A stretch of 64,000 bases of DNA, from positions 1-64,000 of IMG/VR virus record IMGVR_UViG_3300029288_000072. The stretch is one strand, 5' to 3'. The DNA is from a virus (lineage: Duplodnaviria > Caudoviricetes). The translations under genes and the position numbers were made by a program. The notes under the pieces were generated by a model. That model was not told where the DNA came from. It saw only the letters and a program-made list of their open reading frames with translations, and did no database searches. Shown in pieces: positions 1 to 64,000 of this stretch. How positions within the stretch are numbered: the stretch's first letter is position 1; the number at the start of each line of letters is the position of its first letter.

Positions 1-172
1 AAGGGCCAAGTTTACGACCTAACCTCTTTTCAATACAACTGATACACAAAAATCCACGTTCATTATTATGGACTTTATACCATATTTCATTTTTCAGAAA
101 AAAATGTTCCCCAATTGTGGCAGTAGAAACTCCACAATCTAAACAGGGTTTAAGTTTATCTCTCTTTTTCAT
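1..172 (-). CDS. Small Cys-rich (CxxC...CxxC) phage protein, partial, runs off the left edge
   Basis: Manual translation MKKRDKLKPCLDCGVST...FLCISCIEKRLGRKLG; ATG lies 6 nt after a TTGACA-N15-TATAAT promoter. Confidence 0.7.
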   Translation of the reverse strand, partial: MKKRDKLKPCLDCGVSTATIGEHFFLKNEIWYKVHNNERGFLCISCIEKRLGRKLGP

Positions 173-205
173 AATATTATTATATGAGTATAAATGATTT
201 GTCAA

Positions 206-793
206 CTAGAAAGTATATCCGATTTCAGCAAACCATCCGATAGTATCCATACTGGCATTGATATGCTCCCGACCACCATTACTAATATGAGAGTATTCAA
301 CACCAAAACGAGTGTAAAAATCATTATAGTCAATCAGAATACCCAATTGGAAAAAGCCAGAATAGTTAACCCGAGACATTTCTTCCCGTTCTTCAATAGT
401 ATAACTATCTACAAGAACAGTATAAGTATTAATAGTCTCAAACTCATGGATTGTCTGAGGCTGACTTAAAAACATCAATCTCTCATCATTCCAAATAATA
501 GCACCACCTAACCCAACAAAAGGCTTAATATTCTTAAGACCAATATTACCATAAATCCGAACAATGGCCCTAGCTTCAATACCATCAATATTATTAATCT
601 CACACGATCCTAAACCAATACTAAAAGAAACAGGAGTATTTTCTTTTATAGTCATTATATCCAACATTACTCCCATACGAGTAACATCAACATCAAACTT
701 ACCATCATACATAGAATCGCTCATATAGGTTGAAACACCAAACTCAACCGCAACCACAGGAACAACCATAGCCATGAGGATTGCAAAGCGCAT
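206..793 (-). CDS. PagL-like (lipid A 3-O-deacylase family) outer-membrane beta-barrel protein
   Basis: Start re-called at 793 (AAGGAG SD, signal peptide MRFAILMAMVVPVVA); HISNGG matches the PagL H-x-S-N motif; C-terminal beta-signal ...IGYTF. Confidence 0.65.
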   Translation of the reverse strand: MRFAILMAMVVPVVAVEFGVSTYMSDSMYDGKFDVDVTRMGVMLDIMTIKENTPVSFSIGLGSCEINNIDGIEARAIVRIYGNIGLKNIKPFVGLGGAIIWNDERLMFLSQPQTIHEFETINTYTVLVDSYTIEEREEMSRVNYSGFFQLGILIDYNDFYTRFGVEYSHISNGGREHINASMDTIGWFAEIGYTF

Positions 794-913
794 CTCTATC
801 TCCTTATGCCTACAATTATATAAACCAATCCACCTATTGCAACACCTATTTACACTCATTTTGTTCTTTACATTCATCCTAAACATGATAATAAAAGTTT
901 AATTAGTTTAAAA

Positions 914-1138
914 TCATTTATTCAAATAATAATCATATGCTTCTTGATGTTTGTAAACTGGTAGTTGATGATGATTTAGTAGTGAGAAAAAATAAAACTT
1001 TTTCTCTGCATCATTTCTACCATGTTTTTCTGCATACGTTATTGCTAGGTTAATAATTTGTAGTTCAACTGAGTTTAAAGTAATTGGAATATATATTCCT
1101 GGGTCCATCATCCAGTGAATTGTTTTAAATGTAATCAT
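914..1138 (-). CDS. hypothetical protein
   Basis: ORF with AAAGGAA SD before MITFK. Confidence 0.6.
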   Translation of the reverse strand: MITFKTIHWMMDPGIYIPITLNSVELQIINLAITYAEKHGRNDAEKKFYFFSLLNHHQLPVYKHQEAYDYYLNK

Positions 1139-1152
1139 TTTAATTCCTTTTG

Positions 1153-1377
1153 TAAAAAGAACCACGCCAGTACCCACTAATAGGATACTGGCGTGGGTCT
1201 ACCCCCTGCAAGGGGTTGGGTTACTCCACGGTTGCAGCCGCTTTTTTCACCCTGGGGAGCTTATTTCCCCTTTAGCTTTGGTGACTCGCCCATATCAATC
1301 CTGGTTAGAAGGAGGAGGTAGATATGTCGGCACATGGGGCCGGGGCAGTAGGTTAGGCTACCTTCCCTGGGGTCGTC
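1153..1377 (-). ncRNA. Putative structured small RNA 1
   Basis: Own promoter (1384-1411), GC-rich hairpins, intrinsic terminator 1153-1197, no SD-led ORF on this strand. Confidence 0.55.
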
Positions 1378-1415
1378 TCGTATATTATATCAAAGAGTGT
1401 TCGCTTGTCAAGAGG

Positions 1416-1574
1416 TTACTTTACTTCTGGATCAAGAAAGAAATCGACCCATGTCATTTGACTACCATGCTTCTTTTGGTAGATATTAAATTGCTTATTA
1501 ATTAATAGATAAGCAAGTAAGGCGATCATCATACCAAACATAATGGTGAAAATAACCTTAATAATAGACTTCAT
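1416..1574 (-). CDS. small membrane protein
   Basis: AAGGAA SD, hydrophobic N-terminal helix. Confidence 0.6.
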   Translation of the reverse strand: MKSIIKVIFTIMFGMMIALLAYLLINKQFNIYQKKHGSQMTWVDFFLDPEVK

Positions 1575-1584
1575 TTTGTTTTCC

Positions 1585-1782
1585 TTAAAGTGGCAAGCGT
1601 TCAGCAATAGCAGTTTCAATATAATCAAGCGTTGCGGAAATAATAATATTACCATCCTTATCAACCAAATTAGCGTAAATAAAATGAGACCGATTGCCCT
1701 TTCCACGACGAATGTTTACAATCGTACACCCAACATAATCTTGAATAGGATTAATTGGATGTGGGTATGTTTTCACACTCAT
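1585..1782 (-). CDS. hypothetical protein
   Basis: Promoter and AAGGAG SD. Confidence 0.7.
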   Translation of the reverse strand: MSVKTYPHPINPIQDYVGCTIVNIRRGKGNRSHFIYANLVDKDGNIIISATLDYIETAIAERLPL

Positions 1783-1835
1783 GGGGTTCTCCTTTTATGA
1801 GAATCATTATATAGAGTATTTGTCAATGTCAAATC

Positions 1836-2048
1836 TTAAACTGCAATTCCCTTTTCGTCTGCATATTGACGAAGTTTTGAAACTTTATCATTCATAGCAT
1901 GATCATCATTAGCCATTGCATACCCAACAACCCGACCACATGCAAAAATTGCTACATTACTACTTGAAACAGATTTAAACCTAACATGCTCATCAATTCT
2001 GATATATGCAATATTTATCAAAGAATTAAAATCTGCATCGGTGGTCAT
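1836..2048 (-). CDS. hypothetical protein
   Basis: Promoter and AAGGGG SD. Confidence 0.7.
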   Translation of the reverse strand: MTTDADFNSLINIAYIRIDEHVRFKSVSSSNVAIFACGRVVGYAMANDDHAMNDKVSKLRQYADEKGIAV

Positions 2049-2084
2049 GTTTATCCCCTTGTAAGAATCATTATATGGATTGAA

Positions 2085-2285
2085 TCAGTCTGTCAAGCTA
2101 CAACCACAACAGGGACAATAATTAAAACGAATATAAACATCCGGTTCATTATGGGAATAAACCTTGGGATTATAGAAAATCCCATCCTCATTAATACTCA
2201 AACTTTCATCATCACCAACCGGATTATTAAGATATAAAGAAAAACTCTTACCAACAAACTCACAACCATCTGCATGCTTACTCAT
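2085..2285 (-). CDS. small Cys-containing protein (FNYCPCCG)
   Basis: Promoter and AGGAG SD. Confidence 0.65.
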   Translation of the reverse strand: MSKHADGCEFVGKSFSLYLNNPVGDDESLSINEDGIFYNPKVYSHNEPDVYIRFNYCPCCGCSLTD

Positions 2286-2435
2286 TCGTTTCTCCTGCAA
2301 TCATTATATGCCAATCAAATCAATTGCAACCACAAAATATTTTACACTCATCATAAACAATTTTGTTCTTTACATTCATCCTAACCATGATAATGAGTCT
2401 AAACTATTGTAAACTAATGAGTTAGTAAATGAGTA

Positions 2436-2661
2436 TAAAAAGAACCGCCCTTCCTATTCTTTTAGGAAGGACGGTTTCTACAATCCTGCCAGATTGTTAC
2501 CCATGATTAGGTTGGCAGTCCTAATCTTGGCTGATGATGATATATTCCTTGGGGGGCGCTAGCCAACAAAAGCCGTATACCCCTGTAAAATATATTCTCA
2601 TCTTTAGGGGTCGGTATTCCCGAATATGTCCCCTTTTGTGCAGAGGGTTGCTGCCCTCATA
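2436..2661 (-). ncRNA. Putative structured small RNA 2 (kissing-loop pair)
   Basis: Own promoter (2668-2694), terminator 2436-2478, two hairpins with complementary loops CUGCCA/UGGCAG. Confidence 0.65.
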
Positions 2662-2673
2662 TGCTATATTATA

Positions 2674-3051
2674 TCAAGTCTTTACGATTGTCAAGGGTTT
2701 CTTATAGCGAGCCAACACCCTTTCTCTCCAAGTCTTTGAGTATTCTCCCATAGGTGCAGTAAGATTCTTGAGAAACTTTTTAGGACAATCCCAATAGTAT
2801 GGACCCATATCCTCACTTAGAGGCTTATATCCAACTTGGCCCTTTGCAGAAAACAACAGGTCAAGATGAATATATCGGTCCATCTTATCACCTACAGTGA
2901 CTTCCATTTGCTTCCACAGACGGTTTCCACGGAGGGAAAACATCAAGCACTTGACATGGACCGGAATACCGGCTGGATTGATATGAGATTCATCCTTGGT
3001 CAATTCCCGAATCAGATTCTCACGGGTTCCAGGCTGATAGTAGGTTCCCAT
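2674..3051 (-). CDS. conserved mobile-element protein (resembles DUF6927)
   Basis: GYKPLSEDMGPYYWDCP motif and WRERV. Confidence 0.55.
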   Translation of the reverse strand: MGTYYQPGTRENLIRELTKDESHINPAGIPVHVKCLMFSLRGNRLWKQMEVTVGDKMDRYIHLDLLFSAKGQVGYKPLSEDMGPYYWDCPKKFLKNLTAPMGEYSKTWRERVLARYKKPLTIVKT

Positions 3052-3094
3052 CGTTTCCCCTTGTGAGAATGATTATATGGATTGGATAAGAATG

Positions 3095-3289
3095 TCAAAT
3101 GAACTTTTCAATCGTCTTAACCTTGCCACACTTGGAGCAAGTAAGAACAATAACTATCTTCTTACGAGTAAGTTCGTACATATCACATGCACGCATTGGA
3201 CCTTTATATCCAACCTTCCTCATATGTTCAACTACACTTTCCCCAATATTTTCAGAAACCTTATTCCACTGATGCTTGCAGAAAAACAT
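3095..3289 (-). CDS. small Zn-binding protein
   Basis: CKHQW...CSKCG; promoter and SD. Confidence 0.65.
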   Translation of the reverse strand: MFFCKHQWNKVSENIGESVVEHMRKVGYKGPMRACDMYELTRKKIVIVLTCSKCGKVKTIEKFI

Positions 3290-3333
3290 GACGGTCTCCT
3301 TATGCTAATGATTATATGGATTGGATAAGAATG

Positions 3334-3573
3334 TCAACCACGAATCAGAGGCATAACAGCAAGAACGATCCACCAAATACCAAACACTACACTGGAAACT
3401 CCACCAAGGAAACTCATAATCATACAAACAATATGACCAGTAAAAATATTACTTGTCTTGCTAAAATCCATATTCTTTGAAATATTGTTAAACCCAATTG
3501 CCATATTCAAGAAACAGAAAATAATAGAAAACACAAAAACACCTAGACTAATAAAAAACAGAATGGGAATCAT
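3334..3573 (-). CDS. two-TM membrane protein
   Basis: Two hydrophobic helices; promoter and SD. Confidence 0.7.
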   Translation of the reverse strand: MIPILFFISLGVFVFSIIFCFLNMAIGFNNISKNMDFSKTSNIFTGHIVCMIMSFLGGVSSVVFGIWWIVLAVMPLIRG

Positions 3574-3619
3574 GGTATATTCTCCTTGTAAGAATGATTA
3601 TATATGAGTTTAAACCCTG

Positions 3620-3811
3620 TCAACCCCTATTTTTCAGTTCCATACAACAATAATGAATCTCATCCTCATAATATCCATAATTAGGATTTTCAGGATAAGC
3701 GTTAATAGCTTCCCGTGCATCCTTAATAATAAACCGCAATTGTTCAACACTTTTATTCTTGAGAGACTTCATATATTCCGAATGATTCATCACCTTAGTA
3801 GGATGACCCAT
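3620..3811 (-). CDS. hypothetical protein
   Basis: Start re-called after promoter and SD. Confidence 0.7.
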   Translation of the reverse strand: MGHPTKVMNHSEYMKSLKNKSVEQLRFIIKDAREAINAYPENPNYGYYEDEIHYCCMELKNRG

Positions 3812-3855
3812 GTCTTTCCCCTTGTAAGAATCATTATATGAGTGTTCCACCGTTG

Positions 3856-4035
3856 TCAATAGCGACTTTGACTATGCTCATTGTGATCCGCATTGCCATA
3901 ATCCCAACGTTCTGCCCCTAGTTCCTTCGCCTTTTTAATAATAACAGCATGCTTATTGCCATCATAATTAGTCCAGGTATGCCATACCAATCGCCCACTA
4001 ATGTAAAATGCAGCCTTAGTCCTATATGCTATCAT
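3856..4035 (-). CDS. hypothetical protein
   Basis: Start re-called after promoter and SD. Confidence 0.65.
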   Translation of the reverse strand: MIAYRTKAAFYISGRLVWHTWTNYDGNKHAVIIKKAKELGAERWDYGNADHNEHSQSRY

Positions 4036-4137
4036 GCTTGTCCCCTTGTGCCATACAGTATATGCATCATGAACACTTGTCAACCCCTAGGATTTCCCTT
4101 TACATCCATCACAAACATGATATACGAAAAATGAGTG

Positions 4138-4303
4138 TAAAAATATACCGGATTTCTCCGGTATAAATCCCCCTCTAGTATATCAGGGAGTCGGGGCACG
4201 TACTCGCTTTCGCCGCCCTTTCGCTAGTAGATGGTGTTCTACTAACTACCGCAAACGACCTACCGGCTAAATAAAAGCCGCGCACTCGCTATTCGTTTGC
4301 TAC
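4138..4303 (-). ncRNA. Putative structured small RNA 3
   Basis: Own promoter (4310-4337); stems GCAAACGA/UCGUUUGC, CGGCU/AGCCG, UAGUAGA/UCUACUA; terminator 4138-4165; no ORF. Confidence 0.6.
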
Positions 4304-4333
4304 ACTTGTATTATATTGTCAATGATGCGCTTG

Positions 4334-4495
4334 TCAAGGACAATGAACAATAATACACTTGATAATATAAGCAAAAGCGCAAATACCTGCCACAATCAGA
4401 CTAGAAGAAAGAATACCACCTAGTCCGTTGCGGGGAATGCAAACAAATACCCCCAATGTGGCAAAAATCAGAGAAAGAATAATTAGAGCAATCAT
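4334..4495 (-). CDS. small membrane protein
   Basis: Two hydrophobic segments; promoter and SD. Confidence 0.65.
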   Translation of the reverse strand: MIALIILSLIFATLGVFVCIPRNGLGGILSSSLIVAGICAFAYIIKCIIVHCP

Positions 4496-4539
4496 TGTTG
4501 TCTCCTTGTGTGATTGATTATATTGGTTTCCAGCCCTTG

Positions 4540-4902
4540 TCAATACTCACTTGCCAGCATCAACACCCCATCAGTATAAAAGAACTTGATTTCATTTACG
4601 GACAAATCAGTGGCATCATATTCCTGACGATACAGAACCTTACAATCACCATCTTCGTAGGTCATAATCGCACGACGATCCTTCGTCACGTTCACCTTGA
4701 CGCAAACAAAGTCTTGACTCTTGACATTCTTGTGATGCGTCAGGACCGCCAGCATGTCAGTAATAACCCAACCAGCATGCTTGTGGACAAACTGAACGCC
4801 ATCCGTGTACCGAATATTCCGATACATCGGATGATAAAACATATTCTCCGATCCGAAAAACCCCGAAAGGTCCGCATCGGTGAATCGCTTGTTGCTCTCC
4901 AT
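4540..4902 (-). CDS. DUF6876-like protein
   Basis: YTDGV...AGW...TDL...EIKFF...VLMLASEY pattern. Confidence 0.6.
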   Translation of the reverse strand: MESNKRFTDADLSGFFGSENMFYHPMYRNIRYTDGVQFVHKHAGWVITDMLAVLTHHKNVKSQDFVCVKVNVTKDRRAIMTYEDGDCKVLYRQEYDATDLSVNEIKFFYTDGVLMLASEY

Positions 4903-5057
4903 GTTTGTCCCCTTGTGTCTCTCATTATATGAACCAAACAAGCAAATCAACCTAATTCTTTACACTCATTTTGTTCTTTACATCCATCACAAACATGATA
5001 TTGCACAAATGAATGTAAAATAAAAGGATAGGTATTAACCTACCCTTTTATGATTGT

Positions 5058-5399
5058 TCAATGTTCACAGACCATTATACTGCATTTTGTAGTCCACTTA
5101 GGATACTTTTTAAATCCACCCATTATATGAATGCTAATATGTAAATTACACGATTCAACATAATGACTTCGTTGAAAAATATTACTATCAAATAAATACG
5201 CATCTTTTAAATCATTAATTAGGTAGCAAATCTGATTTCTCCACTCGTTAAACGATACAATATGTCCATTATTATGCTTACGCAATTCCACCCATGCCTT
5301 GTAGAGATTGTATCCCTCTCCATCTTCCCAATTCAACGTGCGAATCTTTTCCTTAAACTCATTGATAGCATCAATAGCAACCAACCGGATGGGACGCAT
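5058..5399 (-). CDS. hypothetical protein
   Basis: Promoter, SD and terminator. Confidence 0.7.
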   Translation of the reverse strand: MRPIRLVAIDAINEFKEKIRTLNWEDGEGYNLYKAWVELRKHNNGHIVSFNEWRNQICYLINDLKDAYLFDSNIFQRSHYVESCNLHISIHIMGGFKKYPKWTTKCSIMVCEH

Positions 5400-5590
5400 G
5401 GTTGTCTCCTTGTGCCTCTCATTATATGAACCTCACAAGCAAATCAACCTATTTCTTCCCCTCTCATCCCCACTATTGACATCCATCAGAAACATGATAA
5501 TGAGTCTAAACTATTGTAAATATTATAGTAATAAAAAAATCCCCTAGTATTTCTACTAGGGGATACTCCGCTCCACTTCCTACTGGAAGA

Positions 5591-5836
5591 TTAGTAATCG
5601 TCTTCTGGATCATACTTTCCACGGGGCTTGGAACGAGGGCCATGCACCACTTCCATATGCTCCCGCCGGTATTCCTCCATCGCCACGGCAAGGATATGCC
5701 GCTTGTCACCCTCTGAAATATCACCACAATAGTCGGTGATGACTTCTCGCTCATTCTTGAACCCTGACCCCTTGGGATCATCCCAATAGTCAAAGAGGTT
5801 GTCAATCAGAGCATCGTCAATAGTCATGGTGGTCAT
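5591..5836 (-). CDS. acidic hypothetical protein
   Basis: SD AAGGGAG; terminator at 5540-5563. Confidence 0.65.
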   Translation of the reverse strand: MTTMTIDDALIDNLFDYWDDPKGSGFKNEREVITDYCGDISEGDKRHILAVAMEEYRREHMEVVHGPRSKPRGKYDPEDDY

Positions 5837-5881
5837 TTTCTCCCTTTCTAGGAGGATTTGTTATGCGTTTGATTATATGAC

Positions 5882-6085
5882 CTAGTGTAAATTGTCAAGT
5901 AGTATTTCCTGTCGTCTTGCCATTCTGATCCAAGTTCTTGCCATCCAACGATTTAGTATTTCATCAGCAATTTTTCCACACAAATCAGGAGCAATCGACT
6001 TGCGCCACCGATTCTTGAAAAGAGTCAATGCATATGAACGTTGTAAAGGTATTGAAACTAACTCACTATCTATAATTCTTGCCAT
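5882..6085 (-). CDS. hypothetical protein
   Basis: Promoter and SD. Confidence 0.65.
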   Translation of the reverse strand: MARIIDSELVSIPLQRSYALTLFKNRWRKSIAPDLCGKIADEILNRWMARTWIRMARRQEILLDNLH

Positions 6086-6156
6086 GTTTGTTTCCTTGCT
6101 CCATACATTATATACCTACAATATACAAATCAATATATTTTTAAACTCGTTTAATA

Positions 6157-6558
6157 TCAATACCAGTGTATTTTATTTTTTTGTTCAATTCTATAACCAC
6201 TATCATGCATTATATCTCTAGTTGATGAAATATTCTTAAAAAGATTCCATACTTCAAGGTTAGTTTGATCTAATGTTTGGATAAACGCCCATAGTTTTTC
6301 ATCATAAGGAAGAATAATTCCACCAGGAATTATCCTTTTACCATTTACATCAAATACTGGTTTTACACTATCATAAAAAAACTCACCATCAATTAACTTA
6401 GCAACTACAGGAGGAGAATCTTTTTCATTATCAATTAGAATAAAAAGATTTCCAATCTTTTTTGTCCACACAGGTTCCCAATTATGTCTAATAGTTTCAA
6501 CATAAATATTAGGAGTCTTAAATAATTTTTTCCACAATTCTTTGAGGAACATGTTCAC
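6157..6558 (-). CDS. hypothetical protein
   Basis: Promoter and GGAG SD. Confidence 0.7.
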   Translation of the reverse strand: MNMFLKELWKKLFKTPNIYVETIRHNWEPVWTKKIGNLFILIDNEKDSPPVVAKLIDGEFFYDSVKPVFDVNGKRIIPGGIILPYDEKLWAFIQTLDQTNLEVWNLFKNISSTRDIMHDSGYRIEQKNKIHWY

Positions 6559-6665
6559 TCCCGTATGATAACCATTATATACTGATTATACACAAATCAA
6601 CCGGTTTCTTTATACTTGACATCCATCAGAAACATGATAATGAGTTTAAATTTATTAAATGAGTA

Positions 6666-6924
6666 TAAAAAATAAACCCCAAGGATCATAACTCCTTGGG
6701 GTCTATACCCTTACGCTCAAACGCATCTATGGGGCGAACCCCTCCGCTCGCGTAGCCGATTAGGGAATAAGTGACGACTTCGGAGGAATCTGGCAACCTT
6801 CCTAGTCATCCGTGGCTTACGGTTCCACGATCCGTATTTAGGTCACTTTCAAGATTAAAGCCTTTATTAATATATTCACTTCTGCATAACTAACTCCTTT
6901 ATTCATGGGTGATATGCTTGTTGA
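6666..6924 (-). ncRNA. Putative structured small RNA 4 (pseudoknot; MQK minigene)
   Basis: Own promoter (6931-6958), H-type pseudoknot at 6811-6836, terminator 6666-6702. Confidence 0.6.
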
Positions 6925-6954
6925 GCCTACATTATATCTACCACTTTACACTTG

Positions 6955-7173
6955 TCAAGATGGTTTGTTATCCTTCTCAAACCCATATTCAATAATCCCT
7001 AATTTTTGGTCTGCATCATCTTCTGCCGCTTCTTCAGTTGGAAAAGGGCCATCCGTAAAATCTTCATCAGGATAAACACCCATATTATCCTGCCACCAAT
7101 AAGAGGCAGAAAAATTACCCCAATAATAACCATCCTCAAACTTACGAACAACTACAAAGTTGTCAGCACTCAT
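6955..7173 (-). CDS. acidic hypothetical protein
   Basis: AAGGA SD. Confidence 0.7.
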   Translation of the reverse strand: MSADNFVVVRKFEDGYYWGNFSASYWWQDNMGVYPDEDFTDGPFPTEEAAEDDADQKLGIIEYGFEKDNKPS

Positions 7174-7175
7174 GT

Positions 7176-7403
7176 TTATTCCTTATTATTATAAAAAATT
7201 ATACCATCAAGTTTACTAATACCATTAGGAGGAGTAACACTAATATTATCAACATTAACCTTTTTAAGGAAACATTTATCAATTAAATAATCTACAATCT
7301 GAAACATCTCTGGAATATAACCATGCTCACCACGATAATGAATGGTGACATTTCCGTTTTTTGTCTTATTATGACTATTGACTAACGGAAAAAACGCAGG
7401 CAT
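7176..7403 (-). CDS. hypothetical protein
   Basis: Promoter and SD. Confidence 0.65.
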   Translation of the reverse strand: MPAFFPLVNSHNKTKNGNVTIHYRGEHGYIPEMFQIVDYLIDKCFLKKVNVDNISVTPPNGISKLDGIIFYNNKE

Positions 7404-7435
7404 GTTTTATTCCTTTTCACTCATTATATTTACAC

Positions 7436-7657
7436 TCATTTCAAGTCAAGTAAAATACAATCAGCACAAATACCTTTTGCTTCCCGATCAATATGATTAA
7501 TTAATACACAATCTTCTTGTGCCTTAGTTCCCGGTTTCAAGGTGATAGGACTATAATGAACTACCGGAATATTATCAAACGTGTTTAAAATAATAGGATA
7601 TGCAGAACCCCAATTATTAATATCCTGACCCTTAGTAATCAAATGATATGTTTTCAT
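7436..7657 (-). CDS. hypothetical protein (probably leaderless)
   Basis: ATG 7 nt after TATAAT. Confidence 0.55.
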   Translation of the reverse strand: MKTYHLITKGQDINNWGSAYPIILNTFDNIPVVHYSPITLKPGTKAQEDCVLINHIDREAKGICADCILLDLK

Positions 7658-7692
7658 TTGTTCCATTATATGTTCCTTAAAACACTTGTCAA

Positions 7693-7950
7693 TTATCGCT
7701 TAGGATTATTCTGCTCTAATTCCCTAATCCTTGCCCTAAGTCTAACACTTTCTAACAACATTTGATTATATGCGTCAAGCATCCTTTTATCCGGATTAGT
7801 ATTTACAACCTTTTCAACATATTCCTTCTTAACTACTTCTTTAATAGGTGCATTCTTCTTACCATAATATGCACCAGCTATAAATGAAATGGTCACATAG
7901 ACCACCGTAATAATAGCATACTGACAAATTATTTTGCTGTCGTATCTCAT
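7693..7950 (-). CDS. membrane-anchored coiled-coil protein (probably leaderless)
   Basis: TM helix followed by coiled coil; ATG 7 nt after TATAAT. Confidence 0.6.
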   Translation of the reverse strand: MRYDSKIICQYAIITVVYVTISFIAGAYYGKKNAPIKEVVKKEYVEKVVNTNPDKRMLDAYNQMLLESVRLRARIRELEQNNPKR

Positions 7951-8103
7951 GCAAATCATTATATCATCCTAAATACCTTTGCAATCACTTTCTTACTACT
8001 TGACATCCATCATAAACATGATATAGACAAAATGAGTGTAAAAACTAATAGGTTAGTAAATGAGTATAAAAATTAAAGGGGCAGTTTTGCCCCTTTAATC
8101 TGT

Positions 8104-8469
8104 CTAGAAGTTATAGTCATAAAACTTATAGGCAACACCCATCAGAAAGGGAGTACCCTTCATCGCCCAACCACGCTTGGTCAGACGAATCTTGGTCTTG
8201 ACCGGATTGGCAGGAATCGCCAGATCATACTCCAATTCCCTCTGGTTTGTGCAATGAGCACAGAACCCACCAGGAACAAACTCTGGCTTGATCGTCTCAC
8301 ATAAAGTCGATTCCAGGGGAATCACGGTGGCAGTCTTGCCACTCTTAGAAACCTCCACCACCATGTACGGATGGCGATCCGTGTACCCGCAATAGGTACA
8401 ACCGAGACCAGGAACCGCCGCCAGGGTGCGGCTGGGGTTGGGGTCAGTCTTGGTCGGGTTAGTCGGCAT
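8104..8469 (-). CDS. phage hypothetical protein
   Basis: Promoter, AAGGAGG SD and terminator. Confidence 0.75.
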   Translation of the reverse strand: MPTNPTKTDPNPSRTLAAVPGLGCTYCGYTDRHPYMVVEVSKSGKTATVIPLESTLCETIKPEFVPGGFCAHCTNQRELEYDLAIPANPVKTKIRLTKRGWAMKGTPFLMGVAYKFYDYNF

Positions 8470-8623
8470 GTCTGCCTCCTTGTACGACTAATTATATGCT
8501 CTTTCCAATCCTGTCAATCCCCCAACTTTTGTATAACCTTCCACCGATTTCCGTTTACATCCATCCCCAACATGATATAAACCTACTACTTCAATAGTAA
8601 ATGAGTATAAAAATAAATGGTCC

Positions 8624-9004
8624 TTATGGACCATTTACCACCACCCGATACAACTGCCTTGCATACTTGGGCATCTTCCGATGCAAGAGAGCCATACCCT
8701 TCGGACCCAGCGGAGTCGCGTACAATAGCGTTTTTCCGGCTGCATGTGCATTCCAATGAGAAATGATGCGCTGGGCTAGGATCGACAATATCTTTGCGTC
8801 TACACCCGAAAAACCAACCCCATTGTAATCAACTGTCGCTTCCTTTGATACTTCCTCCATAGTCTGAAACTGAAACACACGAACACACCCCTGCATCGCC
8901 CATTTAGAATCGTTCGCTAACTTATTCTTAATAAAACTAATAGCCTCCTTCTGGCTCATCGCCAAAATGCGGTCCCTAATAGCGGCTTTACGTTCGTTGC
9001 TCAT
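8624..9004 (-). CDS. phage hypothetical protein (QT..E...NGVGF.G.DA motif)
   Basis: Promoter, leaderless start. Confidence 0.75.
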   Translation of the reverse strand: MSNERKAAIRDRILAMSQKEAISFIKNKLANDSKWAMQGCVRVFQFQTMEEVSKEATVDYNGVGFSGVDAKILSILAQRIISHWNAHAAGKTLLYATPLGPKGMALLHRKMPKYARQLYRVVVNGP

Positions 9005-9172
9005 ATCAAACTATTGTATAACCATCCTACTCATGTCAAGATCCTAAATCATCCTTGACATTCTTAAATACCATGATAACTACCTCAATGAGTTTAAAAA
9101 AACTAATACATTAGTAAATGAGTGTAAAAACTAACCCCCTCCAAGTTTCCTTGGAAGGGGTGACAATCTTTG

Positions 9173-9868
9173 TCAGTCCGCTTCTACCATGAGGCTCGCA
9201 ACCTCGGCAGGCATAACCGTTTCCTTGTCGATGGTAAGACGGTCATAGTTGCCATCCTTGAGTGACAGCATCTTGTATGGCAACATACCATCCTCGCAGT
9301 AGGTCTCTACTTCCCCCTTCGCAATAGTGAGGGGACGGCTGTTGGTCGCCTTGTATTTGCCTTCAACGTGGACCTTGCGAGACACTTCAAGCACCGAAAC
9401 CATGATGCTAGCAACAGTCGGAACCCCGTCAGCATCCAGCACCGGCACCTTGACCTTGCGACCATCTACTACTCCGTCAGTAGTGACAAGGTGGCACTTG
9501 ATCCCCTGACCGCTATGGACGTAGCACCGAGCATGGCCTTGTCGATACCCGTCTGACTCCTTATCCCCTGCGAGAGTCTTGGTCAGACTCTCAACTACGA
9601 GGTTGCGAGCCTCCTCATGGAGCGCATCAGTAGCAACGTACCCCTTCGCACGTTCCAGCATACGCTGGCAACGCTTGCCATAAGAGAATCGACTAATGAA
9701 GTTGATAGTCGAAACCCCAGAAACGATGCACTTGGGATCACTGGTGCCACTGACATAGTTGTGGACAGTGGCAAAACCACCATGCCGACAACTATCCAGC
9801 ACGTTGAGCGCATCCAGTGTGCGCTCATCAATGTTTACAAGCGTTCCGTCGAGTGTGATGCGTGGCAT
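9173..9868 (-). CDS. hypothetical protein, 231 aa
   Basis: Promoter, AAGGAGG SD and terminator 9135-9161. Confidence 0.8.
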   Translation of the reverse strand: MPRITLDGTLVNIDERTLDALNVLDSCRHGGFATVHNYVSGTSDPKCIVSGVSTINFISRFSYGKRCQRMLERAKGYVATDALHEEARNLVVESLTKTLAGDKESDGYRQGHARCYVHSGQGIKCHLVTTDGVVDGRKVKVPVLDADGVPTVASIMVSVLEVSRKVHVEGKYKATNSRPLTIAKGEVETYCEDGMLPYKMLSLKDGNYDRLTIDKETVMPAEVASLMVEAD

Positions 9869-10023
9869 GCTTGCCTCCTTGTACGACTCATTATATCAAC
9901 CAAAATCAGTTTGCAAGTATTCTTCTGTTTACAATCGTCTTCATATTTCTACTATATTAGTTTACACTTGACATCCATCTAAAACATGATAATACAAAAA
10001 CTAATCCATTAGTAAATGAGTAT

Positions 10024-10295
10024 AAAACAAAACCCCGATGGGTGATCATTCCATCGGGGTCGTTGGCAGGCTTTCGCCTTTGGTTTGGTTGCGATCCTGC
10101 ACCAGCGGTGCCCCTACGCTTTGCCATGCGTGGGAGTTTATTGCATATCCTCCGCAGCCCATCTCCCAAAACTTGCGGATTAAGCCTATGACATTTGACG
10201 GGCAGGAGTCAGCCATAGGCAACTAACCCCTATTGCCCTTCATAATCGTCGCTTTAACATTTGCCCATCCTTATAGGTTAGGCGTTCATGTGTAT
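10024..10295 (-). ncRNA. Putative structured small RNA 5
   Basis: Own promoter (10302-10328); stems GCCUAUG/CAUAGGC and CCGCA/UGCGG, AGGC-GAAA-GCCU tetraloop; terminator 10024-10060. Confidence 0.6.
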
Positions 10296-10409
10296 GCCTA
10301 AATTATATCAACAATCTCAACTTGTCAATACCCATGTTTACACTTGACATCCATCATAAACATGATAAACGTAAATGAGTGTAAAACTAAAAGAGTGGTT
10401 TCCCACCCT

Positions 10410-10640
10410 TTAGTTTAATGGCCATTGATAGTCAATATACATTAGACGCAATATATCGAATATCTCACCAAAATCTGTCGAATTATACAACCGATCAAAA
10501 TTGTAAGGAGCAGATACAGGCTGATTCCGAATAAACTTATTGAAAAACCATTGACCAACTCGTAACGTCTTACGAGGATCATCTTCCTCATATTCCGTCA
10601 TTATGTTGCGAAAGGATGGAATTGGATGTTTGTAGCTCAT
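10410..10640 (-). CDS. hypothetical protein (leaderless)
   Basis: MSYKH start 7 nt after TATAAT. Confidence 0.65.
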   Translation of the reverse strand: MSYKHPIPSFRNIMTEYEEDDPRKTLRVGQWFFNKFIRNQPVSAPYNFDRLYNSTDFGEIFDILRLMYIDYQWPLN

Positions 10641-10803
10641 GATAACTATTATATCAACTACATAAACATTACAAGTGTAAACTTTACACTTGACATCCAT
10701 CATAAACATGATAACCATATTTAAATGAGTTTAAAACTAATAAGTTAGTAAATGAGTGTAAAGAAAGGGGATAGTTGTTCCCATCCCCTTTGTCGGTTTC
10801 CTA

Positions 10804-11622
10804 TTAAACCTCTACTTCCTGGACAGCCTCGACCGGAACCGGCTTGCCCGCCTTGAGAATCTTATCGACTGCCACCATAATAGCCTTAGCACTCTTTTCG
10901 GGAATCCGTTGGCCACCATGCAGGCTATTCCAATGCTGGATATAACCACGGGACTCGTCGCCACCCGCCAGACCTAAGACTTCCCCCACAATGTAAGCAA
11001 CCGTTTCCGCTTCAATTTCCCTAAGACTACGCTCCATCGTAGGATGTTCGGGGTTCCAATCGTTTTCCCCCGTATGACCCAGCACAATATGGGCAATCTC
11101 ATGGATCAGAGTCTTGGCAGGATGCATAGCAATCGGGGAAACTGCCACCTTGCGACCCTTGGCGTATCCCTGGCAGTTGCCATTTACCATATCATACGAA
11201 ACCCGCTCAATCCCCATCTTGTCCAAGCAACGATCCCCCTCCCAATCAACCGTATGAGTCTCATGCTTGAAACTATCAACCTCGCCACTCACAACCTCCG
11301 TCTGCGACAATGCAAACCACAGACTGCGGAATGTGAACCCAATCATACGAGGATCATCATTCTTTTCCCCCTTGCGTGCGAACAACGGCATGCACAAGGT
11401 CAGACCTTTGCTACCCTTGCGAACAACGCGACCCATCGTTTGCCAACGCTTGAAAGTAGCAATCGGACCAACTTCTATCCCCCTAATCTTCATCTGATGC
11501 ATAGCCAATAAACTATTCATAAAACTATAGTCGTGAAACATACTATAACATTGGGCAATAATGCCCGGCTTGCTAATAGCCTCGTCCAACAGAGTCTCAA
11601 ACGGGATCGGGGTGTCGTTCAT
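10804..11622 (-). CDS. ArdC-like antirestriction protein (ssDNA-binding N-domain plus zincin-like HExxH domain)
   Basis: YSFMNSLL, ATFKRWQTMGRVVRKGSKG, FALSQT, HEIAH, EIEAETVAY, SRGYIQHW. Confidence 0.8.
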   Translation of the reverse strand: MNDTPIPFETLLDEAISKPGIIAQCYSMFHDYSFMNSLLAMHQMKIRGIEVGPIATFKRWQTMGRVVRKGSKGLTLCMPLFARKGEKNDDPRMIGFTFRSLWFALSQTEVVSGEVDSFKHETHTVDWEGDRCLDKMGIERVSYDMVNGNCQGYAKGRKVAVSPIAMHPAKTLIHEIAHIVLGHTGENDWNPEHPTMERSLREIEAETVAYIVGEVLGLAGGDESRGYIQHWNSLHGGQRIPEKSAKAIMVAVDKILKAGKPVPVEAVQEVEV

Positions 11623-11819
11623 GTCTCGCTCCTATGCTATGGATTATATACCTTTCTTTCCACAGTCAATAGACAATCACCTTATCTCCCTTGTATAAAT
11701 CTCCATAAAATTTCTGTTTACATCCATCATAAACATGATAACTACCTAATTGAGTGTAAAACTAATAAGTTAGTAAATGAGTGTAAAACTAGAGGGGTGG
11801 TTTCCCACCCCTCTAGTCG

Positions 11820-12002
11820 TCAGACCATGACGCGCAACGCTTGCGCCTTGGCCAGCAGACTCCGCAACACGATGCGAGTAGCACCATCGTTGCGAACCTC
11901 CCAGCACAGCCGAATCTTATGATTCAGCCGATCAGTTGCAACGCTACGAGCGTTCTCACAACCAGCATAGGCGTTCAGGGTCGGAATGGCGATGGCAACC
12001 AT
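11820..12002 (-). CDS. hypothetical protein
   Basis: Promoter, AAGGAGG SD and terminator. Confidence 0.65.
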   Translation of the reverse strand: MVAIAIPTLNAYAGCENARSVATDRLNHKIRLCWEVRNDGATRIVLRSLLAKAQALRVMV

Positions 12003-12139
12003 GGGTGCCTCCTTGTACGACTCATTATATTAACCTAAACACCCTGTCAACCATTACCTTTACACTCATCTCCATTATTGACATCCATCATAAACATGAT
12101 AACTACCTAAACGGGTGTAAACGAGTGTAAACTATCCCA

Positions 12140-12325
12140 CTACTCCTGTGGATCCGGTCCTGGCAACTTACTATCACAATACTCAATTATAGACCTAATA
12201 AACTCAGGACCAGCATCTAATACCTTGCGATCATTGAACGCAATAGTATTCTCATACCCTTCACAACATTTCTTGTATTTCTTGCCCGATCCACACGGAC
12301 ACAACTCATTCCTTCCTATCTTCAT
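12140..12325 (-). CDS. SEC-C metal-binding motif protein
   Basis: [20 protein letters not shown]. Confidence 0.85.
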
Positions 12326-12326
12326 A

Positions 12327-12416
12327 CTACCACCACCCCATAAAGCAACCAATGCCATAGAGGTTCACTACAATCGCAAACCCCAAGTAAGGCGCGGCAT
12401 ACGCTAACTGACGCAT
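12327..12416 (-). CDS. 29-aa hydrophobic peptide [29 protein letters not shown]
   Basis: Promoter 12434-12460 and AGGAG SD; below the ORF-track cutoff. Confidence 0.6.
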
Positions 12417-12524
12417 TCGTTTCTCCTGCAACCATTATACCACTCCATAACCATTGTCAATAACTAATATTACACTTTACATCCATGAGTAACATGATAT
12501 AGACCTACAACTACTAATTACAAA

Positions 12525-13010
12525 CATAAATTACCGTAATTACTACCTATCCGTAATTTCCTATGAGTGTAAATTACCGTAATTTCCATAATTACCGCTA
12601 TACCCCCCCATAGTAGTAACCACCCCCTCCCTATTATACCCCCACTTACTACCCCCCTCAAATGTCCAAAACACAGTATTAGGAGGGGGGTACTAAGGGG
12701 GCAATTCCACCGTAACTCAAATTTTTATACATTTAAACTTATTTAGGATTTTAAACTCATTTAGGGTCATTTACAATAATTTAAACTTATTTAAACTCAT
12801 TTACAATAGTTTAACCCCATTTTAAATTAGTTTAATTACTTTATAGTCCGTAATAGGGACAAAATACGATTTTAAATTGGTTTAAAATATGGGAAAAATT
12901 TTTTGGGGTGGGGATTTACAATGGTAGGGTTTATTATAGTCCGATAGTTAGGGAAATTTAGGTATCGTTGGATATTGATTTTTGGGAAAAATTTTTATGG
13001 GGTGGGTTTT
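12525..13010. other. Non-coding junction: candidate replication origin or genome terminus
   Basis: AATTACCGTAAT repeats, ACCCCCCTC/GAGGGGGGT inverted repeat, tandem TTTAAACT(C/T)ATTTA, local C-rich to G-rich switch. Confidence 0.5.
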
Positions 13011-13173
13011 TATTTCCAGGGGTTTTATGGTTTTTTATATAGTTGTTACATAGTTTATTATTAGATATAGTAATATAGAGGAATAGGAGGTTAATACAGT
13101 ATAGGAATAGGATTAACAATATAAAGGAAGCGAGCATGAGGTTTACAATCATTTATATTATTTTTTTCTTTCT

Positions 13174-13518
13174 TTAGAATATTTGTCTAATATCAATGAA
13201 GCTAATATCCAGGACTTTTGGATTCCATCCTGTTTTACCATTTTTTTGACTAGATACGACTGCATTAGGGTGTTTAAGTAGGACGGCGTATCTACCGAGT
13301 GGTTTATCTGGATATGTTGTATCTGGGTCGATTCTTTGGTAATTTATAGTAGTGATGATATCATTAAGTAGTGTTTTTAATAGTGAGGCGTTTTCTATCC
13401 AAGGGGTAGCGATGATATCTAGGTCTCTTTTAGTTGATCCGTGTATAGCGATAGTCCAACCGTGTGAGTTAGCGACAGATTTGATAGTATCTAGTAATAT
13501 TTTATCTTTTTTATTCAT
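13174..13518 (-). CDS. putative minimal nucleotidyltransferase-like protein
   Basis: HGSTKRDLDII (GS...DxD) motif. Confidence 0.5.
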   Translation of the reverse strand: MNKKDKILLDTIKSVANSHGWTIAIHGSTKRDLDIIATPWIENASLLKTLLNDIITTINYQRIDPDTTYPDKPLGRYAVLLKHPNAVVSSQKNGKTGWNPKVLDISFIDIRQIF

Positions 13519-13535
13519 GTTAAATTTTTCGTATT

Positions 13536-14117
13536 TTAAATTTCTATTATTGAGTAATAATATTCTGTATTTATGAAATTTGGAGAAACGGTGAATTTAT
13601 TATCTATTTGTCCGATAACAATTCCGGTATCGTATATTTTTGATCCATGATATCCTACGAGTAGTTTATTTTTCAAATCTTTATAGAGGCAAGTTATATT
13701 AAATATTTTAGATACGCCAGAGAACGGGAGATTTTCCAGGAAGTTTGTTCCGGTTAATTGGCATTTTGTTTCTATAATTTGCAGTTCATTTTCGTTTAAT
13801 AGGTTTTTTATTAATTGTTCATTTCCGATTAAGAAGTTTCCGCAACTTCTACTTGTATCTTTTGCTATATTAAAAGATGTTTTTAATAAAGTACTTATTA
13901 ATTTATTATTTAGTTTAAATGTATTTTTTGCTATTTTAAGGGCATACTCAATATATGCATTAATAGCATCGTTATAGTTATTATAGGTATTACAATTAGT
14001 TATGTTCATTTTTTCTGTAGTTAGGCCGTGAGATTTTTTATATCGAATAGTAAATATTACGTTATCATGTAATTGTATTGGGAAAAATGTTTCGACATCG
14101 AATATATCGGTTTCCAT
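13536..14117 (-). CDS. degenerate T4 gp23-like capsid-fragment protein
   Basis: IAKDTSRSCGNFLIG and LLVGYHGSKIYDTG resemble gp23 IARxTxRGxGNFII and VGYKGxxxxDAG. Confidence 0.5.
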   Translation of the reverse strand: METDIFDVETFFPIQLHDNVIFTIRYKKSHGLTTEKMNITNCNTYNNYNDAINAYIEYALKIAKNTFKLNNKLISTLLKTSFNIAKDTSRSCGNFLIGNEQLIKNLLNENELQIIETKCQLTGTNFLENLPFSGVSKIFNITCLYKDLKNKLLVGYHGSKIYDTGIVIGQIDNKFTVSPNFINTEYYYSIIEI

Positions 14118-17100
14118 ATTATTTCCTTTTTTTAATTGTTTAAATTTTTTCCATATTTTTTAAATAGTGATTGTTTAACTTTATTAGGGATATTATTCCA
14201 GATTTTATTATTAGTAATAGAGGAGTTTAGGAGTTGTTTAGTGATATCTAGTTGTTCTTGTAGGTATTGGAGTTTTGATTTATATTCATTTATTATAGTT
14301 TCGGAGTCGATTAATTTTTCATAATCTGGGTTTCCGAGTTTAAGGAGTCTATTTATTTCTTCCTCTTCTTTTTGTTTTTTAATATATTCGATAGTGATAC
14401 GGAGGAATTCTGGGTCGAAGGTAATAGTATAAGTAGAACCGTCGTGGATGGAGATTTTATAATGACCGCATTTACATTTAAGGTATTTAACTATAGCGTT
14501 AGTGGGGTAAGGTTCTTGTAGATATGAGTTATATGATAAAATGGTTGAATATGGTAGGATATCTTTAGAAGTGTAGGAATTGATTATTTTTTTATTTAAT
14601 TTAGGATAGTGGAGTTCTTTAATAGGGATAGAGAATTCGGTATATGAGTGTGAGTGCCAGAGGGGCATTGGATTAGTCCTTCACGTTTATTTTAAGAAGT
14701 CTATGATGTGAGGAGTATTCGTCGTCTTTATTTTCGCAGAATAGTTCAAGGATGCCGTTATTATGATCTAGCGCGTAGATTATTTCGAAGTCATTTACAT
14801 TATGTTCAGATAGTAGAGCATGCCAGCCGCAGGAGGGGCATTGACCTTCTTGGTTCAATTTTTGTTGTAGTATTTCTCTAGCGTGATTTATTTGTTCTGT
14901 AGTAGCCATTATATAGTTCCTTAGTTGGAATTTAATGTAGTTTCAAAAGAAGTTTAATAGTATTTTGTTTATGGGTAAATATTTTTTATAAATTCTATAA
15001 GTTCACTGATTGATAATAGGTGATCTGGGTTATACTTATCTTTTAATTTTTTACTTAAGAATTCTATTTGTTGTGTAGTTAGAGGAATATTTACGTAATT
15101 ATCTAGTTCTGGGTTTGCCATGTTATTTCCTTTTTTGTTTTAATATATTCAAGTTAATTAGTTCATAAATGTTTTCAGTTGTATGTTTTACATCATTGAT
15201 TTTCTGGCCACATAAAGGTATCTGCTTTTCCACGCAGAACAGAGAAGGCAGACACAATACGTCGCCACATACTAATACTATCTTTATATAGAGGGCGAGA
15301 AGGCACCCATTTTTTGTTTATTTGTGTATGAGTGCTGTTTGCATATTCCATTAATTCTTTGAGAGTCCACATGATTTATCTCCTTTTTGTTTAGATGCAT
15401 TTGATCGGTGTTACCATTTGTATAATTTTAAATCTCAATTATACATAGTAAGTTTATTAGTCATTACCTAATTCTTTTATACATATTATACAACATAAGT
15501 ATATATTAGTCAATATTTTTAGTTTATAAATTATCCCATTCTAATTGGATGAGACCTAATTCTGGGTCGTTATCTAGTGGTTGATATGGTTGAATAAGTT
15601 GTTTAAGTTCTTTCCATTTATATATTGGCATAGTTAGTGAGACTTTGACCATATCATCATTTTGGTTTACAAGTGGTGTACTACGGAAGGAATCTATTTT
15701 ATGAATAGAAATATCTTTAAAATCTGGTATTAATCGGGAGAAGAAATCTTTTATGGATTCATTATCACGGTTAAATCCTTTAGATTCTGCCCATTCGACT
15801 ATTTTTTTAAATTCGTTAGAGTCGTTATGGTCATTTTGTCTAGAGGATAGTTGATGTAGGAGTTTATCATTTTCTGATTTTAGGTTAGTTATTAAGGTAT
15901 GAATGGTATTGACTGCTTCACCGAATGAAGTAGATTCATCGTCCGCACCTGTAATTGAGTAGATAATATTTAATGCAGTTAATTCGTCCATTATATTATT
16001 TCTCATTGTATGGATTAGGTTGGAGCATAAATGTTAAAGCAACGATGGAAAGATCAAAGAAGAAAATTGCAGTAACAAAATCTAGCCATAGGTAAAATGG
16101 TATAAGATTGAATATACCAATAATAAAGAATAATATAGTTAGTAAGATACAGGATTTAATTAAATAGTTTGACATATTATTCTGGTTGTCTTAGGTCAAA
16201 TTCTGTAAGGAGATGGTAGTTAGCTTTAATACATATACAATATGGTTTTACATTTATTGAGAATTGTTTATCGAAGATATATGATGGTTGGTTATCAATA
16301 ATAGTTAATTGTATAGGTTTTATTATTTTTCTTTCAGTATTTGAAATGAGGATTGAATAAAGTGGGAAGGGTGGAAGATAATGTTCACAGAACCGTATTT
16401 TAGCATCATGTTGGTTTCGTGGTTTAAATATACAATTATTTGGATTAAAATTTGGTGAGGTAGGGTCTTTATAAAGACTGTCAATGAGTTTAACTGGAGT
16501 AGGGATAGAGATTCCTGTGACATATTCTAATATATAATGTGGTTCTTTATAGCAATTATTTTTAGGAGTGATAGAAGATATTAGGCAAAGATCTTTCCCT
16601 TTAATATGTATAAAGTCACCCGGTTGGAACATTGTAGTAGGCAAATTTCTTGATTCATCTATTTGAATTTGTGATTCTATTTGATTTTTGAATGAATTAT
16701 ATCCAGCGGAGAATGCTTCCCACAGTGGTTCATCTGGTCCATAGTCTTCCATGTGTCTTTTATAAAAGTCGTATTCTTTTGTCTTTCGAAAAGCATCCCA
16801 TGCATCACGGAGTTGATGTGTCATCATTTTATATAACCTTTATTGTTTCAGAATCATCGAATTCGTTTTCGTCATAATGTACAAGTCTTTCTATTTCTTT
16901 AACAATAGTTTCTTTTGTTTTAAAGATTCTAAAGTTTTTTCCAATTTTTGTTTTTTCTAGTTTAATTTGTTTTTTGACTGCGTTTTTAAATTTTTCAGGC
17001 ATTAAATAATCGTAGCGATCTAAGGAGCATAAAAGTAGCAAATATTCACCATATTCGTCATTTATATGTTCTGTGATTTCTTCTAGAGTGAATTCATTAT

Positions 17101-17154
17101 CCATGGTTATTCCTTTCTAAGTGGATTATATTGTATCAATGATTTTTTAATATG

Positions 17155-17853
17155 TCAAGCCCAATACGTATAGATCATAGGTTTTAGTTGGAGTATGGTT
17201 GATTCATCTTTGAATACTTTAAGGTATATACAAAGTTCTTTTATTATTTCTGGGACCATAGGAACGATGTTAGTTTTAGCATCTTCTATGGAATCAAATC
17301 CGAATTCATTGAGATATTCTAAATTACAAGGTTGTTTATGTTTTATCATCCAATTGATAGCTTGGAGGAATTCTACTAATTGGAGTCGTTTTCCATCTAT
17401 TTCTAAATAATTTAGACCTGTTTTTAGGTTAGTCCAAGATTCATATGGGTATATAGGTCGATTTATGGTTGTTACTTTTGGTTTACAATTTTTTGCGTCG
17501 ATATAGTCTATTATATCATCGTATCTAGACCAATCTTTAGAAGTAGTTTGGAATAGTACGACGTTTGGAAGTCCGAATTCTGGATCAAAGTGTACGAGTT
17601 CATAGATATTTTTATCTTTATTCTTTTTATAATCATATACTTCGAAAGAGAGCATAGATGGTTTTTCATCTTGTTCTATTTTATTTTTTAAATGTTGGAT
17701 GAATTTTTTGAATGTAAATTTATTTTCTTGTTTTTCTGAGTCGAATGCGAAGTAACCATCTTCTAAATTAAAGCGAGGATCAATGATGTTAAATTTTTTA
17801 GATTTAACGTCTTTGAGACCGTACCCTAGTAGTTTGTTAATTCTTGTACTCAT
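17155..17853 (-). CDS. hypothetical protein, 232 aa
   Basis: Long ORF with SD. Confidence 0.75.
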   Translation of the reverse strand: MSTRINKLLGYGLKDVKSKKFNIIDPRFNLEDGYFAFDSEKQENKFTFKKFIQHLKNKIEQDEKPSMLSFEVYDYKKNKDKNIYELVHFDPEFGLPNVVLFQTTSKDWSRYDDIIDYIDAKNCKPKVTTINRPIYPYESWTNLKTGLNYLEIDGKRLQLVEFLQAINWMIKHKQPCNLEYLNEFGFDSIEDAKTNIVPMVPEIIKELCIYLKVFKDESTILQLKPMIYTYWA

Positions 17854-18515
17854 TTAATTCCTTAATATATTATTCCGTTTTTTAGGATGTTTTAACTCAC
17901 AAATAATCACTCCATTATGTTGAGTATTTTCTTTTATTAATAATCCATGTGATGAATCAATTCCTTCTATATTGACAAAAGAATCTAAATATTCGTCTGG
18001 TAATTTTTCTAAATAATCTTTTAAATGTCTAAATGTTCTGAATTTATATGTATTCATTTTATTTTTATAGCCTCTTTTAATAGTTTATTAAAGATATTTT
18101 CTTTAACATAATTGCAATGATTATAAACAAATTCTTTTTGTTCTTTTGGAATGGTATCATCAAAAACCACCATTTCTTTTTTATCTATTATGTATTTGTG
18201 AACAATTTCCATTAATAGATCGTAGTCTTCTTCTGTTAGATTAATGTTAATATTAATCATTTTAATTCCTTATTAGTATTTTTTCTTTAGAACCGTCAGA
18301 ATATACGATTAATTTATAGGTATCAAAATTCATACCGATATAAAAATCATTATTAAGAGTGGTAGACATACTATCGTATTGATTCCAATATTCTTCGTTT
18401 AGTATTATTATTTTAACATCTGCATATGCTTCGTGGAAGCATTCGTAAGTTTCTGGGTCGAAATAATTAGTACCGTAACCTGCTACTGCAATACATTCCG
18501 CGATTATAGATGGTT

Positions 18516-18851
18516 TTATTTTTGACATGTTAGTTTCGTTTCTTCCCAACAAAGATAAAGTGTATTAATATAAGTAATATTATTTTTTCTAGTCATTATT
18601 TTAAATCCTAATTTATTATAATATTTTTCAATTTTTTCAATAATTTCTGGTGAAAGGTATATAAACAAACCATTAATATTATTTCCATCATTATCAATGG
18701 AATTTAAAGATATATAGAATTTCCCAGCAAAACAAGATTGTTTTATTTTTTTATTAATTACTTTAATTAGACGTTTTGTAAGTAAAAATTCTGATTGTGT
18801 ATTATTTTGTTTAGCCAGATTGAATGCGTCTTCTGCTGTTATCTGATTCAT
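18516..18851 (-). CDS. hypothetical protein, paralog of 18848-19168
   Basis: MNQITAEDAFNLAKQN. Confidence 0.7.
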   Translation of the reverse strand: MNQITAEDAFNLAKQNNTQSEFLLTKRLIKVINKKIKQSCFAGKFYISLNSIDNDGNNINGLFIYLSPEIIEKIEKYYNKLGFKIMTRKNNITYINTLYLCWEETKLTCQK

Positions 18852-19168
18852 TTTTGCATTGCCTCTTTTCCCCAATAAAGCCAAATTTGCGGAACTACTA
18901 TATCTAGCATATATCCTAGTTTAAACCCAAGTTTACTATAATATAATTCAACTTTTTTGATCATATCTGCTGAAAGATATACTCCAATTCCTCTGGCGCA
19001 ATTTCCGTAATCATCTATTGAGTGTAGAGATGTTGAAAATTTACCAACAGAACAATCTTCTTTAATTCTTTTGTTAATTTCATTAAGTAAACGGGTGGGC
19101 GGTTCAACTGTTTGTTGATTTTGTTTAGCCAGATTGAATGCTTCGTTAGCGGTTATTTGGTTATCCAT
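18848..19168 (-). CDS. hypothetical protein, paralog of 18516-18851
   Basis: MDNQITANEAFNLAKQN. Confidence 0.7.
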   Translation of the reverse strand: MDNQITANEAFNLAKQNQQTVEPPTRLLNEINKRIKEDCSVGKFSTSLHSIDDYGNCARGIGVYLSADMIKKVELYYSKLGFKLGYMLDIVVPQIWLYWGKEAMQK

Positions 19169-19184
19169 GATATTCTGCCTTTCT

Positions 19185-20411
19185 TTAAGTGTAAAGATGT
19201 GATATTTGGTTATCACATGATGATATTATATCATCAGATTTTACATTGTCAAGAGTCTTGTTTCCACTACCTGACTTAATGTTAGTATTATTAACACCAG
19301 AGGTCTGATATCCACAAGCGTAGATTTCCGTTAAGCCAACGGTATATATATTTTTAGCTGCATTATGATCACGATTTAATTGAAATCCACAAATATTACA
19401 TTTATAAGTTCTATTATTTAGATGTAGATCATTTTTTATATATCCACAATTTGAACATGTTTTAGAAGAAGGATACCAGCGATCAATTTTATGTAGGATA
19501 TTATTAAAAATATCTTTTTTATAAGTTAATTGTCTGATAATTTCTCCTACACATCCATCAGATGCAGATTTACCATACATTTTATTCCAAGATTTAACAC
19601 ACAAGTCTTCAATTATGATAATTTGGTTTTCATTACATAATTGTGTTGTTAATTTATGAGTAAAATCTTTTCTAATATCTGATATTTTCTTATGTAGTTT
19701 AGCTACTTTTATTTTTTGTTTTTCTCTATTTTTACTATTTTTCTTTTTTCTACTAAGACTTCGTTGGATTCTTTTTAATTTTTTGAGATTATTTTTTAAT
19801 GGTTTTGGTGAATGTATTTGATTACCATCCTGATCAGTAACTAATGTTTTTATACCAAAGTCAATACTAATTGTATTATTTGATTTTCTTTGTTTATTGT
19901 GGTTTTCTATATCAACAGAGATAGACGCAAACCATGTGTCTGCTTGTCTAGATATTACACAACTTTGGATTTTTCCAGTAAATCTTAATGGTTCTGTTAA
20001 TTTTATTTCACCAATTAACGGTACTTTAATATGTGTATCATTTATTTTAAATTTATCATTTGATAAATAAAACGAATCTCTCAATCCTTTCTTTTTGAAT
20101 CTTGGATATTTACTTTTCTTTTTGAAAAATGAATTAAAAGATTTATTCAAATACGAAAAAACTTGTTGATTAGCGTCTTTTGGACTTTCATATATCCAAG
20201 GAAATTCTGTTTCTTTTATTTTATTAAACTCTTTTTTGATTAAATTTGCATTTGGTTTAGGTAATGTATTATTACCTTTCCATTCTTTGTACATTTGTGT
20301 CCACTTAGATAATCCCCAATTATATGCAAATCTTGCACAACCACATGATTTTATAAGTTGAGATTCTTGTTCTTTATTTGGTGTAATCTCAATCTTATGG
20401 GATAAAATCAT
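19185..20411 (-). CDS. tnpB: TnpB RNA-guided endonuclease
   Basis: N-terminal GCARFAYNW, RuvC motifs IDFG / IEDL / RDHNAAKNI, Zn finger CSNCG..CNICG. Confidence 0.92.
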   Translation of the reverse strand: MILSHKIEITPNKEQESQLIKSCGCARFAYNWGLSKWTQMYKEWKGNNTLPKPNANLIKKEFNKIKETEFPWIYESPKDANQQVFSYLNKSFNSFFKKKSKYPRFKKKGLRDSFYLSNDKFKINDTHIKVPLIGEIKLTEPLRFTGKIQSCVISRQADTWFASISVDIENHNKQRKSNNTISIDFGIKTLVTDQDGNQIHSPKPLKNNLKKLKRIQRSLSRKKKNSKNREKQKIKVAKLHKKISDIRKDFTHKLTTQLCNENQIIIIEDLCVKSWNKMYGKSASDGCVGEIIRQLTYKKDIFNNILHKIDRWYPSSKTCSNCGYIKNDLHLNNRTYKCNICGFQLNRDHNAAKNIYTVGLTEIYACGYQTSGVNNTNIKSGSGNKTLDNVKSDDIISSCDNQISHLYT

Positions 20412-20554
20412 AATTCTAATCTACCCTTTAATGCTATTACACGTACATATTCTGATACAGATTTAAACCCAAATTGATTTGCTCGTTTCTTAAGTAATTC
20501 CTTTTCTTTAAATGTCATTCTTACATTTAATTTCGTTTCTTGTTTTGTACTCAT
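20408..20554 (-). CDS. 48-aa ribbon-helix-helix (MobC/CopG-like) protein
   Basis: MSTKQETKLNVRMTFKEKELLKKRANQFGFKSVSEYVRVIALKGRLEL; ATGA overlap with tnpB. Confidence 0.75.
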   Translation of the reverse strand: MSTKQETKLNVRMTFKEKELLKKRANQFGFKSVSEYVRVIALKGRLEL

Positions 20555-20670
20555 ATTGTCCTCACTTTTTATTTATATCGGAAAAATTGAAAATTAAAAA
20601 TATTTTTACTAGTGTAAATTTTTATATTTATTTTCATTTTTATACACAATTTATGTATCTAGATATATCT

Positions 20671-20806
20671 CCCTGATGCAATCTTCCCATTTACAAGGAG
20701 CAAGTTTATGTGGCTGTTTACTATATATTAAAGGAACCATGCTATTACCAGTTTCCTTGGTAACAAATGTTTCTCCATCTAATAATCGTTGAAACTTTTC
20801 GTACAT
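20671..20806 (-). pseudogene. 5' half of an S24/S26-peptidase-like gene split by the element
   Basis: MYEKFQRLLDGETFVTKETGNSMVPLIYSKQPHKLAPCKWEDCI (GNSMxP motif). Confidence 0.7.
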
Positions 20807-23658
20807 ATCAAATCCATTCATGAAATTGTATTAGGTCTATTTTTCTTTTAATTACATCTGCTGTATATTCTTTTCCTTTTAGCGCACACATATTTGCTGC
20901 TTTATCTTTATTAATTTTTATTACAAATGTAAAATCCTCGTTAATATGATTTGTTTCCACTAAATCTTTTTCTATTTCAGAAACCATTGTATATAATTTT
21001 GGTTCTTCGTTTGTATCAAAATTATATGCATTATCTTTTGAAAATGTATCACTATTATAATATAAAATATGTGCGGTTCCCTGTCCAACCATACATTTGT
21101 ATGTTAATGGATTGTTTTTGTATATAAAATGAAAAAGTTCTGTATGAAACATACATTTATGTTTAGTAAAATATTTCTCAAAAAATGGAGAATTAACATA
21201 ATCTATAAACGTCATGAATCTCTTATATCTTTCTTTATCATCATAAAGAAGATTTTCAGAATCTATAAATTCGTTTTCTATTAATTTTGGTAGAAATTCG
21301 TCTAACATGTCAATCTGACTCATTTGATTCTCCTAATAAAAAGGTTATAAACTCTTCTACTGTCAACCCATGATCTTTTGCCATTTTTGTGACCATCCAT
21401 TTATTAATTTCTATTATTTCTTCTATAGTTGGTACTGGTGGAGGATTATTTTCAAAATGTTTTTTAAGTAATAGAAAAGTAAATCTATCTAATCCTTTAG
21501 GTTCATCAGGAATATTGAAATTAACTAATTGATCATTATCCATTTCAAATATCTCTATAATCCCATTCTGTATATGGATGGTCTTTAACAAATTGGGTAT
21601 ATGCTTTTTTAGATGTAGCATATACAACAGTTTCAAAATTACCCCATACAGTACCATAATCTTTATGTGTTGCCTTGAATTCATTTATCCATTTGGAATA
21701 ATCTTCGTGAATTTGTCCATCTATACGCCATCCAGATTTCATTTTACCATTTTCCGGTAACAATGTTCTTGCTTGGCTTTTGAAATCTCTAGTAAATTCT
21801 ATTTTAAATCTTGCTCTTGGTTTCATTTTAACTCCTTTTAACTCTGATATAATATCATCACTTTAGGATAAGTCATGTTTTATTTTAACACGTTATGTTA
21901 ATGCTTTACATTTTATATAATCAACTAGATCATCTAATCTTTGTTTTATTACGTTATATGGATCATTATTGAATTCTATTTCCATTTCGTCTGTCATATC
22001 CATTGATCTGATTAGTATTAAATCGCCAAAATATATTATAAAATCTGAATATGTTAAAAACTCTATTGTTAAATAAGTATCAGTAAAATATGAATATGGT
22101 TTGCGATTATTACAGTCTTCTAGATTACAATTAAAATATACTATTGTATCTAGTAATTTTTTAATTTGGTCCATTTGATTCTCCTTTTAATCAGAATAAT
22201 GTTCGAAGATTTTATCACAAATATACATAACATGTTCATATGATCCATTAATATGGAATATACTTTCCAAAAACCCCTTTTCCTCAAACCAAGTTATATT
22301 ATAACCATAAAATTTTGCCTTTTCTAAATCCCGTTTTATTTGTTTACGAATCAAAAGACCGGCAGTTATTGTTCTTGTTATGGTATTTTTCATAAAATTA
22401 TCTTAATATAGATTCGTTTTTTCTAAACTTTCTGTAATCATTATAATCCTTTTTTAGGAGGAGGAGGTTTAACATTTGGACGGAGAGGAATCTCTTTTAA
22501 AGAGACAAAATTATTTCTTCCAAAATATATCAATTTTCTAATTAACCTTCTCTTCATTGTATTTCCTTAACAAGATTTGAAATTTCATTTACATTTTTTT
22601 CATATACATTTTTTTCATCAGTTAATTCGTAAACTTTATATATGAAGTCTCTAACAAATACACTTTCCTTCATACCGCAACATCCTATGTTATTATATAA
22701 ATTCAATATTTCTCGTTCGCCATCGGTCATAATTAAATTTGGAATAAAATATTTATCAGGATTATATTCTACTTTAATATTTTCTGGTAATATTCCTTTT
22801 GAAATTGCCCAATTCCTATATTCATATAATCTTTTCATCATTTCTTCTATAGATTTTTTGTGTGTATTAAATGACGTTATTGAAGTTTTTTTTATCTTTT
22901 CAAAATATTCATCTGATATTTTTTTATCAAATGGTGTCATATATAGTTCTTCGTCTACATATTGTTCGGAAGGATTTTGATTTAATATAACCGCGTTTGC
23001 CGTAGAAATATTATTATTTTCTTGTTTAACCTCTTTTTCAGACTGCTTTTCTTCTATAACAGTCTTTTTCTTTAAAAACCACATACTAGACTCCTTTTAT
23101 TAGTTTTGTTGATTATCTATCTTCAAATTATACAGAACTTCTTTAAAGATGCAAGCACAAACTACTGCACAATTTTTAACAACATTAATATCATTAGGAA
23201 CGTCTTTGTTATATAAATTTGATGAATATAAATGTTTTTTCTTAAATAAACATGTATGCGTTTTCACATCTAATAAATTAAATCCTTTATTGGTAACTCT
23301 AATAAATTGAAATATCCTATTACCCATTTGATAATAGGCACCGAGTTTAAAACTTCTAAAATATATGTTAAGCATAATCAATCCTCAATATATGATAGGT
23401 TCCATTTGTTCGCAAAATGCTCAAATGTTTTTCTTACATATGCAACTGGACTTAAATGTTCAGGATTATATTCAAAAAATCCGCCTCTTATTTCTGATAT
23501 ACAATCAACATCGTTCATGAAATTCAATTTATCAGATTCTTTTTCCAATTTTAACAAAAACATTGTATAATGTCGGATATCAATACAACAGGAAATATCG
23601 TCTTTTAATGATTCGCAATCAACTATTGTATTGTTATTTGAATCTCGTAAAAAATGTA

Positions 23659-24246
23659 TCATGTATTTAATCCTGTTATTTTAATCGGTTCTTTTGTTGC
23701 TATATATGTTGTATCCCAATTAGAATACAACCAATCGTCGTACTTCATCCAATAAACATCACCAAAAATATTCAAACATAAAAACATATCAGAATCTTCG
23801 TCATAGTGTTTAATAACAAAACTATGACATTCTGTATAATTTACTAATATTTGTTTTATATTGTTATTAAAAGATAAACATTGTATAGGTTTAACTCCCA
23901 ATATAATAGGGATATTTTTAATATTATCATATATATCATAACATTTACGTTTAATATGACATGATGTTAAAATGGGATAATGGTTCAAAAATGTTACTAT
24001 AATTTCTTTGTCATTTTTAATACTTGCTAAATTTATTCCCAAATCATTAGAAATACAATATAAATCTGCTGGTGATGTTCCATAATGGAGTTTATACTTC
24101 CTAGCAATATATTTAAGTTTTTTTATAGGTGGAATTGGCATAGAATAATGTTCTAACAAATTTAGAATAGCTATAAATCCACATGTATTTTCTGGTCCTT
24201 GTGTATAACAAGTTTTAATCTGGAATTGTTCTAGACATTCTTGCAT
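23659..24246 (-). CDS. C39-like cysteine peptidase-fold protein
   Basis: QGPENTCG...GTS...HSFVI...N. Confidence 0.55.
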   Translation of the reverse strand: MQECLEQFQIKTCYTQGPENTCGFIAILNLLEHYSMPIPPIKKLKYIARKYKLHYGTSPADLYCISNDLGINLASIKNDKEIIVTFLNHYPILTSCHIKRKCYDIYDNIKNIPIILGVKPIQCLSFNNNIKQILVNYTECHSFVIKHYDEDSDMFLCLNIFGDVYWMKYDDWLYSNWDTTYIATKEPIKITGLNT

Positions 24247-27200
24247 TTATTAACCTTTATATCAAATTCCAATTCCCATTCCAATTCCCATTCCAGTATT
24301 TTTAATCGTGTAATACAATTATCAATATTAGTTCCTGTCTTAAAATTATTTTTAAATTCGTCTGAATTTAAAAATTGGTGCAATTTACTTGCAACAAACC
24401 ATTTCTTTTCTTTATCACTAATATGATTTACAAACGCTTCGTATTTTAGATATATAGGATATGCACTATTCATTATTTTTTGAACAAATTCTTTTACTGT
24501 ATCTGTATGCGAAATAGTATAATCATTTTTATCAAATAAAGAAATAGGAAATTCTTTGTTGATGGTGAAATCCATAAAATCACTAAATGCTGTAATAGAA
24601 ACAGTTACATTATTTAAAGTAGGAATAACTTTAATAATTAATGGGCAATACTCTGTTATAGGGGTTTCGTCAATGGAAAATGTTATCCCAAACAATTTTC
24701 TAGGTATTTCTTTTATTCCGACAATTTTAGTAACATATAAGTTGCAGAGCGGGTCGAAATAGTTAAGAACTCTTTCTTTTAATTCTTTTTCTTTTCTAGA
24801 TATATTATTTACAACATCAATTATATTGTTCATTTTTCTTCCTTATTAAAAATTTGTTTCATATGATAATAAAATGCTGGTTTCTGAGTAAAAAACGGAT
24901 GCATATCGTGAGTACAATTAAATATTAATTTGTAATGGTCATTCAATCCTTTTCTTAGTCTTTCAGATTCTTGAATTTCTTCTTCTTGTGTCATTTTTCT
25001 TCCTTTATATGTTTTTTATTCTCACATGCAAAACACCCAAACTCAATGAACAGAACCAGAGGGATCATCCACAAAAGTACTAACCAGTTCCATCCAGACA
25101 ACTCAAGTACAAAGAAAAAGAGGAGTCCAGTTGATATGTTTCCCAACATAATAACTATATTATAAAAACGTTTCATTGATGATATTTTCATTTTTCTTCC
25201 TTATGATATGGTCTGTTGTATCTATTCTGGTCAAATGTCCAATCCATTAACTTATTGTCGTTTGGTATATTTTCAAAATCTGGAACCAATGCTTTACAAA
25301 CGTCATATGCATCAAAATATAGATTTTTTAAAGAATTAATATAGTTCATTTCTTTCTCAAAATATTGACATTGTTGTTCGTTTTTAAAATATACAGAATA
25401 TTTAATAAGAAATTGGTCCAATGATAATGTTTCAAAATCATTTGAAAATTCTGGAAAATTGTTTCCATTAAATTCTGACGGCATATTACTAAACAAAAAC
25501 CGTTTCCATTCGCATCTACTAACAACTTTCCATGCTTCAAGAAATTCCGTCATTGTTTTTGCGTCTACCATATCATTCTCCTATTAGATTATCAAAAAAT
25601 TGTATTGCTTTAAACTCGGGAGGAAAAGATAAAACATCCTGCAAATCTTTAACAAATCTTGTTGTTAGTGTTTGGATTTGTAATTTATTATCTTCTATCC
25701 AAAAAATCATATCTTTATATTGTAATATACAAGAACGTTTTATTCCATCAGAATCTATTGGGGTTTCTTTTGCAGCCAATAACATTAAAGGCAAAAGACA
25801 AAATGATTCATCTTTTAAAAATTGTTCTACTGTGTCTTGTTTCATTATATTTTCCTTATAATATCAGTATTATCCTGTAAAAGAATTGGTACTGGTGCAA
25901 TACCAAAGTGCCATTTAGACTTTGTTTTGCATGTTATACAAGTATACCATCCCTCGCCAGTAACTCCTTCTTGGTCTGTCTGTGCCTCCCACATTGCTTG
26001 ATCGTTAAGAAGATCACTGCAGCAAGGGCAATAACAAGCGCAGCCGCAATTGTGTATAGATAAAGATACACGCTTTTTCCACCGTGCGTTTTCTATCCAT
26101 TGTTTGATACGTTTCATTTATTTCTCACTTTCCTAAACATTCAACAACATGTTTACAACCATTATGACATATATTCATCGCATTTTCCTTATCCATCCAA
26201 CCAAGATTCTCGTTCATATTCTAGCTTTTTTAATTTTTCAATCCACTCATTTGCTTTATTTAATTCTTCATAATTTCCTACATGTTGTACGGAAGGATAT
26301 ATGCAATCATAATGAAAATGTATATTAACTTTTTTATTGCCAACCTTACATCCCTCAATAACAATTGAAGTTTCATTTTTTCCAATAACCTTTTCACATA
26401 TACGACATATTCTTTCTTTATCGCTTTTATGCATTTTAATTTTTGCCATATTTAGTCCTTTAAAATTTTTATTCTATGTTAGATTATATTCTTTATTATT
26501 TCAATGTCAATAACTAAGTTTTATTCAATTTATAATTGTTTTCTAATCTAGTTTCTGCGGTAATATGTTTACAAAACTCAACGTTATGTGTCATTTAAAC
26601 TCTTTATATAATGTAAAAACATCACAGAAAATATGTTTTTTGTATCAAGTGAAATAACATAAAAACTTGATTCACTATATTCCACAACATAATAATTTTT
26701 AGTTAAAAGAATTTTAAAAGTCATTTTTTGTCCTAAAATAATCACAAAAGCATAACCATACAAAAACCAAATCTATATTCTCACAAACTAAAATATTCTT
26801 ATCTAAATATGTTATCCTTAATAATTTATTTGATCCAGTATGAACAACCGGAACTATTTTAAACTCATTAATTATTCGATTAATCATAATACAATGAATT
26901 TTAGGAAATTTCTGCGGCATAACATATTAAAAGGTTTAACAAATACGGTATAGTTGCCTTGTCTTTTTCGCAACGTGTTATACATTTATTTTTAAAACGT
27001 ATTAAAACAAAATTTAATCCATTATTTTTAATTTTAGGGTATTCATTTACAACAAAGTCATTACAAATATGCCAATACTTAAATATTTCACTAAATAGGT
27101 TTCTTCCATTCCAAAACGTATATTCGTTTTTATCTATTTTGCTTAAAATCTTTGAATATATATTTATTCTTTCGTAATAATAATGTATTATACAAGTATC

Positions 27201-27611
27201 CTCACATGGACGAATTACTTTAATATCAATATTCTTTGACATGTATTACCCAAAATTTAAATACGTTCCTAATAGTCAAATCCTTTTTAGAAAGAGTTAA
27301 AAGAAATTTGTCATGACCAGATTTATTTATTAATGAACAAGTATAATATTCTCCAGGGAAGAATGTATCGTCTTTTATAATTTTTATTTCTGGATAATAT
27401 ATCATGATTTTCCATCAAGTATGGCATTTCCTACATCAGAGAGAAATATTGCACCAGACTCATCTTCCCGAACAAGCCCCTTGCTGGTCAACATTATCCA
27501 CAACGCTTCACCAATTGGTTCATGATCCTCTTTAAAGATGGCAGAGGTTGCATGTCCGTTAGTGTTCCTAACATATTCTAATACTCTCAAATGTGGATTC
27601 ATAAATGATCC

Positions 27612-28703
27612 TTATTTTATAATTGTTGTTTCAAGGAATTTTTTACACTCACCCAAATATTTTTTTAATATTTTATTGCATATATCAAATGTTAAATGAT
27701 TTCTGCATATCTTAACAATATCTAAAAGAACAGTCTTATCTCTCTTTACAATAATGTTAATATACTTCATCTTTATATTATCACTAAACATCATATCAAA
27801 TATAAAATTTTCTAAATTTTTATAAATTATATAATAATACTTATCAGTTTTAAGTAACTCTCGTTCTACCAATTCTTTTAAAAACTCTTTCGTTGGTTCA
27901 GTTAATGTACAAAATTCTTTAAATATTGTTTGTAAAATGGATGGTCCATGAAAATCTATTCCATAATCCAACTCAACATCCATTCCTATTAAATACGCAT
28001 TTACAAGTTCTTTAAAACTGAACTTTTTTGGTCTATATATTAGCGTTTCATTGCATTTTGATTTTAAATAATTAATAATATTGATATCAGAAATTCCCAA
28101 ATATCTATTTAATACTCTGTTAGTAATGCTTATATCACTATTTACTAATTTATCAATCAAATCTATTTTCATATCTGAGCATAATATACCATCCCATAAT
28201 TTTTCTTTATCAAACTCAATATTTAATTTTACTATTTCTTCTATTTTATCAATATTTTGAACTATTAGTTTATGTCTATCTTTTTCTTTAATAAACGGCA
28301 ATAATATACCTAAATCCTTAATTGATAAATCATAAAAATCAAAATCATAAGCATCCATTGATATCTCTATGTTATTATCTCTTGCTAACTTCTGTAACTT
28401 TACATCTTTACATAAAACTCTAGGATTATATAATATAAATCCTAACTTATCTATATCATTAAACTTATACGAGTTTAAATATTTTATGGAATCCGTTGTA
28501 TCAAACCGCAATAAAAATGAATAACGCAACTTCTTTTTGTCTGGTTCTTTTACCATTATCTTAAAATCTTTATAATCGAGTTTATGTGTTGGACAAAACA
28601 AACTATATAATGCGTAGTTACCCATCATATTATTTTTGTTTTTCTCTACATATTCGGACATTTCTTTTCGTGCTTTAGAAACTAAAGAATGTACTAAATT
28701 CAT
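27612..28703 (-). CDS. hypothetical protein, 363 aa
   Basis: Long ORF with SD. Confidence 0.75.
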   Translation of the reverse strand: MNLVHSLVSKARKEMSEYVEKNKNNMMGNYALYSLFCPTHKLDYKDFKIMVKEPDKKKLRYSFLLRFDTTDSIKYLNSYKFNDIDKLGFILYNPRVLCKDVKLQKLARDNNIEISMDAYDFDFYDLSIKDLGILLPFIKEKDRHKLIVQNIDKIEEIVKLNIEFDKEKLWDGILCSDMKIDLIDKLVNSDISITNRVLNRYLGISDINIINYLKSKCNETLIYRPKKFSFKELVNAYLIGMDVELDYGIDFHGPSILQTIFKEFCTLTEPTKEFLKELVERELLKTDKYYYIIYKNLENFIFDMMFSDNIKMKYINIIVKRDKTVLLDIVKICRNHLTFDICNKILKKYLGECKKFLETTIIK

Positions 28704-29008
28704 TTTGTATTCCTTTCAGATAATGTATGATATAATTTTATTAAAACTATAATACTTAGTTTTTAAACCTTTTCGGAATAGGAGGCCCACCATTGGGCCA
28801 CACCATATAATGAGGAAGAAATGCCGCACCAAGTGGAATTGTAATTAATCCAACAGGATATGCAAACAATCTAATGAACATAGGTTGCATCATACAACCA
28901 TAATGCCATCCAATGGCTGTAAACACAAGTTTTTCCCACACAGATAAGTCTTTAATTGGCATTTTATACTCCTTTAACTATCTTATTCTACATATATATT
29001 TTAATATG

Positions 29009-29371
29009 TCAAATTAAAAAATCTTTATCTTTTAATTCTTTTAAAACTTCTTTCCAATCTACATTTTTATTTTGGTCTAAACTACCCCCACATGATTTAT
29101 CATCAATAATCAAATTAAAATGTGGTTTATGAATATGAATTTCATCATATTCGATTCCATGACAATTTAAATAGTCTATCATTTCAGAATGACCATTTTT
29201 CATGTTTGTTTCTTTATCATTACTTCTAACAGAATATATTATAAGTTTGTGTCCAGATTCCTTTAACCTTTTCAATACATATAAACACTCAGAAGAAGGT
29301 CCAGGAACTAAGGAATCATTACAACCTTTGTTAGGACATATAGTTCCATCAAAATCAATACAAATATTCAT
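29009..29371 (-). CDS. HAD-superfamily phosphatase-like protein
   Basis: ICIDFDGTI, S/T motif, KP...IIDDK. Confidence 0.8.
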   Translation of the reverse strand: MNICIDFDGTICPNKGCNDSLVPGPSSECLYVLKRLKESGHKLIIYSVRSNDKETNMKNGHSEMIDYLNCHGIEYDEIHIHKPHFNLIIDDKSCGGSLDQNKNVDWKEVLKELKDKDFLI

Positions 29372-29456
29372 CTGTTACCTTTCTAAAAAAGATTTAGCAG
29401 ATTTATGCCATCGCCGTGTTTAGGGGCCGCACACATATTATTTCATTTCTAACACC

Positions 29457-29526
29457 ATTATACTAACTCATATTCTTATGTCAATTAAAACTTTTTATTT
29501 GACTTCAAAATCCTTTTGTTTATAAT
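29457..29526. promoter_or_regulatory. Back-to-back divergent promoters at the strand switch
   Basis: TTGACA-N16-TATAAT leftward; TTGACT-N16-TATAAT rightward. Confidence 0.75.
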
Positions 29527-30762
29527 CATCAAATCGAAACATTCTAAACTTAACCTACAAAGGAATTATATGAGGCCAGGAACCATAATTCAATTACAAG
29601 ATGGTAGAATCGGAACCACTGTTTTCAATGGTTTAATTGGTATAGGAATAAAATGGGGTGAACATACATTACCAGAAGGTATATTGGATGAAACTAGTGC
29701 TGAATTTACTAGTAATATCCCAGAAGATTTTGAATGGGAACCAGATGCAATATTACGAAATCCGTGGGATGGTTGTGACCGTTATGGATTTACTAAAGAG
29801 CAATGTGTCGGAGATAATTTTGTTGTATTACGCAAAGGGAAATGAGACAATATATGTTCAATAAGGAACAACGAGCACATATGGAATACCTTTTTAAAAT
29901 ACCAAACTCTTTGAAATGTTGGTGTGGATGGTATCTAAAATGTGAATGCCCAAAATGTCCACCGGATAAAAGTCGAGAAGACTATTATGAAGATAAAAAA
30001 TTAAAGGAAAAATTAAAATGAAAAGATTTAATCTAGAATATCTTGTACCCGACTCCTGTTCGTGTCCAAAAGGTATGGTAGAACGTCCAGACGGAAAATA
30101 TGTTCTGTATAATGATGCTAAAGAAGAAATAGATCGTATTACAAAACAACCAATAAGTGACAATATACAACTTGTTAATAGAATTCAAGAATATCTCCTT
30201 CATGGTGGATTATTTAATCCAGAATTGGCTATCCATGAAAATGTTCGTGATTTATTAATGGACATTTTAGAATATCTTAAACCCGAAACAAAAGAAATTG
30301 ATAAACGATGTAAGCATGGAGTTTTTCTAACTCATCGGTGCAGAGATTGTGAACAAGAACCAATATGCGAAAAAGACTTCGAACTTTTCAAAAAACAATT
30401 ATTAGGATCAGAAGATATTTATTCAAAACATATTGTAGAAATCTGGACTGTCGGATCGTTAGACTCAATTAGTTATGTTATTATAGAACCATATAACAAA
30501 ATAGATAACTCTTGGTGGGCTATCAATGGTGAATATATTGTTATTCCCAATAAAGAAAAATCAGAAGTATATCTCCCATATACAAAAATAACTCATGAAT
30601 CACACTATCTAGGTGATGTCGAATATACTGGAAACTATAACGAAACTATTAATAATTATAAAGATACTAAAAAAATAATAGGTTTTAATGGAGTTAAATT
30701 CAAAGAACAATTAAAGCCAACCGTCGAAACCGACGAACCACCATTCTAAAAAGGAATATAAA

Positions 30763-31026
30763 ATGATATTAATTAATGCAAAAGATGCATCTAATGCATA
30801 TTTAAACAATAAATTTAATGAGGAAGAAAAATACTTCATTTTCAAAGAAATTGAATCTATATTAGAAGAAATAAATTCAAAATGTAAAGATATAAACTAT
30901 ATAACAAGATTTTATGGTAATCAAGAGGATATTATAATATCGTTTATAGCATTTAGATTACAAAGATTTTTCGGATATAACATAAGATATGGAGTTCATA
31001 AAGAAATAATTATATCATGGGCATAA
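30763..31026 (+). CDS. hypothetical protein, likely distant paralog of the 18.5-19.2 kb pair
   Basis: INAKDA... start, FGYNI...IIISW end. Confidence 0.6.
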   Translation: MILINAKDASNAYLNNKFNEEEKYFIFKEIESILEEINSKCKDINYITRFYGNQEDIIISFIAFRLQRFFGYNIRYGVHKEIIISWA

Positions 31027-31039
31027 CAAAATAAAAAGG

Positions 31040-31225
31040 AGCTAAAAATATATATACCGTTGGCTTAACGGAAATCTACGCTTGTGGATATCAGACCTCT
31101 GGTGTTAATAATACTAACATTAAGTCAGGTAGTGGAAACAAGACTCTTGACAATGTAAAATCTGATGATATAATATCATCATGTGATAACCAAATATCAC
31201 ATCTTTACACTTAAAGAAAGGCAGA
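31040..31225 (+). mobile_element. 186-bp stand-alone copy of the tnpB 3' end / omegaRNA right end
   Basis: Reverse complement of 19174-19359, no mismatch seen by eye. Confidence 0.9.
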
Positions 31226-31379
31226 TATTGTTTATTGTAAAGTAAAAGGAAGGTTCTACACTCATTTAGTAGTTGCAATTGATCAGAATAAAGGCTGTTT
31301 AATCGGAAATAATAGAGGACATATTAATGGATGGACCAAAAAGGTTTTTGGTAAGGTTATAGAGGTTCTACCTTTATAA
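31224..31379 (+). pseudogene. 3' half of the split S24/S26-like gene
   Basis: DIVYCKVKGRFYTHLVVAIDQNKGCLIGNNRGHINGWTKKVFGKVIEVLPL*, no start of its own. Confidence 0.7.
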
Positions 31380-32958
31380 TAAAATATAAAAGAATATTAT
31401 TATGTTATGTGAAGCATGCGGAAAAAATCAAATATATACATGGTTGGATGTTGAAATAAATAAATATCCGGAACAATCTGAAGTTAGAGTTTGTAATATT
31501 TGTGAAGAATGTTTAATTAAAATAGATCCTGATATGTGGATCAGTAAAGAAATATGGGAAGATATAAATCCTGTAGTACCATTTGAAGAGTTAAGACCAT
31601 ATGATGTAGAAGAATTAGTATATCAGTGGATTAAATTTTGTAAACATTATGTTAGAAATAAAATTTAAGTATAATAAAAATCTCCATACAGAAGAAGTGA
31701 CATCTATAACTATACGATATAAATTAGATGGTAGAACTATTTTAAGAAAAGAATATCCAGCAGACTTTGTTAATTCACCAAATAATTTTGTAGTTTTGTG
31801 GATAGATTATTCAAAATTGTTTGAGAAAATTAAATCTGGATATAAATTTGAATCATATCCAGCAGATATTTGACAGTAAAACAACATATGTAAAGATTTT
31901 TGAAAATACTATCAAAAAAGGAATTAAAATGAAATATATAATTTTACAGTTACTAATTGCAGGAATAAATGTACCATTTATGTTTCGTGAATGGCACCAT
32001 AATAATGTTAACTATTTAATATTTGGATTTTGTTTAGCATGTGCATTTTGTAGTTCTATAGCAAAATACTATTCAAGAAAACAAAATATTTGACTTGTAT
32101 TGTTTTCAAGGTATACTATACTACAATCATGTCAAAAGTACCATTAAAAGAGCAATATCTAATTATAGATGCCATATGTTATGCTTACGACCATTATGCA
32201 GATTATTTTGTATATGTGAAAAATGCGTTAGAAAAAGAAAAAATTGAATATAATAGTTCCCACGAAGTATTTGTAGAAGAATATCTAACTGAATCGGGCA
32301 TTTGGTAAAGGATTAAAATGACTCAAAAACTTTTTACACCCGAATCTTTTTCCAAAGAAGATTATGATCTTTTACAAAAGGCTGGATTTAGATTTGTAAA
32401 AGATCGTCATGAAGATACATGGCATATAACTATTCTGTTTAATCGTCAACGGTGTGGATGGTCTTATTGCTGGAATATAGATGTTGTAAAAGATATTATA
32501 AATCTTTTAAAACTTGATTCGGATGTAAATTCGGATGAAGTTTATAATAGATTTTATAAACGTTTAAATATTATAACATACGAATATGAGCAATCTTTTT
32601 CACGATTACATTACAAACATAGAAGTGGTTCTCCACATTTTTATAATACAAACAGATGGATATTAGAAAATGAATTAGTTGCAGAAGGTGATGATTATTA
32701 TTTTATTAATTATATTCCAATGGGAGATACAGCAGACGGTAGTATACATACTAAAAAATTATATAAAACATTAGATCCAGTTAAGCAAATAGCTATAAAT
32801 GCTATACAAAAACAAATAGAATCTGCAATTGAATTCAAAGAATTAATAGAAAAATATGACATGACATTTCATCAATGAAGTATAAATGTATTAATAAGTA
32901 TAAAAAATTATTTTATGATACAATGAGTATAAATAAATTATATAAAGGAAGTAATAAT

Positions 32959-33111
32959 ATGAGAACGAAGTCATTAATCGTAAAAGTAACAGAAAATGAA
33001 CAAAAACTAATAAAAGAACGAGCAGAAGCATTAGGATTTGATTCAGTTAGTGATTATATACGATATATAGCACTAAATACAGAAAGTATTAAAAGAAGTA
33101 TAAGTAAATGA
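32959..33111 (+). CDS. ribbon-helix-helix (MobC/CopG-like) protein
   Basis: MRTKSLIVKVTENEQKLIKERAEALGFDSVSDYIRYIAL; ATGA overlap with the next gene. Confidence 0.75.
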   Translation: MRTKSLIVKVTENEQKLIKERAEALGFDSVSDYIRYIALNTESIKRSISK

Positions 33112-34367
33112 AAACATATAAACTACCAATAGTAATAGAAGAAGATGACAAATCATATATAAATGATTTGTGTCGTCAACAATCTATTATAGTTCGTAGT
33201 TCATATAATGATTTACTAAAAGGTAATTTAGTCAAAGACTTAGAACAAAAATACAAATCATTAAATAATATAGAAGATATGGATTCATGGTTTATTAGAT
33301 GTGGTATTCTTAGAGGAAAATCATTAACTAAACACAAACATATAATATTTGGTGGTAAACATACATTATCAAAATTGAATAAAAAGAAGATAACTAAAGA
33401 GGAATGGAAAAATAGAAGATTATATTCACTAGACATACAAGGTGAAAAACATCAAGGTGGTAATAGAAAATTCGAATTAAAATTAGAAGAAAATCAAATA
33501 TTATTCAAACCAAATAGAAATAAGAAGATATTAATTCAATTACCAAAGATAAGAAGAAAGTGGAAGAATGAACTTCAATATATTCAAGAAACTGAATCCT
33601 GTTTTTCAATTAAATTAACCAATAATACAATAGAAATCGTAGTAGATGAATTATTATTCAAACATGATAATTATTCATCAATAAAAGGAAGAATATTAGG
33701 TATTGATCTTAATCCAGATTATATTGGATATAATATTACTGATTTTCCGAAGAAAAAAGTAGTAATCAAAGAATGCTATAATACAGAAGAATTAAATACA
33801 AAATCAGGATTATCATCAGATCATCCAAAATCAAAATATCTCAAAAATAAAAGAAAATACGAATACTTACAAATATGTCACGAAATTATCCAAAAATGTA
33901 TTCATTACAAAGTAGAAAAATTATGTATCGAAGACCTTAATATTAAATCACAAGATTTTGGTAATAAACATACTAATAGAAAAAATAACCTTTGGATGAA
34001 AACCCTAATAAATAATAAACTGAAAATGTTGTGTAATATAGTAGGTATCGAATATGTAGAAATTAATCCAGCATATACTAGTATTATTGGTAATTTAGTA
34101 TATAATGATTTCGATCCAATAAGTGCAAGTAGAGAAATAAGTAGGAGAGGTTATTATAAGTACCAGAAAGGTAAGTTCTATCCAGGTTTAGAGTCTGTGA
34201 AACACCAATGGAAGGAAATGGTCACAGAAGATATCAATTCATGGAAAGAATTTGCCACTAAATTAAAAACTCTGGACATCAGATACAGAGTTCCACTAAA
34301 TGAAAATCATGTGGTTTCTAGACTTAAATATATAAAAAAGAAAATAACTTTATACTCTTTTATATAA
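33108..34367 (+). CDS. Divergent TnpB/Cas12f-like RuvC nuclease lacking the Zn finger
   Basis: ILGIDLNP, IEDL, INPAYTSIIG, DPISAS..I.RRG. Confidence 0.8.
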   Translation: MKTYKLPIVIEEDDKSYINDLCRQQSIIVRSSYNDLLKGNLVKDLEQKYKSLNNIEDMDSWFIRCGILRGKSLTKHKHIIFGGKHTLSKLNKKKITKEEWKNRRLYSLDIQGEKHQGGNRKFELKLEENQILFKPNRNKKILIQLPKIRRKWKNELQYIQETESCFSIKLTNNTIEIVVDELLFKHDNYSSIKGRILGIDLNPDYIGYNITDFPKKKVVIKECYNTEELNTKSGLSSDHPKSKYLKNKRKYEYLQICHEIIQKCIHYKVEKLCIEDLNIKSQDFGNKHTNRKNNLWMKTLINNKLKMLCNIVGIEYVEINPAYTSIIGNLVYNDFDPISASREISRRGYYKYQKGKFYPGLESVKHQWKEMVTEDINSWKEFATKLKTLDIRYRVPLNENHVVSRLKYIKKKITLYSFI

Positions 34368-37300
34368 AAAGACTATCTGAAGATGAGATAACTAAAATTA
34401 TTGATAATTATTTAATGGAAACACCTAATATTATACCACCATCATTAATCGGTGATATTATGACAAAATTTAAAGAATTGAAAAATAAAGATAATATATT
34501 TGAATAATATTTAAAGGATATTAAATGGAATCATATCAATATTATATAGAAAAAACTAAATGGAAATTCACAAGTTCATTATTTTCGGATGATATTCTTG
34601 GTGTATTAATATCAGTTGATAAAAAAGAATTGTATGTAGAATTGAATAATTGCCTTTGCCCTAACTGTGATTTTTCAAAACATATGCCTGATACATGTAT
34701 AACATTACAAAAACATGGTTATATCAAAAATGTAAAAGAATTTTATTTGACATATGTGGATTCTCCATTAAGGAAATTTTGTGATTTCCACTATATTGAG
34801 TTATTACCAACATATAAAAATTGTGAAAATATTAATAAAATTATATCAACATCATGTTTGCCTGTTAAATATTTAGATAAACTCATTAAAGACAATACTT
34901 GATTTTTATTGACATCTTTATTATTTCTGTTATCATTATACAAATCAAAAAAGGAGATTATATGTTCAAACTATTATATTTTAAATCAGTAGAAGACTTT
35001 AAAGAGCATTCTATAAATGAAATAATGGAGGCACATTTTGTTGCATATAGAGAAGGCGATGGTAATTATTTTGTTGTAAAAAACAAATGTGGTGCATGTA
35101 ATAGATCGTTTACAGAATCCGCATTTAAATTACATTTAGTACAATCAATAAACGAATATCAAGATATTGGATATGTTCATCCTCCATTTGATCGTGCATC
35201 ATTTATGCCATCATATTCTCCACAATATCATGCTGGAGATGTTGTTGCATGGAAATATGTTAAGGAATCTGTTGAACATTTTGCCATGATTGAAATGTAT
35301 ACTCAAGAAAAGTATTATTTTGATACTCCAATTGCAGCAGATCCTCAATTATTGAAATCTTTTACAGCATATAGTAGAATAGTTGATCAAAATTTGTATA
35401 TAAGAAAAGCAACAAAAGAAGAAAAAGAACAATATATTAAAAATAAAATATGTAAAACAAATTCAATCCAATCATCAGAATATACAAAAGAAGAGACAGA
35501 AATTTGGAAACACGTATTTGATAAATATTCTGCAAACAGGGCAACAGACATAGATAATATATTTAAAATATGTGATAGAGCAGTTAAAAGCTTTAGAAAA
35601 ACTGTACAAGGAAACTGATATATGTTAGAGTTGGAATTAATTCCTACGGATATCTTAAGAAAAGAACTATCAAAAAGAGAAGAAATACAACGTAAAAAAG
35701 AATATGATGATAGCGAAAAACATAGAATAAAGGAAATGAAACAATTAAGAACACTTCTTAAAGAAAAAGGTTTTAATAAAAGAATTATAATTTGTGGTGA
35801 ATCTGATGCATACAATATTCAATATGATGTTGGGTGGTTTAATAATACAGAAAGTAGATTTGGCAAAAGGGAAATTCCTATTAGAATTGTTCGAACAACC
35901 GATACATTAGATAAAATAGCAAAAGATCTTATTGATGATAATAATAGATATTGTAGAAAAAATCATACATTAGTATTATATGGTATTTTTTCAAAACAAG
36001 ATTATTTTAATGAATATAATATGCGTTATATTAAATATAGATATTTTAAAAATGATAGAATAAAACATAATTTTATAAAAGGATGACAATAATGATAGAA
36101 GGATTTGAAAATAAAGAAGCATTCGCTAGATTTAATTATATAATTGATATAGTACGAGGAAACAACATACCTATACAATGGAAATTATTGCCACAAACAG
36201 AAAAAGATATATATTTAAGAGAATCAGAAATAGCAGAATATGTTATAACCGAAGATGATTGCGATGATTTAGAACAATTTATTATGGGGAAATCAAAATG
36301 ATTACGTTACACTGGTCATATGGTTCTTCTTATTATGGTGATAATAAAGAAGCAGACTTTAAAATAATACATCGTGATAAGTTACAAACATTAATATGTC
36401 TTATTAATCGGGAGTTGTTGAGAACAGAAGAAATACCTATTACTTTTGTGTGTGGTAGATATGCATCTTGTGTATTAAAAGAAGCATTAATGGCATGTGG
36501 ATATTCTATACGACATTCAGAAAAATGGAATATTGTTATTGACACATCATTAGAATTAAATATTATTAAATTTAATGATGTTGAATTAACACTAATAGAT
36601 GCATCCAACATACAATTTGAATTTTATTCTCCATTTAATAATCTTGATGGGATATATAGATTATCTTCTATTTTAAATGAAGAAATAAAAAATAATAACT
36701 TAAAAGCAGCGTTAATGTTAACAGAAACATTACAAAGTAAATTAAAAGAAATAATAAATGGCTAAAATTAGAAAAATATACAAAATAGAGAAAAATAAAA
36801 TAGTTGAATATATTGTTGAGCCAAATCATGTTTTATCTGGCTGGTCTATTTTATTGGCCCCACCAGATAAAGATGGATATTGTAGTATATATCCTATATC
36901 AAACGAGGCATTAAAAAGAAGTAGATTTGATTCAATTAAAAAAGCAGAAACTTATGTTGGACTTGAAAATATAATATATTATAATGGTAGAGAAGAAGCA
37001 GAAGAAGTTCTTGAATTGGAAAGGAGATTTAAAAAATGAGCGGCAGATATAAAATCCATTTCGATAGTATTGCACATAATCCTCCACAAGAAATATCAGA
37101 AGAAGAAAAAGTTAGAAGAAAAGACCGCGACGAATTATATAAAACAAGAAAAAAGATATGGGATGATACCGCAAAAGTAGTAGATGGAATTCCCGGTAAA
37201 TGTGTCATTGTTTCCCGAGCCGAAAAACTAAGTATATTTGTAGACAAAAAACTAGTTGATGTTTGGCAATCTGATAAAGAAAGTATTTTATATTATTATA

Positions 37301-37622
37301 ATGATATAGAATTTCTTTCTGGTACAGCAGGATATATTTTGGTTTGTTCCGATGGTAAAAAACTAAGACAAATAACATTGATGAGTTGATACATGTTTAT
37401 TAAAAACAGATTATTTGATAAAGCAATTTTGATATTAAAAGATACATCCCTTAAGGAATATCAAATATTAAATGCAGCATATCAAAACATATTAACACAG
37501 AATTATGTTAATGAAATAAATAGACAAGACGATATTGTAAACTTATTTCGTAACAATAAATATTTTTGTAATATTTTAATACATATAGCACTTTTCGATT
37601 TTGAAAAAGATTTTGAAAGAAA

Positions 37623-37907
37623 ATGAATACTAAAGTAGTTCATTGTAATGCAGAAAAGTACGATGTATATATAGGACGACCTTCTATTTGGGAAAATCCT
37701 TTTATAATAGGAAAAGATGGGACACGAAAAGAAGTAATAGAAAAGTACGAAAAATATTTGAGAAATAACGAAGAATTAATAAATAGAATAATGGAATTGG
37801 ATGGAAAAATATTAGGATGTTGGTGTAAACCAAAACCATGCCACGGGGATATTATTATAAAAATTATAAACGAAATTAAAAACGAAAATATGTTAGGGGA
37901 ATTATGA
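37623..37907 (+). CDS. DUF4326 family protein
   Basis: YDVYIGRPSIWENPF...LGCWCKPKPCHGD. Confidence 0.85.
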   Translation: MNTKVVHCNAEKYDVYIGRPSIWENPFIIGKDGTRKEVIEKYEKYLRNNEELINRIMELDGKILGCWCKPKPCHGDIIIKIINEIKNENMLGEL

Positions 37908-40071
37908 CGAAGAAAGAATTATATATAGATGAACATGATGATATTCAGTATTTTGTTGATAAAATGGTATGTTATTTTAATAATAATGATATTAAAAACG
38001 CAATAAAAATGTATAAAAGGCTCAAATTAATGGAAGATGCTGATATAATTTACAGATTGTCTAAACCCGCATTTAAATTTTAATGGAGAAAAATATATGA
38101 CATCTAAAAAATCAATTAAATTTGGAAATACTAAAGAATTTGAGAATGATTTTAGAAAACATAATAAAGAAAATCTTGAAGAAATTCTTACAACCAAATT
38201 AGATAAATCTTTGAAAAAATCTGAAAAAGAAAATAAAATTCCTGAAATAAAAGAAGTATTACGATCATATTTATTTGTATTTAATAATGATGTACACTTA
38301 ACTGCATATATCAGAGAAATTAAATTTATTGATAATAAAACAATAAATTTACAATTTTTAGAAACAGAAAATTTAGACACAATACTATCTCTTGAAAAAC
38401 TAAAATATAAGGATATATACATATCTATTATTAATAGAACAGGATGTGACCTTTTAAGAATAGAATTTAATTTAAATGATATTATTGATATATACCCAAC
38501 CATATTATCACATGATTCTGGAGTTGCAATTTTTAATACAACATTAAAAATAAAAAATTTACACTATACAAAAATACCAGAAAAGAATAAAAATGTTTGA
38601 TTCATACGAAAAATTTACGGATGAAAATGGTAATGAATTATCATTTGAAGAATTGTTATCAGACGCATCGGTTAGACAAGCAAATCGGTTAGCCAATGAT
38701 CCAGAATGGTCACAAAAAATAACAATACATATCCATTCTATTATTAGTGCATTTGCTCTTGGTGTTTTAACCTCATATCCATATTATATCTCATTTCAGA
38801 TGCCACCAAATTTTGAATTAGTAATGAACAAAATGTCTTTATTAATTCAGAAAACTTTTGATGTATTGACAAATGAATGTGTAGAAGTGAGTTTGTTAAA
38901 ATTAAAAGGTGTATATTATAGATTGGCAATGTCAATACCAGAATATATTGCATGGAATGATATTACAGGAAATTCTTTTGATATAACAACTACTCCAACA
39001 AATCCATCGTTCATTGATTTGTCTGTTCCTCCCCATAATGCAGTAATATATTTGAGAAACGAAGAAAGAAATTATAAAAGATTTGACGACGAATTAAAAA
39101 AGAAATATGGAGATTTAAAATGAAAAAATTAATAGAAGATTCGACAAACATAGATCATCTAATGGAAGGACCATTAGAAGATGTTATTCTTAATTTAAAA
39201 CAATTGAAAAATATGAATTTTTCAAAGTTAAAAACTGCATATACATGGGATACATTTGATAGAATAGAAATATCTAGGATTTGGGATAATACAGAAATTT
39301 TAATACATGGCAAACGATAAGAAACAAATTTTGAATATAATAAGAGAATTAAAAAAGAAGAAAAACTAAAAAATAAAAATAATGAAAAAGCTAAAAGTAT
39401 TAAAAAATTAGCCAAACAATATAATTTAGATGAAAAAACTATAGAAATGATAGTAAAATCCGCAAAAATATAATGATTAAAATAGAACAAGAATTATATA
39501 GTTGCTACGTTGTAGGATCTAAGGATACTACTATATTAATACGGTATTGTGTATATGAAAAGGAAAATTTAAGATATTTGACTGCGTTCTACCATAACGA
39601 TACTGATATATTTTCTATATTATGGAGTCATTTCTCTAGGCTTAAAAATTGAGTGAATTAACATGAATAATTATAGAGTAAGAATTATATATAATGTGGA
39701 TCATATAGCAGACAGTATTCTTATTGTGTATAAACCAACTAACATGATTATAAAAAGATATTCTATTAATCAACCAGATATATTTTCTAAATTGTGGATA
39801 CTTCATTGTTCAAATTAAAATACATATATAATGATTATTATAATTTTGACATGGGTGGATATTATACAGAAATCCACCAATCCCAAGTTCTTGTTTGGAT
39901 GTGGCATCGGTTCGTATCTGAAATTATAACTCGCAACAATATATTAGAAGTACATTTGTGCAAAAAAGATAATATTTTAAAATCAAGAGGAAAGTTAACA
40001 ATAGAACAAGAGTTAGAATGGTACGAAAAAAATAAATTGACTTAGATATATTTAATCGGTATAATTATACA

Positions 40072-40326
40072 ATGGAAAAAGATATTTTAATAGTAGAAGA
40101 TTCTCAAGAAAGAATGAAACATATTAAACAATATGTTATAGGATATTCTTATGATTTAGCAGAAACGGCTGATTCTGCAATTTATTATTTAAAATCGTTT
40201 CAATATGATTATATATTTTTAGATCATGATTTAGCACAAAAGCATTACGAAAAAGAAGTTTTTGGAAAAGGAACAGGATTAGAGGTAGCTAATTATATTG
40301 CTGACAATCAACTACCCACAACCTAA
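40072..40326 (+). pseudogene. Stand-alone receiver-domain protein (cyclic-phosphate-processing type), truncated by the IS
   Basis: ILIVED...IFLDHDL...GTGLEVA; reads into the IS end. Confidence 0.65.
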
Positions 40327-41577
40327 AGGTAGTGGGTTTGTAACTAACTCTTGCGAGTCGCTACAATAGGCTGGTTGATTTCAGCCCTTGAAATATTAAT
40401 AGCAGCATTGTAGTCTGCATTAACTTCATAACCACAAGAAACACATTTAAAGTTTTCTTGAGTTAGTCTGTTTTCTTCGCAAATATACCCACATTGACTA
40501 CACTTCTGGCTTGTATAAGCAGGATTAATATATAACACTGGAACTCCAAGTAACTTTGCTTTATAGTCAATCATTTGTCTTAATTGACCAAAAGCCCACT
40601 TACCTCTTCGTGCATTATTATCCTTCCATTCTTTAGTCCAACCTTTTTGCGGAACTTGTTTCTTGAAGTTTAGATCTTCTAATTTGATTCCAACTCCAAG
40701 TGTCTTTGCTTTTTGAACTAAACGTTTACTTATACAATGATTTGTATCTTTCTTGAATCTTGATTCTTTTTTACTTATTTTCTTTAATCTACGCTTTGCA
40801 CTTCTACTACCTTTACTTTGCAATCTTGCTTTATATGAAGTTATTTTCTTTCTATAAGTCTCTACTCTTTCTCCACTTACAACTTCACCATCAGAGCAAG
40901 TAGCAAGATTTACTATACCTAAATCTACCCCAAGGAAATCTTTAACTTTATTAGTAGGTTCTTCGCTTGTTTCAGCGAAGAATGTAACATAAAACTTCCC
41001 TTTAACTTTATCATAACTTAATTCACTTTGACAACTTAAATCTAAATCTTCTAATGACTTACGAGTTCTAAATGGTAATTGAGTTCTTTTACCCAAAATC
41101 ATAATAGATAATTCATTATCTTTTTTAATAGTTAAATTTCTACTATCGTAATCAATTGAACCTAACTCGTTAAATGTCAATACTTTATTCTTTTGATTCC
41201 AGTTTTTATAGCAATCAGTTACTTTACCTATAACTCTTACAGCAAGTTGACTTGAAAGATTAAATCTTTGTTTTATCTCGTAATATACTATTTTATGTAA
41301 ATTAACTTTATTAAAAGTTTTTGTTTCAACTGCTTTTTGACTTACCCAATCACAAGCAGAATTAAAAACTTTCATAACATTAAGGAGTTCTTGATGTTGT
41401 TTTTCGTTTGGTAATAATTTACATTTAACTGCTAACTTCATCTTTTCCTCCTTTCATACTAATATATTTATAATCGAAAAATAAAATTTGACAAACTTTT
41501 TTATTCTATTATAATAAGTAGTAGAAAGGACGGCAATTACTCCCACCACCTAAAGGTAGTGGGTTTCCTTGCCGACA
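40307..41577 (-). mobile_element. IS200/IS605 (IS1341-type, tnpB-only) element
   Basis: Subterminal hairpins CCCACTACCTTTAGGT(G/T)GTGGG at both ends. Confidence 0.85.
40344..41441 (-). CDS. tnpB: TnpB
   Basis: GVDLG, LEDL, CSQCG..CVSCG, ADYNAAINI. Confidence 0.92.
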   Translation of the reverse strand: MKLAVKCKLLPNEKQHQELLNVMKVFNSACDWVSQKAVETKTFNKVNLHKIVYYEIKQRFNLSSQLAVRVIGKVTDCYKNWNQKNKVLTFNELGSIDYDSRNLTIKKDNELSIMILGKRTQLPFRTRKSLEDLDLSCQSELSYDKVKGKFYVTFFAETSEEPTNKVKDFLGVDLGIVNLATCSDGEVVSGERVETYRKKITSYKARLQSKGSRSAKRRLKKISKKESRFKKDTNHCISKRLVQKAKTLGVGIKLEDLNFKKQVPQKGWTKEWKDNNARRGKWAFGQLRQMIDYKAKLLGVPVLYINPAYTSQKCSQCGYICEENRLTQENFKCVSCGYEVNADYNAAINISRAEINQPIVATRKS

Positions 41578-42651
41578 TTAACAATGAAAAAATTAAAAAG
41601 AAAAATAACAAAAAGGCGTAATTATGAATACCCTTTTTCTGATGATGGTGGATTACACAATCCAAATATAAATTTTGTTTGTTTTGATTGTAGATTTGTA
41701 ACAAGAGATAAAAATGGTCAAACTCCTACATGTCCACATTGTGGAAAACAAATGACAAATGTATTTTGTAGAGATGAAATCCCAAGAAAAACAAATAATA
41801 GAGGATGGAAACTTTTAGAAAGAAAACACGGATGGATGAAATAGATGATTTTTAAAGAAACCGTATATCATTATTTTAAGGTAACTTGCGAAGATATAGC
41901 AGAAACACCAGAATATACTATTTTTATAGTTGATATGGAAAAACTTCAAGATGATATTAATCTTGGTATGATACAAGAAATTTATTTAAAAATGTTGATT
42001 GAAGAAGACATATTAACCATACACAAAACATTTACCGACTCACATTTCAAGTTCTTTAAATTATTTAAGTTTAAAAAGGACATATCATGAAATCATATGA
42101 TACTATATTGGAAAAGATAGAACTTATTAAAAATTATTATAATAAATTTTTAAACATTTCTAAAAATGATATTAAAATAAGTTATGAAATATATTCTGAT
42201 TCTGTAATTGGTGAAAGATTTATATCTTTTTATATATGCTGTTCTAGATTTTTTGAACATTGTTTTAATATAAATTTAAAAACGTTTACAGATGATGAAA
42301 TTAAAAACAATATTTTATATCTTGTAAACAGAGAAAGGGGATATTTTTATGGAGAATAAAGAGTTGTTAGAAATGTTTGTTGAAACATTAGTAGAAGAAT
42401 TGACAGACGAGTATAACAATAGGAATATGGATGAAAATGATGCTGAATATGAGAAAGATCATTTAAACATATTTTTAGATAGAAGAATTAGAGATATTGC
42501 ACGTCAATTAGTTGTTGCAACAAATAATAGTAGTATGCTTGAGAGATTGGATGAATTAGAAACACATACTCATAAACTTTATATTTATGAAGAAGAATGT
42601 TATAATCCGGAAATACATTATACCGAACCCCCTACAAAGATGGATTAATAT

Positions 42652-42930
42652 ATGAATAATATTATTTCTGATATTCTTAATGAAGTTGATAATGCAACTA
42701 AAAAATTTAATAATTGGCCGACAGATCCTCTTCATGCTCTTTCTATTATTGGTGAAGAATATGGAGAATTAAATAAAGCTGTTTTACAAAACGTTTACGA
42801 ACCACACAAAACTTCAATAAATGAAATAAAAATTGAAGCCATACAAACAGCAGCAATGATTATTAGATTTTTAGCTAGTTTAGATACATACAAATTTTCT
42901 AAAAGTGAACAGCATATACAGGAAACGTGA
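42652..42930 (+). CDS. MazG-like NTP pyrophosphohydrolase
   Basis: EEYGEL...EAIQTAAM. Confidence 0.6.
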   Translation: MNNIISDILNEVDNATKKFNNWPTDPLHALSIIGEEYGELNKAVLQNVYEPHKTSINEIKIEAIQTAAMIIRFLASLDTYKFSKSEQHIQET

Positions 42931-43421
42931 GATGTCAGAATTAATTACAAAAGAATTTCAAGAACAGATTGATGATATGAAAAGGAAAATCTTTGATATA
43001 TCAAAGGTAAAAGGAAAACCATTTCTTGGTGATACATGGAAAGAGGGAGATATTCCTTTATATGCATTCTTTACGGACGATTGCCAGGATTTAACTATGC
43101 ACATATTTTCTTTGAGAAATATAGAAAATATTATGAAACTATATGCATTATGTGAAAGAGGTAAAATTCCAAAATTTATTCAGATATCAAAAAGTTGTCA
43201 TTCTTGTGGAAAAAATCAAATATATGCAACTATTAATGTTCGACGGGTATCTGAATATAGAATATGTAGTGTTTGTCAAGATTGCTACAATAAACTCAAT
43301 AATGAAATTTTAATAGATCTTACCCTTTGGATTAACCTCAATCCGGTAATTCCGTATTATGCACTTCCGTTATGTACAGCATACTATAATGTTGGAAGTT
43401 TTAAACCCACAATTTGATAAA

Positions 43422-43787
43422 ATGATTTCTTCTTTTGGTACATTATGTTATAGAAAAGAATCTTTAGTTGTAGAAGTTTCTAAAGATTTGGCAAAATTAT
43501 ATCAATTTTTGTTGTCAAAAGAGATTGAAAAATATAATATACCTCTTTTTGATCCTCATATAACAATTATCAGAAAAGGCGAAATTTTAACGCCTATTGA
43601 TATAGATCAACATGAAATAGAGTTTTTCTATTATCCTTATATCGACTTTCATGATGAATATTATTTTATTCCAATAGACAAAAAGAATTTAGAAACTATA
43701 AGGGTTAATTATGGATTAGATTGGTGCTTTGACAAAGAAAAAGGATTTCATATAACCATAGCGAATATAAAAAATATAAAATGTTGA
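43422..43787 (+). CDS. 2H phosphoesterase-like protein
   Basis: Two HxT motifs, PHITI and FHITI. Confidence 0.7.
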   Translation: MISSFGTLCYRKESLVVEVSKDLAKLYQFLLSKEIEKYNIPLFDPHITIIRKGEILTPIDIDQHEIEFFYYPYIDFHDEYYFIPIDKKNLETIRVNYGLDWCFDKEKGFHITIANIKNIKC

Positions 43788-44326
43788 TATAATGTTAATT
43801 AGCCAGTCGTTGGCTAATAAAGGAGTGTTCCTATGGTTATTCAACCTACTGCATTTTATAATGCTTTCGAAGCTTTTGTTAAAGCCATAAAAGAGACAGA
43901 AATTCCTAATAGAGAAGTTCTTTATAATAATCTGTCACGAAAATCATATATAAATGAATATTGTACGTATAAATTTGGTGCAAATAGACAAGCTGGACAT
44001 ACATGTAATTCAATAGCTATATTACCAAAATATTTTGAGAATACTTGTTTTGTTTACTATAATTCTAATATGCAAAAACAGGTAGATATGGAGTATAAAT
44101 GGTTAAAACCATTAACATGTTCTCTGAATGGTGTTAAAAATCACCATTTAAGAGGATTACGTATAAATTGTGTTTGTATTGATCCTGCATCATTGTTTAG
44201 TAAAGATGAAATAGAAATGATTGTAAATGAAACAATGTTCGATTTAAACTATAAATTAATACTTTTAGAATAAAAAAGTAGTTGACAATCAAACTTTTTC
44301 TATTATACTTGTTCTAAAGGAACCAT

Positions 44327-44764
44327 ATGATTGATAATTTTACGGGAAAATATTTTTTCCTATCTAATTTTTACAAACATCCTATAATGTTTGAAGGATT
44401 AAAATATCCTTCATCTGAACATGCATATCAAGCATCAAAAACATTATATCCAGATGTAAAGCAGCAATGTTTATATATGTCATGTGGTGAATGTAAAAAA
44501 TGGGGAAGAAATATAAAAATGAGAGATGATTGGAACAACGTTAAACTTAAAATAATGAGAACTATTTTGAATATAAAATTTTCCGATCTAAAACTAAAGT
44601 CATTATTATTAGAGACTAGTTCGGAAGAATTAATAGAAGGAAATACTTGGAATGATACTTATTGGGGTGTTTGCAACTCTAAAGGTAGCAACCATTTAGG
44701 AAAATTATTAATGGAAATTCGTCAATCGTTCCAAAATGAAGATATATTAAAGGAATTAATATGA
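44327..44764 (+). CDS. NADAR (YbiA-like) family protein
   Basis: FLSNFY, SEHAYQA, KF....LLLET...LIE...DTYWG...NHLGKLLMEIR. Confidence 0.9.
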   Translation: MIDNFTGKYFFLSNFYKHPIMFEGLKYPSSEHAYQASKTLYPDVKQQCLYMSCGECKKWGRNIKMRDDWNNVKLKIMRTILNIKFSDLKLKSLLLETSSEELIEGNTWNDTYWGVCNSKGSNHLGKLLMEIRQSFQNEDILKELI

Positions 44765-45781
44765 CCAAAGAAAAACTTATATCTTTTTTAGACTTATTTA
44801 AAAAGGATATAGTACATTTTGCAGTATTAGTAGAAGAATATCCAAAGTTTATGGAAAGTGATTATCAAAATGCATATGATTATTTTAAATCAAAAGGAAT
44901 GATCATAGAAGTACAACAGCCATTAACTGATGTACAAATTTGTAAATTGTTAATTAAAAGTATTTTAGCACCAAAGGATTCTTCTCTTAAAAACGAAATG
45001 TTGTCGGTAAATGAAGAAGAAAAAGATATAGATTATTTGAAAAAATATCATATTAGAAATGTTTTATATAATAGTAGTGTTTTGAATGGTGAACAGATGT
45101 CAACCGATCCTAGACGAGTTAAAAATATATTAGACGAACTATTATCCGATTATAACAATTAAAGGAGTTTAAAATGAGACTTTTTCTTTTAAGAATGCTT
45201 ATTGGTATATGGTTTATACCATTAATGACCATATTAGGATTTCCTATGGCATATTTAATATATGGATACGATGAAGCAAAAAATGCTGTTAAAGGAATTG
45301 CTCATGATTTTTGGTTTGGAATGGATTAATGATTTTTAAACACACCCACGAACATTTAAAAAATGAAGATTATTGTTGGGCAATAGTTACTGGAAGTCAA
45401 TTTCCAGAGGCAGAACTCGTTAAAATAAGATATGATTCTTGTGATGAAAAATGGTATGTAGATAACGACGAGATTCCTATTAATCTTTATGTGTTTGGTG
45501 ATAAAATAGAACAACCATCTATATACGAAATAGATGGTGAAGAATGGAAGGTTAATAGACGACCATTCACACCAACAAAACTATAGCCATTTAACTGAAA
45601 TGACATATCATTTAACACCAAATACCAGTTTTTCTTTTAAACCAAATGAGTTTAAAATAATTAAACTTAAAAATAATTATAAAATAACAATACACAAAGA
45701 CGGATTAAACCGCATTTGTTATATTGATTTTAAAGATTCGTTTTCTTTGATATGGAAAGCATTCACCGAATACGAATCATT

Positions 45782-46735
45782 TTAATGGAAACATTTCCAT
45801 TTATTATTATAATCAATACAAACGTCTAAGCAGTTCTTTTTGCATATAGGATCTTTAGAAGTATCTGTAGTTTCAAACCATTGTTTTCTTTCATTTCTCA
45901 TTTCAGGACCAACATTACCTATATATTTTCCACCTTCACGCATGTAGATAATACATGGATAATGCTTTCCATCCATAACTGCCATATCATCTAATACTAA
46001 TGGGCATTTATGGTAGTCAGATGCTTGAATTCCTCTAACATATCTATTATTTTTTAGATTATCTAATCTATATTTTAAGATCTTACACTTATTTAAAACA
46101 TTCTCATTAATATTTGCATTTAATTTTAGATAATCTATTTGAGCGGCAGATATTATTCTAATATCAGAAACACCCATATCATATGCAAAATTAATTATTC
46201 CTGACAATTCATTTACATTATCATTTGTTAAAACAACACCAACGGTTGTATAAGTTAATTTAGAAACATATTTAATATTGTTAATGACAGTAATCCATTT
46301 ATCTTTTACTCCTGCCATCATATCACCCATTGTTGCACAACACGCATCTAATGAAATAGAAAAGTCATTTACACCAGCATTAATTAACTTTTGATAAAAT
46401 TCTGTTTGTGCGCTACCATTAGTAGATATCGCTATTCTTTCTACATTTAATGATTTTGTATATTTTATTAATTCTTCTAAACCATTCCATATAGTAGGTT
46501 CTCCACCAGAGAATCTAACATTTTTTAACCCACATTTAGACCATTCTAAAACTACATTCTTAGCTTCATCTAATGTAGTTTCTTTTTCTGGCCCCACTCC
46601 TCTACAATAAGGACATTTGAAATTACATCTTTTTGTTAACAACAGTTCACATCTATGTAACGGAGTTGTAGAAGATGCTACTTTTGCTCTTTCGTCTGAA
46701 AGAGTATAAAACCCAATTTCTTTTATATTATTCAT
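45782..46735 (-). CDS. Radical SAM protein
   Basis: CNFKCPYC, FSGGEPT, STNG, C-terminal Cys cluster. Confidence 0.9.
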   Translation of the reverse strand: MNNIKEIGFYTLSDERAKVASSTTPLHRCELLLTKRCNFKCPYCRGVGPEKETTLDEAKNVVLEWSKCGLKNVRFSGGEPTIWNGLEELIKYTKSLNVERIAISTNGSAQTEFYQKLINAGVNDFSISLDACCATMGDMMAGVKDKWITVINNIKYVSKLTYTTVGVVLTNDNVNELSGIINFAYDMGVSDIRIISAAQIDYLKLNANINENVLNKCKILKYRLDNLKNNRYVRGIQASDYHKCPLVLDDMAVMDGKHYPCIIYMREGGKYIGNVGPEMRNERKQWFETTDTSKDPICKKNCLDVCIDYNNKWKCFH

Positions 46736-47408
46736 TTATATAGTATATTGTAAGATTTTAAAAAGTCAAATATATTTTAATTGACTTTTTGTTGCCTATA
46801 GTTATACTTATATTGATCAATCACATATCATCAAAAGTCTTCATGCTAAATAATATGAAAAATAAATTTAAAATAGAAAAGATAAAATTTTATGATTATA
46901 TCTTGGTTAGGGTAAAATATAATAAAACAGTAAGAATATTTGAGAAAAAAGAGAAAAATTTGTTAATATATATGTGGATGGTTTTTTCTTTGGAACATAA
47001 AAAATGAAATTAACATTTGAAAATCTTGGAAAGAAATATCTTGGTGATGTTATTCTTGTTGACATCAAAGATGAACAATATATAATATACTGCGCATCAA
47101 CCGATGTTTTTGCCCAACTATGGACACTCTATACAAATAATTTAAGGAAAATAGTATGATTTCGGAGTTATTATTTAAAATTATTAGAGATACAAGATTA
47201 AAACTTATTACTCGCGGAGACGATCAATCTGTTATAAGAATTGAATTATCATCTGATGATCATGATGAATTAGAAAAAGAATATAATTACCCTTTATTTG
47301 GAACATCATTTCACTTTTATCAAACTTCTGTCACACAATCACACGATAATAAATCATATATTGTATTAAAATATAATGATTTGGAATATTCTAGAAAAGA
47401 AATTATTA

Positions 47409-48134
47409 ATGGCAATTTGGTTTCAAACATATAATAATCAATTTGAAGATGATTATGTTTTTGCTGCATATTTGGGATTTAAACTCATCTCAAATAATAT
47501 CAGATTTTTTGAAAATACTTCAGAAATATTATATAATAAAAACGATGTTGTAGTAGGAACAATAGAAAGTTCCCGATATATATTTAATAAATTGGGGATA
47601 TCTGTTCCTAATCTATACATTCCAGACGAATTATCAGAATTCACTGGAAGAAAAATAGAAAAATCTACTATTAAAGATGCATTAAATCGGTTTAAAAATA
47701 AAGAAAAAATATTCATTAAACCTGTTGTTGCTAAAAGATTTCCAGCACAGGTTGTTGATGGTTTGCCATTAATGACTTATGTTAATCAAAATTTTGACGA
47801 TACTATGGAATGTTGGATTTCAGAAGTAGTTAATTTTGTTAGCGAATATAGAATATTCTTAAATAATAATGAAATAATTGGATGTAAACATTATCTTGGC
47901 GATTATAAAATATTTTTAGACTGGAATATAATCGAAACTGCTGTAAAGAGTTTAAAATGTCAGCCAGCAGGATGGTGTTTAGATTTTGGTGTAACAGATG
48001 ATAATAAGACATTACTAATAGAAGCAAATGATGGGTATTCATTAGGAAATTATGGATTGGATACATCAGCCTATTGTAAATTGTTAAAGGATAGATGGAT
48101 TGAGTTGACAAGCGGAAAATGTGGTATTTTATGA
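47409..48134 (+). CDS. ATP-grasp (DUF4343/R2K-like) protein
   Basis: FIKP, SEYRIF, LDFG...LIEANDG. Confidence 0.8.
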   Translation: MAIWFQTYNNQFEDDYVFAAYLGFKLISNNIRFFENTSEILYNKNDVVVGTIESSRYIFNKLGISVPNLYIPDELSEFTGRKIEKSTIKDALNRFKNKEKIFIKPVVAKRFPAQVVDGLPLMTYVNQNFDDTMECWISEVVNFVSEYRIFLNNNEIIGCKHYLGDYKIFLDWNIIETAVKSLKCQPAGWCLDFGVTDDNKTLLIEANDGYSLGNYGLDTSAYCKLLKDRWIELTSGKCGIL

Positions 48135-48949
48135 GTAAAAAATATATTCTTTTAAACGATTTACAAACATATTGGATGAGATTTTGTATTCTGCGATTGT
48201 TTGAGAAAAAAGAAATAGATAAAGAAGAAGCATCTAATATGGAATCTGGATTATTAATTTATAATTTGACCGATAGTGCTAAATTTTATACAGAGTTAGC
48301 TGAAATAGAAATTGGTCATAAATTTTTAGATTTAGCTATTAGTTATATAGAAAAAAATTATTAAAATATAGATGAATAGAACTAAAATAATATAGATTGA
48401 CTATTAAAATTTTTATATTATAATATATAACTATAAGGAATAATAATGGAGTCTAAAGATTTTACAGAAGAAATAAAAACCTTTTTAGAACAATATAAAC
48501 AAAAAAATATGTTTATACAGGTATCTATGTTAAATACAGAAGTATTTCTTATTAAAGATATAAAGGATGATATTGATGAATATAAAAAATAAAATTTTAA
48601 AAATTTTTAATGAAAGAGAAAATGATGAAAAGCAAATATTAGATGCAGAAAACATTTATTATAAAATATTAAATAAATTCGAAAATAAATATAATGATCA
48701 TTAAACATGGTTATTTAGAAAAAATGCGTCTTCACTATTCTTCACCAAGTGAAGGTGTTTTTCAATTTTATTGGGAAATTTTTATTGAGTCTTTGACGGC
48801 AGACAATGAATGCATATGTTGTGAAATGCCAGGAAAAATAAGAAGACAAAACACAGGTTATAATAAAGATGAAAAAAATTTTGAATGCTTGTGTGAAAGA
48901 TGTCAAATAGAACGAGATTCATATTGGGCAGAAAGGTGGAACGAATATA

Positions 48950-49579
48950 ATGGCTCAAGAATGTAAAAATATACGAAAGGAATTTTCTTTTTTAGACGAT
49001 GATATATTGTCTGCATGGGAATTGTTTTCTGCAGAAGATTTATCTGAATATAACAAAAAAGCCTCTGTTTTCTTTCCTATAACTACAATTTTACCTTTTA
49101 ATATGTTACGATATACAACATCTGGGCAAAGTCCTGGATTGGATGTGATACGAAATGAAAAATTGTTTTATTGTAAATATACTCTTACATATTCGTTGAA
49201 AGAATGTTGTAAATACATATTGAATAATAATAAAATAAATAAAACTCAAATATCTGGCACTCCACATATACATATACTGAAAGCATCAAATAATATAGCA
49301 ATGAAAACTCGTAGGGGAGTAGGAAATTTTATAATTGGAAATAAAAAATTATTAGAAAAATTTTTTGGTGTTGATATTCCACATTCTCCATTTCCAATCG
49401 GAAGATATAATATTATGACGACGAATTATATTGATAATAATATTATTATTGGATATACTGGAGGAAATAAAGATAGTTATATGGATTCTGGCCTTTGTAT
49501 ATTAAATGATAATAGATTTTATTGCCCTTGTGTTGGAAATAGCGGCGAAGAAAATTATTACGAGGTTTTATATGTTTAA
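48950..49579 (+). CDS. degenerate T4 gp23-like capsid-fragment protein
   Basis: ASNNIAMKTRRGVGNFIIG; IGYTG...MDSG. Confidence 0.55.
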   Translation: MAQECKNIRKEFSFLDDDILSAWELFSAEDLSEYNKKASVFFPITTILPFNMLRYTTSGQSPGLDVIRNEKLFYCKYTLTYSLKECCKYILNNNKINKTQISGTPHIHILKASNNIAMKTRRGVGNFIIGNKKLLEKFFGVDIPHSPFPIGRYNIMTTNYIDNNIIIGYTGGNKDSYMDSGLCILNDNRFYCPCVGNSGEENYYEVLYV

Positions 49580-52500
49580 CGTAAAAATAGTAGAAACTGA
49601 TTTGGTTATTATATTCTCAAAAGATATATTTGCCCAAAAATGGATAGAATTTTGTCGAGAGAATTTCTATCAAAAATTGTAAAATATATTGACATTAAAT
49701 TTTCTTGAAGTATAATAAAAACATGCCAGTTAATATGTACATTATTGAGAGAAAAGATGTAATCTTGGTTAAAACCAAAGATACATATTGTATAATTATA
49801 AAATCCGACAAAAATGTTTTTTCCCATATGTGGGCATTTTTTTCCAAAATATATAAAAGATAATAATGATTAAATTAACAAAAAAAGAAGAAAAGAAAAA
49901 GAATAAAAGAATATCATTATTCATTAATATGTTTGGAAAAATGTATAATAATGGTATTGCTAAAAATGTTTTTGTAGATTTATGGAAAATATGGACTTCT
50001 TGATATGTATTCTTTAATGGAAAAAATAAAAATACAATATATCTATTTTAATAAACAATATAGATATATAATAGAAATTAATAATAATGATTATAATTTA
50101 TTAAAAATAATTGAGGAATTTAATAAAATTTACAATATTGGAACAATTGAAAGAACATATGAGTCGTTAAATTACAAATTTGTATTTAAAGATACGATTA
50201 ATATATTATCAAATACATTTATTTTGTTTAACTATATACATTCTTTAACATCAATATATCATACTGTCTATACATATGTAAAAACAAATCTTCATAAACC
50301 ATTTAACAATATTAAATGGAAGATTACTAATACTAAAGTAGATTTACATAAAGATAAATTAGGTATTAAATATACTTTAAAAGGATATAAAGATAAAATT
50401 AAACAAACTATTAAAGTTTTTGAAGATTCAAATGGTAATATGGAAGTAATATGGAATTAATTTTAGGATATATATTTGCATTAATAGGAAATCTTTTAGT
50501 AGCACTAAATTCTACTAAAAATAGATTTATTGGATATTCTTTTTGTATGATTTCTTGCATTTGTTTTTTATATCATGGTTTGGTTGTACAATATAGTGAT
50601 ATCATCTGGATTTTTCTATTATACATAGGCATAAATACAATAGGATTATTTAAAAACAAGGATATATTTTGCAAACCTACCATTCAATAAAATATTTGTT
50701 ATGTCGCAATATAAATGATCATAAACAATTTATTTTATATATATTTAATAATGAAACTGATAAAACTTTATTATTTATTACAAATCCTTTTTCTGCTGCA
50801 TGGATACATTTTTGTTTAAATGCAGGGAAATAAAAATTTATATTGACAAAATTAGGTTTTGAGATATAGTGGGGTTAAACAAGAAAGGAATTACCATGAT
50901 TAATTCCATTAAATCTAGCCTCGGTAAAGTAACTAATCAGTTTCTAAAAGATAGAAACTTATTTGAAGAAAAGAATATAAAATACATTTCAAGAATAATT
51001 GATGATTGGATATCGCATCATGTATATGTTACTACATTTAAAAAACAAATACATATAGAAGAATTAAATGATTGGAAACTTGATTGTGAGTCTCCTATGG
51101 CATATAATTTATACCATAAAAACAAATTAGTTTCTAGATTAAAATTTGAGTTTGTTTTTAATACAAAAACAATGCTTCTTTTAACGCATGTATCTGATAT
51201 AAAAGGATTTACGTCGAAATTTGAAAAGGAATTAATATGAAAAAAATACCTATTAAAGCTGCAAAAGAAATATCAAAAGAATATAATCAAGATCAAGTTA
51301 TTCTTTTAACATTCGATAAAAAGACTGGCCTAACTCATGTAGTAACATATGGTAAAACAAAAGAAGATTGTATCCAGGCTGCACAGGGAGGAAACTTAAT
51401 AAAAGAAAAGATTTTAAAATGGCCAGCAGATAAATGTACTGCAGTTCCTTCCCGTTCAGAATGGAAATGGGAAAAGACAGATCAGAAACTACAATTTTCA
51501 GATGCTAAATCAGAAGATATTGTTTGGGTTTGTTTTGACGATGAAGAAAATGGATATCATGAAGGATTCGCCAGATTAATAGAAGGATCAGATTGTTTTT
51601 ACTTTGATCCTCCTATACAAAAAGATTGTCCAAGAGTATTATATTATGCTGGTAGTGCGGACTGGACAAAAACATCCAGTTGGGTAGAAGTCTATAAATG
51701 TAAGGAAATAAAATGAAAAATTCAATTAAAGACATAATAAATGTATATAATAAACAATTAGAAGAAGTTAAATTTATTCTTTATTTATTGAATTGGATTA
51801 ATCATTGTCCAAATGTTTTAAAACATTTTGTTTCGGATAAAATAAAAAATAATGCTAAAAGAATAGGTGAAATGTATTATGATAAAAATAACAAAGAAGA
51901 ATTTCATAATATTTGTTTAATTATAGAAAGTGGAGTTTTCAATACAAAGAATATCACAATTAAATCAAACGGAATACATAATTATATTGACTACAAAGAA
52001 AAAGGTGATAAAATAGCTACTAAGAAAGATATTATAAAGTTCATAAAAACATATAAGGATATTAAAAAGATATGAAATTATTTTTGTTAATTATATTAAT
52101 GTTATTAAGTTTTTGTTCTGCTAGATTTCTTCCAACAGAAGAAACTAATATGGTTAACAATGACCAAGAATGTATACAGGAAGGATTTACAATATTTAAA
52201 CTTGATTTTTGATTATGTTATATAAAAAAGATAGTATAAACAAAATAATAATTAAAAAAGATACAATAAAAAAGCCAATAGACATTAAACTGGAATGTCC
52301 TATTTGTAAATCAGTAAATAATTGTAAAGATAGAGAAATAGAATTACCTGGATGGATTCACGAAAAAAGGATATTCTGGATATTTTCATGATAAATTTTA
52401 AAGAAGTGAAATATCTTTCAAATACAAATGATAATATTTTTTTATTGATGTTTAATTTGGATGTTGATATTCTTGTATCTTATACAGAAGATAATAGTAT

Positions 52501-52664
52501 TGATATATTTGAAAAAACGTATAAGAAAGGAATGCCGATAGTATTAAAGAATACTAAAGATTTATTGCTGTCTGCATGGAAATTATATACAATGTTTAAT
52601 GATTATGTTCCTAAGAAAAATGAATATTTTGATTTAAAATCATTAAATCTAAAGGAGGTTAAAA

Positions 52665-53015
52665 ATGAAAATTAGGACAGATTTTGTAACGAACTCAAGT
52701 TCAAGTTCTTTCATTATAATGAAAACATTTCCAAATGATGAAAAGGGAAAAGCATTTGAAGAAATATGGAATAAAATGATTGATTCTTGGTCATTGCGAT
52801 CACATGAGGATTTTGACGCAGAACCAATAACAACAGTTGAAGAATTAAAGTCTCGTTTATTTTCTGAATATCACGATGAAATTAAGGATATTGCTCCATA
52901 TATATTTTCAAATCAAATAATTTATATTCATTGTGATAATCATTCATTAATTAGAACAATTATAAACTCATTTATTAAAGCAGATTTAATAAAATCTCTA
53001 TGGAGTGACGAATGA
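52665..53015 (+). CDS. MKIRTDFVTNSSSSSF-family protein
   Basis: N-terminal motif. Confidence 0.8.
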   Translation: MKIRTDFVTNSSSSSFIIMKTFPNDEKGKAFEEIWNKMIDSWSLRSHEDFDAEPITTVEELKSRLFSEYHDEIKDIAPYIFSNQIIYIHCDNHSLIRTIINSFIKADLIKSLWSDE

Positions 53016-53305
53016 AAATCAGAACAGATTTCGTAACTAACTCAAGTTCAAGTTCATTTGTAATATTTAGGAAAGATATAACTCCTATTCAATTAGAAAT
53101 GTTATTAAATTATATACATATAATTAAAACCTTTGGTGATAAGATACCGAATTTAGAATATCCTGATACTCATGATTCTTGGGAAATAGATGTAAATGAT
53201 GAAAAAGTCACAGGATTTACATGTATGGATAATTGGGGATTTGATAGTTTTCTAGAATATATAGGATTAGACATGGAAAAGGTTAAATACGAAAACGATG
53301 GCTAA
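53012..53305 (+). CDS. MKIRTDFVTNSSSSSF-family protein (tandem paralog)
   Basis: Identical 16-aa N-terminus. Confidence 0.8.
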   Translation: MKIRTDFVTNSSSSSFVIFRKDITPIQLEMLLNYIHIIKTFGDKIPNLEYPDTHDSWEIDVNDEKVTGFTCMDNWGFDSFLEYIGLDMEKVKYENDG

Positions 53306-53764
53306 ATTACGGTTTCAAATAGGGAAAACCTATATGTTTAAACGAGGTTATCTTGTTGGCGAGGATTCTTCTTCTAAAGAGTTAACAGATTGTTTATGGA
53401 TTAATAATCCATCTGAAATACTATATTTCGTTGATAATAAAGGGACGCGATGTAGTACAAAATTATATATTATATCAACAAAAAATTTTATAGCTAGAGC
53501 ATTTTAAATATATGCATTAAATAAAGAATTGTTTTAAATATTATGTTAAAATTTAATTATACATATGATAATAGATTAAATAGTTATATTTGTACTATAA
53601 CAGCAGTAGATAATATAAAAATTAAATATAAATACAAAAATAAATATTTAGAGGCAGATTCAATAACACTAAATAACAATATTTTTTCTAATCTTTTTGA
53701 AATTTGGTATTTAAATTTAAACAATTAATTATAAATAATAATTATAACCATACTGGAGAACTGC

Positions 53765-55033
53765 ATGGAAATTCGCCATCGGCTTCAAAAAATATTCTAT
53801 GAACATGTAGAATTAAGTGAAGAAGAACGTTTTTCTACTGCAATACAGAAAGAATTAGAAGAAGAATATAACAATTTGCTATCATCTACTCCAAAAACGG
53901 ATCAAAATACACCAGAACAGGAATTGGAAGCATTTACAGACACATTAAAAGAATTGGCTATTTCTCCATTAGATAAAGAAACAGTTCCCGTCATAATTAA
54001 TATGACTATTAGTAAAGCTAAAGAAGGACTGTCAACAGAACATATTTTAAAATTTTTAAAAACAAAGTTTAAGATAGATGCAGAACTTGAAGGACAACTT
54101 TCTACTATTTTGAAGAAATTGACTGATGTAAATCCGTTAGTAGAAGAAGCACAACAAATGGTACAGGATATATTACCAAAATTAGTATTAGTATTTAAAC
54201 CATCATGTGGTATGAACAGTCCGGAATTTGTAGATCGTTCCAAAGATCATTTAATGAAATATATTGATCGTATTAATGGAAAAAAAGTAGAAATAAATCA
54301 AGCATTGAAAGAAATGAAAGCATTATTTACCTTAGATTCTGATTTAGAAAAGCAAGTAGAGTCTATTTTTCAGAAGTCTATAACACCTATAGTCGAAACA
54401 CAAAATCCACCACAATCATCTCCTAGTACAAATGATGCTCCTGCAACAACAGGATCACCATCTACAAATGATTCAGAAATTCCAACAGAAACTCCTATGG
54501 AAGAAGAAAATGGTAAAGCTGGATTTTATGTGGAATATAGAAATCTTTTTGAAGATGTTGATAATATTGCAGAAAGAATAGTTGAAAAAGAAGGTCTAAA
54601 AGAAGAAAATAATGATGCGTTTGGATATACACATTTAAGAGAAACAATCGCAGAGGCATCTTCGGTCGCAATGAGATATGGTGCTAATAAATATCCTAAA
54701 ACTGTATGCCTAGAAGATATAGAAAAAATAATTAATGAAGAATTTAATATAAAAGATCAAGAATTAGTAGAAGAATTAAAAAATACAATAAGACATGCAT
54801 ATGAAATCGGCGAAAATTATTCACAAGATTTTTTAAAGAATTCAGACCTTCATAATGAATGTAAATCAATAGATATGACAATTTCTATGAATGAAATTGT
54901 CGATATATTTGCAGAAAAAGAGAATGAAGAAGAACTTGTTGAAATAGAAAAGGTTGATGATATAATAGAAGAACCAATAACAGAAAAAGATGCATATAGA
55001 GAAAAATTAAATCGTCTTTTTTCTGATGACTGA
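53765..55033 (+). CDS. acidic 422-aa protein, possibly late-expressed
   Basis: GGAG SD; TATAAATA box at 53730. Confidence 0.75.
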   Translation: MEIRHRLQKIFYEHVELSEEERFSTAIQKELEEEYNNLLSSTPKTDQNTPEQELEAFTDTLKELAISPLDKETVPVIINMTISKAKEGLSTEHILKFLKTKFKIDAELEGQLSTILKKLTDVNPLVEEAQQMVQDILPKLVLVFKPSCGMNSPEFVDRSKDHLMKYIDRINGKKVEINQALKEMKALFTLDSDLEKQVESIFQKSITPIVETQNPPQSSPSTNDAPATTGSPSTNDSEIPTETPMEEENGKAGFYVEYRNLFEDVDNIAERIVEKEGLKEENNDAFGYTHLRETIAEASSVAMRYGANKYPKTVCLEDIEKIINEEFNIKDQELVEELKNTIRHAYEIGENYSQDFLKNSDLHNECKSIDMTISMNEIVDIFAEKENEEELVEIEKVDDIIEEPITEKDAYREKLNRLFSDD

Positions 55034-55420
55034 AAGGTTCTTAAATGCAACAATTAAAATTAGATAATATAAAATTAAATGTGGAACCACATTCTGCATC
55101 AAAGGATTTTTGTATTTTAACTTTAAAAACGTCCATAAATGGAATGGAATATTCGGAATCAATATCAGTATATTCTAAGTTTATATTTGATAATATGGAT
55201 TCAAATAGTCAATCAAATGCTTTAGATGAAATAGTTTCTAAATTATCGTATGATTTAGTTTCTAAAGCATATTTGTCACTAGATAAAAGAGTTAAATCAT
55301 CTTGTGATATGAAAAAAGTTTTAGAGTCTATGAAATCATTATTATCTTGACTCTATTTGTTGTTCTGGTATAATAGTTAAATCAACGCAAGCCATATCTT
55401 ATTATAAAAAGGAGAAAATC

Positions 55421-55609
55421 ATGGCATCAGTTCGTTATTTTGTAAAGAGCAATACTCACAAGTCTTATATTGCTCGTCGCACACGTACCAGTCCTACAGG
55501 TCGTCGTTATGCATGGACTAGCAATCGTTCAAATGTAGTATATTTTACTAATCGTAATGCTGCATACAACGTTGCCCGTCGTTATGGTGGTCGTATCGTA
55601 ACTGCTTGA
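55421..55609 (+). CDS. small Arg-rich basic protein
   Basis: Promoter, AAGGAG SD and terminator. Confidence 0.75.
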   Translation: MASVRYFVKSNTHKSYIARRTRTSPTGRRYAWTSNRSNVVYFTNRNAAYNVARRYGGRIVTA

Positions 55610-55624
55610 TACAATCATAAGTAT

Positions 55625-55661
55625 AGAATCGCCATAGGTTTATATGCCTATGGCGATTCTA
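55625..55661. terminator. Hairpin between convergent genes
   Basis: AGAATCGCCATAGG-loop-CCTATGGCGATTCT. Confidence 0.75.
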
Positions 55662-56901
55662 TTTGACATTTAAAATAATGTCTTATTATTTTATAAATTC
55701 CCGCATATGAATAACCCAATTCTATTGATATTTCTTTTATAGTTAAACCATTTTTATAAAGTATAATACTTTGTTCTTTTATATTTTTTGCTTTTTCGTA
55801 TCTCAATACATAATTTAAATCAATTTTATCCCATTTTCTTAATAATAGAGGAATATTTAATGTTAATGCTTTTTCTTTAAGTTTTGTTATTAATAACATT
55901 TTTGTAAAATTTAAAGTTGCATATCCGCTATTATTTATTTTTGTTAGTTTATTGGAAGATTCTTTTAAAATAATGTTATAAATTTTATTTTCTATAAATT
56001 TTAAATTTTCGATCCAAGATGAATGACATTTTATTGTAATTATATTTGATTTTCTTCCGCTTTGAAATTTAATACATCCATCACCATCTATAAATCCACA
56101 TATTAAACTAATCCACTGATCATCAGTAAGGTTATAATTGTTAAATATTGGAGGATTATATGTTTTTGTATTACTTATTTCATATTTTTGTACTACTTCT
56201 GGAATAATATCTTTATTCTGACAGGACAACACAGATTTGTGTTCATAGTTAATAACTTTTGTATTTAAAACACCAGAAATTTTTATTAAATGGTCTTTAT
56301 CTTTTTCTGATACAGTTATACTCAATCTACTATTTTTTATGTCAATATGCCCATCTGCTAAAATAAATCCAATTATATACATAATATCATTAGTTTCTTT
56401 TAATAAACATTCTAAATTACTTTTTCTAAAAAATTTATATGATCTTTTAAATTTTTTGTTTGATGATTTTTTATATAGATTATGTGCTTTTAAAACAATA
56501 GCATCCCATGATCGGTTTAAAGTATTTAAAATAAATTTTTTATCTTCATTTTTATAATTTTCTTTTAAAAATATAATTTCTTCTGGTGTCCATGGTTTAT
56601 TTTTTCTAATTAATTTTAGTAAATTTGCTTTTTGTAAAATACTTGTATATTTTCTATTAGGTAATAGCTTTTCTAATTCCTTTTTTGGTTTATAAAAATT
56701 TTCTTTTAATAATAAAATTTCTTCTTTTGTCCATTCATTATGGTGTTTTCTTTTTATTCTACATTTTATTTTTAGTTTTTTCTTTTTTGATATTATACTT
56801 TTTAATGATCTTTTTGGAAACAATTTAATAAGATAATTTTTATCAATTATACTTGGCAATGATTTTAAATTATTAAGTTCATATTCAGACCATGGTTCCA
56901 T
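55648..56901 (-). CDS. Free-standing LAGLIDADG homing endonuclease with N-terminal W(T/S)xEE repeats and C-terminal HTH
   Basis: YIIGFILADG and LICGFIDGDG. Confidence 0.85.
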   Translation of the reverse strand: MEPWSEYELNNLKSLPSIIDKNYLIKLFPKRSLKSIISKKKKLKIKCRIKRKHHNEWTKEEILLLKENFYKPKKELEKLLPNRKYTSILQKANLLKLIRKNKPWTPEEIIFLKENYKNEDKKFILNTLNRSWDAIVLKAHNLYKKSSNKKFKRSYKFFRKSNLECLLKETNDIMYIIGFILADGHIDIKNSRLSITVSEKDKDHLIKISGVLNTKVINYEHKSVLSCQNKDIIPEVVQKYEISNTKTYNPPIFNNYNLTDDQWISLICGFIDGDGCIKFQSGRKSNIITIKCHSSWIENLKFIENKIYNIILKESSNKLTKINNSGYATLNFTKMLLITKLKEKALTLNIPLLLRKWDKIDLNYVLRYEKAKNIKEQSIILYKNGLTIKEISIELGYSYAGIYKIIRHYFKCQIESP

Positions 56902-57011
56902 ATTATTTTATCTCCAAATAGTATTTATATCATGTGTATCAAAAAATAAATATTGACATATATTTTTACTATGATATAATGTTAAAACAACCAGCAAATA
57001 AAGGAAAAACG

Positions 57012-57619
57012 ATGAAGATATTCTTCACATCGGATATTCATTTTTTATCCATTTTGGGCATAAAAATATTATAAAGTATTGTAATCGACCATTCAAATCT
57101 GTTGATGAAATGAATGAGACTATAATTTATAATTGGAATAATACAGTGACATTAGACGATACTATATATTGTTTAGGAGATTTTGGGTTTGGTCCCGTCA
57201 ATAATTTATTACCATTATTTAATAGACTCAATGGCAAAAAAATATTAATTCGCGGAAATCATGATAAAAAAGATGTAATAAAATTACCATGGGATTCTAT
57301 TCATGATATTCTTGAAGTAAAATATCAAAATATAACATATAACCTATGTCATTATCCTGATTATCATATGAGGACATGTAGTAAGTCTTCTTATGACACT
57401 AGATATCTTTTTGGTCATTGTCACGGTGCATTAACTCCACATAATTGTTCTTGTGATGTTGGTATGGATTGTTGGGGGTTTACTCCAGTTTCTATATTAC
57501 AACTTGATAAGCTTTTTGAAAACCTTCCTAAAAACATAAATGAAACAATATTAGAAACTAATACCATATGGAATGCTATCCAATTTATGGATAAAATAGA
57601 TCAAAATACAATAATATAA
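57012..57619 (+). pseudogene. Calcineurin-like metallophosphoesterase with a frameshift near the 5' end
   Basis: MKIFFTSDIHF is out of frame with HFGHKNII...LGD...GNHD...HYP...GHCH. Confidence 0.75.
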
Positions 57620-57693
57620 AATTAATAAAATATTTGAAAGTTATATTTTTAATGATATAATCATATTTAATAACCACTCATTAAAGGAAATAA

Positions 57694-58236
57694 ATGCCTA
57701 AGAATACATTAATAGTGAATCTTTTTGCTGGACCTGGAGCAGGAAAATCAACGGTTGCAGCAGGAGTGTTTGAAGGATTAAAAGAACAAAACATAGATTG
57801 TGAATTAATCACTGAATATGCAAAACAAGCTACATGGGAAGAAAATAAACTTGCGTTAAAAGATCAGTTTTATACTTCTGCGAATCAATATCATAGAGAA
57901 TTTATCGTTTATGGTAAAGTTGATGTTATCGTAACAGATTCTCCTATTTTAATAGGACTTATGTATTTTTCAGATCCAAATGAACGTAAGTTTTTTGCAT
58001 TAAGAAAATATCTATTAGAATGCTTTACTGAACGAAAGAATTTAAATATATTTCTTGACAGAGTAAAGACATATAATCCAAATGGAAGAAACCAAACAGA
58101 ACAAGAATCTTCTCAAATAGATTTAAAAATAAATACGTTTTTAAATGAAAATAAAATACCATATATTAATGTTCCTGGAAATCAAATTGGAAAAACCAAA
58201 ATTCTTGAAGAAATTTTAAAATCAATTAAAGGTTAA
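57694..58236 (+). CDS. P-loop nucleotide-kinase-like (AAA_28/NadR-type) protein
   Basis: GPGAGKST, VTDSP, GRNQ. Confidence 0.75.
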   Translation: MPKNTLIVNLFAGPGAGKSTVAAGVFEGLKEQNIDCELITEYAKQATWEENKLALKDQFYTSANQYHREFIVYGKVDVIVTDSPILIGLMYFSDPNERKFFALRKYLLECFTERKNLNIFLDRVKTYNPNGRNQTEQESSQIDLKINTFLNENKIPYINVPGNQIGKTKILEEILKSIKG

Positions 58237-58960
58237 TATATGCAATTTAAACCATGGATCGAAATGATGTGTAATATCGCATTTTTATTATTTTTGGTTA
58301 TTGCCATAACATATTTAAATATTTGGATGTTTGTATTTGGTATAATATTATTAGTCATATTATTTGTAATAATTTCGTTTTTCACGACACGAAATAATCC
58401 TATAGAAATAAAAGACAATGATCCAGAATTAGTATGGCAAAGGAATCAGAAAAAATGAGTTGGGATTATCGTATAGCTAGACAAATATGTGATAAAGGAA
58501 AAAAGTATGAGAGTTTTTCATATTTTATTGTAGAAGCATATTATGACGAAAATAATAAAGTTTTTATGATTTCTGATCAAGCACAATCTCCATATGGAGA
58601 AAATATTTGTGAATTAATGGAAAATTGGGTTATGTTTGCTGATGCGTTCAATAAACCAATTTTAGATTATGATAATATTCCAGAACCAGGAGCAAAAAAT
58701 ATAATTGAGAACGAATTAAATGATTTAAAAGATGATTTAAAAAATAACGCAATTGAATACTTAGAAAAAGAAGGAAAAATATCAAGATTTTTAATAGAAG
58801 ATTTAATTACAGAAGAAGAGTATGAACAATATAAAAAAGATGAGGATGACAAAAGAAAAGAATCTGAAATGAAATATTATGTTGACAATGTAGGAACAAA
58901 TATAATAGATGTAATTAAGAAAATTATTGTTAAATATTTTACACCAAAAAAGGAAAACAA

Positions 58961-59755
58961 ATGATACACCCAACATTGGGAGATAGAATGAAACGTTATG
59001 AAGAAGTTTTTAATACTTCTTTAATGCGTAGAACACCAGTCATTATTAGATTGGACGGAAAAGCATTTCATACATATACAAGAGATAGAAAGAAACCAGT
59101 AGATGAAAATTTATCTTTGGCTATGCAATTTGCAACTCAATATCTTGTTAAAAATATTCAGGGGTGTAAATTTGGGTACACACAATCAGATGAAATTAGT
59201 TTATTATTGACTGATTATGATACATTAGAAACTGATGCATGGTTCGATAATACTATTCAGAAAATAGTTAGTATATCCGCATCATATTGTACATTGATTT
59301 TTAATAGACAATTACATTCACTAGATATGTTGAAAGCATCATATGATCCCAAAATACAAATAAAACCACCTAAAGATGCATATTTTGATTCTAGAGCATT
59401 TAATCTTCCTAGAGAAGAAGTATGTAATTATTTTATTTGGAGACAACAAGATTGTAGAAAAAATGCTATATCTATGGCAGCACAAGCAAATTTCTCTCAT
59501 AAACAGTTGCATAAAATGAAGTCTGGTGATAAAATCGCAATGTTATCAACAGTAGGAATTGATTTTGAAACAGTATATCCGAAATCATTTCGGTATGGAG
59601 CAGTATATCATCGTAAACTAGATGATTATGGTATGCATGTTCGATTTCATACTGATTGTGATATTGAAATACCAGACTTTAAAGAAGATAGAGAATATAT
59701 TAACCGATTTGTTTATTCAGAAAGTGAAACAGATGCAAAACAAGAGAATATTTGA
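58961..59755 (+). CDS. tRNA(His) guanylyltransferase Thg1-like protein
   Basis: RLDGKAFH, YTQSDEISL, FDSR, YFIWRQQDC.KN. Confidence 0.92.
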   Translation: MIHPTLGDRMKRYEEVFNTSLMRRTPVIIRLDGKAFHTYTRDRKKPVDENLSLAMQFATQYLVKNIQGCKFGYTQSDEISLLLTDYDTLETDAWFDNTIQKIVSISASYCTLIFNRQLHSLDMLKASYDPKIQIKPPKDAYFDSRAFNLPREEVCNYFIWRQQDCRKNAISMAAQANFSHKQLHKMKSGDKIAMLSTVGIDFETVYPKSFRYGAVYHRKLDDYGMHVRFHTDCDIEIPDFKEDREYINRFVYSESETDAKQENI

Positions 59756-60030
59756 AATAGATTACTATTATCTATTACAATTTAATAATCTTAAAACATT
59801 GCTTGTTGAATCTGAAAGCAGAACCCAGGCAGAAGATTATTGTAGAAAATTGGAATATCCAAATAAAATAAACATAAAACATATCAAATACCATTGGGCA
59901 AAATAGAAAGGAAAACATGTTTAAATACATCAAGTTACTCAAAAAAGAATTTTTATCTTCAAGAAATAGAAATAAGATATTATCTTATGATTTTAATCAA
60001 ACACAAGAAGAAATTGACAATTCATCTGTT

Positions 60031-61337
60031 CTGTGGCAAGGAAACCCACTACCTTTAGGTGGTGGGAGGAATTACCACATCCTCCTTTCTTAATAGTGTA
60101 TCACTCAACATTATACAACATATTGTATAATATAAAAATAGTTTGTCAAATCTTATTTTCCGGATATAAATAACTATGTATTGAAGAAATAATGAGGCTA
60201 TAATGAAACTAGCAACGAGAGTAAAACTACTAGCAAACAAAAGTGAGAAAGAACAACTCACTCAAGTTATGATTGCTACTAATAGAGCCTCTAATTGGGT
60301 TGCTGAAGTTGCATTTAATAATAAAACTTTTGGTCAAGTTCAACTTCACAAACTCGTATATTACGAAATTAAGCAAAGGTTTAATCTTTCTTCTCAACTT
60401 GCTGTAAGATCAATAGGTAGAGTCGTAGATGTATATAAAAATAAAAAACAAAGAAGTAAAGTTATAAAATTTGATGAAATGAGTGCAATTGATTATGATA
60501 CTCGCAATCTTTCAATTAAAAAAGATAGTGAAATTTCCATAACAACTCTTGGAAAAAGAATTAAGTTACAATATAGAAGTCGTAAGCCATTGGAAACTTA
60601 TGAATTATGCACCCAAAGTGAATTGAGTTATGATAAAGCAAAGGGGAAGTTTTATGTTAACTTCTTCCGCATTGAAAACGAAAAAGCAAATGATGAAGTA
60701 AAAGATTTCCTCGGTGTAGATTTAGGTATAGTGAATCTTGCTACTTGTAGTGATGGTGAAGTGGTAAGTGGTGAACGAGTAGAAAGTTATAGAAAGAAAA
60801 TAACTTTACATAAAAGTAATTTACAAAGTAAAGGTAGTAGAAGTGCAAAGCGTAGATTAAAGAAAATAAGTAAAAAAGAAGCAAGATTCAAGAAAGATAC
60901 GAACCATTGTATAAGTAAGCGTTTAGTTCAAAAAGCAAAGACACTTGGAGTTGGAATCAAATTAGAAGATCTAAACTTCAAGAAACAAGTTCCGCAAAAA
61001 GGTTGGACTAAAGAATGGAAAGATAATAATGCAAGAAAGGGTAAGTGGGCATTTGGTCAATTAAGAAAATTTATTGACTACAAGGCTAAACTTATCGGTG
61101 TTCCAGTGTTATATATTAATCCTGCTTATACGAGTCAAATGTGTAGCAAGTGTGGTCATACTCACGAAGAAAATAGATTAACTCAAAGTGAGTTTAAATG
61201 TATTTCTTGTGGATATAGTGAAAATGCTGATTACAATGCTGCTATTAATATTTCAAGGGCTGAAATCAACCAGCCTATTGTAGCGACTCGCAAGAGTTAG
61301 TTACAAACCCACTACCTTTAGGTGGTGGGTAGTTGAT
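60031..61337 (+). mobile_element. IS200/IS605 (IS1341-type, tnpB-only) element, same family as 40307-41577
   Basis: Same subterminal hairpins and right end. Confidence 0.85.
60203..61300 (+). CDS. tnpB: TnpB
   Basis: RuvC motifs and Zn finger intact. Confidence 0.92.
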   Translation: MKLATRVKLLANKSEKEQLTQVMIATNRASNWVAEVAFNNKTFGQVQLHKLVYYEIKQRFNLSSQLAVRSIGRVVDVYKNKKQRSKVIKFDEMSAIDYDTRNLSIKKDSEISITTLGKRIKLQYRSRKPLETYELCTQSELSYDKAKGKFYVNFFRIENEKANDEVKDFLGVDLGIVNLATCSDGEVVSGERVESYRKKITLHKSNLQSKGSRSAKRRLKKISKKEARFKKDTNHCISKRLVQKAKTLGVGIKLEDLNFKKQVPQKGWTKEWKDNNARKGKWAFGQLRKFIDYKAKLIGVPVLYINPAYTSQMCSKCGHTHEENRLTQSEFKCISCGYSENADYNAAINISRAEINQPIVATRKS

Positions 61338-61342
61338 TTAGA

Positions 61343-61660
61343 ATGTATGTATTAGTTAGACGAGATATCTTGCCTTTAGTACATTGTGCTGTACAAGCCA
61401 GTCATTCTGTCGCCGAATTCGTATTCTATCACTATAATGATAATACAAAATTGTGGTTGACTCTTGAAAAAACAATGATAATATTGGAAGCATCGCAAGA
61501 GCAAATAGAGGAAAAAATGAAGTGGTTCGCAGATAGACATATGAATTATCAGCCATTTTGGGAACCAGATATGTCTAATGCTATGACTGCAGTTGCATTC
61601 CAACCGATTAAAACCTCATTTGCAAAAGAAATATTTTCTGATTTAAAACTTTTAAGTTAA
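61343..61660 (+). CDS. Pth2-like peptidyl-tRNA hydrolase family protein
   Basis: YVLVRRD...AVQASH...EPD....TAVA. Confidence 0.7.
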   Translation: MYVLVRRDILPLVHCAVQASHSVAEFVFYHYNDNTKLWLTLEKTMIILEASQEQIEEKMKWFADRHMNYQPFWEPDMSNAMTAVAFQPIKTSFAKEIFSDLKLLS

Positions 61661-61670
61661 AGGAATAATA

Positions 61671-62117
61671 ATGTCAACATTTCCAGATATGATTCAAATC
61701 GAATTAACGAAGTCATCTGCTGAACAATTAGCAGCAATAGTTAATAATGGTAAATATCCTGTTAAATATATGCACCATGTAACATTAGCATTTAGACCGA
61801 ACCAAACTCAATATAAACAAATTGTAATGTTAGATCCAACCAATCCATTACAATCCGGCGAAAAAGTTAAAATAGATCTTTTAACATATATTTATGATGA
61901 TGATTTTGGTGTTGATGCAGTAACAGTTCAAATGCGTAGATTAAACGGTGATGATATTATTTCTTTAAATAAATATCCTCATATAACAATATCTACAATA
62001 GCAGATAAAAAACCAAAAGATAGTAATGAATTATTAGAAAAAACAAATCATAATAAATTTGAGGATATTCCATTAACGCTTGATGGTATTGTTAAATTTA
62101 TTACATATAAATCTTAA
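61671..62117 (+). CDS. 2H phosphoesterase-like protein
   Basis: HHVTL and PHITI motifs. Confidence 0.7.
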   Translation: MSTFPDMIQIELTKSSAEQLAAIVNNGKYPVKYMHHVTLAFRPNQTQYKQIVMLDPTNPLQSGEKVKIDLLTYIYDDDFGVDAVTVQMRRLNGDDIISLNKYPHITISTIADKKPKDSNELLEKTNHNKFEDIPLTLDGIVKFITYKS

Positions 62118-62134
62118 AAATAAGGATATACGTT

Positions 62135-64000
62135 ATGATAGATAAAAAAGAAATTGAAACTCTTGCAAAAGAGTTAGAAAATGCAGATTACTTATATTAT
62201 AATTTTGGAACGTCTGAATATACAGACGAAGAATATGATGCGATGGAAGATCGTTTATTTAAACTCGACCCAAAAAATAAAAGATTTAAAGATGGTAAAA
62301 GAAATATTGTTGGTGCTAAAACAGATAAAAATGATCGTTGGGAAAAAGTTAAACACAATTATAAAATGGGCAGTCAATTAAAAATAACAACGTTTGACGG
62401 ATTAAAAAAATGGGCAAATGATCTTGGACAAACAGAAAGATATGTTGTACAAGATAAATTGGATGGTATTTCTATTAGATTAGAATATAAAGATGGAGAA
62501 TTAATTGAAGCAGTAACTCGCGGCGATGGTCATTTAGGAGAAAATATTTTACGAAATGTTCTTAAAATGGAAGGAATTCCTTCTATTATTAAATGTGAAG
62601 AACCATTAAGTGTTCGTGGAGAAATATTATTATTTAAGAGTAATTTTCATCATTTTGAAGATGGCAAAACATTAAGAAATGTTGCAGCAGGAACATCAAA
62701 AAGATTGGATGGTAAAGGATGTGATTGGTTAAATGTAAAAGTATATGATGTTCAAAACTGGAAAGATTTTGGATTCAATAAAGTAAGTTCATCATTGGAA
62801 TTTCTACAAGAACAAGGATTTGATGTTGTAAATTATAAAGTAGTAAAAACTCTAGATGATGTTCAGAATGTATTTGATAAATATGTAAAATCAATTAGAG
62901 ATTCCCTAGATTGGGACATTGATGGTCTTGTAATAAAGGCTGGTTTATTTGAAGATGATGATTGGGCTGCACCTAAAAGATCTATTGCATACAAATTCCC
63001 CGCAAAAACAGCAGTTACAAAATTGTTAGATGTTGTTTGGCAAGATTCTGGTGGAAGAATATCACCAGTTGCTATTCTTGATCCTGCTGTTATTGATGGT
63101 GTTACTATTTCGCGTGCAACATTAAATAACGTAGATCATATCAAGAAATTAAATATCAAAATCGGAGATACAGTAGAAATAAGTAGAAGGAACGATGTTA
63201 TTCCATGTATTGAAAAAGTATTAATTTCCGATAAAACAGGAAAAGATATAAGTCCACCAACACATGACGAAGACGGGTTTCCAATTGTTCATGAAACAAA
63301 TGCTGATGGAGAAAAATTGGTATATCTAATATCTACAAATCCTAATAGTAAGTCTAAAATCGTCAGAAGTATTGTTAAATGGTTTACTGCCCATGATGCT
63401 AAAGGAATTGCCGAAGCAACTGCAGAAGCATTATTCGATGCAAATATTATAAAAGATTTGCCTTCATTTTATGATGTTTGTATGAACGGGCATGATGATC
63501 TAATGAGTTTAGACGGATTTGGTTCTGGTACTTATAAAATAATGAAAAAAGCAGCATTAACAACGTGTAAAACAACATTAGTTAAATTTTTAACTGCAAT
63601 GGATCTAAATAATATAGGATCAAAAATTATAGAATCTATATTATCATTCAATAATAAAAAGATTGATTTAGACTCATTTATAGATTATGTAAAAGATATT
63701 AATACTATCTCAAATATTCCCGGTATTGGTATTAACACTGCAAAACAAATAAATAATGAAATTAAAAAGAAATTGTCTTTAATTAGTGCAATGAAAACAA
63801 GAGTTCAAATTGACACTTGGGAGCCTGTAAAGGCTTCTAGCACAAAAGTTAATGGTCTATCATTCTGTTTTACTGGTAAAATGGATTCTGATAGGAATAC
63901 TCTTGAAAATATAGTAAAAGAAAATAGTGGGATTGTTGCTGGTGTAAGTAAAACTCTAAATTATCTAGTAACAAATGATCCTAATTCCGGATCATCTAAA
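62135..64000 (+). CDS. ligA: NAD-dependent DNA ligase, partial (runs off the right edge)
   Basis: Manual translation: YYY...DEEYD, KLDGIS, TRGDG..GE, VRGE, IDGLVIK, IAYKF, C-terminal BRCT-like FCFTG. Confidence 0.92.
   Translation, partial: MIDKKEIETLAKELENADYLYYNFGTSEYTDEEYDAMEDRLFKLDPKNKRFKDGKRNIVGAKTDKNDRWEKVKHNYKMGSQLKITTFDGLKKWANDLGQTERYVVQDKLDGISIRLEYKDGELIEAVTRGDGHLGENILRNVLKMEGIPSIIKCEEPLSVRGEILLFKSNFHHFEDGKTLRNVAAGTSKRLDGKGCDWLNVKVYDVQNWKDFGFNKVSSSLEFLQEQGFDVVNYKVVKTLDDVQNVFDKYVKSIRDSLDWDIDGLVIKAGLFEDDDWAAPKRSIAYKFPAKTAVTKLLDVVWQDSGGRISPVAILDPAVIDGVTISRATLNNVDHIKKLNIKIGDTVEISRRNDVIPCIEKVLISDKTGKDISPPTHDEDGFPIVHETNADGEKLVYLISTNPNSKSKIVRSIVKWFTAHDAKGIAEATAEALFDANIIKDLPSFYDVCMNGHDDLMSLDGFGSGTYKIMKKAALTTCKTTLVKFLTAMDLNNIGSKIIESILSFNNKKIDLDSFIDYVKDINTISNIPGIGINTAKQINNEIKKKLSLISAMKTRVQIDTWEPVKASSTKVNGLSFCFTGKMDSDRNTLENIVKENSGIVAGVSKTLNYLVTNDPNSGSSK

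Follow-up and report, generated by a model that had tools for sequence, protein, structure and literature searches.

A probable PeSL-type cassette array in a very divergent T4-like phage, with a 24-bp candidate regulator site at whole-turn distances from its promoters

Promoter-early stem-loops (PeSLs) have been described in the T4-type phages RB49/phi1, T4/PST and KVP40/nt-1 (Arbiol et al., 2010, PMC2839356; Comeau et al., 2014, PMC4122927). The region from stem-loop to promoter is described as generally AT-rich, and these accounts describe no specific protein-recognition element within PeSLs (PMC2839356, PMC4122927). The locus reported here, for which an earlier note on the DNA had drawn the PeSL analogy, shares with these systems its residence in a T4-type phage, terminator stem-loops (often GGGG...CCCC) directly upstream of near-consensus sigma70 promoters that are followed by an SD sequence and a start codon, and the clustering of these elements in a plastic, orphan-rich part of the genome. 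As in PeSLs, indels and replacements between relatives break inside the elements, and the phage has a homologous recombination system. In PeSL arrays, adjacent elements also recombine to give small circular DNAs. The locus differs in an added 24-bp motif and 11-12-bp boxes between stem-loop and promoter, at whole-turn distances; in a promoter spacer of 15 bp rather than 17; in forming one 12.8-kb array, 10-20 GC points above the remainder of the genome; and in belonging to a phage whose polymerase is only ~30% identical to that of any catalogued T4-like phage. The PeSL kind of array is already known; the helical spacing of motif and promoter is new.

The array occupies one end of a 198,442-bp (198-kb) record, 84% complete, from a large, uncultured, distantly T4-like phage; the window analysed is the first 64,000 nucleotides of this record. 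The T4-like identity is given by a gp43-type DNA polymerase, a topoisomerase II large subunit and a gp5-like hub (PHROGs), the polymerase being ~28-32% identical to those of catalogued T4-like phages, and the record also contains a RecA/UvsX-like gene. The array has a GC content of 36-46%, compared with ~26% for the remaining phage genome. Its ~28 genes encode proteins of 52-272 aa, only three of them with a Pfam match above threshold; no Rfam family was matched. The GC3 of the cargo spans 0.17-0.62 in this 26% GC genome, and GC-rich genes, apparently recent arrivals, are found closest to the conserved head of the array (Spearman rho 0.49, p = 0.008). Most cargo genes are orphans, of mixed origin, and one is an ArdC-like gene of anti-restriction type (ArdcN, 1.2e-8).

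Two metagenome contigs carrying related arrays, L014 (close, 4.4 kb) and L015 (distant, 8.7 kb), were used for comparison. They are independent of one another, contain the same kind of module and have seven copies of the motif each. The 231-aa protein is found in all three arrays because it served as the search query; it has distant homologues in Xanthomonas and Stenotrophomonas jumbo phages. An anti-defence or host-takeover role had been proposed for the array, with ArdC-like and PagL-like genes listed among its cargo. Both calls were borne out, the PagL-like one by a match below the Pfam threshold. Anti-defence cargo is seen here only in the ArdC-like gene, and the cargo of L015 includes DUF932 and radical SAM genes; most of the array cargo has no known family. 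The features are collected in Table 1.

Table 1. Coordinates of the array, its 24-mer copies and selected cargo genes (window positions; distances run from the 24-mer to the -10 box)
Feature	Position	Strand	Remarks
Whole cassette array	200..13010	-	Small leftward genes (~28), plus a few non-coding cassettes
Array head, conserved, non-coding	12500..13010	-	ATTACGG palindromes; G-run/C-run segment
24-mer copy 1, divergent	12476..12499	-	36 nt; TATCATGTTACTCATGGATGTAAA on gene strand
24-mer copy 2	12078..12101	-	48 nt; heads 60-aa gene cassette
24-mer copy 3	11717..11740	-	68 nt; heads ArdC-like cassette
24-mer copy 4	10690..10713	-	36 nt
24-mer copy 5	10344..10367	-	36 nt
24-mer copy 6	9968..9991	-	72 nt; heads 231-aa gene cassette
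24-mer copy 7, degenerate	9055..9078	-	36 nt; TATCATGGTATTTAAGAATGTCAA
24-mer copy 8	8554..8577	-	57 nt
24-mer copy 9	8000..8023	-	36 nt
24-mer copy 10	6616..6639	-	36 nt; sequence identical to copy 11
24-mer copy 11	5476..5499	-	49 nt
24-mer copy 12	4977..5000	-	47 nt; heads DUF6876 cassette; sequence identical to copy 13
24-mer copy 13	4099..4122	-	36 nt; heads six promoter-gene units
24-mer copy 14	2369..2392	-	60 nt
24-mer copy 15	867..890	-	46 nt; heads PagL-like gene
Upstream half-module, example	11741..11812	-	GC-rich terminator hairpin, T-run into two TTTACACTCA boxes
Array promoter, example	12024..12050	-	TTGACA-N15-TATAAT; start codon 21 nt on, behind ACAAGGAGG leader
SEC-C-motif protein, small	12140..12358	-	Conserved in L014
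ArdC-like protein, 272 aa	10804..11622	-	ArdC N-terminal domain; weak M78 metallopeptidase match
231-aa protein, unknown fold	9173..9868	-	Common to all three arrays
DUF6876 protein, 120 aa	4540..4902	-	Cargo of the copy 12 cassette
PagL-like protein, 195 aa	206..793	-	PagL match below Pfam threshold

Read on the minus strand, a module runs from a terminator hairpin through the TTTACACTCAT box or boxes and the 24-mer, TATCATGTTTATGATGGATGTCAA, to a TTGACA-N15-TATAAT promoter, a ribosome-binding site and the gene or genes. The leftward promoter, of sigma70 type with a 15-bp spacer and a leader fixed at 21 nt, follows every copy (15/15), where the earlier note had placed it, and the composite of stem-loop, sigma70-like promoter, SD and ATG known from PeSL arrays is found here. 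The boxes, AATGAGT(G/A/T)TAAA, are concentrated in the first 13 kb (19 of 24 exact matches in the genome). On the plus strand they come after the repeat, as noted earlier, and extend into the T-run with which the previous leftward terminator ends; a terminator hairpin is present upstream of ~12 of the 15 copies. In the half-module of Table 1 a small ACTAA/TTAGT hairpin separates the two boxes. Most genes have a promoter to themselves, the array containing at least 23 consensus promoters; predicted promoters internal to blocks operate without a 24-mer. The block headed by copy 13 contains six promoter-gene units. The head is ~70% identical to positions 652-1067 of L014 and contains five or six box-like units at an exact 10-bp spacing (12750-12830).

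The 15 same-orientation repeats reported earlier were confirmed: they are copies of a 24-bp motif, 14 of them clean and one degenerate, on a single strand and 346-1730 bp apart. A pattern search allowing up to three mismatches returned 14 matches, all on the plus strand, where shuffled sequences lead one to expect 0.04. Across the whole record there is no copy outside 867-12499 at up to two mismatches, and fragments of the motif of 13 nt or longer are absent elsewhere. The 29 copies of the three arrays share the invariant core TATCATGT.....ATG...GT.AA; within one genome they are near-identical, and the central positions vary among the arrays. Adjacent copies are more similar than under random order (p = 0.014), a pattern that recombination or duplication at the repeats would produce. 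The palindrome ATCAT-N4-ATGAT, described earlier as present in many copies, does occur but only in 5 of 15, and it is not retained in L014; the L015 version of the 24-mer is itself a palindrome, TATCAT-N7-ATGATA.

In the 27 modules of the three arrays, the spacing of 24-mer and -10 box takes four classes of values: 36-37 nt (8 modules), 46-50 nt (11), 57-61 nt (5) and 68-72 nt (3), and no module lies between the classes. A period of 11-11.5 bp fits best (simulated p < 5e-5), also after similar spacer sequences have been merged; the seven 36-nt spacers are identical in length and unrelated in sequence. In two orthologous pairs of modules the spacing changes by one turn between the window and L014, from 36 to 46 nt and from 48 to 59 nt, differences of 10 and 11 nt. 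B-DNA has a repeat of 10.5 bp, a little below the fitted period, and whole 11-12-nt boxes added or removed could yield part of the quantisation with no selection for helical phase. With transcription taken to start 7 nt after the -10 box, the motif centre lies at ~-60, -71, -82 and -93 relative to these predicted starts. Class I activator-dependent promoters, at which a defined activator requires the alpha C-terminal domain of the polymerase, have CRP-type sites centred near -61.5, -72.5, -82.5 and -92.5, and the array resembles them in having one upstream site in four distance classes about one turn apart. These positions make the 24-mer most likely a regulator-binding site that doubles as a recombination patch, and the quantised spacing gives independent support to the protein-binding site that had been one option for the repeat. 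By eye, the 24-mer matches none of the consensuses of CRP, Fur, PhoB, IHF, Fis, marbox, TyrR and the lambda operators. With ascertainment bias taken out, promoters linked to a 24-mer do not have significantly weaker -35 boxes (p = 0.31, 0.45), so these boxes give no preference for activation over repression.

Aligning relatives to look for breakpoints at the repeat, as had been suggested, shows that cassettes shared by the window and L014 are ~70-79% identical in DNA and that four cassette-level indels, a small sample from one close relative, all break inside a module, at or just downstream of the 24-mer. This agrees with the proposal that the repeat is a recombination point. The additional cassettes of L014 lie directly behind the first and second 24-mer copies, and the ArdC-like gene is missing from it. 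The crossovers are distributed across the module with no single fixed point, which fits homologous and not site-specific recombination. L015 retains the motif and the module plan and has a single cargo gene in common with the window; the protein is 47% identical, and TATCATGT and GT.AA are nonetheless invariant. The genes flanking the array have no Pfam match and are not conserved in L014. On its AT-rich left flank L014 has a homologue of a gene that lies at 45.3 kb in the window's phage, so the meeting of GC-rich array and AT-rich phage DNA did not arise by chimeric assembly.

The 24-mer might be a mere homology patch, kept uniform by concerted evolution within each genome and enabling cassettes to shuffle, which is the plain PeSL reading and exactly the mechanism put forward in the PeSL papers (PMC2839356, PMC4122927). 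Near-identical copies within a genome, array-specific central positions, the likeness of neighbours and the scattered crossovers all agree with this; we consider it unlikely, for it leaves unexplained both the quantised, sequence-independent distance to the promoter and the invariance of the core between arrays whose sole common protein has diverged so far. It is quite doubtful that the 24-mer is a phage-specific leftward promoter of middle-mode-like type, with TATCAT as its -10, TTTACAC as an activator box and tandem promoters in each unit. TATCAT (TAnnnT) is invariant in all 29 copies, a TTTACA box often stands 12-14 nt upstream, recalling the geometry of the T4 MotA box (PMC4122927), and two L014 cassettes, behind the copies at 1150 and 1660, have the 24-mer and no recognisable sigma70 promoter downstream. 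However, the box lies anywhere from 5 to 16 nt from TATCAT or is absent, L015 has no such box, the search for a MotA homologue was empty (a control search for the family was uninformative), and tandem promoters give no ground for helical phasing with the downstream one.

A dedicated site-specific recombinase acting on the 24-mer as its core site, in an integron-like platform with entry at the head, is very unlikely, although the array does resemble an integron in its one-directional row of unrelated small genes with a repeated site between them, in its cargo turnover and in having the apparently newest genes near a conserved head. The uniform orientation of all copies, the L015 palindrome, the GC gradient and the position of the additional L014 cassettes speak for such a site. 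Against it, no tyrosine or serine recombinase (Phage_integrase, Resolvase) was matched across the 198-kb, 84% complete record, which leaves no IntI-type recombinase beside the array; the gene adjoining the array differs between window and L014; the crossover points vary; and neither the window nor L014 conserves the palindrome. Moreover, each cassette has its own promoter and terminator, unlike promoterless integron cassettes, which share a common promoter, and the 24-bp repeat has no conserved attC-type fold. The repeat had also been likened to a rightward TTGACA-N14-GATAA(T/C) promoter, which would send antisense or small RNAs into the preceding cassette. The plus strand does open with TTGACA or TTTACA, and a few copies have GATAAT 14 nt on, but a 14-bp spacer is too short and no TAnnnT -10 lies at 16-18 bp: the hexamer at 16 bp reads TA(A/T)nnn with the final T in 0 of 14 clean window copies, and L015 is the same by eye. 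As a conserved spacer sequence is not a promoter trait, and no plus-strand T-run follows the hairpin to terminate such an RNA, this reading is extremely improbable.

The locus is probably a PeSL-type early-gene cassette array in a very divergent T4-like phage, with the modules as exchange sites and the 24-mer as a putative regulator site. Each transcription unit would open with the intrinsic terminator of the previous unit, one or two TTTACACTCAT boxes, the 24-mer and the promoter. Comparison of the arrays shows the modules to be the sites of cassette gain, loss and exchange among related phages; by analogy with what has been proposed for PeSLs, the most likely mechanism is the phage's own UvsX/RecA-type homologous recombination, acting between directly repeated modules of ~50-100 bp. 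The 24-mer would be a double-stranded DNA-binding site for a phage or host regulator whose target is RNA polymerase at the unit's first promoter. We infer this function from geometry, because the motif is kept on one helix face, one to four turns upstream of the -35 box. Searching the phage record for the binding protein gave one weak, sub-threshold HTH_3 match, no Trans_reg_C match and no candidate. There is a slim chance of something more, a dedicated gene-capture and expression platform in which one protein reads 24-mer and boxes, turns on the first promoter of every cassette and steers recombination to these sites, with foreign GC-rich genes entering beside the head and losing GC as they move away. 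If true, this would be a promoter-carrying, integrase-free functional counterpart of the integron in a lytic phage.

PeSL arrays are regarded as the means by which T4-type phages try new accessory genes, and the array would extend this type of shuffling to a lineage with ~30% polymerase identity to any catalogued T4 relative. In the wide GC3 range of the cargo, gene import seems to have left a visible trace. Through its helical phasing with the promoter, the 24-mer is a concrete, testable handle, and it raises the question of whether one regulator may control the whole plastic array and the same site may guide the exchange of cassettes.

The 24-bp motif (24-mer) that recurs at the cassette junctions gives 14 matches to the pattern TTKACATYCATCNNAAACATGATA at up to three mismatches, all on the plus strand, against 0.04 expected, and a fifteenth copy is degenerate; the same-orientation repeat array reported in the earlier note is thus real. 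The ATCAT-N4-ATGAT palindrome, said there to occur in many copies, is present in only 5 of the 15. Across the whole 198,442-bp record the 24-mer is confined to the array (see table), outside which not even a 13-nt or longer part of it was found. Targeting of the repeat by TnpB guides was rejected because no guide-like partial copy of at least 13 nt exists beyond the array. As the array genes run leftward, the 24-mer is best read on the minus strand, where it is TATCATGTTTATGATGGATGTCAA. The core TATCATGT.....ATG...GT.AA is invariant in all 29 copies from the window and from two metagenome contigs with related arrays, L014 (a close relative) and L015 (a distant one). Motif scans of IMG/VR returned 1 and then 36 single-copy matches, no more than chance could give (L013, the match that was inspected, is intragenic), and a scan of prokaryote genomes returned at least 120, single-copy and at chance level among the matches listed.

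In the direction of transcription, a module has first a GC-rich terminator hairpin, the T-run of which continues into a TTTACACTCAT box or a pair of them. Next comes the 24-mer, and its 3' half, ATGGATGTAAA, resembles a box in inverted orientation. A further inverted box, (ATGAG)TGTAAA, often follows, and then the promoter TTGACA-N15-TATAAT, a fixed 21-nt leader with the ribosome-binding site ACAAGGAG and the gene or genes. This order agrees with the earlier placement of the repeat ahead of the first leftward promoter of a block, with boxes and terminator adjoining. Starts, promoters and terminators are predictions throughout. Promoters in the array number at least 23 and outnumber the 24-mers, which are found only at the first promoter past a terminator. 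A 15-bp spacer is present in 18 of the 27 consensus promoters of the array (window 1-12600) and likewise in the promoters of L014 and L015, whereas 16 bp is the usual spacer of consensus promoters in the rest of the genome (31 of 80); the array therefore has its own promoter geometry. Four perfect TTGACA-N16-TATAAT promoters in the array lack a convincing ribosome-binding site or gene immediately downstream and may head non-coding RNA cassettes; an Rfam search of 1-13600 matched no family.

Both contigs were retrieved with a 231-aa protein encoded in the array as query, and the comparison of arrays covers these two, the contigs of seven more homologues (P0003, P0005-P0009, P0011) being left out. 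L014 (4,403 bp) has seven motif copies, one of them degenerate, with TATCATGTTTGGAATGGATGTAAA the most frequent form. L015 (8,686 bp) has seven copies of TATCATGT-N5-(A/G)TGATAGTCAA, making a TATCAT-N7-ATGATA palindrome. The plan of terminator, motif and N15-promoter is common to both contigs and the window. The AT-rich left 650 bp of L014 code for a homologous protein with 49% amino-acid identity to the product of a gene in this phage, and next to them lies a non-coding head approximately 70% identical to that of the window. An independent assembly thus also connects an array of this type with AT-rich phage DNA, so that the window is not a chimera. The conserved head contains several ATTACGG(TAATT) palindromes, two CCCCACCCC-AAAAAATTTTTCCC units and five or six box-like units (TGTAAAT / TTTAAAT) at an exact 10-bp spacing. 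In its G7/C7 segment the loop ATACTGTGTTTTGGAC is conserved while the G-run and C-run are exchanged between window and L014; as RNA, this segment is no more stable than shuffled sequence.

The full IMG/VR record, whose first 64 kb form the window, has an estimated completeness of 84% and lacks end repeats. Its T4-like markers are a DNA polymerase of the gp43 type, the large subunit of topoisomerase II and a baseplate hub of the gp5 type, and it also has a RecA/UvsX-like gene. Against each of the 2,686 phage records that it matches, the polymerase reaches an identity of only 28-32%; at the DNA level, 50,697 phage records gave zero matches to either the array or 24 kb of core sequence, and searches of IMG/VR with neighbouring genes or the polymerase found no relatives. 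The phage is T4-like and very divergent. GC content is about 26% genome-wide versus 36-46% in the first 12.5 kb. The array probably ends near base 200 and is not cut by the contig end. Its final predicted promoter points off the contig end, towards an AT-rich gene with a GC content of 30% (window 1-205).

The 272-aa product of one cassette is ArdC-like, combining the N-terminal domain of ArdC with a weak match to M78 peptidases; further cargo includes a DUF6876 protein, a small protein with a SEC-C motif and another whose match to PagL is sub-threshold, and some 20 remaining genes match no family. The unrelated cargo and ArdC-like gene of the earlier note therefore stand, its PagL-like gene only as this sub-threshold match. 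The 231-aa protein (phrog_38317) has conserved Cys/His positions and distant homologues in jumbo phages of Xanthomonas and Stenotrophomonas (XacN1, Xoo-sp13, CM1, RAS14); its AlphaFold model, although confident (pLDDT 84), found no match in the PDB with Foldseek. Among the L015 cargo are a radical SAM gene and a gene with weak similarity to DUF932, and among that of the window are ArdC-like and DUF6876 genes; DUF932 and ArdC genes are common on conjugative elements. Third-position GC of the cargo spans 0.17-0.62 and declines with distance from the head at 13 kb (rho 0.49, p = 0.008): values are about 0.6 beside the head and about 0.2-0.3 at the opposite end of the array, apart from a few GC-rich genes. 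The cargo genes are therefore of mixed origins or ages, and the gradient may reflect how long ago they were imported.

Coordinates of the array, its parts and other genes mentioned in the text
Feature	Source	Coordinates
Final promoter of array	window	205-179
Cargo genes used for GC gradient	window	206-12002
Span of 24-mer copies	window	867-12499
Perfect N16 promoters	window	1384-1411, 4310-4337, 6931-6958, 7665-7692
GC-rich exceptions to cargo gradient (among a few)	window	5591-5836, 4540-4902
Degenerate 24-mer	window	9055
Gene of 231-aa protein	window	9173-9868
Cassettes absent from L014	window	11716 to 9968
24-mer at additional single L014 cassette	window	12078
24-mer at two extra L014 cassettes	window	12476
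Array head	window	12500-13010
Array head	L014	650-1150
Box-like units of head	window	12750-12830
Head segment matched by L014	window	13012-12780
Gene with L014 homologue	this phage	45.3 kb
RecA/UvsX-like gene	record	172,060-173,253
DUF932-like and radical SAM genes	L015	3149-3946 and 6070-6804

Cassettes common to L014 and the window have 68-79% DNA identity, and the two arrays differ by four cassette-level events; L015 and the window have only the query gene in common. Two extra L014 cassettes lie between two 24-mers where the window has a single copy, whose left flank resembles that of the first L014 copy and whose right flank that of the third. At another window copy L014 has one additional cassette, and the L014 modules on its two sides are near-identical to each other from the 24-mer through the -35 box. 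Three window cassettes, including that of the ArdC-like gene, are absent from L014, the homology switching between the 24-mer and the -10 box. Finally, the 231-aa cassette is followed in L014 by the DUF6876 cassette, which in the window sits 4 kb beyond, with the switch just past a degenerate 24-mer. Breakpoints at the repeat, which the earlier note had proposed to look for in relatives, are thus found. Adjacent 24-mers in the window are also more similar than under random order (p = 0.014). Both observations match the behaviour of promoter-early stem-loops (PeSLs), for which crossovers have been located within the promoter/SD portion of the element and small circles have been observed (PMC2839356, PMC4122927). 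The array is one of PeSL-type shuffling cassettes, a known kind, and the proposal of a modular array with the repeat as recombination point and/or binding site is supported in its main points.

Since the crossover points vary, homologous recombination is the economical mechanism of cassette exchange. The GC gradient of the cargo and the conserved head would also suit an integron-like site-specific system, to which we give a small probability: no tyrosine or serine recombinase was found in the 198-kb record, and unlike in an integron each cassette has its own promoter and the crossovers fall at variable positions. As to the 24-mer itself, the resemblance to a rightward promoter seen earlier does not survive, no register having a TAnnnT -10 box at workable spacing. 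It is possible that the 24-mer is a leftward phage-specific promoter using TATCAT, but the spacing of the upstream box is irregular and L015 lacks the box; searches for MotA and T7-type RNA polymerase found neither, control searches for both families being uninformative.

A protein-binding site accords better with the spacing of the 24-mer to the -10 hexamer, which in 27 modules of the three arrays is only 36-37 (8), 46-50 (11), 57-61 (5) or 68-72 nt (3). The best-fit period is 11-11.5 bp, and none of 20,000 simulated uniform sets matched the spacing score, also with similar-spacer modules merged. Seven window modules have spacers of the same length, 36 nt, with unrelated sequences, and in two orthologous module pairs the spacing in window and L014 is 10 and 11 nt apart. 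Assuming a start 7 nt past the -10 box, the 24-mer is centred near -60, -71, -82 and -93, positions like those of class I activator sites. An apparent weakness of the -35 boxes at 24-mer-linked promoters was significant on a biased promoter list, not gene by gene, and was dropped. Compared informally by eye with consensus sites of known regulators (CRP, Fur, PhoB, IHF, Fis, marbox, TyrR, lambda operator), the 24-mer has no convincing match. We infer a protein that would bind the 24-mer and contact RNA polymerase from a single face of the helix, to either activating or repressing effect. The one new feature of the array is this conserved 24-bp element with its phase-locked spacing to the cassette promoters.

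Follow-up and report, generated by a model that had tools for sequence, protein, structure and literature searches.

Five small promoter-to-terminator units (RNA1 to RNA5) of a large uncultured T4-type phage, here called phage A, are on balance probably cargo slots of the PeSL (promoter-early stem-loop) type, in which RNA2, RNA3 and RNA4 would be structured noncoding RNA genes, likely acting in trans, and RNA1 a leader fused to a 3′ UTR. We came to this explanation by comparing the units with their counterparts in a second phage, phage B, where RNA2, RNA3 and RNA4 keep their ends, their lack of ORFs and their folds, and RNA1 falls into two separate halves.

The window analysed here covers the first 64 kb of a phage contig of 198 kb, on which the gp32 family was found. 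On its minus strand, at 840–13170, some 30 cassettes with one promoter apiece form an array; they are arranged in modules, each of which ends at a terminator, and a repeat of about 70 nt lies between successive modules. Perfect TTGACA-N15-19-TATAAT sites number 26 in the window versus 0.5 expected by chance, and terminator-like sites 24 versus 10 expected. PeSL cassettes are known from the hyperplastic regions of T4-type phages (Arbiol et al. 2010, PMC2839356; Comeau et al. 2014, PMC4122927), where the published cargo consists of ORFans and mini-circles excised during infection are a further feature (PMC2839356). The present array is rather likely to belong to the same type, with all five units among its cargo slots. 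As in PeSL cassettes, strong sigma-70-type early promoters and stem-loop terminators frame small cargo units, and these are clustered in a variable region where relatives differ by insertion, deletion or replacement of units at the promoter/terminator joints. It departs from the published description in its additional inter-module repeat and in that three to five of its slots appear to hold RNA; a text search of PMC2839356 did not turn up small or noncoding RNAs as cargo. A previous sequence-only reading of this DNA had seen here the best candidate for an undescribed system, which was too strong a term for a known architecture with RNA cargo.

All five units are on the minus strand, which that reading had left unstated. 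Each begins with a perfect TTGACA-N15/16-TATAAT promoter and ends in a strong U-tailed terminator (stems of 9–14 bp with U tails in RNA1 to RNA4; that of RNA5 was read by eye), so the five promoter-to-terminator units proposed before are real. The leader-plus-long-ORF arrangement is absent from them, as had been noticed: apart from spurious ones in terminator loops, no SD-led ORF of at least 30 aa was found in the five units. Likewise, no known RNA family was recognized. None of the units reached the gathering threshold of an Rfam family, at E≤5 nothing fell within the RNA bodies (a weak DUF2815 RNA hit with E = 2 overlaps the RNA1 terminator), and ARAGORN detected no tRNA or tmRNA in the window. 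The five RNAs are unrelated, without similarity among themselves and each single-copy in the 198-kb genome, and their GC content (0.45–0.56 versus ~0.30–0.40 around them) agrees with their description as GC-rich. That they are dense in hairpins held for RNA2 and not clearly for the others when folding was compared with shuffled sequence after removal of the terminator (z = −4.5 for RNA2, −1.7 for RNA5, −1.5 for RNA3, −0.2 for RNA1 and +0.3 for RNA4); for RNA2, RNA3 and RNA5 folding is better on the sense than on the antisense strand. A genome-wide heuristic scan for ORF-less cassettes recovered RNA1, RNA2 and RNA5 and no others, its sensitivity being limited given that it found three of the five known units. 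TnpB omega-RNAs were considered and rejected, since none of the RNAs resembles the rest of the genome, including its three tnpB loci, and their 3′ ends are terminators and not guides.

Phage B (L006, 99.9% identical to L017/L019) has an array that is syntenic with that of phage A but shuffled. RNA2, RNA3 and RNA4 are all present in it, again ORF-less and each between a perfect promoter and a terminator of its own, and the gaps in the A/B alignments are not multiples of three. The RNA bodies are 69–78% identical between the two phages, versus 58% at third codon positions in eight gene pairs shared by A and B; the longest run of exact matches is 19 nt in the RNAs, no longer than in protein genes (up to 38 nt). 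Hairpins have been recoded in place. There are two lineages per RNA and the consensus folds were built from the same two sequences, so that covariation here means a pairwise comparison. Read in this way, RNA2, RNA3 and RNA4 behave as structured RNA genes and each probably represents its own undescribed family. The earlier proposal that the units encode structured small RNAs thus stands for these three, which are ORF-less in the relative, change more slowly than third codon positions and show compensatory changes. It fails for RNA1, which is split in phage B, and is not sustained for RNA5, an RNA without homologs that might instead be a small mRNA.

RNA2 (2436–2694, minus strand; promoter 2694–2668, transcript 2661–2436, terminator 2476–2443) has its homolog at L006:9337-9575, with the promoter at 9304–9330. 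Its five hairpins correspond one to one in both phages: a (2658–2643), b (2623–2611), the long c (~2600–2535), d (2526–2505, loop CUGCCA) and the invariant e (2497–2480, loop GGCA). Thirteen pairs have changed on both sides, seven of them outside the terminator, versus 1–5 in slid controls. In hairpin d the stem has been recoded and the CUGCCA loop, which is complementary to the GGCA loop of hairpin e, has been retained. At the same promoter junction L005 has a protein gene instead of RNA2, and the neighbours of the RNAs differ among phage A, phage B and L005, in keeping with the idea that the RNAs are treated as cargo like the protein genes.

RNA3 (4138–4337, minus strand; promoter 4337–4310, transcript 4303–4138, terminator 4165–4144) is matched by L006:4414-4655 (promoter 4381–4407). 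It comprises a P1 stem (4300–4293 with 4258–4251), variable hairpins at 4289–4261 and 4247–4223, an invariant 20-nt block (4226–4207) and a stem at 4190–4185 with ~4173–4168. Ten pairs have changed on both sides (six outside the terminator) with 100% of cells paired, versus 0–1 in slid controls; three of the compensatory pairs are in the 8-bp P1 stem and two in a second stem. With the minimum free energy fold of phage A alone there are also ten compensated pairs, against 1.2 expected (P<5e-4). The homolog comparison that the sequence-only reading had put forward as a check therefore shows, in RNA2 and RNA3 and for the two lineages compared, stems kept by compensatory changes.

In RNA4 (6666–6958, minus strand; promoter 6958–6931, transcript 6924–6666, terminator 6706–6672; homolog at L006:8058-8330, promoter 8024–8051) four blocks of 15, 11, 16 and 21 nt are invariant between the phages. 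Of its hairpins, H1 (within 6834–6808) and the long H3 (6754–6708) are conserved; the variable H2 (~6811–6772) has been recoded in place with invariant blocks flanking it, and its aligned identity is 0.41. The apex reads GGGG-UUCG-CCCC in one phage and GGG-GAAA-CCC in the other, a UUCG-to-GAAA loop swap.

RNA1 (1153–1411, minus strand; promoter 1411–1384, transcript of ~225 nt at 1377–1153, terminator 1196–1162), which contains a conserved anti-SD-like CCUCCUU tract, is of another kind. Directly behind its terminator, without an intervening promoter, come the SD and ATG of a 74-aa ORF (914–1138, minus strand) of an 'LPLN...PxYKH' family, with homologs by alignment at L006:11240-11461 and L008:5012-5242. 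Upstream of the L008 homolog, too, there is a promoter, about 100 nt of leader and a terminator but not another promoter, and the ORF thus sits behind a terminator-bearing leader in three lineages; in phage B the array repeat lies between the terminator and the ORF. The 5′ half of RNA1 corresponds to L006:10516-10654 and the 3′ half to L006:11019-11155 (nhmmer E 1e-4), and between them phage B has a promoter (10689–10715) and an ORF of 96 codons (10737–11027). RNA1 as a self-contained RNA gene was rejected on these grounds: since its halves flank a promoter and an ORF in phage B, it consists of a leader with a 3′ UTR attached, and in phage A this arrangement probably acts as an attenuating leader for ORF 1138-914.

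What seems probable for RNA1 might be extended to all the elements, which would then be cis-acting, either as attenuating leaders or as 3′-UTR or processing modules that stabilize read-through mRNAs of the module they close. The promoter-leader-terminator-ORF layout shared by RNA1 and L008, and the position of the RNA1 5′ half of phage B as a leader upstream of an ORF, favour this. Besides, each of RNA1 to RNA4 comes last in its module, ahead of the module terminator; read-through mRNAs would thus also have RNA2, RNA3 or RNA4 at their 3′ end, and these could have a role in cis. However, in both phages a perfect promoter stands in front of each of RNA2, RNA3 and RNA4, the genes upstream of these RNAs differ between A and B, their terminators are followed by the array repeat and a fresh promoter and not by an ORF, and RNA5 stands alone between two repeats. 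As a general account, action in cis is therefore unlikely, and we prefer discrete RNA genes for RNA2, RNA3 and RNA4.

The anatomy of the units (own promoter, 165–270 nt, U-tailed Rho-independent terminator) is also typical of Hfq- or ProQ-type base-pairing sRNAs, which would regulate host or phage mRNAs through conserved 5′-terminal seeds. The 5′ ends are indeed conserved between phages A and B (the first 11 nt of RNA4 and the starts of RNA3 and RNA2), and there is an AU-rich linker in RNA4. Because protein cassettes end in terminators of this kind as well, the U tail does not discriminate in favour of an Hfq-type sRNA. Against base pairing, no target was found, complementarity of the RNAs to the phage's own genome being at chance level, and conservation lies mostly in internal loops and junctions of long multi-helix folds that are more elaborate than typical seed-plus-terminator sRNAs. 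We regard this possibility as doubtful, and folded RNAs that work through their structure as the better reading of RNA2 to RNA4.

Some units could instead be coding, or minimally so. RNA5 (10024–10328, minus strand; promoter 10328–10302, transcript 10295–10024, terminator ~10060–10030) holds two 6-codon uORFs and a 56-codon ORF (10216–10046) that ends in the terminator loop, and it might be an mRNA for a 56-aa protein translated through the two coupled uORFs. The codon score of this ORF is like that of GC-rich cargo genes and above that of its shifted frames, which is uninformative. It lacks the strong SD present in every neighbouring gene, and no credible relatives were found among 1.8 billion representatives, the library matches being only many weak stretches in tandem-repeat ORFs. 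No homolog of RNA5 was detected in phage B or the other loci, and it may be either an orphan RNA or a small mRNA. RNA4, for its part, has near its 5′ end a minigene (SD 6900–6893; AUG-CAG-AAG-UGA, 6887–6876) that could act as the bar minigenes of phage lambda do, through peptidyl-tRNA drop-off after two or three codons. In lambda bar minigenes an SD and an AUG are followed by one or two sense codons and a stop, and the same layout is found in RNA4 and at the aligned L006 site. The position is kept in the two phages, with an SD in both, and the codons are not (AUG-CGG-UGA in B); in addition, phage A encodes a peptidyl-tRNA hydrolase of the PTH2 family (61343–61660). Unlike a lambda bar minigene, that of RNA4 is located inside a larger conserved folded RNA, and most of the conservation is downstream of it in the folded blocks. 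Coding in this sense is thus a rather improbable explanation of these units.

Very unlikely, finally, is that the units are empty or decayed cassettes, transcribed but functionless leader and 3′-UTR remnants left after ORF loss: RNA1 of phage A does equal the leader and 3′ UTR of a cassette that in B has a promoter and ORF, the RNA2 5′ end is like a degenerate leader and SD of the L005 cassette, the RNA1 and RNA4 bodies have no excess folding energy and RNA5 has no homolog, but RNA2, RNA3 and RNA4 are ORF-less in both lineages and conserved above third codon positions with compensated stems, which is not expected of neutral remnants.

Under the preferred explanation, PeSL-type slots with RNA cargo, the array would be transcribed leftwards by the host sigma-70 RNA polymerase, and RNA2, RNA3 and RNA4 would be made as discrete RNAs of ~165–260 nt stopping at their own terminators. 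Most likely they would work in trans, as stable RNAs whose fold is bound by a protein, and serve as decoy, sponge or scaffold, with the invariant loops and junctions as contact surfaces and the freely recoded stems as scaffolding. RNA4 might also load a ribosome at its conserved SD-AUG-(1–2 codons)-UGA minigene, and RNA1, being made of a leader that runs into a 3′ UTR and its terminator, would probably attenuate the ORF behind it. A bolder version, which we think quite improbable, would have RNA2, RNA3 and RNA4 as mobile early effectors of counter-defence or host takeover, shuffled like protein anti-defence genes, each a folded mimic titrating a different host RNA-binding sensor or nuclease; the RNA4 minigene would then trap a host tRNA as peptidyl-tRNA, the phage being protected by its own PTH2.

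Structured RNAs are not new to T4-type phages. Phage T4 itself makes species 1 and 2 (RNAs C and D), small, stable, structured early RNAs of ~120–140 nt and unknown function, which are encoded in the tRNA region and processed out of the tRNA cluster transcript. By description the RNAs found here are similar; in contrast, the 198-kb contig lacks tRNAs altogether, and every RNA is framed by a promoter and a terminator of its own. Phages also use RNA as a decoy against host defence: pseudo-ToxI antitoxin repeats and RNA anti-CRISPRs (Racr) are strongly expressed and noncoding, mimic a recognisable host repeat and would be bound instead of the host's RNA. The resemblance to these is at the level of concept only, as no repeat structure or host template is visible in our RNAs.

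The current view of a PeSL array is that of an exchangeable toolbox: it supplies small early proteins, of which many probably serve in host takeover or against host defence. The solid part of what is described here is the three RNA genes, set apart from RNA1 and RNA5: three new RNA families of 165–260 nt, whose ends are defined and whose loops are conserved, and for which phage B offers a natural comparison. If this is true, conserved folded RNAs in PeSL slots would add RNA to the phage toolbox.

The phage studied here (phage A) comes from a 198,442-bp IMG/VR contig of 84% estimated completeness, of which bases 1-64000 form the window. It carries a gp32-family gene, three tnpB genes, and genes for a LAGLIDADG endonuclease, an ArdC-like protein, a radical SAM protein, a Thg1-like enzyme and a NAD-dependent ligase. 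No tRNA gene was found anywhere in the 198-kb contig, and megablast and blastn against GenBank phages gave no DNA-level match. Over the first 13.2 kb or so every gene lies on the minus strand, in an array of some 30 small cassettes, each with a host-type promoter of its own. Modules of one to five promoter-ORF units are closed by a single terminator and are separated by a repeat of ~70 nt present in 12–13 copies (window 850-12520; e.g. 6602-6669 and 10338-10387). Read on the plus strand, this repeat resembles a promoter (TTGACATCCATCAnAAACATGATAAT) directed back at the terminator before it, and AATGAGTRTAAAA boxes occur in it too. The array has the architecture of the promoter-early stem-loop (PeSL) cassettes of T4-type phages, in which ORFans are flanked by promoter and stem-loop elements, through which they are inserted, deleted and replaced (PMC2839356, PMC4122927). 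Its head (window 12520-13170, minus strand) is ORF-free, with G-rich runs, several AATTACGGTAAT-like words and, at 12750-12830, a run of TTTAAACTCATTTA-like units with a 10-nt period, and may be a control or origin-like region.

Five units of this array, RNA1 to RNA5 (minus strand, 1411-1153, 2694-2436, 4337-4138, 6958-6666 and 10328-10024), run from promoter to terminator without an ORF, and examination confirmed this observation, made originally from the sequence alone. All five begin with a perfect TTGACA-N15/16-TATAAT promoter (1411-1384, 2694-2668, 4337-4310, 6958-6931 and 10328-10302, minus strand), a site found 26 times in the window against 0.5 expected. U-tailed terminators with stems of 9–14 bp lie at 1196-1162, 2476-2443, 4165-4144 and 6706-6672, and that of RNA5 was read by eye at ~10060-10030 (minus strand). 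RNA1 to RNA4 are each the final promoter unit ahead of a module terminator; RNA5 makes up a whole module by itself. The strong Shine-Dalgarno (SD)-ATG start and ORF present in every neighbour are absent from all five. As the sequence-only reading had it, the units are unrelated, with no sequence common to any two of them or to the rest of the genome, are GC-rich (0.45–0.56, against ~0.30–0.40 nearby) and belong to no recognised RNA family: no Rfam match reached the gathering score, none at E<=5 fell inside the bodies, and ARAGORN called no tRNA or tmRNA in them. TnpB omega-RNAs or guides were dismissed as a reading, the units having no similarity to the rest of the genome. The claimed hairpin density needs a qualification: the whole units score well in folding, but these scores come largely from the terminators; once these are removed, only RNA2 folds clearly better than shuffled sequence (z -4.5, against -1.7 for RNA5, -1.5 for RNA3, -0.2 for RNA1 and +0.3 for RNA4). 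A genome-wide heuristic scan found no further ORF-less promoter-terminator unit, with a sensitivity that is limited since only three of the five known units were recovered. Most protein cassettes (window 1-13200) have an unusual 15-nt promoter spacer followed by the shared leader TATAAT-cattctcACAAGGxGA-ATG; RNA1, RNA3 and RNA4 have a 16-nt spacer and in common TTGACAAG(C/T)G and GATATAAT.

Three further contig sets were reached via the array proteins. Phage B, a related phage with a syntenic array, is represented by a 12.4-kb contig (L006) from an ENA sample that also yielded an identical copy of phage A, and was also present, at 99.9% identity, in a JGI metagenome (L017/L019). A 565-nt contig (L005) belongs to a further lineage, and L007-L009 are more distant arrays with the TTGACA-N15-TATAAT cassette style in common. 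The arrays of A and B keep synteny at their two ends but are shuffled in the interior, and eight of their gene pairs show protein identities of 31–80%, with 58% of third codon positions identical. The inter-module repeat occurs in five copies in phage B and in none of the arrays L007-L009, and the array head is partly kept in phage B (window 13012-12780 vs L006:668-900, 70%). Also kept there is a 195-aa protein (window 206-793) with a weak match, below the Pfam cut-off, to the outer-membrane lipid A deacylase PagL, which hints at a Gram-negative host.

RNA2, RNA3 and RNA4 each have a homolog in phage B (L006:9337-9575, L006:4414-4655 and L006:8058-8330, respectively) that is ORF-less and has a perfect promoter and a terminator of its own. 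Their bodies are 69%, 75% and 78% identical between A and B, all above the 58% of third codon positions, and the alignments contain gaps of 1, 2, 5, 7, 20, 47 nt and so on, sizes that are incompatible with a common reading frame. Invariant blocks of 15–24 nt alternate with stretches of 41–55% identity, a patchiness typical of folded RNAs.

Homologs with covariation were found for RNA2 and RNA3, the stems of which are kept by compensatory changes in the pairwise comparison of A and B. For RNA3, 10 of 33 pairs are changed on both sides with all cells still paired, six of them outside the terminator, and sliding the partners by 1–3 columns leaves 0–1 such pairs; an 8-bp stem enclosing the 5' domain accounts for three compensatory pairs and a second stem for two. 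Because this consensus fold derives from the same A/B pair, the MFE fold of A alone was tested too, giving 10 compensated pairs against 1.2 expected under random placement (P<5e-4), and with B as reference a single broken pair against 11 expected. Two variable segments of RNA3 between invariant anchors (50–59% identity, insertions of 20 and 47 nt) form a hairpin at matching positions in A and B. RNA2 has 13 pairs changed on both sides (seven outside the terminator; slid controls 1–5), and folds predicted separately for A and B yield the same hairpin series: GAGGG/CCCUC in A is GAUGG/CCAUC in B in hairpin a, with a similar loop, UCGG/CCGA is GUGGG/CCCAC in hairpin b, and GAUUAGG/CCUAAUC is GAUGAAG/CUUCAUU in hairpin d, which keeps CUGCCA in its loop. 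The loop of the invariant hairpin e, GGCA (UGGCAG with the closing pair open), is complementary to that of hairpin d, so a loop-loop contact between the two is plausible, if unproven. Both RNA2 and RNA3 fold better on the sense than on the antisense strand, and several G-U pairs are among those kept, in keeping with an RNA transcribed from the minus strand.

The conserved blocks of RNA4, being invariant, are uninformative on pairing. Between them a hairpin has been fully recoded in place (aligned identity 0.41), and the apex of the long 3' hairpin (6754-6708) is GGGG-UUCG-CCCC vs GGG-GAAA-CCC in the A/B comparison, one stable tetraloop swapped for another. A candidate H-type pseudoknot at hairpin H1 (6836-6811) was not supported, a predicted A-U pair becoming U·C in B, though three G-C pairs remain. 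These comparisons mark RNA2, RNA3 and RNA4 as genes for structured RNAs, conserved between the two lineages A and B.

The neighbours of these genes change. The gene ahead of RNA2 in A recurs in L005 with the same promoter at its end, a promoter that there leads into a protein gene, and in phage B a 66-aa ORF stands between that gene and RNA2. RNA3 is preceded by a 53-aa membrane peptide in A and by a DUF6876 gene in B, and RNA4 by different ORFs in the two phages. The RNAs thus move as independent units, in agreement with the earlier suggestion that they are treated as cargo. The 72-aa ORF upstream of RNA4 has no homolog in phage B, and its homologs elsewhere occur in unrelated phages or tRNA clusters, without RNA4. 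Two of these (L052:728-943 and L053:163-375, 60%) lie within tRNA gene clusters of other phage contigs, and L052:960-1085, which ARAGORN leaves uncalled, has the look of a tRNA-like element and includes a T arm.

The first ~110 nt of RNA1, with the promoter, match L006:10516-10654, and the last ~130 nt, with the terminator, align with L006:11019-11155 (nhmmer E 1e-4). In phage B these halves are separated by a second perfect promoter (10689-10715) and an ORF of 96 codons containing an in-frame TGA, so that RNA1 of A is a leader fused to the end of a cassette (last few coding bases, 3' UTR and terminator). The ORF was either lost in A or gained in B. Its TGA (10923-10925 in L006:10737-11027), downstream of which the sequence is still protein-like, may point to readthrough or recoding, or be a recent nonsense mutation. 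A CCUCCUU tract, which resembles the anti-SD at the 16S rRNA 3' end, is kept in both copies of the leader. Directly behind the RNA1 terminator of A are the SD and ATG of ORF 1138-914, homologs of which occur in B and in L008, one of the distant arrays, the latter with a promoter, a ~100-nt leader and a terminator ahead of it and no second promoter. Given this shared terminator-leader layout in A and L008, an attenuating leader is the best reading of RNA1, with a functionless remnant second. A weak Rfam match to 'DUF2815 RNA' (E=2) across the terminator and the SD behind it reflects no more than similar architecture, and an antisense ORF behind a plus-strand AAGGAGG was discarded, having only 10 codons and, by eye, no matching start in B. 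Immediately upstream of RNA1 and RNA3, the genes at 1416-1574 and 4334-4495 encode hydrophobic, type I toxin-like peptides of 52–53 aa with one membrane helix, a proximity taken as coincidence; in phage B a 77-aa two-helix peptide (L006:10279-10512) lies ahead of the RNA1 leader.

No homolog of RNA5 was found in any locus fetched, and its folding is moderate (z -1.7). An SD-led 6-codon uORF overlaps a second one of 6 codons by AUGA, followed by a 56-codon ORF with no proper SD, whose stop codon falls within the terminator loop. The only matches to this ORF among 1.8 billion representative proteins were two tandem-repeat ORFs matching in many weak stretches and not taken as homologs, and codon scoring does not tell it from GC-rich cargo genes. 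The proposed battery of small RNAs is partly supported: RNA2, RNA3 and RNA4 stand as RNA genes, RNA1 is a leader/UTR composite and RNA5 may be an RNA or a small mRNA.

Within the limits of searches by exact pattern and BLAST, the RNA2, RNA3 and RNA4 families have no match in Rfam 15, among GenBank phages, in IMG/VR, in the JGI metagenome scan or in GTDB genomes. IMG/VR gave no match to two first-guess patterns of RNA2 and RNA4 or to the conserved blocks of the three RNAs, and no relative by the array repeat or the ligase protein; the metagenome scan with the array repeat recovered phage B alone (L017/L019), plus chance matches. GTDB genomes had no match to the RNA4 block and 62 chance matches to an RNA3 18-mer, in GC-rich genomes, none extending past the seed. 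Exact look-up of a 125-aa protein returned identical contigs only.

If these are real RNA genes, the reading we prefer, tentatively and at well below even probability, is that of protein-bound folded RNAs, since loops and junctions are invariant, stems vary freely and the folding is more elaborate than in seed-plus-terminator sRNAs. Such an RNA would be stable, folded and abundantly made early, and would be bound by protein as a decoy, sponge or scaffold. The RNAs may instead regulate by base pairing or have a role in cis at mRNA 3' ends. An RNA4 minigene may also have an effect on ribosomes or tRNA: the sole conserved feature near the 5' end of RNA4 is AAAGGAGU, an AUG and then a stop, after two codons in A and one in B, with differing codons, and in favour of such an effect the phage encodes a PTH2-family peptidyl-tRNA hydrolase (61343-61660). 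That gene is found where RNA-repair-type genes cluster (window 58961-64000, in a contig without tRNA genes), together with a Thg1-like tRNA-His guanylyltransferase (58961-59755), a tnpB gene (60203-61300), an adjoining 2H/LigT-like phosphoesterase (61671-62117) and the NAD-dependent ligase (62135 onward).

Protein-bound or not, these RNAs are framed, like the cargo of PeSL cassettes, by promoter and stem-loop elements. In PMC2839356 a text search turned up nothing on small or noncoding RNAs as cargo, and the new element here is RNA cargo, in the form of three RNA families within an array of the PeSL kind.

Follow-up and report, generated by a model that had tools for sequence, protein, structure and literature searches.

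Two hairpins directly precede the terminator of sRNA 2, a small RNA encoded close to the start of the genome of an uncultured phage. Their apical loops are perfectly complementary, and this complementarity is retained in the homologous RNA of a related phage (contig L011) and, after a compensated change of one base pair, in a second RNA, sRNA 1, of both phages. From this comparison of sequences, we consider it probable (about 0.65) that the two loops pair functionally. The pairing may well occur between molecules of the same type, a reading that we infer on geometrical grounds and hold with slightly less than even confidence.

The DNA analyzed here, referred to as the window, comprises the initial 64,000 nucleotides of an IMG/VR record that is 198 kb long (G000). 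Among the proteins encoded by this genome are a family B DNA polymerase that contains an intein, a gp41-like helicase, a gp5-like hub, and the two subunits of a type II topoisomerase. The helicase shows at most 30% identity to any GenBank phage and has no relative in IMG/VR. Judged by its gene content, the genome is that of a divergent T4-like phage. Its first 12 kb are organized as an array of small leftward cassettes, each preceded by its own consensus promoter, and five small RNAs had been annotated in this region. The features of sRNA 2 and of the related part of sRNA 1 are compiled in Table 1.

The -10 element and the spacer of the sRNA 2 promoter were counted by hand; a promoter scan restricted to spacers of 16-18 bp returns a shifted TAATAT. 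The extended -10 element and the stop codon of the 125-aa ORF upstream overlap. The 5' end of the transcript was inferred from the promoter and the 3' end was set at the U tract. Based on the positions of the promoter elements and the terminator, sRNA 2 should therefore be ~225 nt long, extending roughly from 2661 to 2436. A 230-nt transcript has a minimum free energy (MFE) of -90.6 kcal/mol (z = -7.1), and none of 200 shuffled sequences was as stable. In the predicted fold, a 5' hairpin (P1) is followed by the hairpin P2, by a long central hairpin with an AU-rich closing helix, and then by hairpin 1 (H1), hairpin 2 (H2), and the terminator, the stem of which spans 2476-2443 with the U tract next to it. 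Two independent assemblies with an identical sRNA 2 sequence have no gene called over it. A coding function was rejected: the ORF starting at the 5' AUG has 18 codons here versus seven in L011, and the two peptides are unrelated. Likewise, the antisense ORF across sRNA 2 lacks similarity to the antisense ORF of L011 and is not conserved. Rfam 15 gave no match in the 64 kb at gathering score. At E <= 10, a search of positions 1-10000, which included Phage_pRNA (RF00044) and the CRISPR-DR families, returned nothing that overlaps 2436-2665. We are confident that sRNA 2 is a real small RNA. It belongs to the early RNAs of this divergent T4-like phage, is structured, and has been conserved.

Table 1. 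Positions in the window of the sRNA 2 elements and of the related 3' part of sRNA 1.
Feature	Position	Strand	Basis or remark
sRNA 2 -35 hexamer TTGACA	2689..2694	-	kept in L011
sRNA 2 extended -10 TGaTATAAT	2668..2676	-	15-bp spacer to -35; same layout in L011
sRNA 2 transcript, ~225 nt, non-coding	2436..2661	-	own consensus promoter; fold z = -7.1
P1, 5' hairpin GAGGG / CAGCAA / CCCUC, contains second GGCAG (2651-2655)	2643..2658	-	predicted fold
H1, CCAAGAUUAGG / ACUGCCAA / CCUAAUCAUGG	2501..2530	-	11-position stem: 10 pairs and one A.A mismatch
Loop 1 hexamer CUGCCA	2513..2518	-	identical in L011 despite stem divergence
H2, ACAAUC / UGGCAG / GAUUGU	2480..2497	-	stem covaries with sRNA 1 copies
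Loop 2 hexamer UGGCAG, complement of loop 1	2486..2491	-	loop-loop duplex -11.0 kcal/mol
24-nt block (H2 and flanks) identical in L011	2476..2499	-	P about 3e-5 at 55% identity
sRNA 2 intrinsic terminator, 14-bp stem and U tract, directly 3' of H2	2437..2476	-	stem covaries in L011
Paralogous H1-A-H2 module, 3' end of sRNA 1	1196..1254	-	R2 13.3 bits, E 0.05 (weak score); isolated-module fold
sRNA 1 loop 1 CUGCAA; loop 2 UUGCAG	1237-1232; 1211-1206	-	loop alignment
sRNA 1 terminator, directly after its module	1162..1196	-	13-nt loop block kept, stems covary in L011

H1 and H2 are the last elements before the terminator of sRNA 2. The first-pass annotation had pointed out this pair of hairpins with CUGCCA and UGGCAG loops, and both their coordinates and their sequences proved right: the two hexamers are exact reverse complements at six of six positions. 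Both hairpins are present in the MFE and the centroid fold. In the nested ensemble, the loops are unpaired with P >= 0.99, except for a U.G closing pair in hairpin 2. Loop 1 of the window sRNA 2 has 8 nt (ACUGCCAA), and GUA lies between the listed coordinates of H1 and H2 on the minus strand. Within this single sequence, the complementarity is only suggestive. Permutation of the loop letters of sRNA 2 gave P = 0.019 for a match between any two loops and 0.005 for an adjacent pair, and the values rise to 0.22 and 0.037, respectively, over all five sRNAs. Since the single-sequence match is weak evidence, the case for loop pairing rests on the comparison of homologues described below. We rejected an ordinary nested helix of the two hexamers, because it costs +5.8 and +8.3 kcal/mol if forced in the two sRNA 2 copies (window and L011). 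Therefore, only non-nested or intermolecular pairing can make use of the complementarity.

A repeated octamer, GAAUAUAU, was likewise located as annotated, twice upstream in sRNA 2 (2540-2547 and 2590-2597) and once in sRNA 4 (6870-6877), all on the minus strand. The two copies in sRNA 2 are the two arms of the AU-rich helix that closes the central hairpin in the predicted fold. As a motif it was dismissed, being neither enriched (21 occurrences in the window versus 13.5 +/- 4.2 expected) nor conserved: the L011 homologue carries GAAUAUGG and UUAUAUAU in its place. Another 8-mer, CUGCCAAC, is found both in loop 1 of sRNA 2 and in sRNA 5 (10062-10069, minus strand), where it lies between a hairpin with a GAAA tetraloop and the terminator; it could pair with loop 2 of sRNA 2.

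L011 is a JGI metagenome contig that we reached via the neighboring 125-aa protein. It represents a phage with ~70-75% DNA identity to that of the window, and both occur in the same samples. The sRNA 2 homologue at L011 5100-5345 is 55% identical and has the same promoter and the same order of helices. Compensatory changes between the two RNAs are found in P1, P2, the central hairpin, and the terminator; P1 of L011 (GAUGG / CCAUC) differs by one compensatory pair and carries UGGCAG. The stem of H1 has also diverged: four of ten aligned pairs changed on both sides and two on one side, or five and three of nine after the gap placement by MAFFT had been corrected by hand. Both loops and the whole of H2 are unchanged. 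In L011, loop 1 is exactly CUGCCA, a bare hexaloop on an uninterrupted 12-bp stem. The 24-nt block around H2 is the only identical run of at least 8 nt inside sRNA 2 and ranks among the longest such runs across the entire 13-kb array. Over the sRNA 2 region, the strain copies L009, L010, L016, and L017 do not differ from their type sequence. Because both loops are invariant, the comparison of the two sRNA 2 sequences by itself argues for conservation, not covariation. The central domain of the L011 RNA contains an additional CUGCCA-AAA-GGCAG hairpin (L011 5200-5215), and the UGGCAG in its P1 is located at 5110-5115. That GGCAG and CUGCC recur may point to a ligand in common or to a more extensive network of pairing.

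Covariation came from a second pair of sequences. When only the two sRNA 2 modules were used to build a covariance model (R1), it matched L011 at 6810-6869 on the plus strand with 27 bits (E 4e-4 in 190 kb). In L011, this is where the counterpart of sRNA 1 has its 3' end. The enlarged model (R2) gave a weak score for the 3' end of sRNA 1 in the window (Table 1). All four copies share a common layout, consisting of H1, a single A, H2 (AAC..CU-KGCA-GG..GU), (U)AGA, and the terminator. Thus the claim that the five sRNAs are unrelated was wrong for sRNA 1 and sRNA 2, which have this two-hairpin module at their 3' ends in common. The H2 stems differ with compensation between the sRNA 2 and sRNA 1 types (ACAAUC/GAUUGU, ACCCC/GGGGU, and ACCGUC/GAUGGU). 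Both sRNA 1-type copies, in the window and in L011, carry CUGCAA and UUGCAG, which again are exact complements. Compared to sRNA 2, base 5 of loop 1 has changed from C to A and base 2 of loop 2 from G to U; these two bases are partners, so that a C-G pair is replaced by an A-U pair. When the four copies are aligned, the loop-loop helix has Watson-Crick pairs in all of its 24 cells, with one pair changed on both sides, and registers slid by one to three columns are only 17-50% paired. The sole two differences among the twelve loop positions thus sit on one pair and restore pairing, for which we estimate by our own count a chance of ~1 in 30. This covariation amounts to one evolutionary event, the split between sRNA 1 and sRNA 2, seen in two phage species, and a shuffle control on the four-row alignment (75 of 500) is weak with four sequences. 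As for the complementarity in relatives, on which the first-pass annotation had staked its proposal, both loops are kept in L011 and the change in sRNA 1 is compensated, so that the proposal was not refuted.

In every copy except the window sRNA 2, loop 1 consists of exactly six nucleotides above a closing G-C pair, and loop 2 has six nucleotides in all four; in all four minimum-energy folds a single A connects H1 and H2, and the spacing from hexamer to hexamer varies from 19 to 21 nt. The MFE fold of the full-length window sRNA 1 is without H1, and loop 1 is unpaired there with P = 0.34; in the L011 copy of the sRNA 1 type, the loops are unpaired in the nested ensemble. Cognate loop duplexes have predicted energies of -11.0 kcal/mol (sRNA 2 type) and -8.1 kcal/mol (sRNA 1 type). 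Cross-type duplexes have only four pairs, with -5.9 and -6.3 kcal/mol. In L011, the sRNA 1-type module is positioned behind a 62-aa ORF (L011 6505-6693) with no recognisable promoter between them. The two-hairpin module therefore appears, as far as its genomic placement goes, to be a portable 3' element. Its position in L011 resembles that of a 3' UTR element. The sRNA 1 terminator (1136-1205, minus strand) gives a sub-threshold Rfam match to DUF2815 RNA (22.3 bits versus a gathering score of 41.2; E 1.8), and L011 has the same 13-nt loop block, UCCUAUUAGUGGG, on a covarying stem.

No additional copies of the module were found elsewhere in the 198-kb genome, and none of the collections searched contains a homologue beyond the two phage species. 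A blastn search of GenBank phages was negative. Scanning IMG/VR for the loop pair gave no homologue, and the H2 18-mer had one chance match in a coding sequence only. The inter-cassette box was found in 13 unrelated contigs of IMG/VR. A generalised module pattern had 14 matches in the same database, all of them in the terminator of another phage or in coding sequence and none with H2. A scan of the genome contigs for the H2 19-mer was equally without a homologue. The neighboring 125-aa and 195-aa proteins occur only in the phage of the window and in the L011 species.

How could the two loops interact? In our model, the last 60 nt of sRNA 2 before its terminator would constitute one copy of the module, in which the long H1, one A, the short H2, and (U)AGA precede the terminator. 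The apical 5'-CUGCMA-3' of H1 would pair with the apical 5'-UKGCAG-3' of H2 through six Watson-Crick pairs, which would consume every nucleotide of the hexaloops (loop 1 in three of four copies, loop 2 in all four). In fully paired six-base kissing complexes, the loop-loop helix is stacked coaxially between both stems. Such a stack would place the bases of the two stems ~25 bp apart, and a 1-nt linker should be too short for this distance. We favor pairing in trans over pairing in cis because fully used hexaloops and a 1-nt linker could hardly bridge ~25 bp, a steric argument by analogy to the structures of such complexes. If H1 of one molecule kisses H2 of the next, either a closed antiparallel dimer, in which H1 contacts H2' and H2 contacts H1', or a head-to-tail chain would result. 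sRNA 1 and sRNA 2 would then represent two addresses that are one compensated pair apart (A-U versus C-G), each preferring its own kind. The two types should discriminate, because cross-pairing is restricted to four pairs and has a weaker energy. The first-pass annotation had offered a tertiary fold or oligomerisation as explanations for the complementary loops: loop pairing as such is supported by the comparison with L011 and sRNA 1, while the choice between cis and trans is an inference in which geometry favors trans. With respect to the role of the module, our guess is that it tags abundant early transcripts for self-association or stability. That it acts as a portable 3' address module, which drives RNA-only homotypic assembly into dimers or filaments during host takeover, with at least two orthogonal addresses and, in the related phage, behind a protein-coding cassette, is a more far-reaching and rather doubtful proposition.

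The conservation and covariation of the loops speak equally for pairing within one molecule. In that case, the loops of H1 and H2 would kiss in cis, forming a compact 3' domain beside the terminator, in which the kissing helix is stacked on the short H2 and the two together match the height of H1; such a domain could serve, for example, for nuclease resistance or for presenting a defined shape. The lengths agree with this arrangement, which would predict that H1 is about as long as H2 plus six: in all four copies, H2 (6-8 bp) plus six approximates the length of H1 (10-14 layers). Internal loops in H1 of the sRNA 1 type could serve as hinges. Adjacent hairpins with a six-pair kiss in cis are known (PMC9189406), and guanidine-II hairpins also kiss in cis (PMC7357161). 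We nevertheless regard the cis fold as quite unlikely, since a linker of one nucleotide is judged too short for stems placed side by side, given loops of 6 nt (8 in H1 of the window sRNA 2). Three of four H1 loops and all H2 loops consist of just six nucleotides and have no spare bases as connectors, and H1 of the L011 sRNA 2 is an uninterrupted 12-bp helix without a hinge. The cis kisses of guanidine-II and enterovirus RNAs involve longer linkers or larger loops, and the enterovirus X and Y loops have spare nucleotides.

An explanation without any mutual pairing starts from the invariance of H2, which holds for stem, loop, and flanks between the two phages. This counts against loop pairing insofar as it fits a sequence-specific ligand equally well, and it suggests sequence-specific reading. 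Each loop would then be a recognition element for something else, such as a seed region for host or phage RNAs, one of the two strands of a target helix, or the site of a protein that reads H2, and the complementarity would be a by-product. P1 of both RNAs and the extra hairpin of L011 are further places where GGCAG and CUGCC turn up, and sRNA 5 offers a single-stranded CUGCCAAC, all of which would be in line with loops that are read individually. On the other hand, the compensated change in sRNA 1 would require a matching double change in the external partner, and neither phage contains a conserved complementary site. An antisense target within the phage was rejected: G000 has no match of at least 11 nt, and the genes in which G000 and L011 show matches of 9-11 nt are not homologous. 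A dimeric DNA operator is difficult to reconcile with the variable spacing of the hexamers (19-21 nt). CUGCC/GGCAG equals the stem of type I-F CRISPR repeats, and an RNA anti-CRISPR that mimics a repeat was considered for this likeness; no CRISPR-DR model or other family of Rfam matches. Overall, we consider separate recognition elements to be unlikely. Even less credit is given to a chance complementarity that has been kept by shared descent and has no function in the loops. The chance of a family-wise match among the five sRNAs is 0.04-0.22, and the comparison comprises two phage species and a single covariation event, all of which would leave room for coincidence. Yet the loops remained unchanged while most pairs of the H1 stem changed, and the only two loop differences between the paralogues are partners that restore the pairing (~1 in 30), which makes coincidence improbable.

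Functional pairing of the two loops would place the module next to a small number of known kissing-loop systems. The loops of the phi29 pRNA pair between molecules, head to tail, resulting in dimers and higher multimers, and their sequences differ between related phages with the complementarity being kept (PMC4201828; PMC7357161). Like pRNA (RF00044), sRNA 2 is encoded by a phage and carries, within a single molecule, two complementary loops that are not palindromic. These are predicted to be accessible, they are Watson-Crick complementary, and the complementarity was kept through change, albeit in a single, modest event. In contrast, pRNA forms four pairs and has a three-way junction, whereas sRNA 2 would form six pairs between tandem hairpins linked by one nucleotide. 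Moreover, pRNA belongs to the packaging motor of ~20-kb phi29-like phages, while sRNA 2 has an early promoter in a ~200-kb T4-like phage. Without a match to RF00044 even at E <= 10, sRNA 2 is not a member of the pRNA family. Domain III of the bicoid 3' UTR also has six Watson-Crick pairs between complementary, non-palindromic loops of the same RNA, and its products are closed dimers or open multimers (PMC7357161). It differs in being a eukaryotic mRNA localisation signal that acts with Staufen, and one of its partners is an internal bulge. In the MoMuLV SL1-SL2 dimer (SL-C/SL-D), each hairpin kisses the other type of hairpin on the partner molecule, 1 with 2' and 2 with 1' (PMC7357161; PDB 2L1F cited there). 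These hairpins are likewise adjacent and the topology is the same as in the proposed closed dimer, but MoMuLV has identical GACG tetraloops with two pairs per contact and uses them for retroviral genome dimerisation.

The X/Y/K domain of the enterovirus 3' UTR resembles the module in its adjacent hairpins of unequal length and six-pair loop-loop complementarity; the X/Y interaction is an intramolecular six-pair kissing helix stacked on the shorter stem (PMC9189406). This domain is the origin for minus-strand synthesis of an RNA virus, and, unlike its loops, those of the module are bare hexaloops (loop 1 in three of four copies, loop 2 in all four). ROOL, GOLLD, OLE, and short self-assembling bacterial RNAs were identified by cryo-EM as RNA-only homo-oligomers with kissing loops among their contacts (PMC12286853; bioRxiv 10.64898/2026.07.01.735769). 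They are non-coding RNAs as well, and several of them are phage-associated; their families and architectures are unrelated to sRNA 2, and none of them matches the window. By analogy, the module would be expected to work most like pRNA or bicoid domain III. sRNA 2 represents a new RNA family, in which a known principle of self-association would be realized in a new form.

Only a few natural RNAs self-associate via complementary loops; pRNA, bicoid, and the retroviral dimer sites belong to them, joined recently by ROOL, GOLLD, and some short bacterial RNAs. The module described here is compact (60 nt), has bare hexaloops, and exists in two natural variants with predicted orthogonality, which means that nature already supplies the compensatory mutant. 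If the proposed pairing in trans is true, it would provide a natural programmable system of RNA self-association outside the phi29 packaging motor and could be employed as a novel building block in RNA assembly. Pairing in trans would, moreover, give a first indication of what the presumably highly expressed small RNAs do in the region of a T4-like phage that is devoted to host takeover. If the loops pair in cis instead, they would represent a minimal tertiary motif beside a terminator.

A few additional observations concern the surrounding sequence. Two blocks of 118 nt (window 4574-4691; L011 1-118) and 77 nt (window 1-77; L011 7999-8075) are 100% identical between the phages, which otherwise share ~70% identity. 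Both phages are present in the same samples (ERZ27247363 and SRR8542065), and the identical blocks suggest that they may have recombined recently. The window contains three genes for TnpB/IS605 OrfB-like transposases (phrog_506) at 19185-20411, 40344-41441, and 60203-61300; deducing the host from the TnpB-like gene was abandoned, since its relatives are at most 41% identical, are spread across many phyla, and are thus uninformative. The ORF at 206-886 (minus strand) has no PHROG match, and a search of 5.8 billion proteins yielded a single relative, the copy in L011 (61% identity). A 272-aa ORF at 10804-11622 holds the sequence HEIAHIVLGH, an HExxH metallopeptidase-like motif, at 11085-11114 (minus strand). 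The intein of the family B DNA polymerase (G000 173398-176547; L006 3398-6547, minus strand) corresponds to PF14890 and occupies residues 596-771. Finally, a 609-aa protein (G000 194807-196636; L007 4807-6636, plus strand) contains a segment similar to sigma-70 region 1.1 (PF03979, E 7e-7).

Follow-up and report, generated by a model that had tools for sequence, protein, structure and literature searches.

A 12-kb segment apparently inverted between two copies of a TnpB omegaRNA end in a T4-like phage

The window, the whole 64,000-nt stretch of DNA analysed here, covers the initial 64 kb of a 198-kb contig from a large T4-like phage, a record in which roughly 16% of the genome is missing and in which a RecA-like gene was found. 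In a megablast search, GenBank phages held nothing matching positions 17-33.5 kb. The locus holds a TnpB element with a small ribbon-helix-helix (RHH) gene, a gene-less copy of the right end of this element in inverted orientation (the mini-copy), and two genes interrupted at these sites:

18848-19168, minus strand: 106-aa gene whose Shine-Dalgarno (SD)-to-ATG spacer took the right-end copy; a paralog lies at 18534-18854
19174-19359, minus strand: arm 1, the final 186 nt of the element, spanning the 3′ end of tnpB through to the right end (repeat search)
19175-20668, minus strand: full RHH-TnpB element of about 1494 nt, between the halves of an S24-like gene, its ends homologous to those of the related elements L135 and L137
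19185-20411, minus strand: tnpB, 408 aa (Pfam domains; alignment to ISDra2 TnpB, 8EXA/8BF8, and to 8IAZ)
20408-20554, minus strand: RHH gene, NikA-like, 48 aa (Pfam PF21983, E 7e-9)
20570-20577, minus strand: T4-type late-promoter motif TATAAATA before the RHH gene (motif search)
20669-20821, minus strand: 5′ half of the S24-like gene, whose last bases, GGGAG (20669-20673), adjoin the left end of the element (alignment)
19360-31039, no strand: segment between the arms, 11,680 bp, inverted relative to the insertion order (arms, split gene)
31040-31225, plus strand: arm 2, the gene-less mini-copy (repeat search, sequence)
31225-31379, plus strand: 3′ half of the S24-like gene (alignment)

The element runs in the order left end, late promoter, RHH gene, tnpB, omegaRNA region and right end, the last finishing in GGCAG, with boundaries left ambiguous by AGATAT repeated at the edges. 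The TnpB domains HTH_OrfB_IS605 (PF12323), OrfB_IS605 (PF01385) and Cas12f1-like_TNB (PF07282) all scored above their Pfam cut-offs, and the HTH/WED, RuvC and zinc finger parts of the TnpB architecture are all present. In the alignment to ISDra2 TnpB the CxxC..CxxC zinc finger is intact, as are the RuvC residues D/E/D, which align with D191/E278/D361, the catalytic residues of ISDra2 TnpB. By alignment score the protein is slightly nearer to ISDra2 (IS605-type) than to 8IAZ, which from its length and a D-to-A change is probably the ISFba1 TnpB. The RHH gene overlaps the start of tnpB, occupies the place of tnpA in the relatives and encodes a protein 53% identical to a second RHH protein encoded at 32875-33111; among the IMG/VR relatives no RHH gene was found upstream of TnpB. 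The arrangement recalls the RHH/MazE-TnpB pairs, in which tnpB is immediately preceded by a small RHH gene coupled to it, but those pairs are archaeal and immobile with a rearranged RuvC-III (PMC10691335), whereas the present pair has a canonical D/E/D and sits within a mobile element of a phage.

The repeat search recovered the arms as 19174-19364 and 31035-31225, inverted and 99% identical, within which the sequence-only reading had correctly placed 186-bp copies of the tnpB 3′ end that match at 186/186 positions; no other long near-perfect repeat occurs in the 198-kb record. The complete identity of the arms may just reflect a young copy. The inserted unit of the mini-copy is 183 nt (31042-31224) and begins within tnpB just after an internal GCAG that resembles the right end, flanked by AGG[AG] (31037-31041; brackets mark the common dinucleotide) on one side and by AATATC../ATATTG..-type sequence on the other. 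No left-end sequence was found in the mini-copy, which starts instead at this internal pseudo-end and so differs from the omegaRNA-bearing PATEs, which have both ends (PMC10691335; PMC10055086). Exact scans of viral and metagenome contigs for the right end recovered no other copy.

The split gene provides the key to the order of the locus. The open frames 20651-20821 (minus) and 31224-31379 (plus) are true halves of one S24-like gene, as had been proposed, aligning end to end and without overlap with full-length, uninterrupted relatives of 96-103 aa. Rejoined, the gene is about 100 aa, and between them the two halves span the whole length of a family member, the GNSM serine motif included. Each half alone fell below significance in Pfam, and PF00717 (Peptidase_S24) is recorded for three relatives (P0069, P0081 and P0101). 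The insertion falls in the most conserved stretch of the gene. The 1-nt frameshift reported previously at the rejoined junction stands for the contig of the window; in ENA ERZ27247363 and Logan SRR8542065 the contigs carry an extra A at window position 20673/20674, read ...CIKGDI... and rejoin the gene in frame. The split gene has a K->V change at a position that is K in 113/120 homologs; it could be a sign of decay, but the position is not invariant and the change is given no weight here. The guide on the S24 side together with GGAG is present exactly in intact S24-like genes at 7/81 other viral loci, five of them with AGGAG. Synteny of the S24 neighbours across the 81 related loci was too diverged to reveal the ancestral neighbours. 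A few genes are shared at a single locus (L007), on the right side only. Locus L134, the single match among viral contigs to GCAG followed by the guide, was considered as an occupied S24 site and rejected as a chance match in an unrelated structural gene.

The left junctions of the element and its relatives read GGG[AG], AGG[AG] and TGG[AG], and the right junctions read GGC[AG]A in six contexts, such that the dinucleotide common to all is AG preceded by GG or GC. Read from the sequences, all junctions are consistent with an AG core after NGGAG, and the four junctions together with the literature point to NGGAG as the probable TAM; in the phage genome the background of RGGAG is 0.0008 per position. 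The IS607-like G-rich 5′ flank is present in the window (GGGAG and AGGAG), in L135 (AGGAG) and in L137 (TGGAG). The flanks of L088 defined no TAM. Among relatives at 68-72% identity the right end is common up to GGCAGA and the sequence diverges beyond; one of these (L137, 68%) carries a MerR+Resolvase TnpA, an IS607-type serine recombinase, and more distant relatives, at 37% identity, carry a Y1 TnpA. The traits of IS200/IS605 elements (a Y1 TnpA, subterminal hairpins at either end and an AT-rich TAM) were not found, the left flank being GGAG and the 198-kb record having no Y1_Tnp.

TnpBs of IS607 elements use the TAM AGGAG or GAGGG, and the scaffold of ISFba1 measures 187 nt (PMC11061315). 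In keeping with this the NGGAG junctions match the AGGAG TAM published for IS607 TnpB elements such as ISFba1 (Ren 2024, PMC11061315) and CboIStron (PMC10690162), the scaffold here is about 185 nt, and there is no target duplication beyond the 2-nt core. The element differs from IS607 elements in that a serine-recombinase TnpA (MerR HTH + Resolvase) is absent and the RHH gene stands in its place, in a core that is apparently AG rather than GG, in a conserved outward promoter within the right end, and in the lack of RAGATH-18; an Rfam search of 18.5-32 kb found no family at E <= 1, RAGATH-18 included, and the arm was unmatched. The element would best be described as a transposase-less IS607-type TnpB element of about 1.5 kb.

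Both arms carry the same RNA structure and promoter, and each abuts a different putative guide:

31057-31142, plus strand: conserved covarying RNA with four helices, read as the omegaRNA scaffold core (covariation, fold)
about 19257-19342, minus strand: mirrored omegaRNA scaffold core (arm identity)
31147-31174, plus strand: outward sigma-70 promoter (TTGACA, 16 nt, TG-n-TATAAT; 12/12 hexamer matches)
19225-19252, minus strand: mirrored outward sigma-70 promoter (arm identity)
31225-31240, plus strand: putative 16-nt guide of the mini-copy in the contig orientation, ATATTGTTTATTGTAA (sequence)
19159-19174, minus strand: putative guide of the full copy in the contig orientation, AATATCATGGATAACC (sequence)

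Across five elements compensatory changes were found in 13/26 pairs of the structure, with 93% of cells paired compared with 28-42% in slid controls, and the single-sequence fold of the arm gave z = -4.7. The outward promoter, situated about 50 nt short of the right end, is likewise conserved in L135, L137, L138 and L140. Because the mini-copy retains the whole conserved RNA structure and the right end, the earlier proposal that one TnpB serves two differently guided omegaRNAs is a reasonable one, and "one nuclease, two guides" is plausible from the sequence. Stand-alone omegaRNAs acting in trans have already been described (PMC10691335, summarising Altae-Tran 2021; Meers 2023, PMC10055086), and the mini-copy shares their features, being a nuclease-less scaffold with a compatible TnpB in the same genome and a flank of its own, different from that of the parent, that would provide a second guide in trans. 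Unlike those described, it lies in a lytic T4-like phage, inverted with respect to its parent, such that the pair forms a substrate for inversion. Within the genome of the phage itself, no second close match to either guide was found.

The guide beside the full copy spans the spacer, ATG and first codons of gene 18848-19168. The sequence-only reading had taken this gene as one of three likely paralogs that a flip would set in tandem, of which the relation to 18534-18854 (47% identical) was borne out while 30763-31026 gave no BLASTP alignment. It had also held that flipping the segment would set the mini-copy between AAAAAGGAG and AATATCATG and restore the start region of the gene; the first part stands, but since the arms are identical the flip leaves the sequence immediately upstream of the gene unchanged, and its original SD is restored only by removal of the mini-copy. 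An SD-like GAAAGG lies 9-10 nt upstream of the ATG.

The separated halves of the S24-like gene, which in two other assemblies give a continuous frame once joined, show that the segment is inverted with respect to the arrangement at the time of insertion, as had been suggested. The divergent sigma-70 promoter pair, 29457-29484 (minus) and 29499-29526 (plus), lies inside the segment and gene polarity is the same in both orientations, both points agreeing with the initial description. That inversion swaps the guide lying in cis to tnpB is correct by geometry but had been overstated, as the four junctions and the two guides are identical in both orientations, and the guide set is unaltered by inversion.

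An assembler cannot cross repeat arms of 186 bp with k-mers only; paired or long reads are needed for this, and these as a rule follow the majority order. The 198-kb contig reads across both arms. In an independently made MEGAHIT assembly of this phage (k=141) the contigs stop 141 nt inside each arm, and the orientation is left open there because they break in both arms; the segment between the arms is a separate contig of 11,963 nt in ENA ERZ27247363. It is therefore conceivable that the contig order is an assembler's choice and that the real DNA exists only in the flipped order, with the element intact in the S24-like gene and the mini-copy between gene 30763-31026 and gene 19168. This would account for the split gene and for the breaks and orphan contig of the k=141 assembly, and the four arm/flank junctions are common to both orientations such that reads shorter than the arm cannot distinguish them. 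Against it, the 198-kb contig spans both arms, and no contig with the flipped junction was found among JGI metagenome contigs, a search in which the right end was likewise unfound and which may leave out the phage's own records; on balance we regard an order that is solely flipped as doubtful.

The reading we prefer, with a probability of about 0.6 for the whole, is a TnpB element, a guide-only copy of its right end and recombination between the two arms inverting 11.7 kb. The element would have inserted in the S24-like gene right after GGGAG, and the 183-nt right-end copy after the AGGAG Shine-Dalgarno of another gene, bringing a whole omegaRNA scaffold, an outward early promoter and an SD-like end. 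Recombination between the 186-bp arms would then have flipped the segment, such that each scaffold now abuts the flank of the other site, the likely agent being either RecA/UvsX-type machinery of the phage or, at the AG core, a serine recombinase supplied in trans. The contig orientation would be physically real, probably beside the other isomer. Both RNAs would load onto the single TnpB, and the two RNA-guided complexes may cut the NGGAG-adjacent "empty" alleles of co-infecting phages, resulting in homing or exclusion.

A tentative view, compatible with either orientation, is that the mini-copy is a remnant of the right end kept as an outward promoter and SD cassette serving the gene downstream of it. 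The perfect sigma-70 promoter, conserved in all relatives, and the GAAAGG before the ATG of gene 19168 favour it, and the mini-copy could be kept for its promoter rather than its guide because RNA from the internal promoter would hold only about 45 nt of scaffold. A full covarying scaffold kept 100% identical would be superfluous for a promoter, though a young copy would also explain the identity, and a role as a promoter cassette alone appears possible but not probable. Quite unlikely is a one-step origin, in which a single inversion by staggered breaks or template switching duplicated the last 186 nt with no separate insertion of the mini-copy. Just two new junctions would be required, and microhomologies (AG, AGA/TAT) occur at both, but the mini-copy starts exactly after GCAG and is placed exactly after AGGAG, the same junction rule as in three independent full insertions; because its edges obey this rule, site-specific insertion is favoured over random breaks. 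A programmed switch by a dedicated Gin/Hin-type invertase, which the inverted-repeat-bounded segment with internal divergent promoters resembles, is very improbable, since neither the segment nor the 198-kb record yielded any recombinase domain, whether of the Resolvase family, an invertase or another kind, the arms are ends of a transposon, and gene polarity and guides are equal in both orientations.

A bolder extension of the two-insertion reading, which we consider speculative and rather unlikely, is that the 183-nt right-end module is itself a guide-only mobile element, excised at the internal GCAG by a serine recombinase in trans and spread among co-infecting T4-like phages purely through cleavage of NGGAG-A empty sites by TnpB in trans and recombinational repair, and that with its parent it maintains the phage genome as two interconverting isomers.

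As a selfish nuclease gene of a phage with a late promoter, and with a target in a highly conserved gene stretch shared with related phages, the element resembles the free-standing Seg/Mob homing endonucleases of T-even phages and "transposon non-restorative homing" (PMC13565253), but recognition would be by RNA guide and TAM, and homing or exclusion is a conjecture here. If so, a lytic phage would carry an RNA-guided nuclease in the role of a homing or exclusion endonuclease, and the coincidence of its TAM with the Shine-Dalgarno sequence would direct insertions between SD and start codon, for which the element would compensate by its own outward promoter and SD-like end, while a guide-only derivative would widen the target set. 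A large segment flanked by inverted repeats, with the same doubt between polymorphism and assembly artefact, has been described as isomers in the cyanophage A-1(L) group (bioRxiv 10.64898/2026.02.14.705889), where the arms are 400-700 bp as opposed to the 186-bp copies of a transposon end read here from contigs. For phage metagenomics the locus is a caution that a 186-bp transposon-end repeat can leave k-mer assemblers unable to decide how 12 kb is ordered. Two further copies elsewhere in the window, A (40306-41588) and B (60021-61338), have matching end hairpins, unlike the RHH-TnpB element.

The repeat search detected a single long inverted repeat (19174-19364 and 31035-31225), of which the 186-bp arms are identical at 186/186 positions by BLAST, in keeping with the sequence-only reading that they are inverted copies of the tnpB 3′ end. 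The record contains no other near-perfect long repeat; its second long repeat consists of two TnpB copies at 84% identity. The features concerned are:

19174-19359 (-) and 31040-31225 (+), the inverted arms
19175-20668 (-), full RHH-TnpB element
19185-20411 (-), tnpB, 408 aa, all three Pfam domains
31042-31224, mini-copy, a gene-less 183-nt copy of the element right end
31147-31174 (+), outward sigma-70 promoter in the mini-copy, 12/12 match with an extended -10
20669-20821 (-) and 31225-31379 (+), 5′ and 3′ halves of a small S24-like phage gene
40306-41588 (-) and 60021-61338 (+), two IS605-type TnpB elements, 365 aa each

Using the 31224-31376 piece as query, 706 longer proteins were matched, the best 120 being of 94-117 aa, at most 86% identical and from large viral contigs. 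Both pieces were aligned with nine of these homologs: the ORF at 20651-20821 (-) spans their N-terminal half, in which the GNSM motif lies, and the 31224 piece spans the C-terminal half. The pieces do not overlap and are halves of one S24-like gene. The 5′ half adjoins the left end of the full element and the 3′ half comes after the mini-copy, so that flipping the DNA between the arms gives the row 5′ half, full element, 3′ half; the end-to-end alignment of the halves bears out the earlier proposal that the flip rejoins them around the element. The rejoined gene had also been described as 1 nt out of frame, which holds for the window contig, but exact-protein look-ups led to two further assemblies of this phage, ENA ERZ27247363 and a Logan contig from SRR8542065, in which it does not. 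Over the ~24 kb compared, these differ from the window only by an extra A at 20673/20674 (CAAGGG in place of CAGGG), with which the 5′ half reads ...APCKWEDCIKGDI, matching ...CIKGDIVYC... in relatives, and runs in frame into the 3′ half. The absent base is thus a variant or error of the window contig. At codon 31272-31274 of the 3′ half the residue is Val, against Lys in 113 of 120 homologs (YTHLV-K-A); the position is not strictly invariant, but the change may reflect decay of the interrupted gene.

The RuvC D/E/D residues and zinc finger of the 19185-20411 TnpB align with their counterparts in ISDra2 TnpB, a 48-aa NikA-like RHH gene overlaps the tnpB start, and a motif search placed TATAAATA, a T4-type late promoter motif, before the first gene of the element. 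Database searching found TnpB relatives at 68-72% identity, and the DNA of four was compared. Their 3′ regions align with the window arm through ...GGCAGA and then diverge completely, which fixes the right end of the element. In one relative, L137, a MerR+Resolvase gene, the hallmark of IS607, lies directly upstream, with the window element and the locus L088 carrying small DNA-binding ORFs in its place (that of L088 without a Pfam match). At the left junction the sequence is GGG[AG]ATATATCTAGATAC for the window element, AGG[AG]ATATAATCTAGATAT for L135 and TGG[AG]TATAG... for L137, and at the right junction it is GGC[AG]A in 6/6 contexts, a pattern that appears to fit a 2-nt AG crossover core with an NGGAG target. 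The frequency of RGGAG in the phage genome is only 0.0008 per position. The TAM of IS607 TnpBs is AGGAG or GAGGG, and in ISFba1, with a scaffold of 187 nt, single TAM changes abolish cutting (PMC11061315); the right-end GGCAG would therefore act as a one-mismatch TAM mimic protecting occupied sites. Just upstream of the left-junction GGAG, L135 (2290-2310) and L137 (1735-1755) have CGAYTTAAAACATA in common, with unrelated right flanks, possibly because the target preference is extended or the left end is longer.

The mini-copy sits between AAAAAGG[AG] and AATATCATGG. The AGGAG that immediately precedes it is the Shine-Dalgarno sequence for gene 18848-19168, and the ATG of this gene comes 6 nt after the mini-copy; L135 is likewise inserted between AGGAG and a start codon. 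The left edge of the mini-copy, the tnpB-internal TGC[AG]|CTAAA, resembles the right end GGC[AG], suggesting that the 183-nt unit arose by site-specific excision rather than random deletion. The whole conserved RNA is contained in the mini-copy, with compensatory changes in 13 of the 26 predicted pairs across five elements, 93% of cells paired as against 28-42% with the partners slid, and the observed covariation reached in 0 of 500 shuffles. The outward promoter lies in the omegaRNA-coding right end ~50 nt from its terminus, is mirrored at 19225-19252 (-) and is kept in all the relatives compared (L135, L137, L138 and L140), with an SD-like GAAAGG at the extreme end of the mini-copy. Together these would lessen polar effects on the genes downstream, and they also offer a reason other than guide function for retaining the mini-copy.

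The ENA MEGAHIT assembly holds the phage in three contigs (19,378, 11,963 and 167,364 nt), each ending exactly 141 nt, the k value, into an arm. All four arm/flank junctions are common to both orientations and the 186-bp inverted repeat is not resolvable from k-mers. The IMG/VR contig passes through both arms, for which read pairs or long reads are needed, and on this basis we lean toward its order as real. Neither the flipped junction nor the right end itself had a match in JGI metagenome contigs. Since no invertase or resolvase domain was found in the segment between the arms or in the 198-kb record, inversion would proceed by general homologous recombination through a phage recombinase or by a serine transposase acting in trans; a RecA/UvsX-like protein is encoded in the record, and inverted repeats causing phage genome isomers have a recent precedent (10.64898/2026.02.14.705889). 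The proposal that inversion swaps the guide in cis stands only in that the flank following tnpB is exchanged; because the arms are identical, guides and junctions do not change.

Among 81 other viral loci, the S24-side 16-nt guide with its preceding GGAG has an exact match in the intact S24-like genes of 7 (AGGAG in five, GGGAG in one) and a match with one mismatch in eleven more, many others differing only at the glycine wobble position (GGTG or GGGG). The element thus lies in a highly conserved part of a phage gene that is widespread, and its guide matches that part, in the manner of a homing endonuclease. Given the late promoter and a 198-kb record in which no transposase was found, the best reading would be that the element serves in RNA-guided homing, or in the exclusion of competitors, when phages co-infect a cell, for which a framework exists (PMC13565253). 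No second close match to either guide was found in the phage's own genome. Stand-alone omegaRNAs working in trans (PMC10691335) and PATEs (PMC10055086) are known, as are RHH-TnpB pairs, although from archaea and with altered active sites (PMC10691335). New here are the inverted parent/mini pair that would render a 12-kb segment invertible, the proposed AG-core/NGGAG junction rule with its internal pseudo-end, the conserved outward promoter in the right end and target conservation demonstrated in other phages.

The IS605-type pair is 84% identical over ~1 kb, in inverted orientation with 19 kb between the copies. Both have ends with matching subterminal hairpins (AAACCCAC..GGTGGG), a right end finishing GGGTAGTTGATT and TATAAATA before the gene; no Y1 transposase was found in the 198-kb record. 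At 32875-34367 (+) a second NikA-like RHH gene, whose 78-aa product shares 53% identity with that of the first, is coupled to a gene for a 419-aa protein without Pfam match; the pair is separated from the 3′ half of the S24-like gene by just 1.5 kb. Another gene of homing-endonuclease type lies at 55648-56901 (-), its 417-aa product carrying a LAGLIDADG_3 domain. The record is 198,442 bp long and an estimated 84% complete, the window being its bases 1-64000, and is AT-rich across the region of interest (G+C ~26%). Positions 1-12000 of the window have a G+C of 33-47% as against ~26% in the remainder, and contain short direct repeat families at 850-890, 4098-4143, 4900-5000, 7993-8081, 10337-10762 and 11717-11797.
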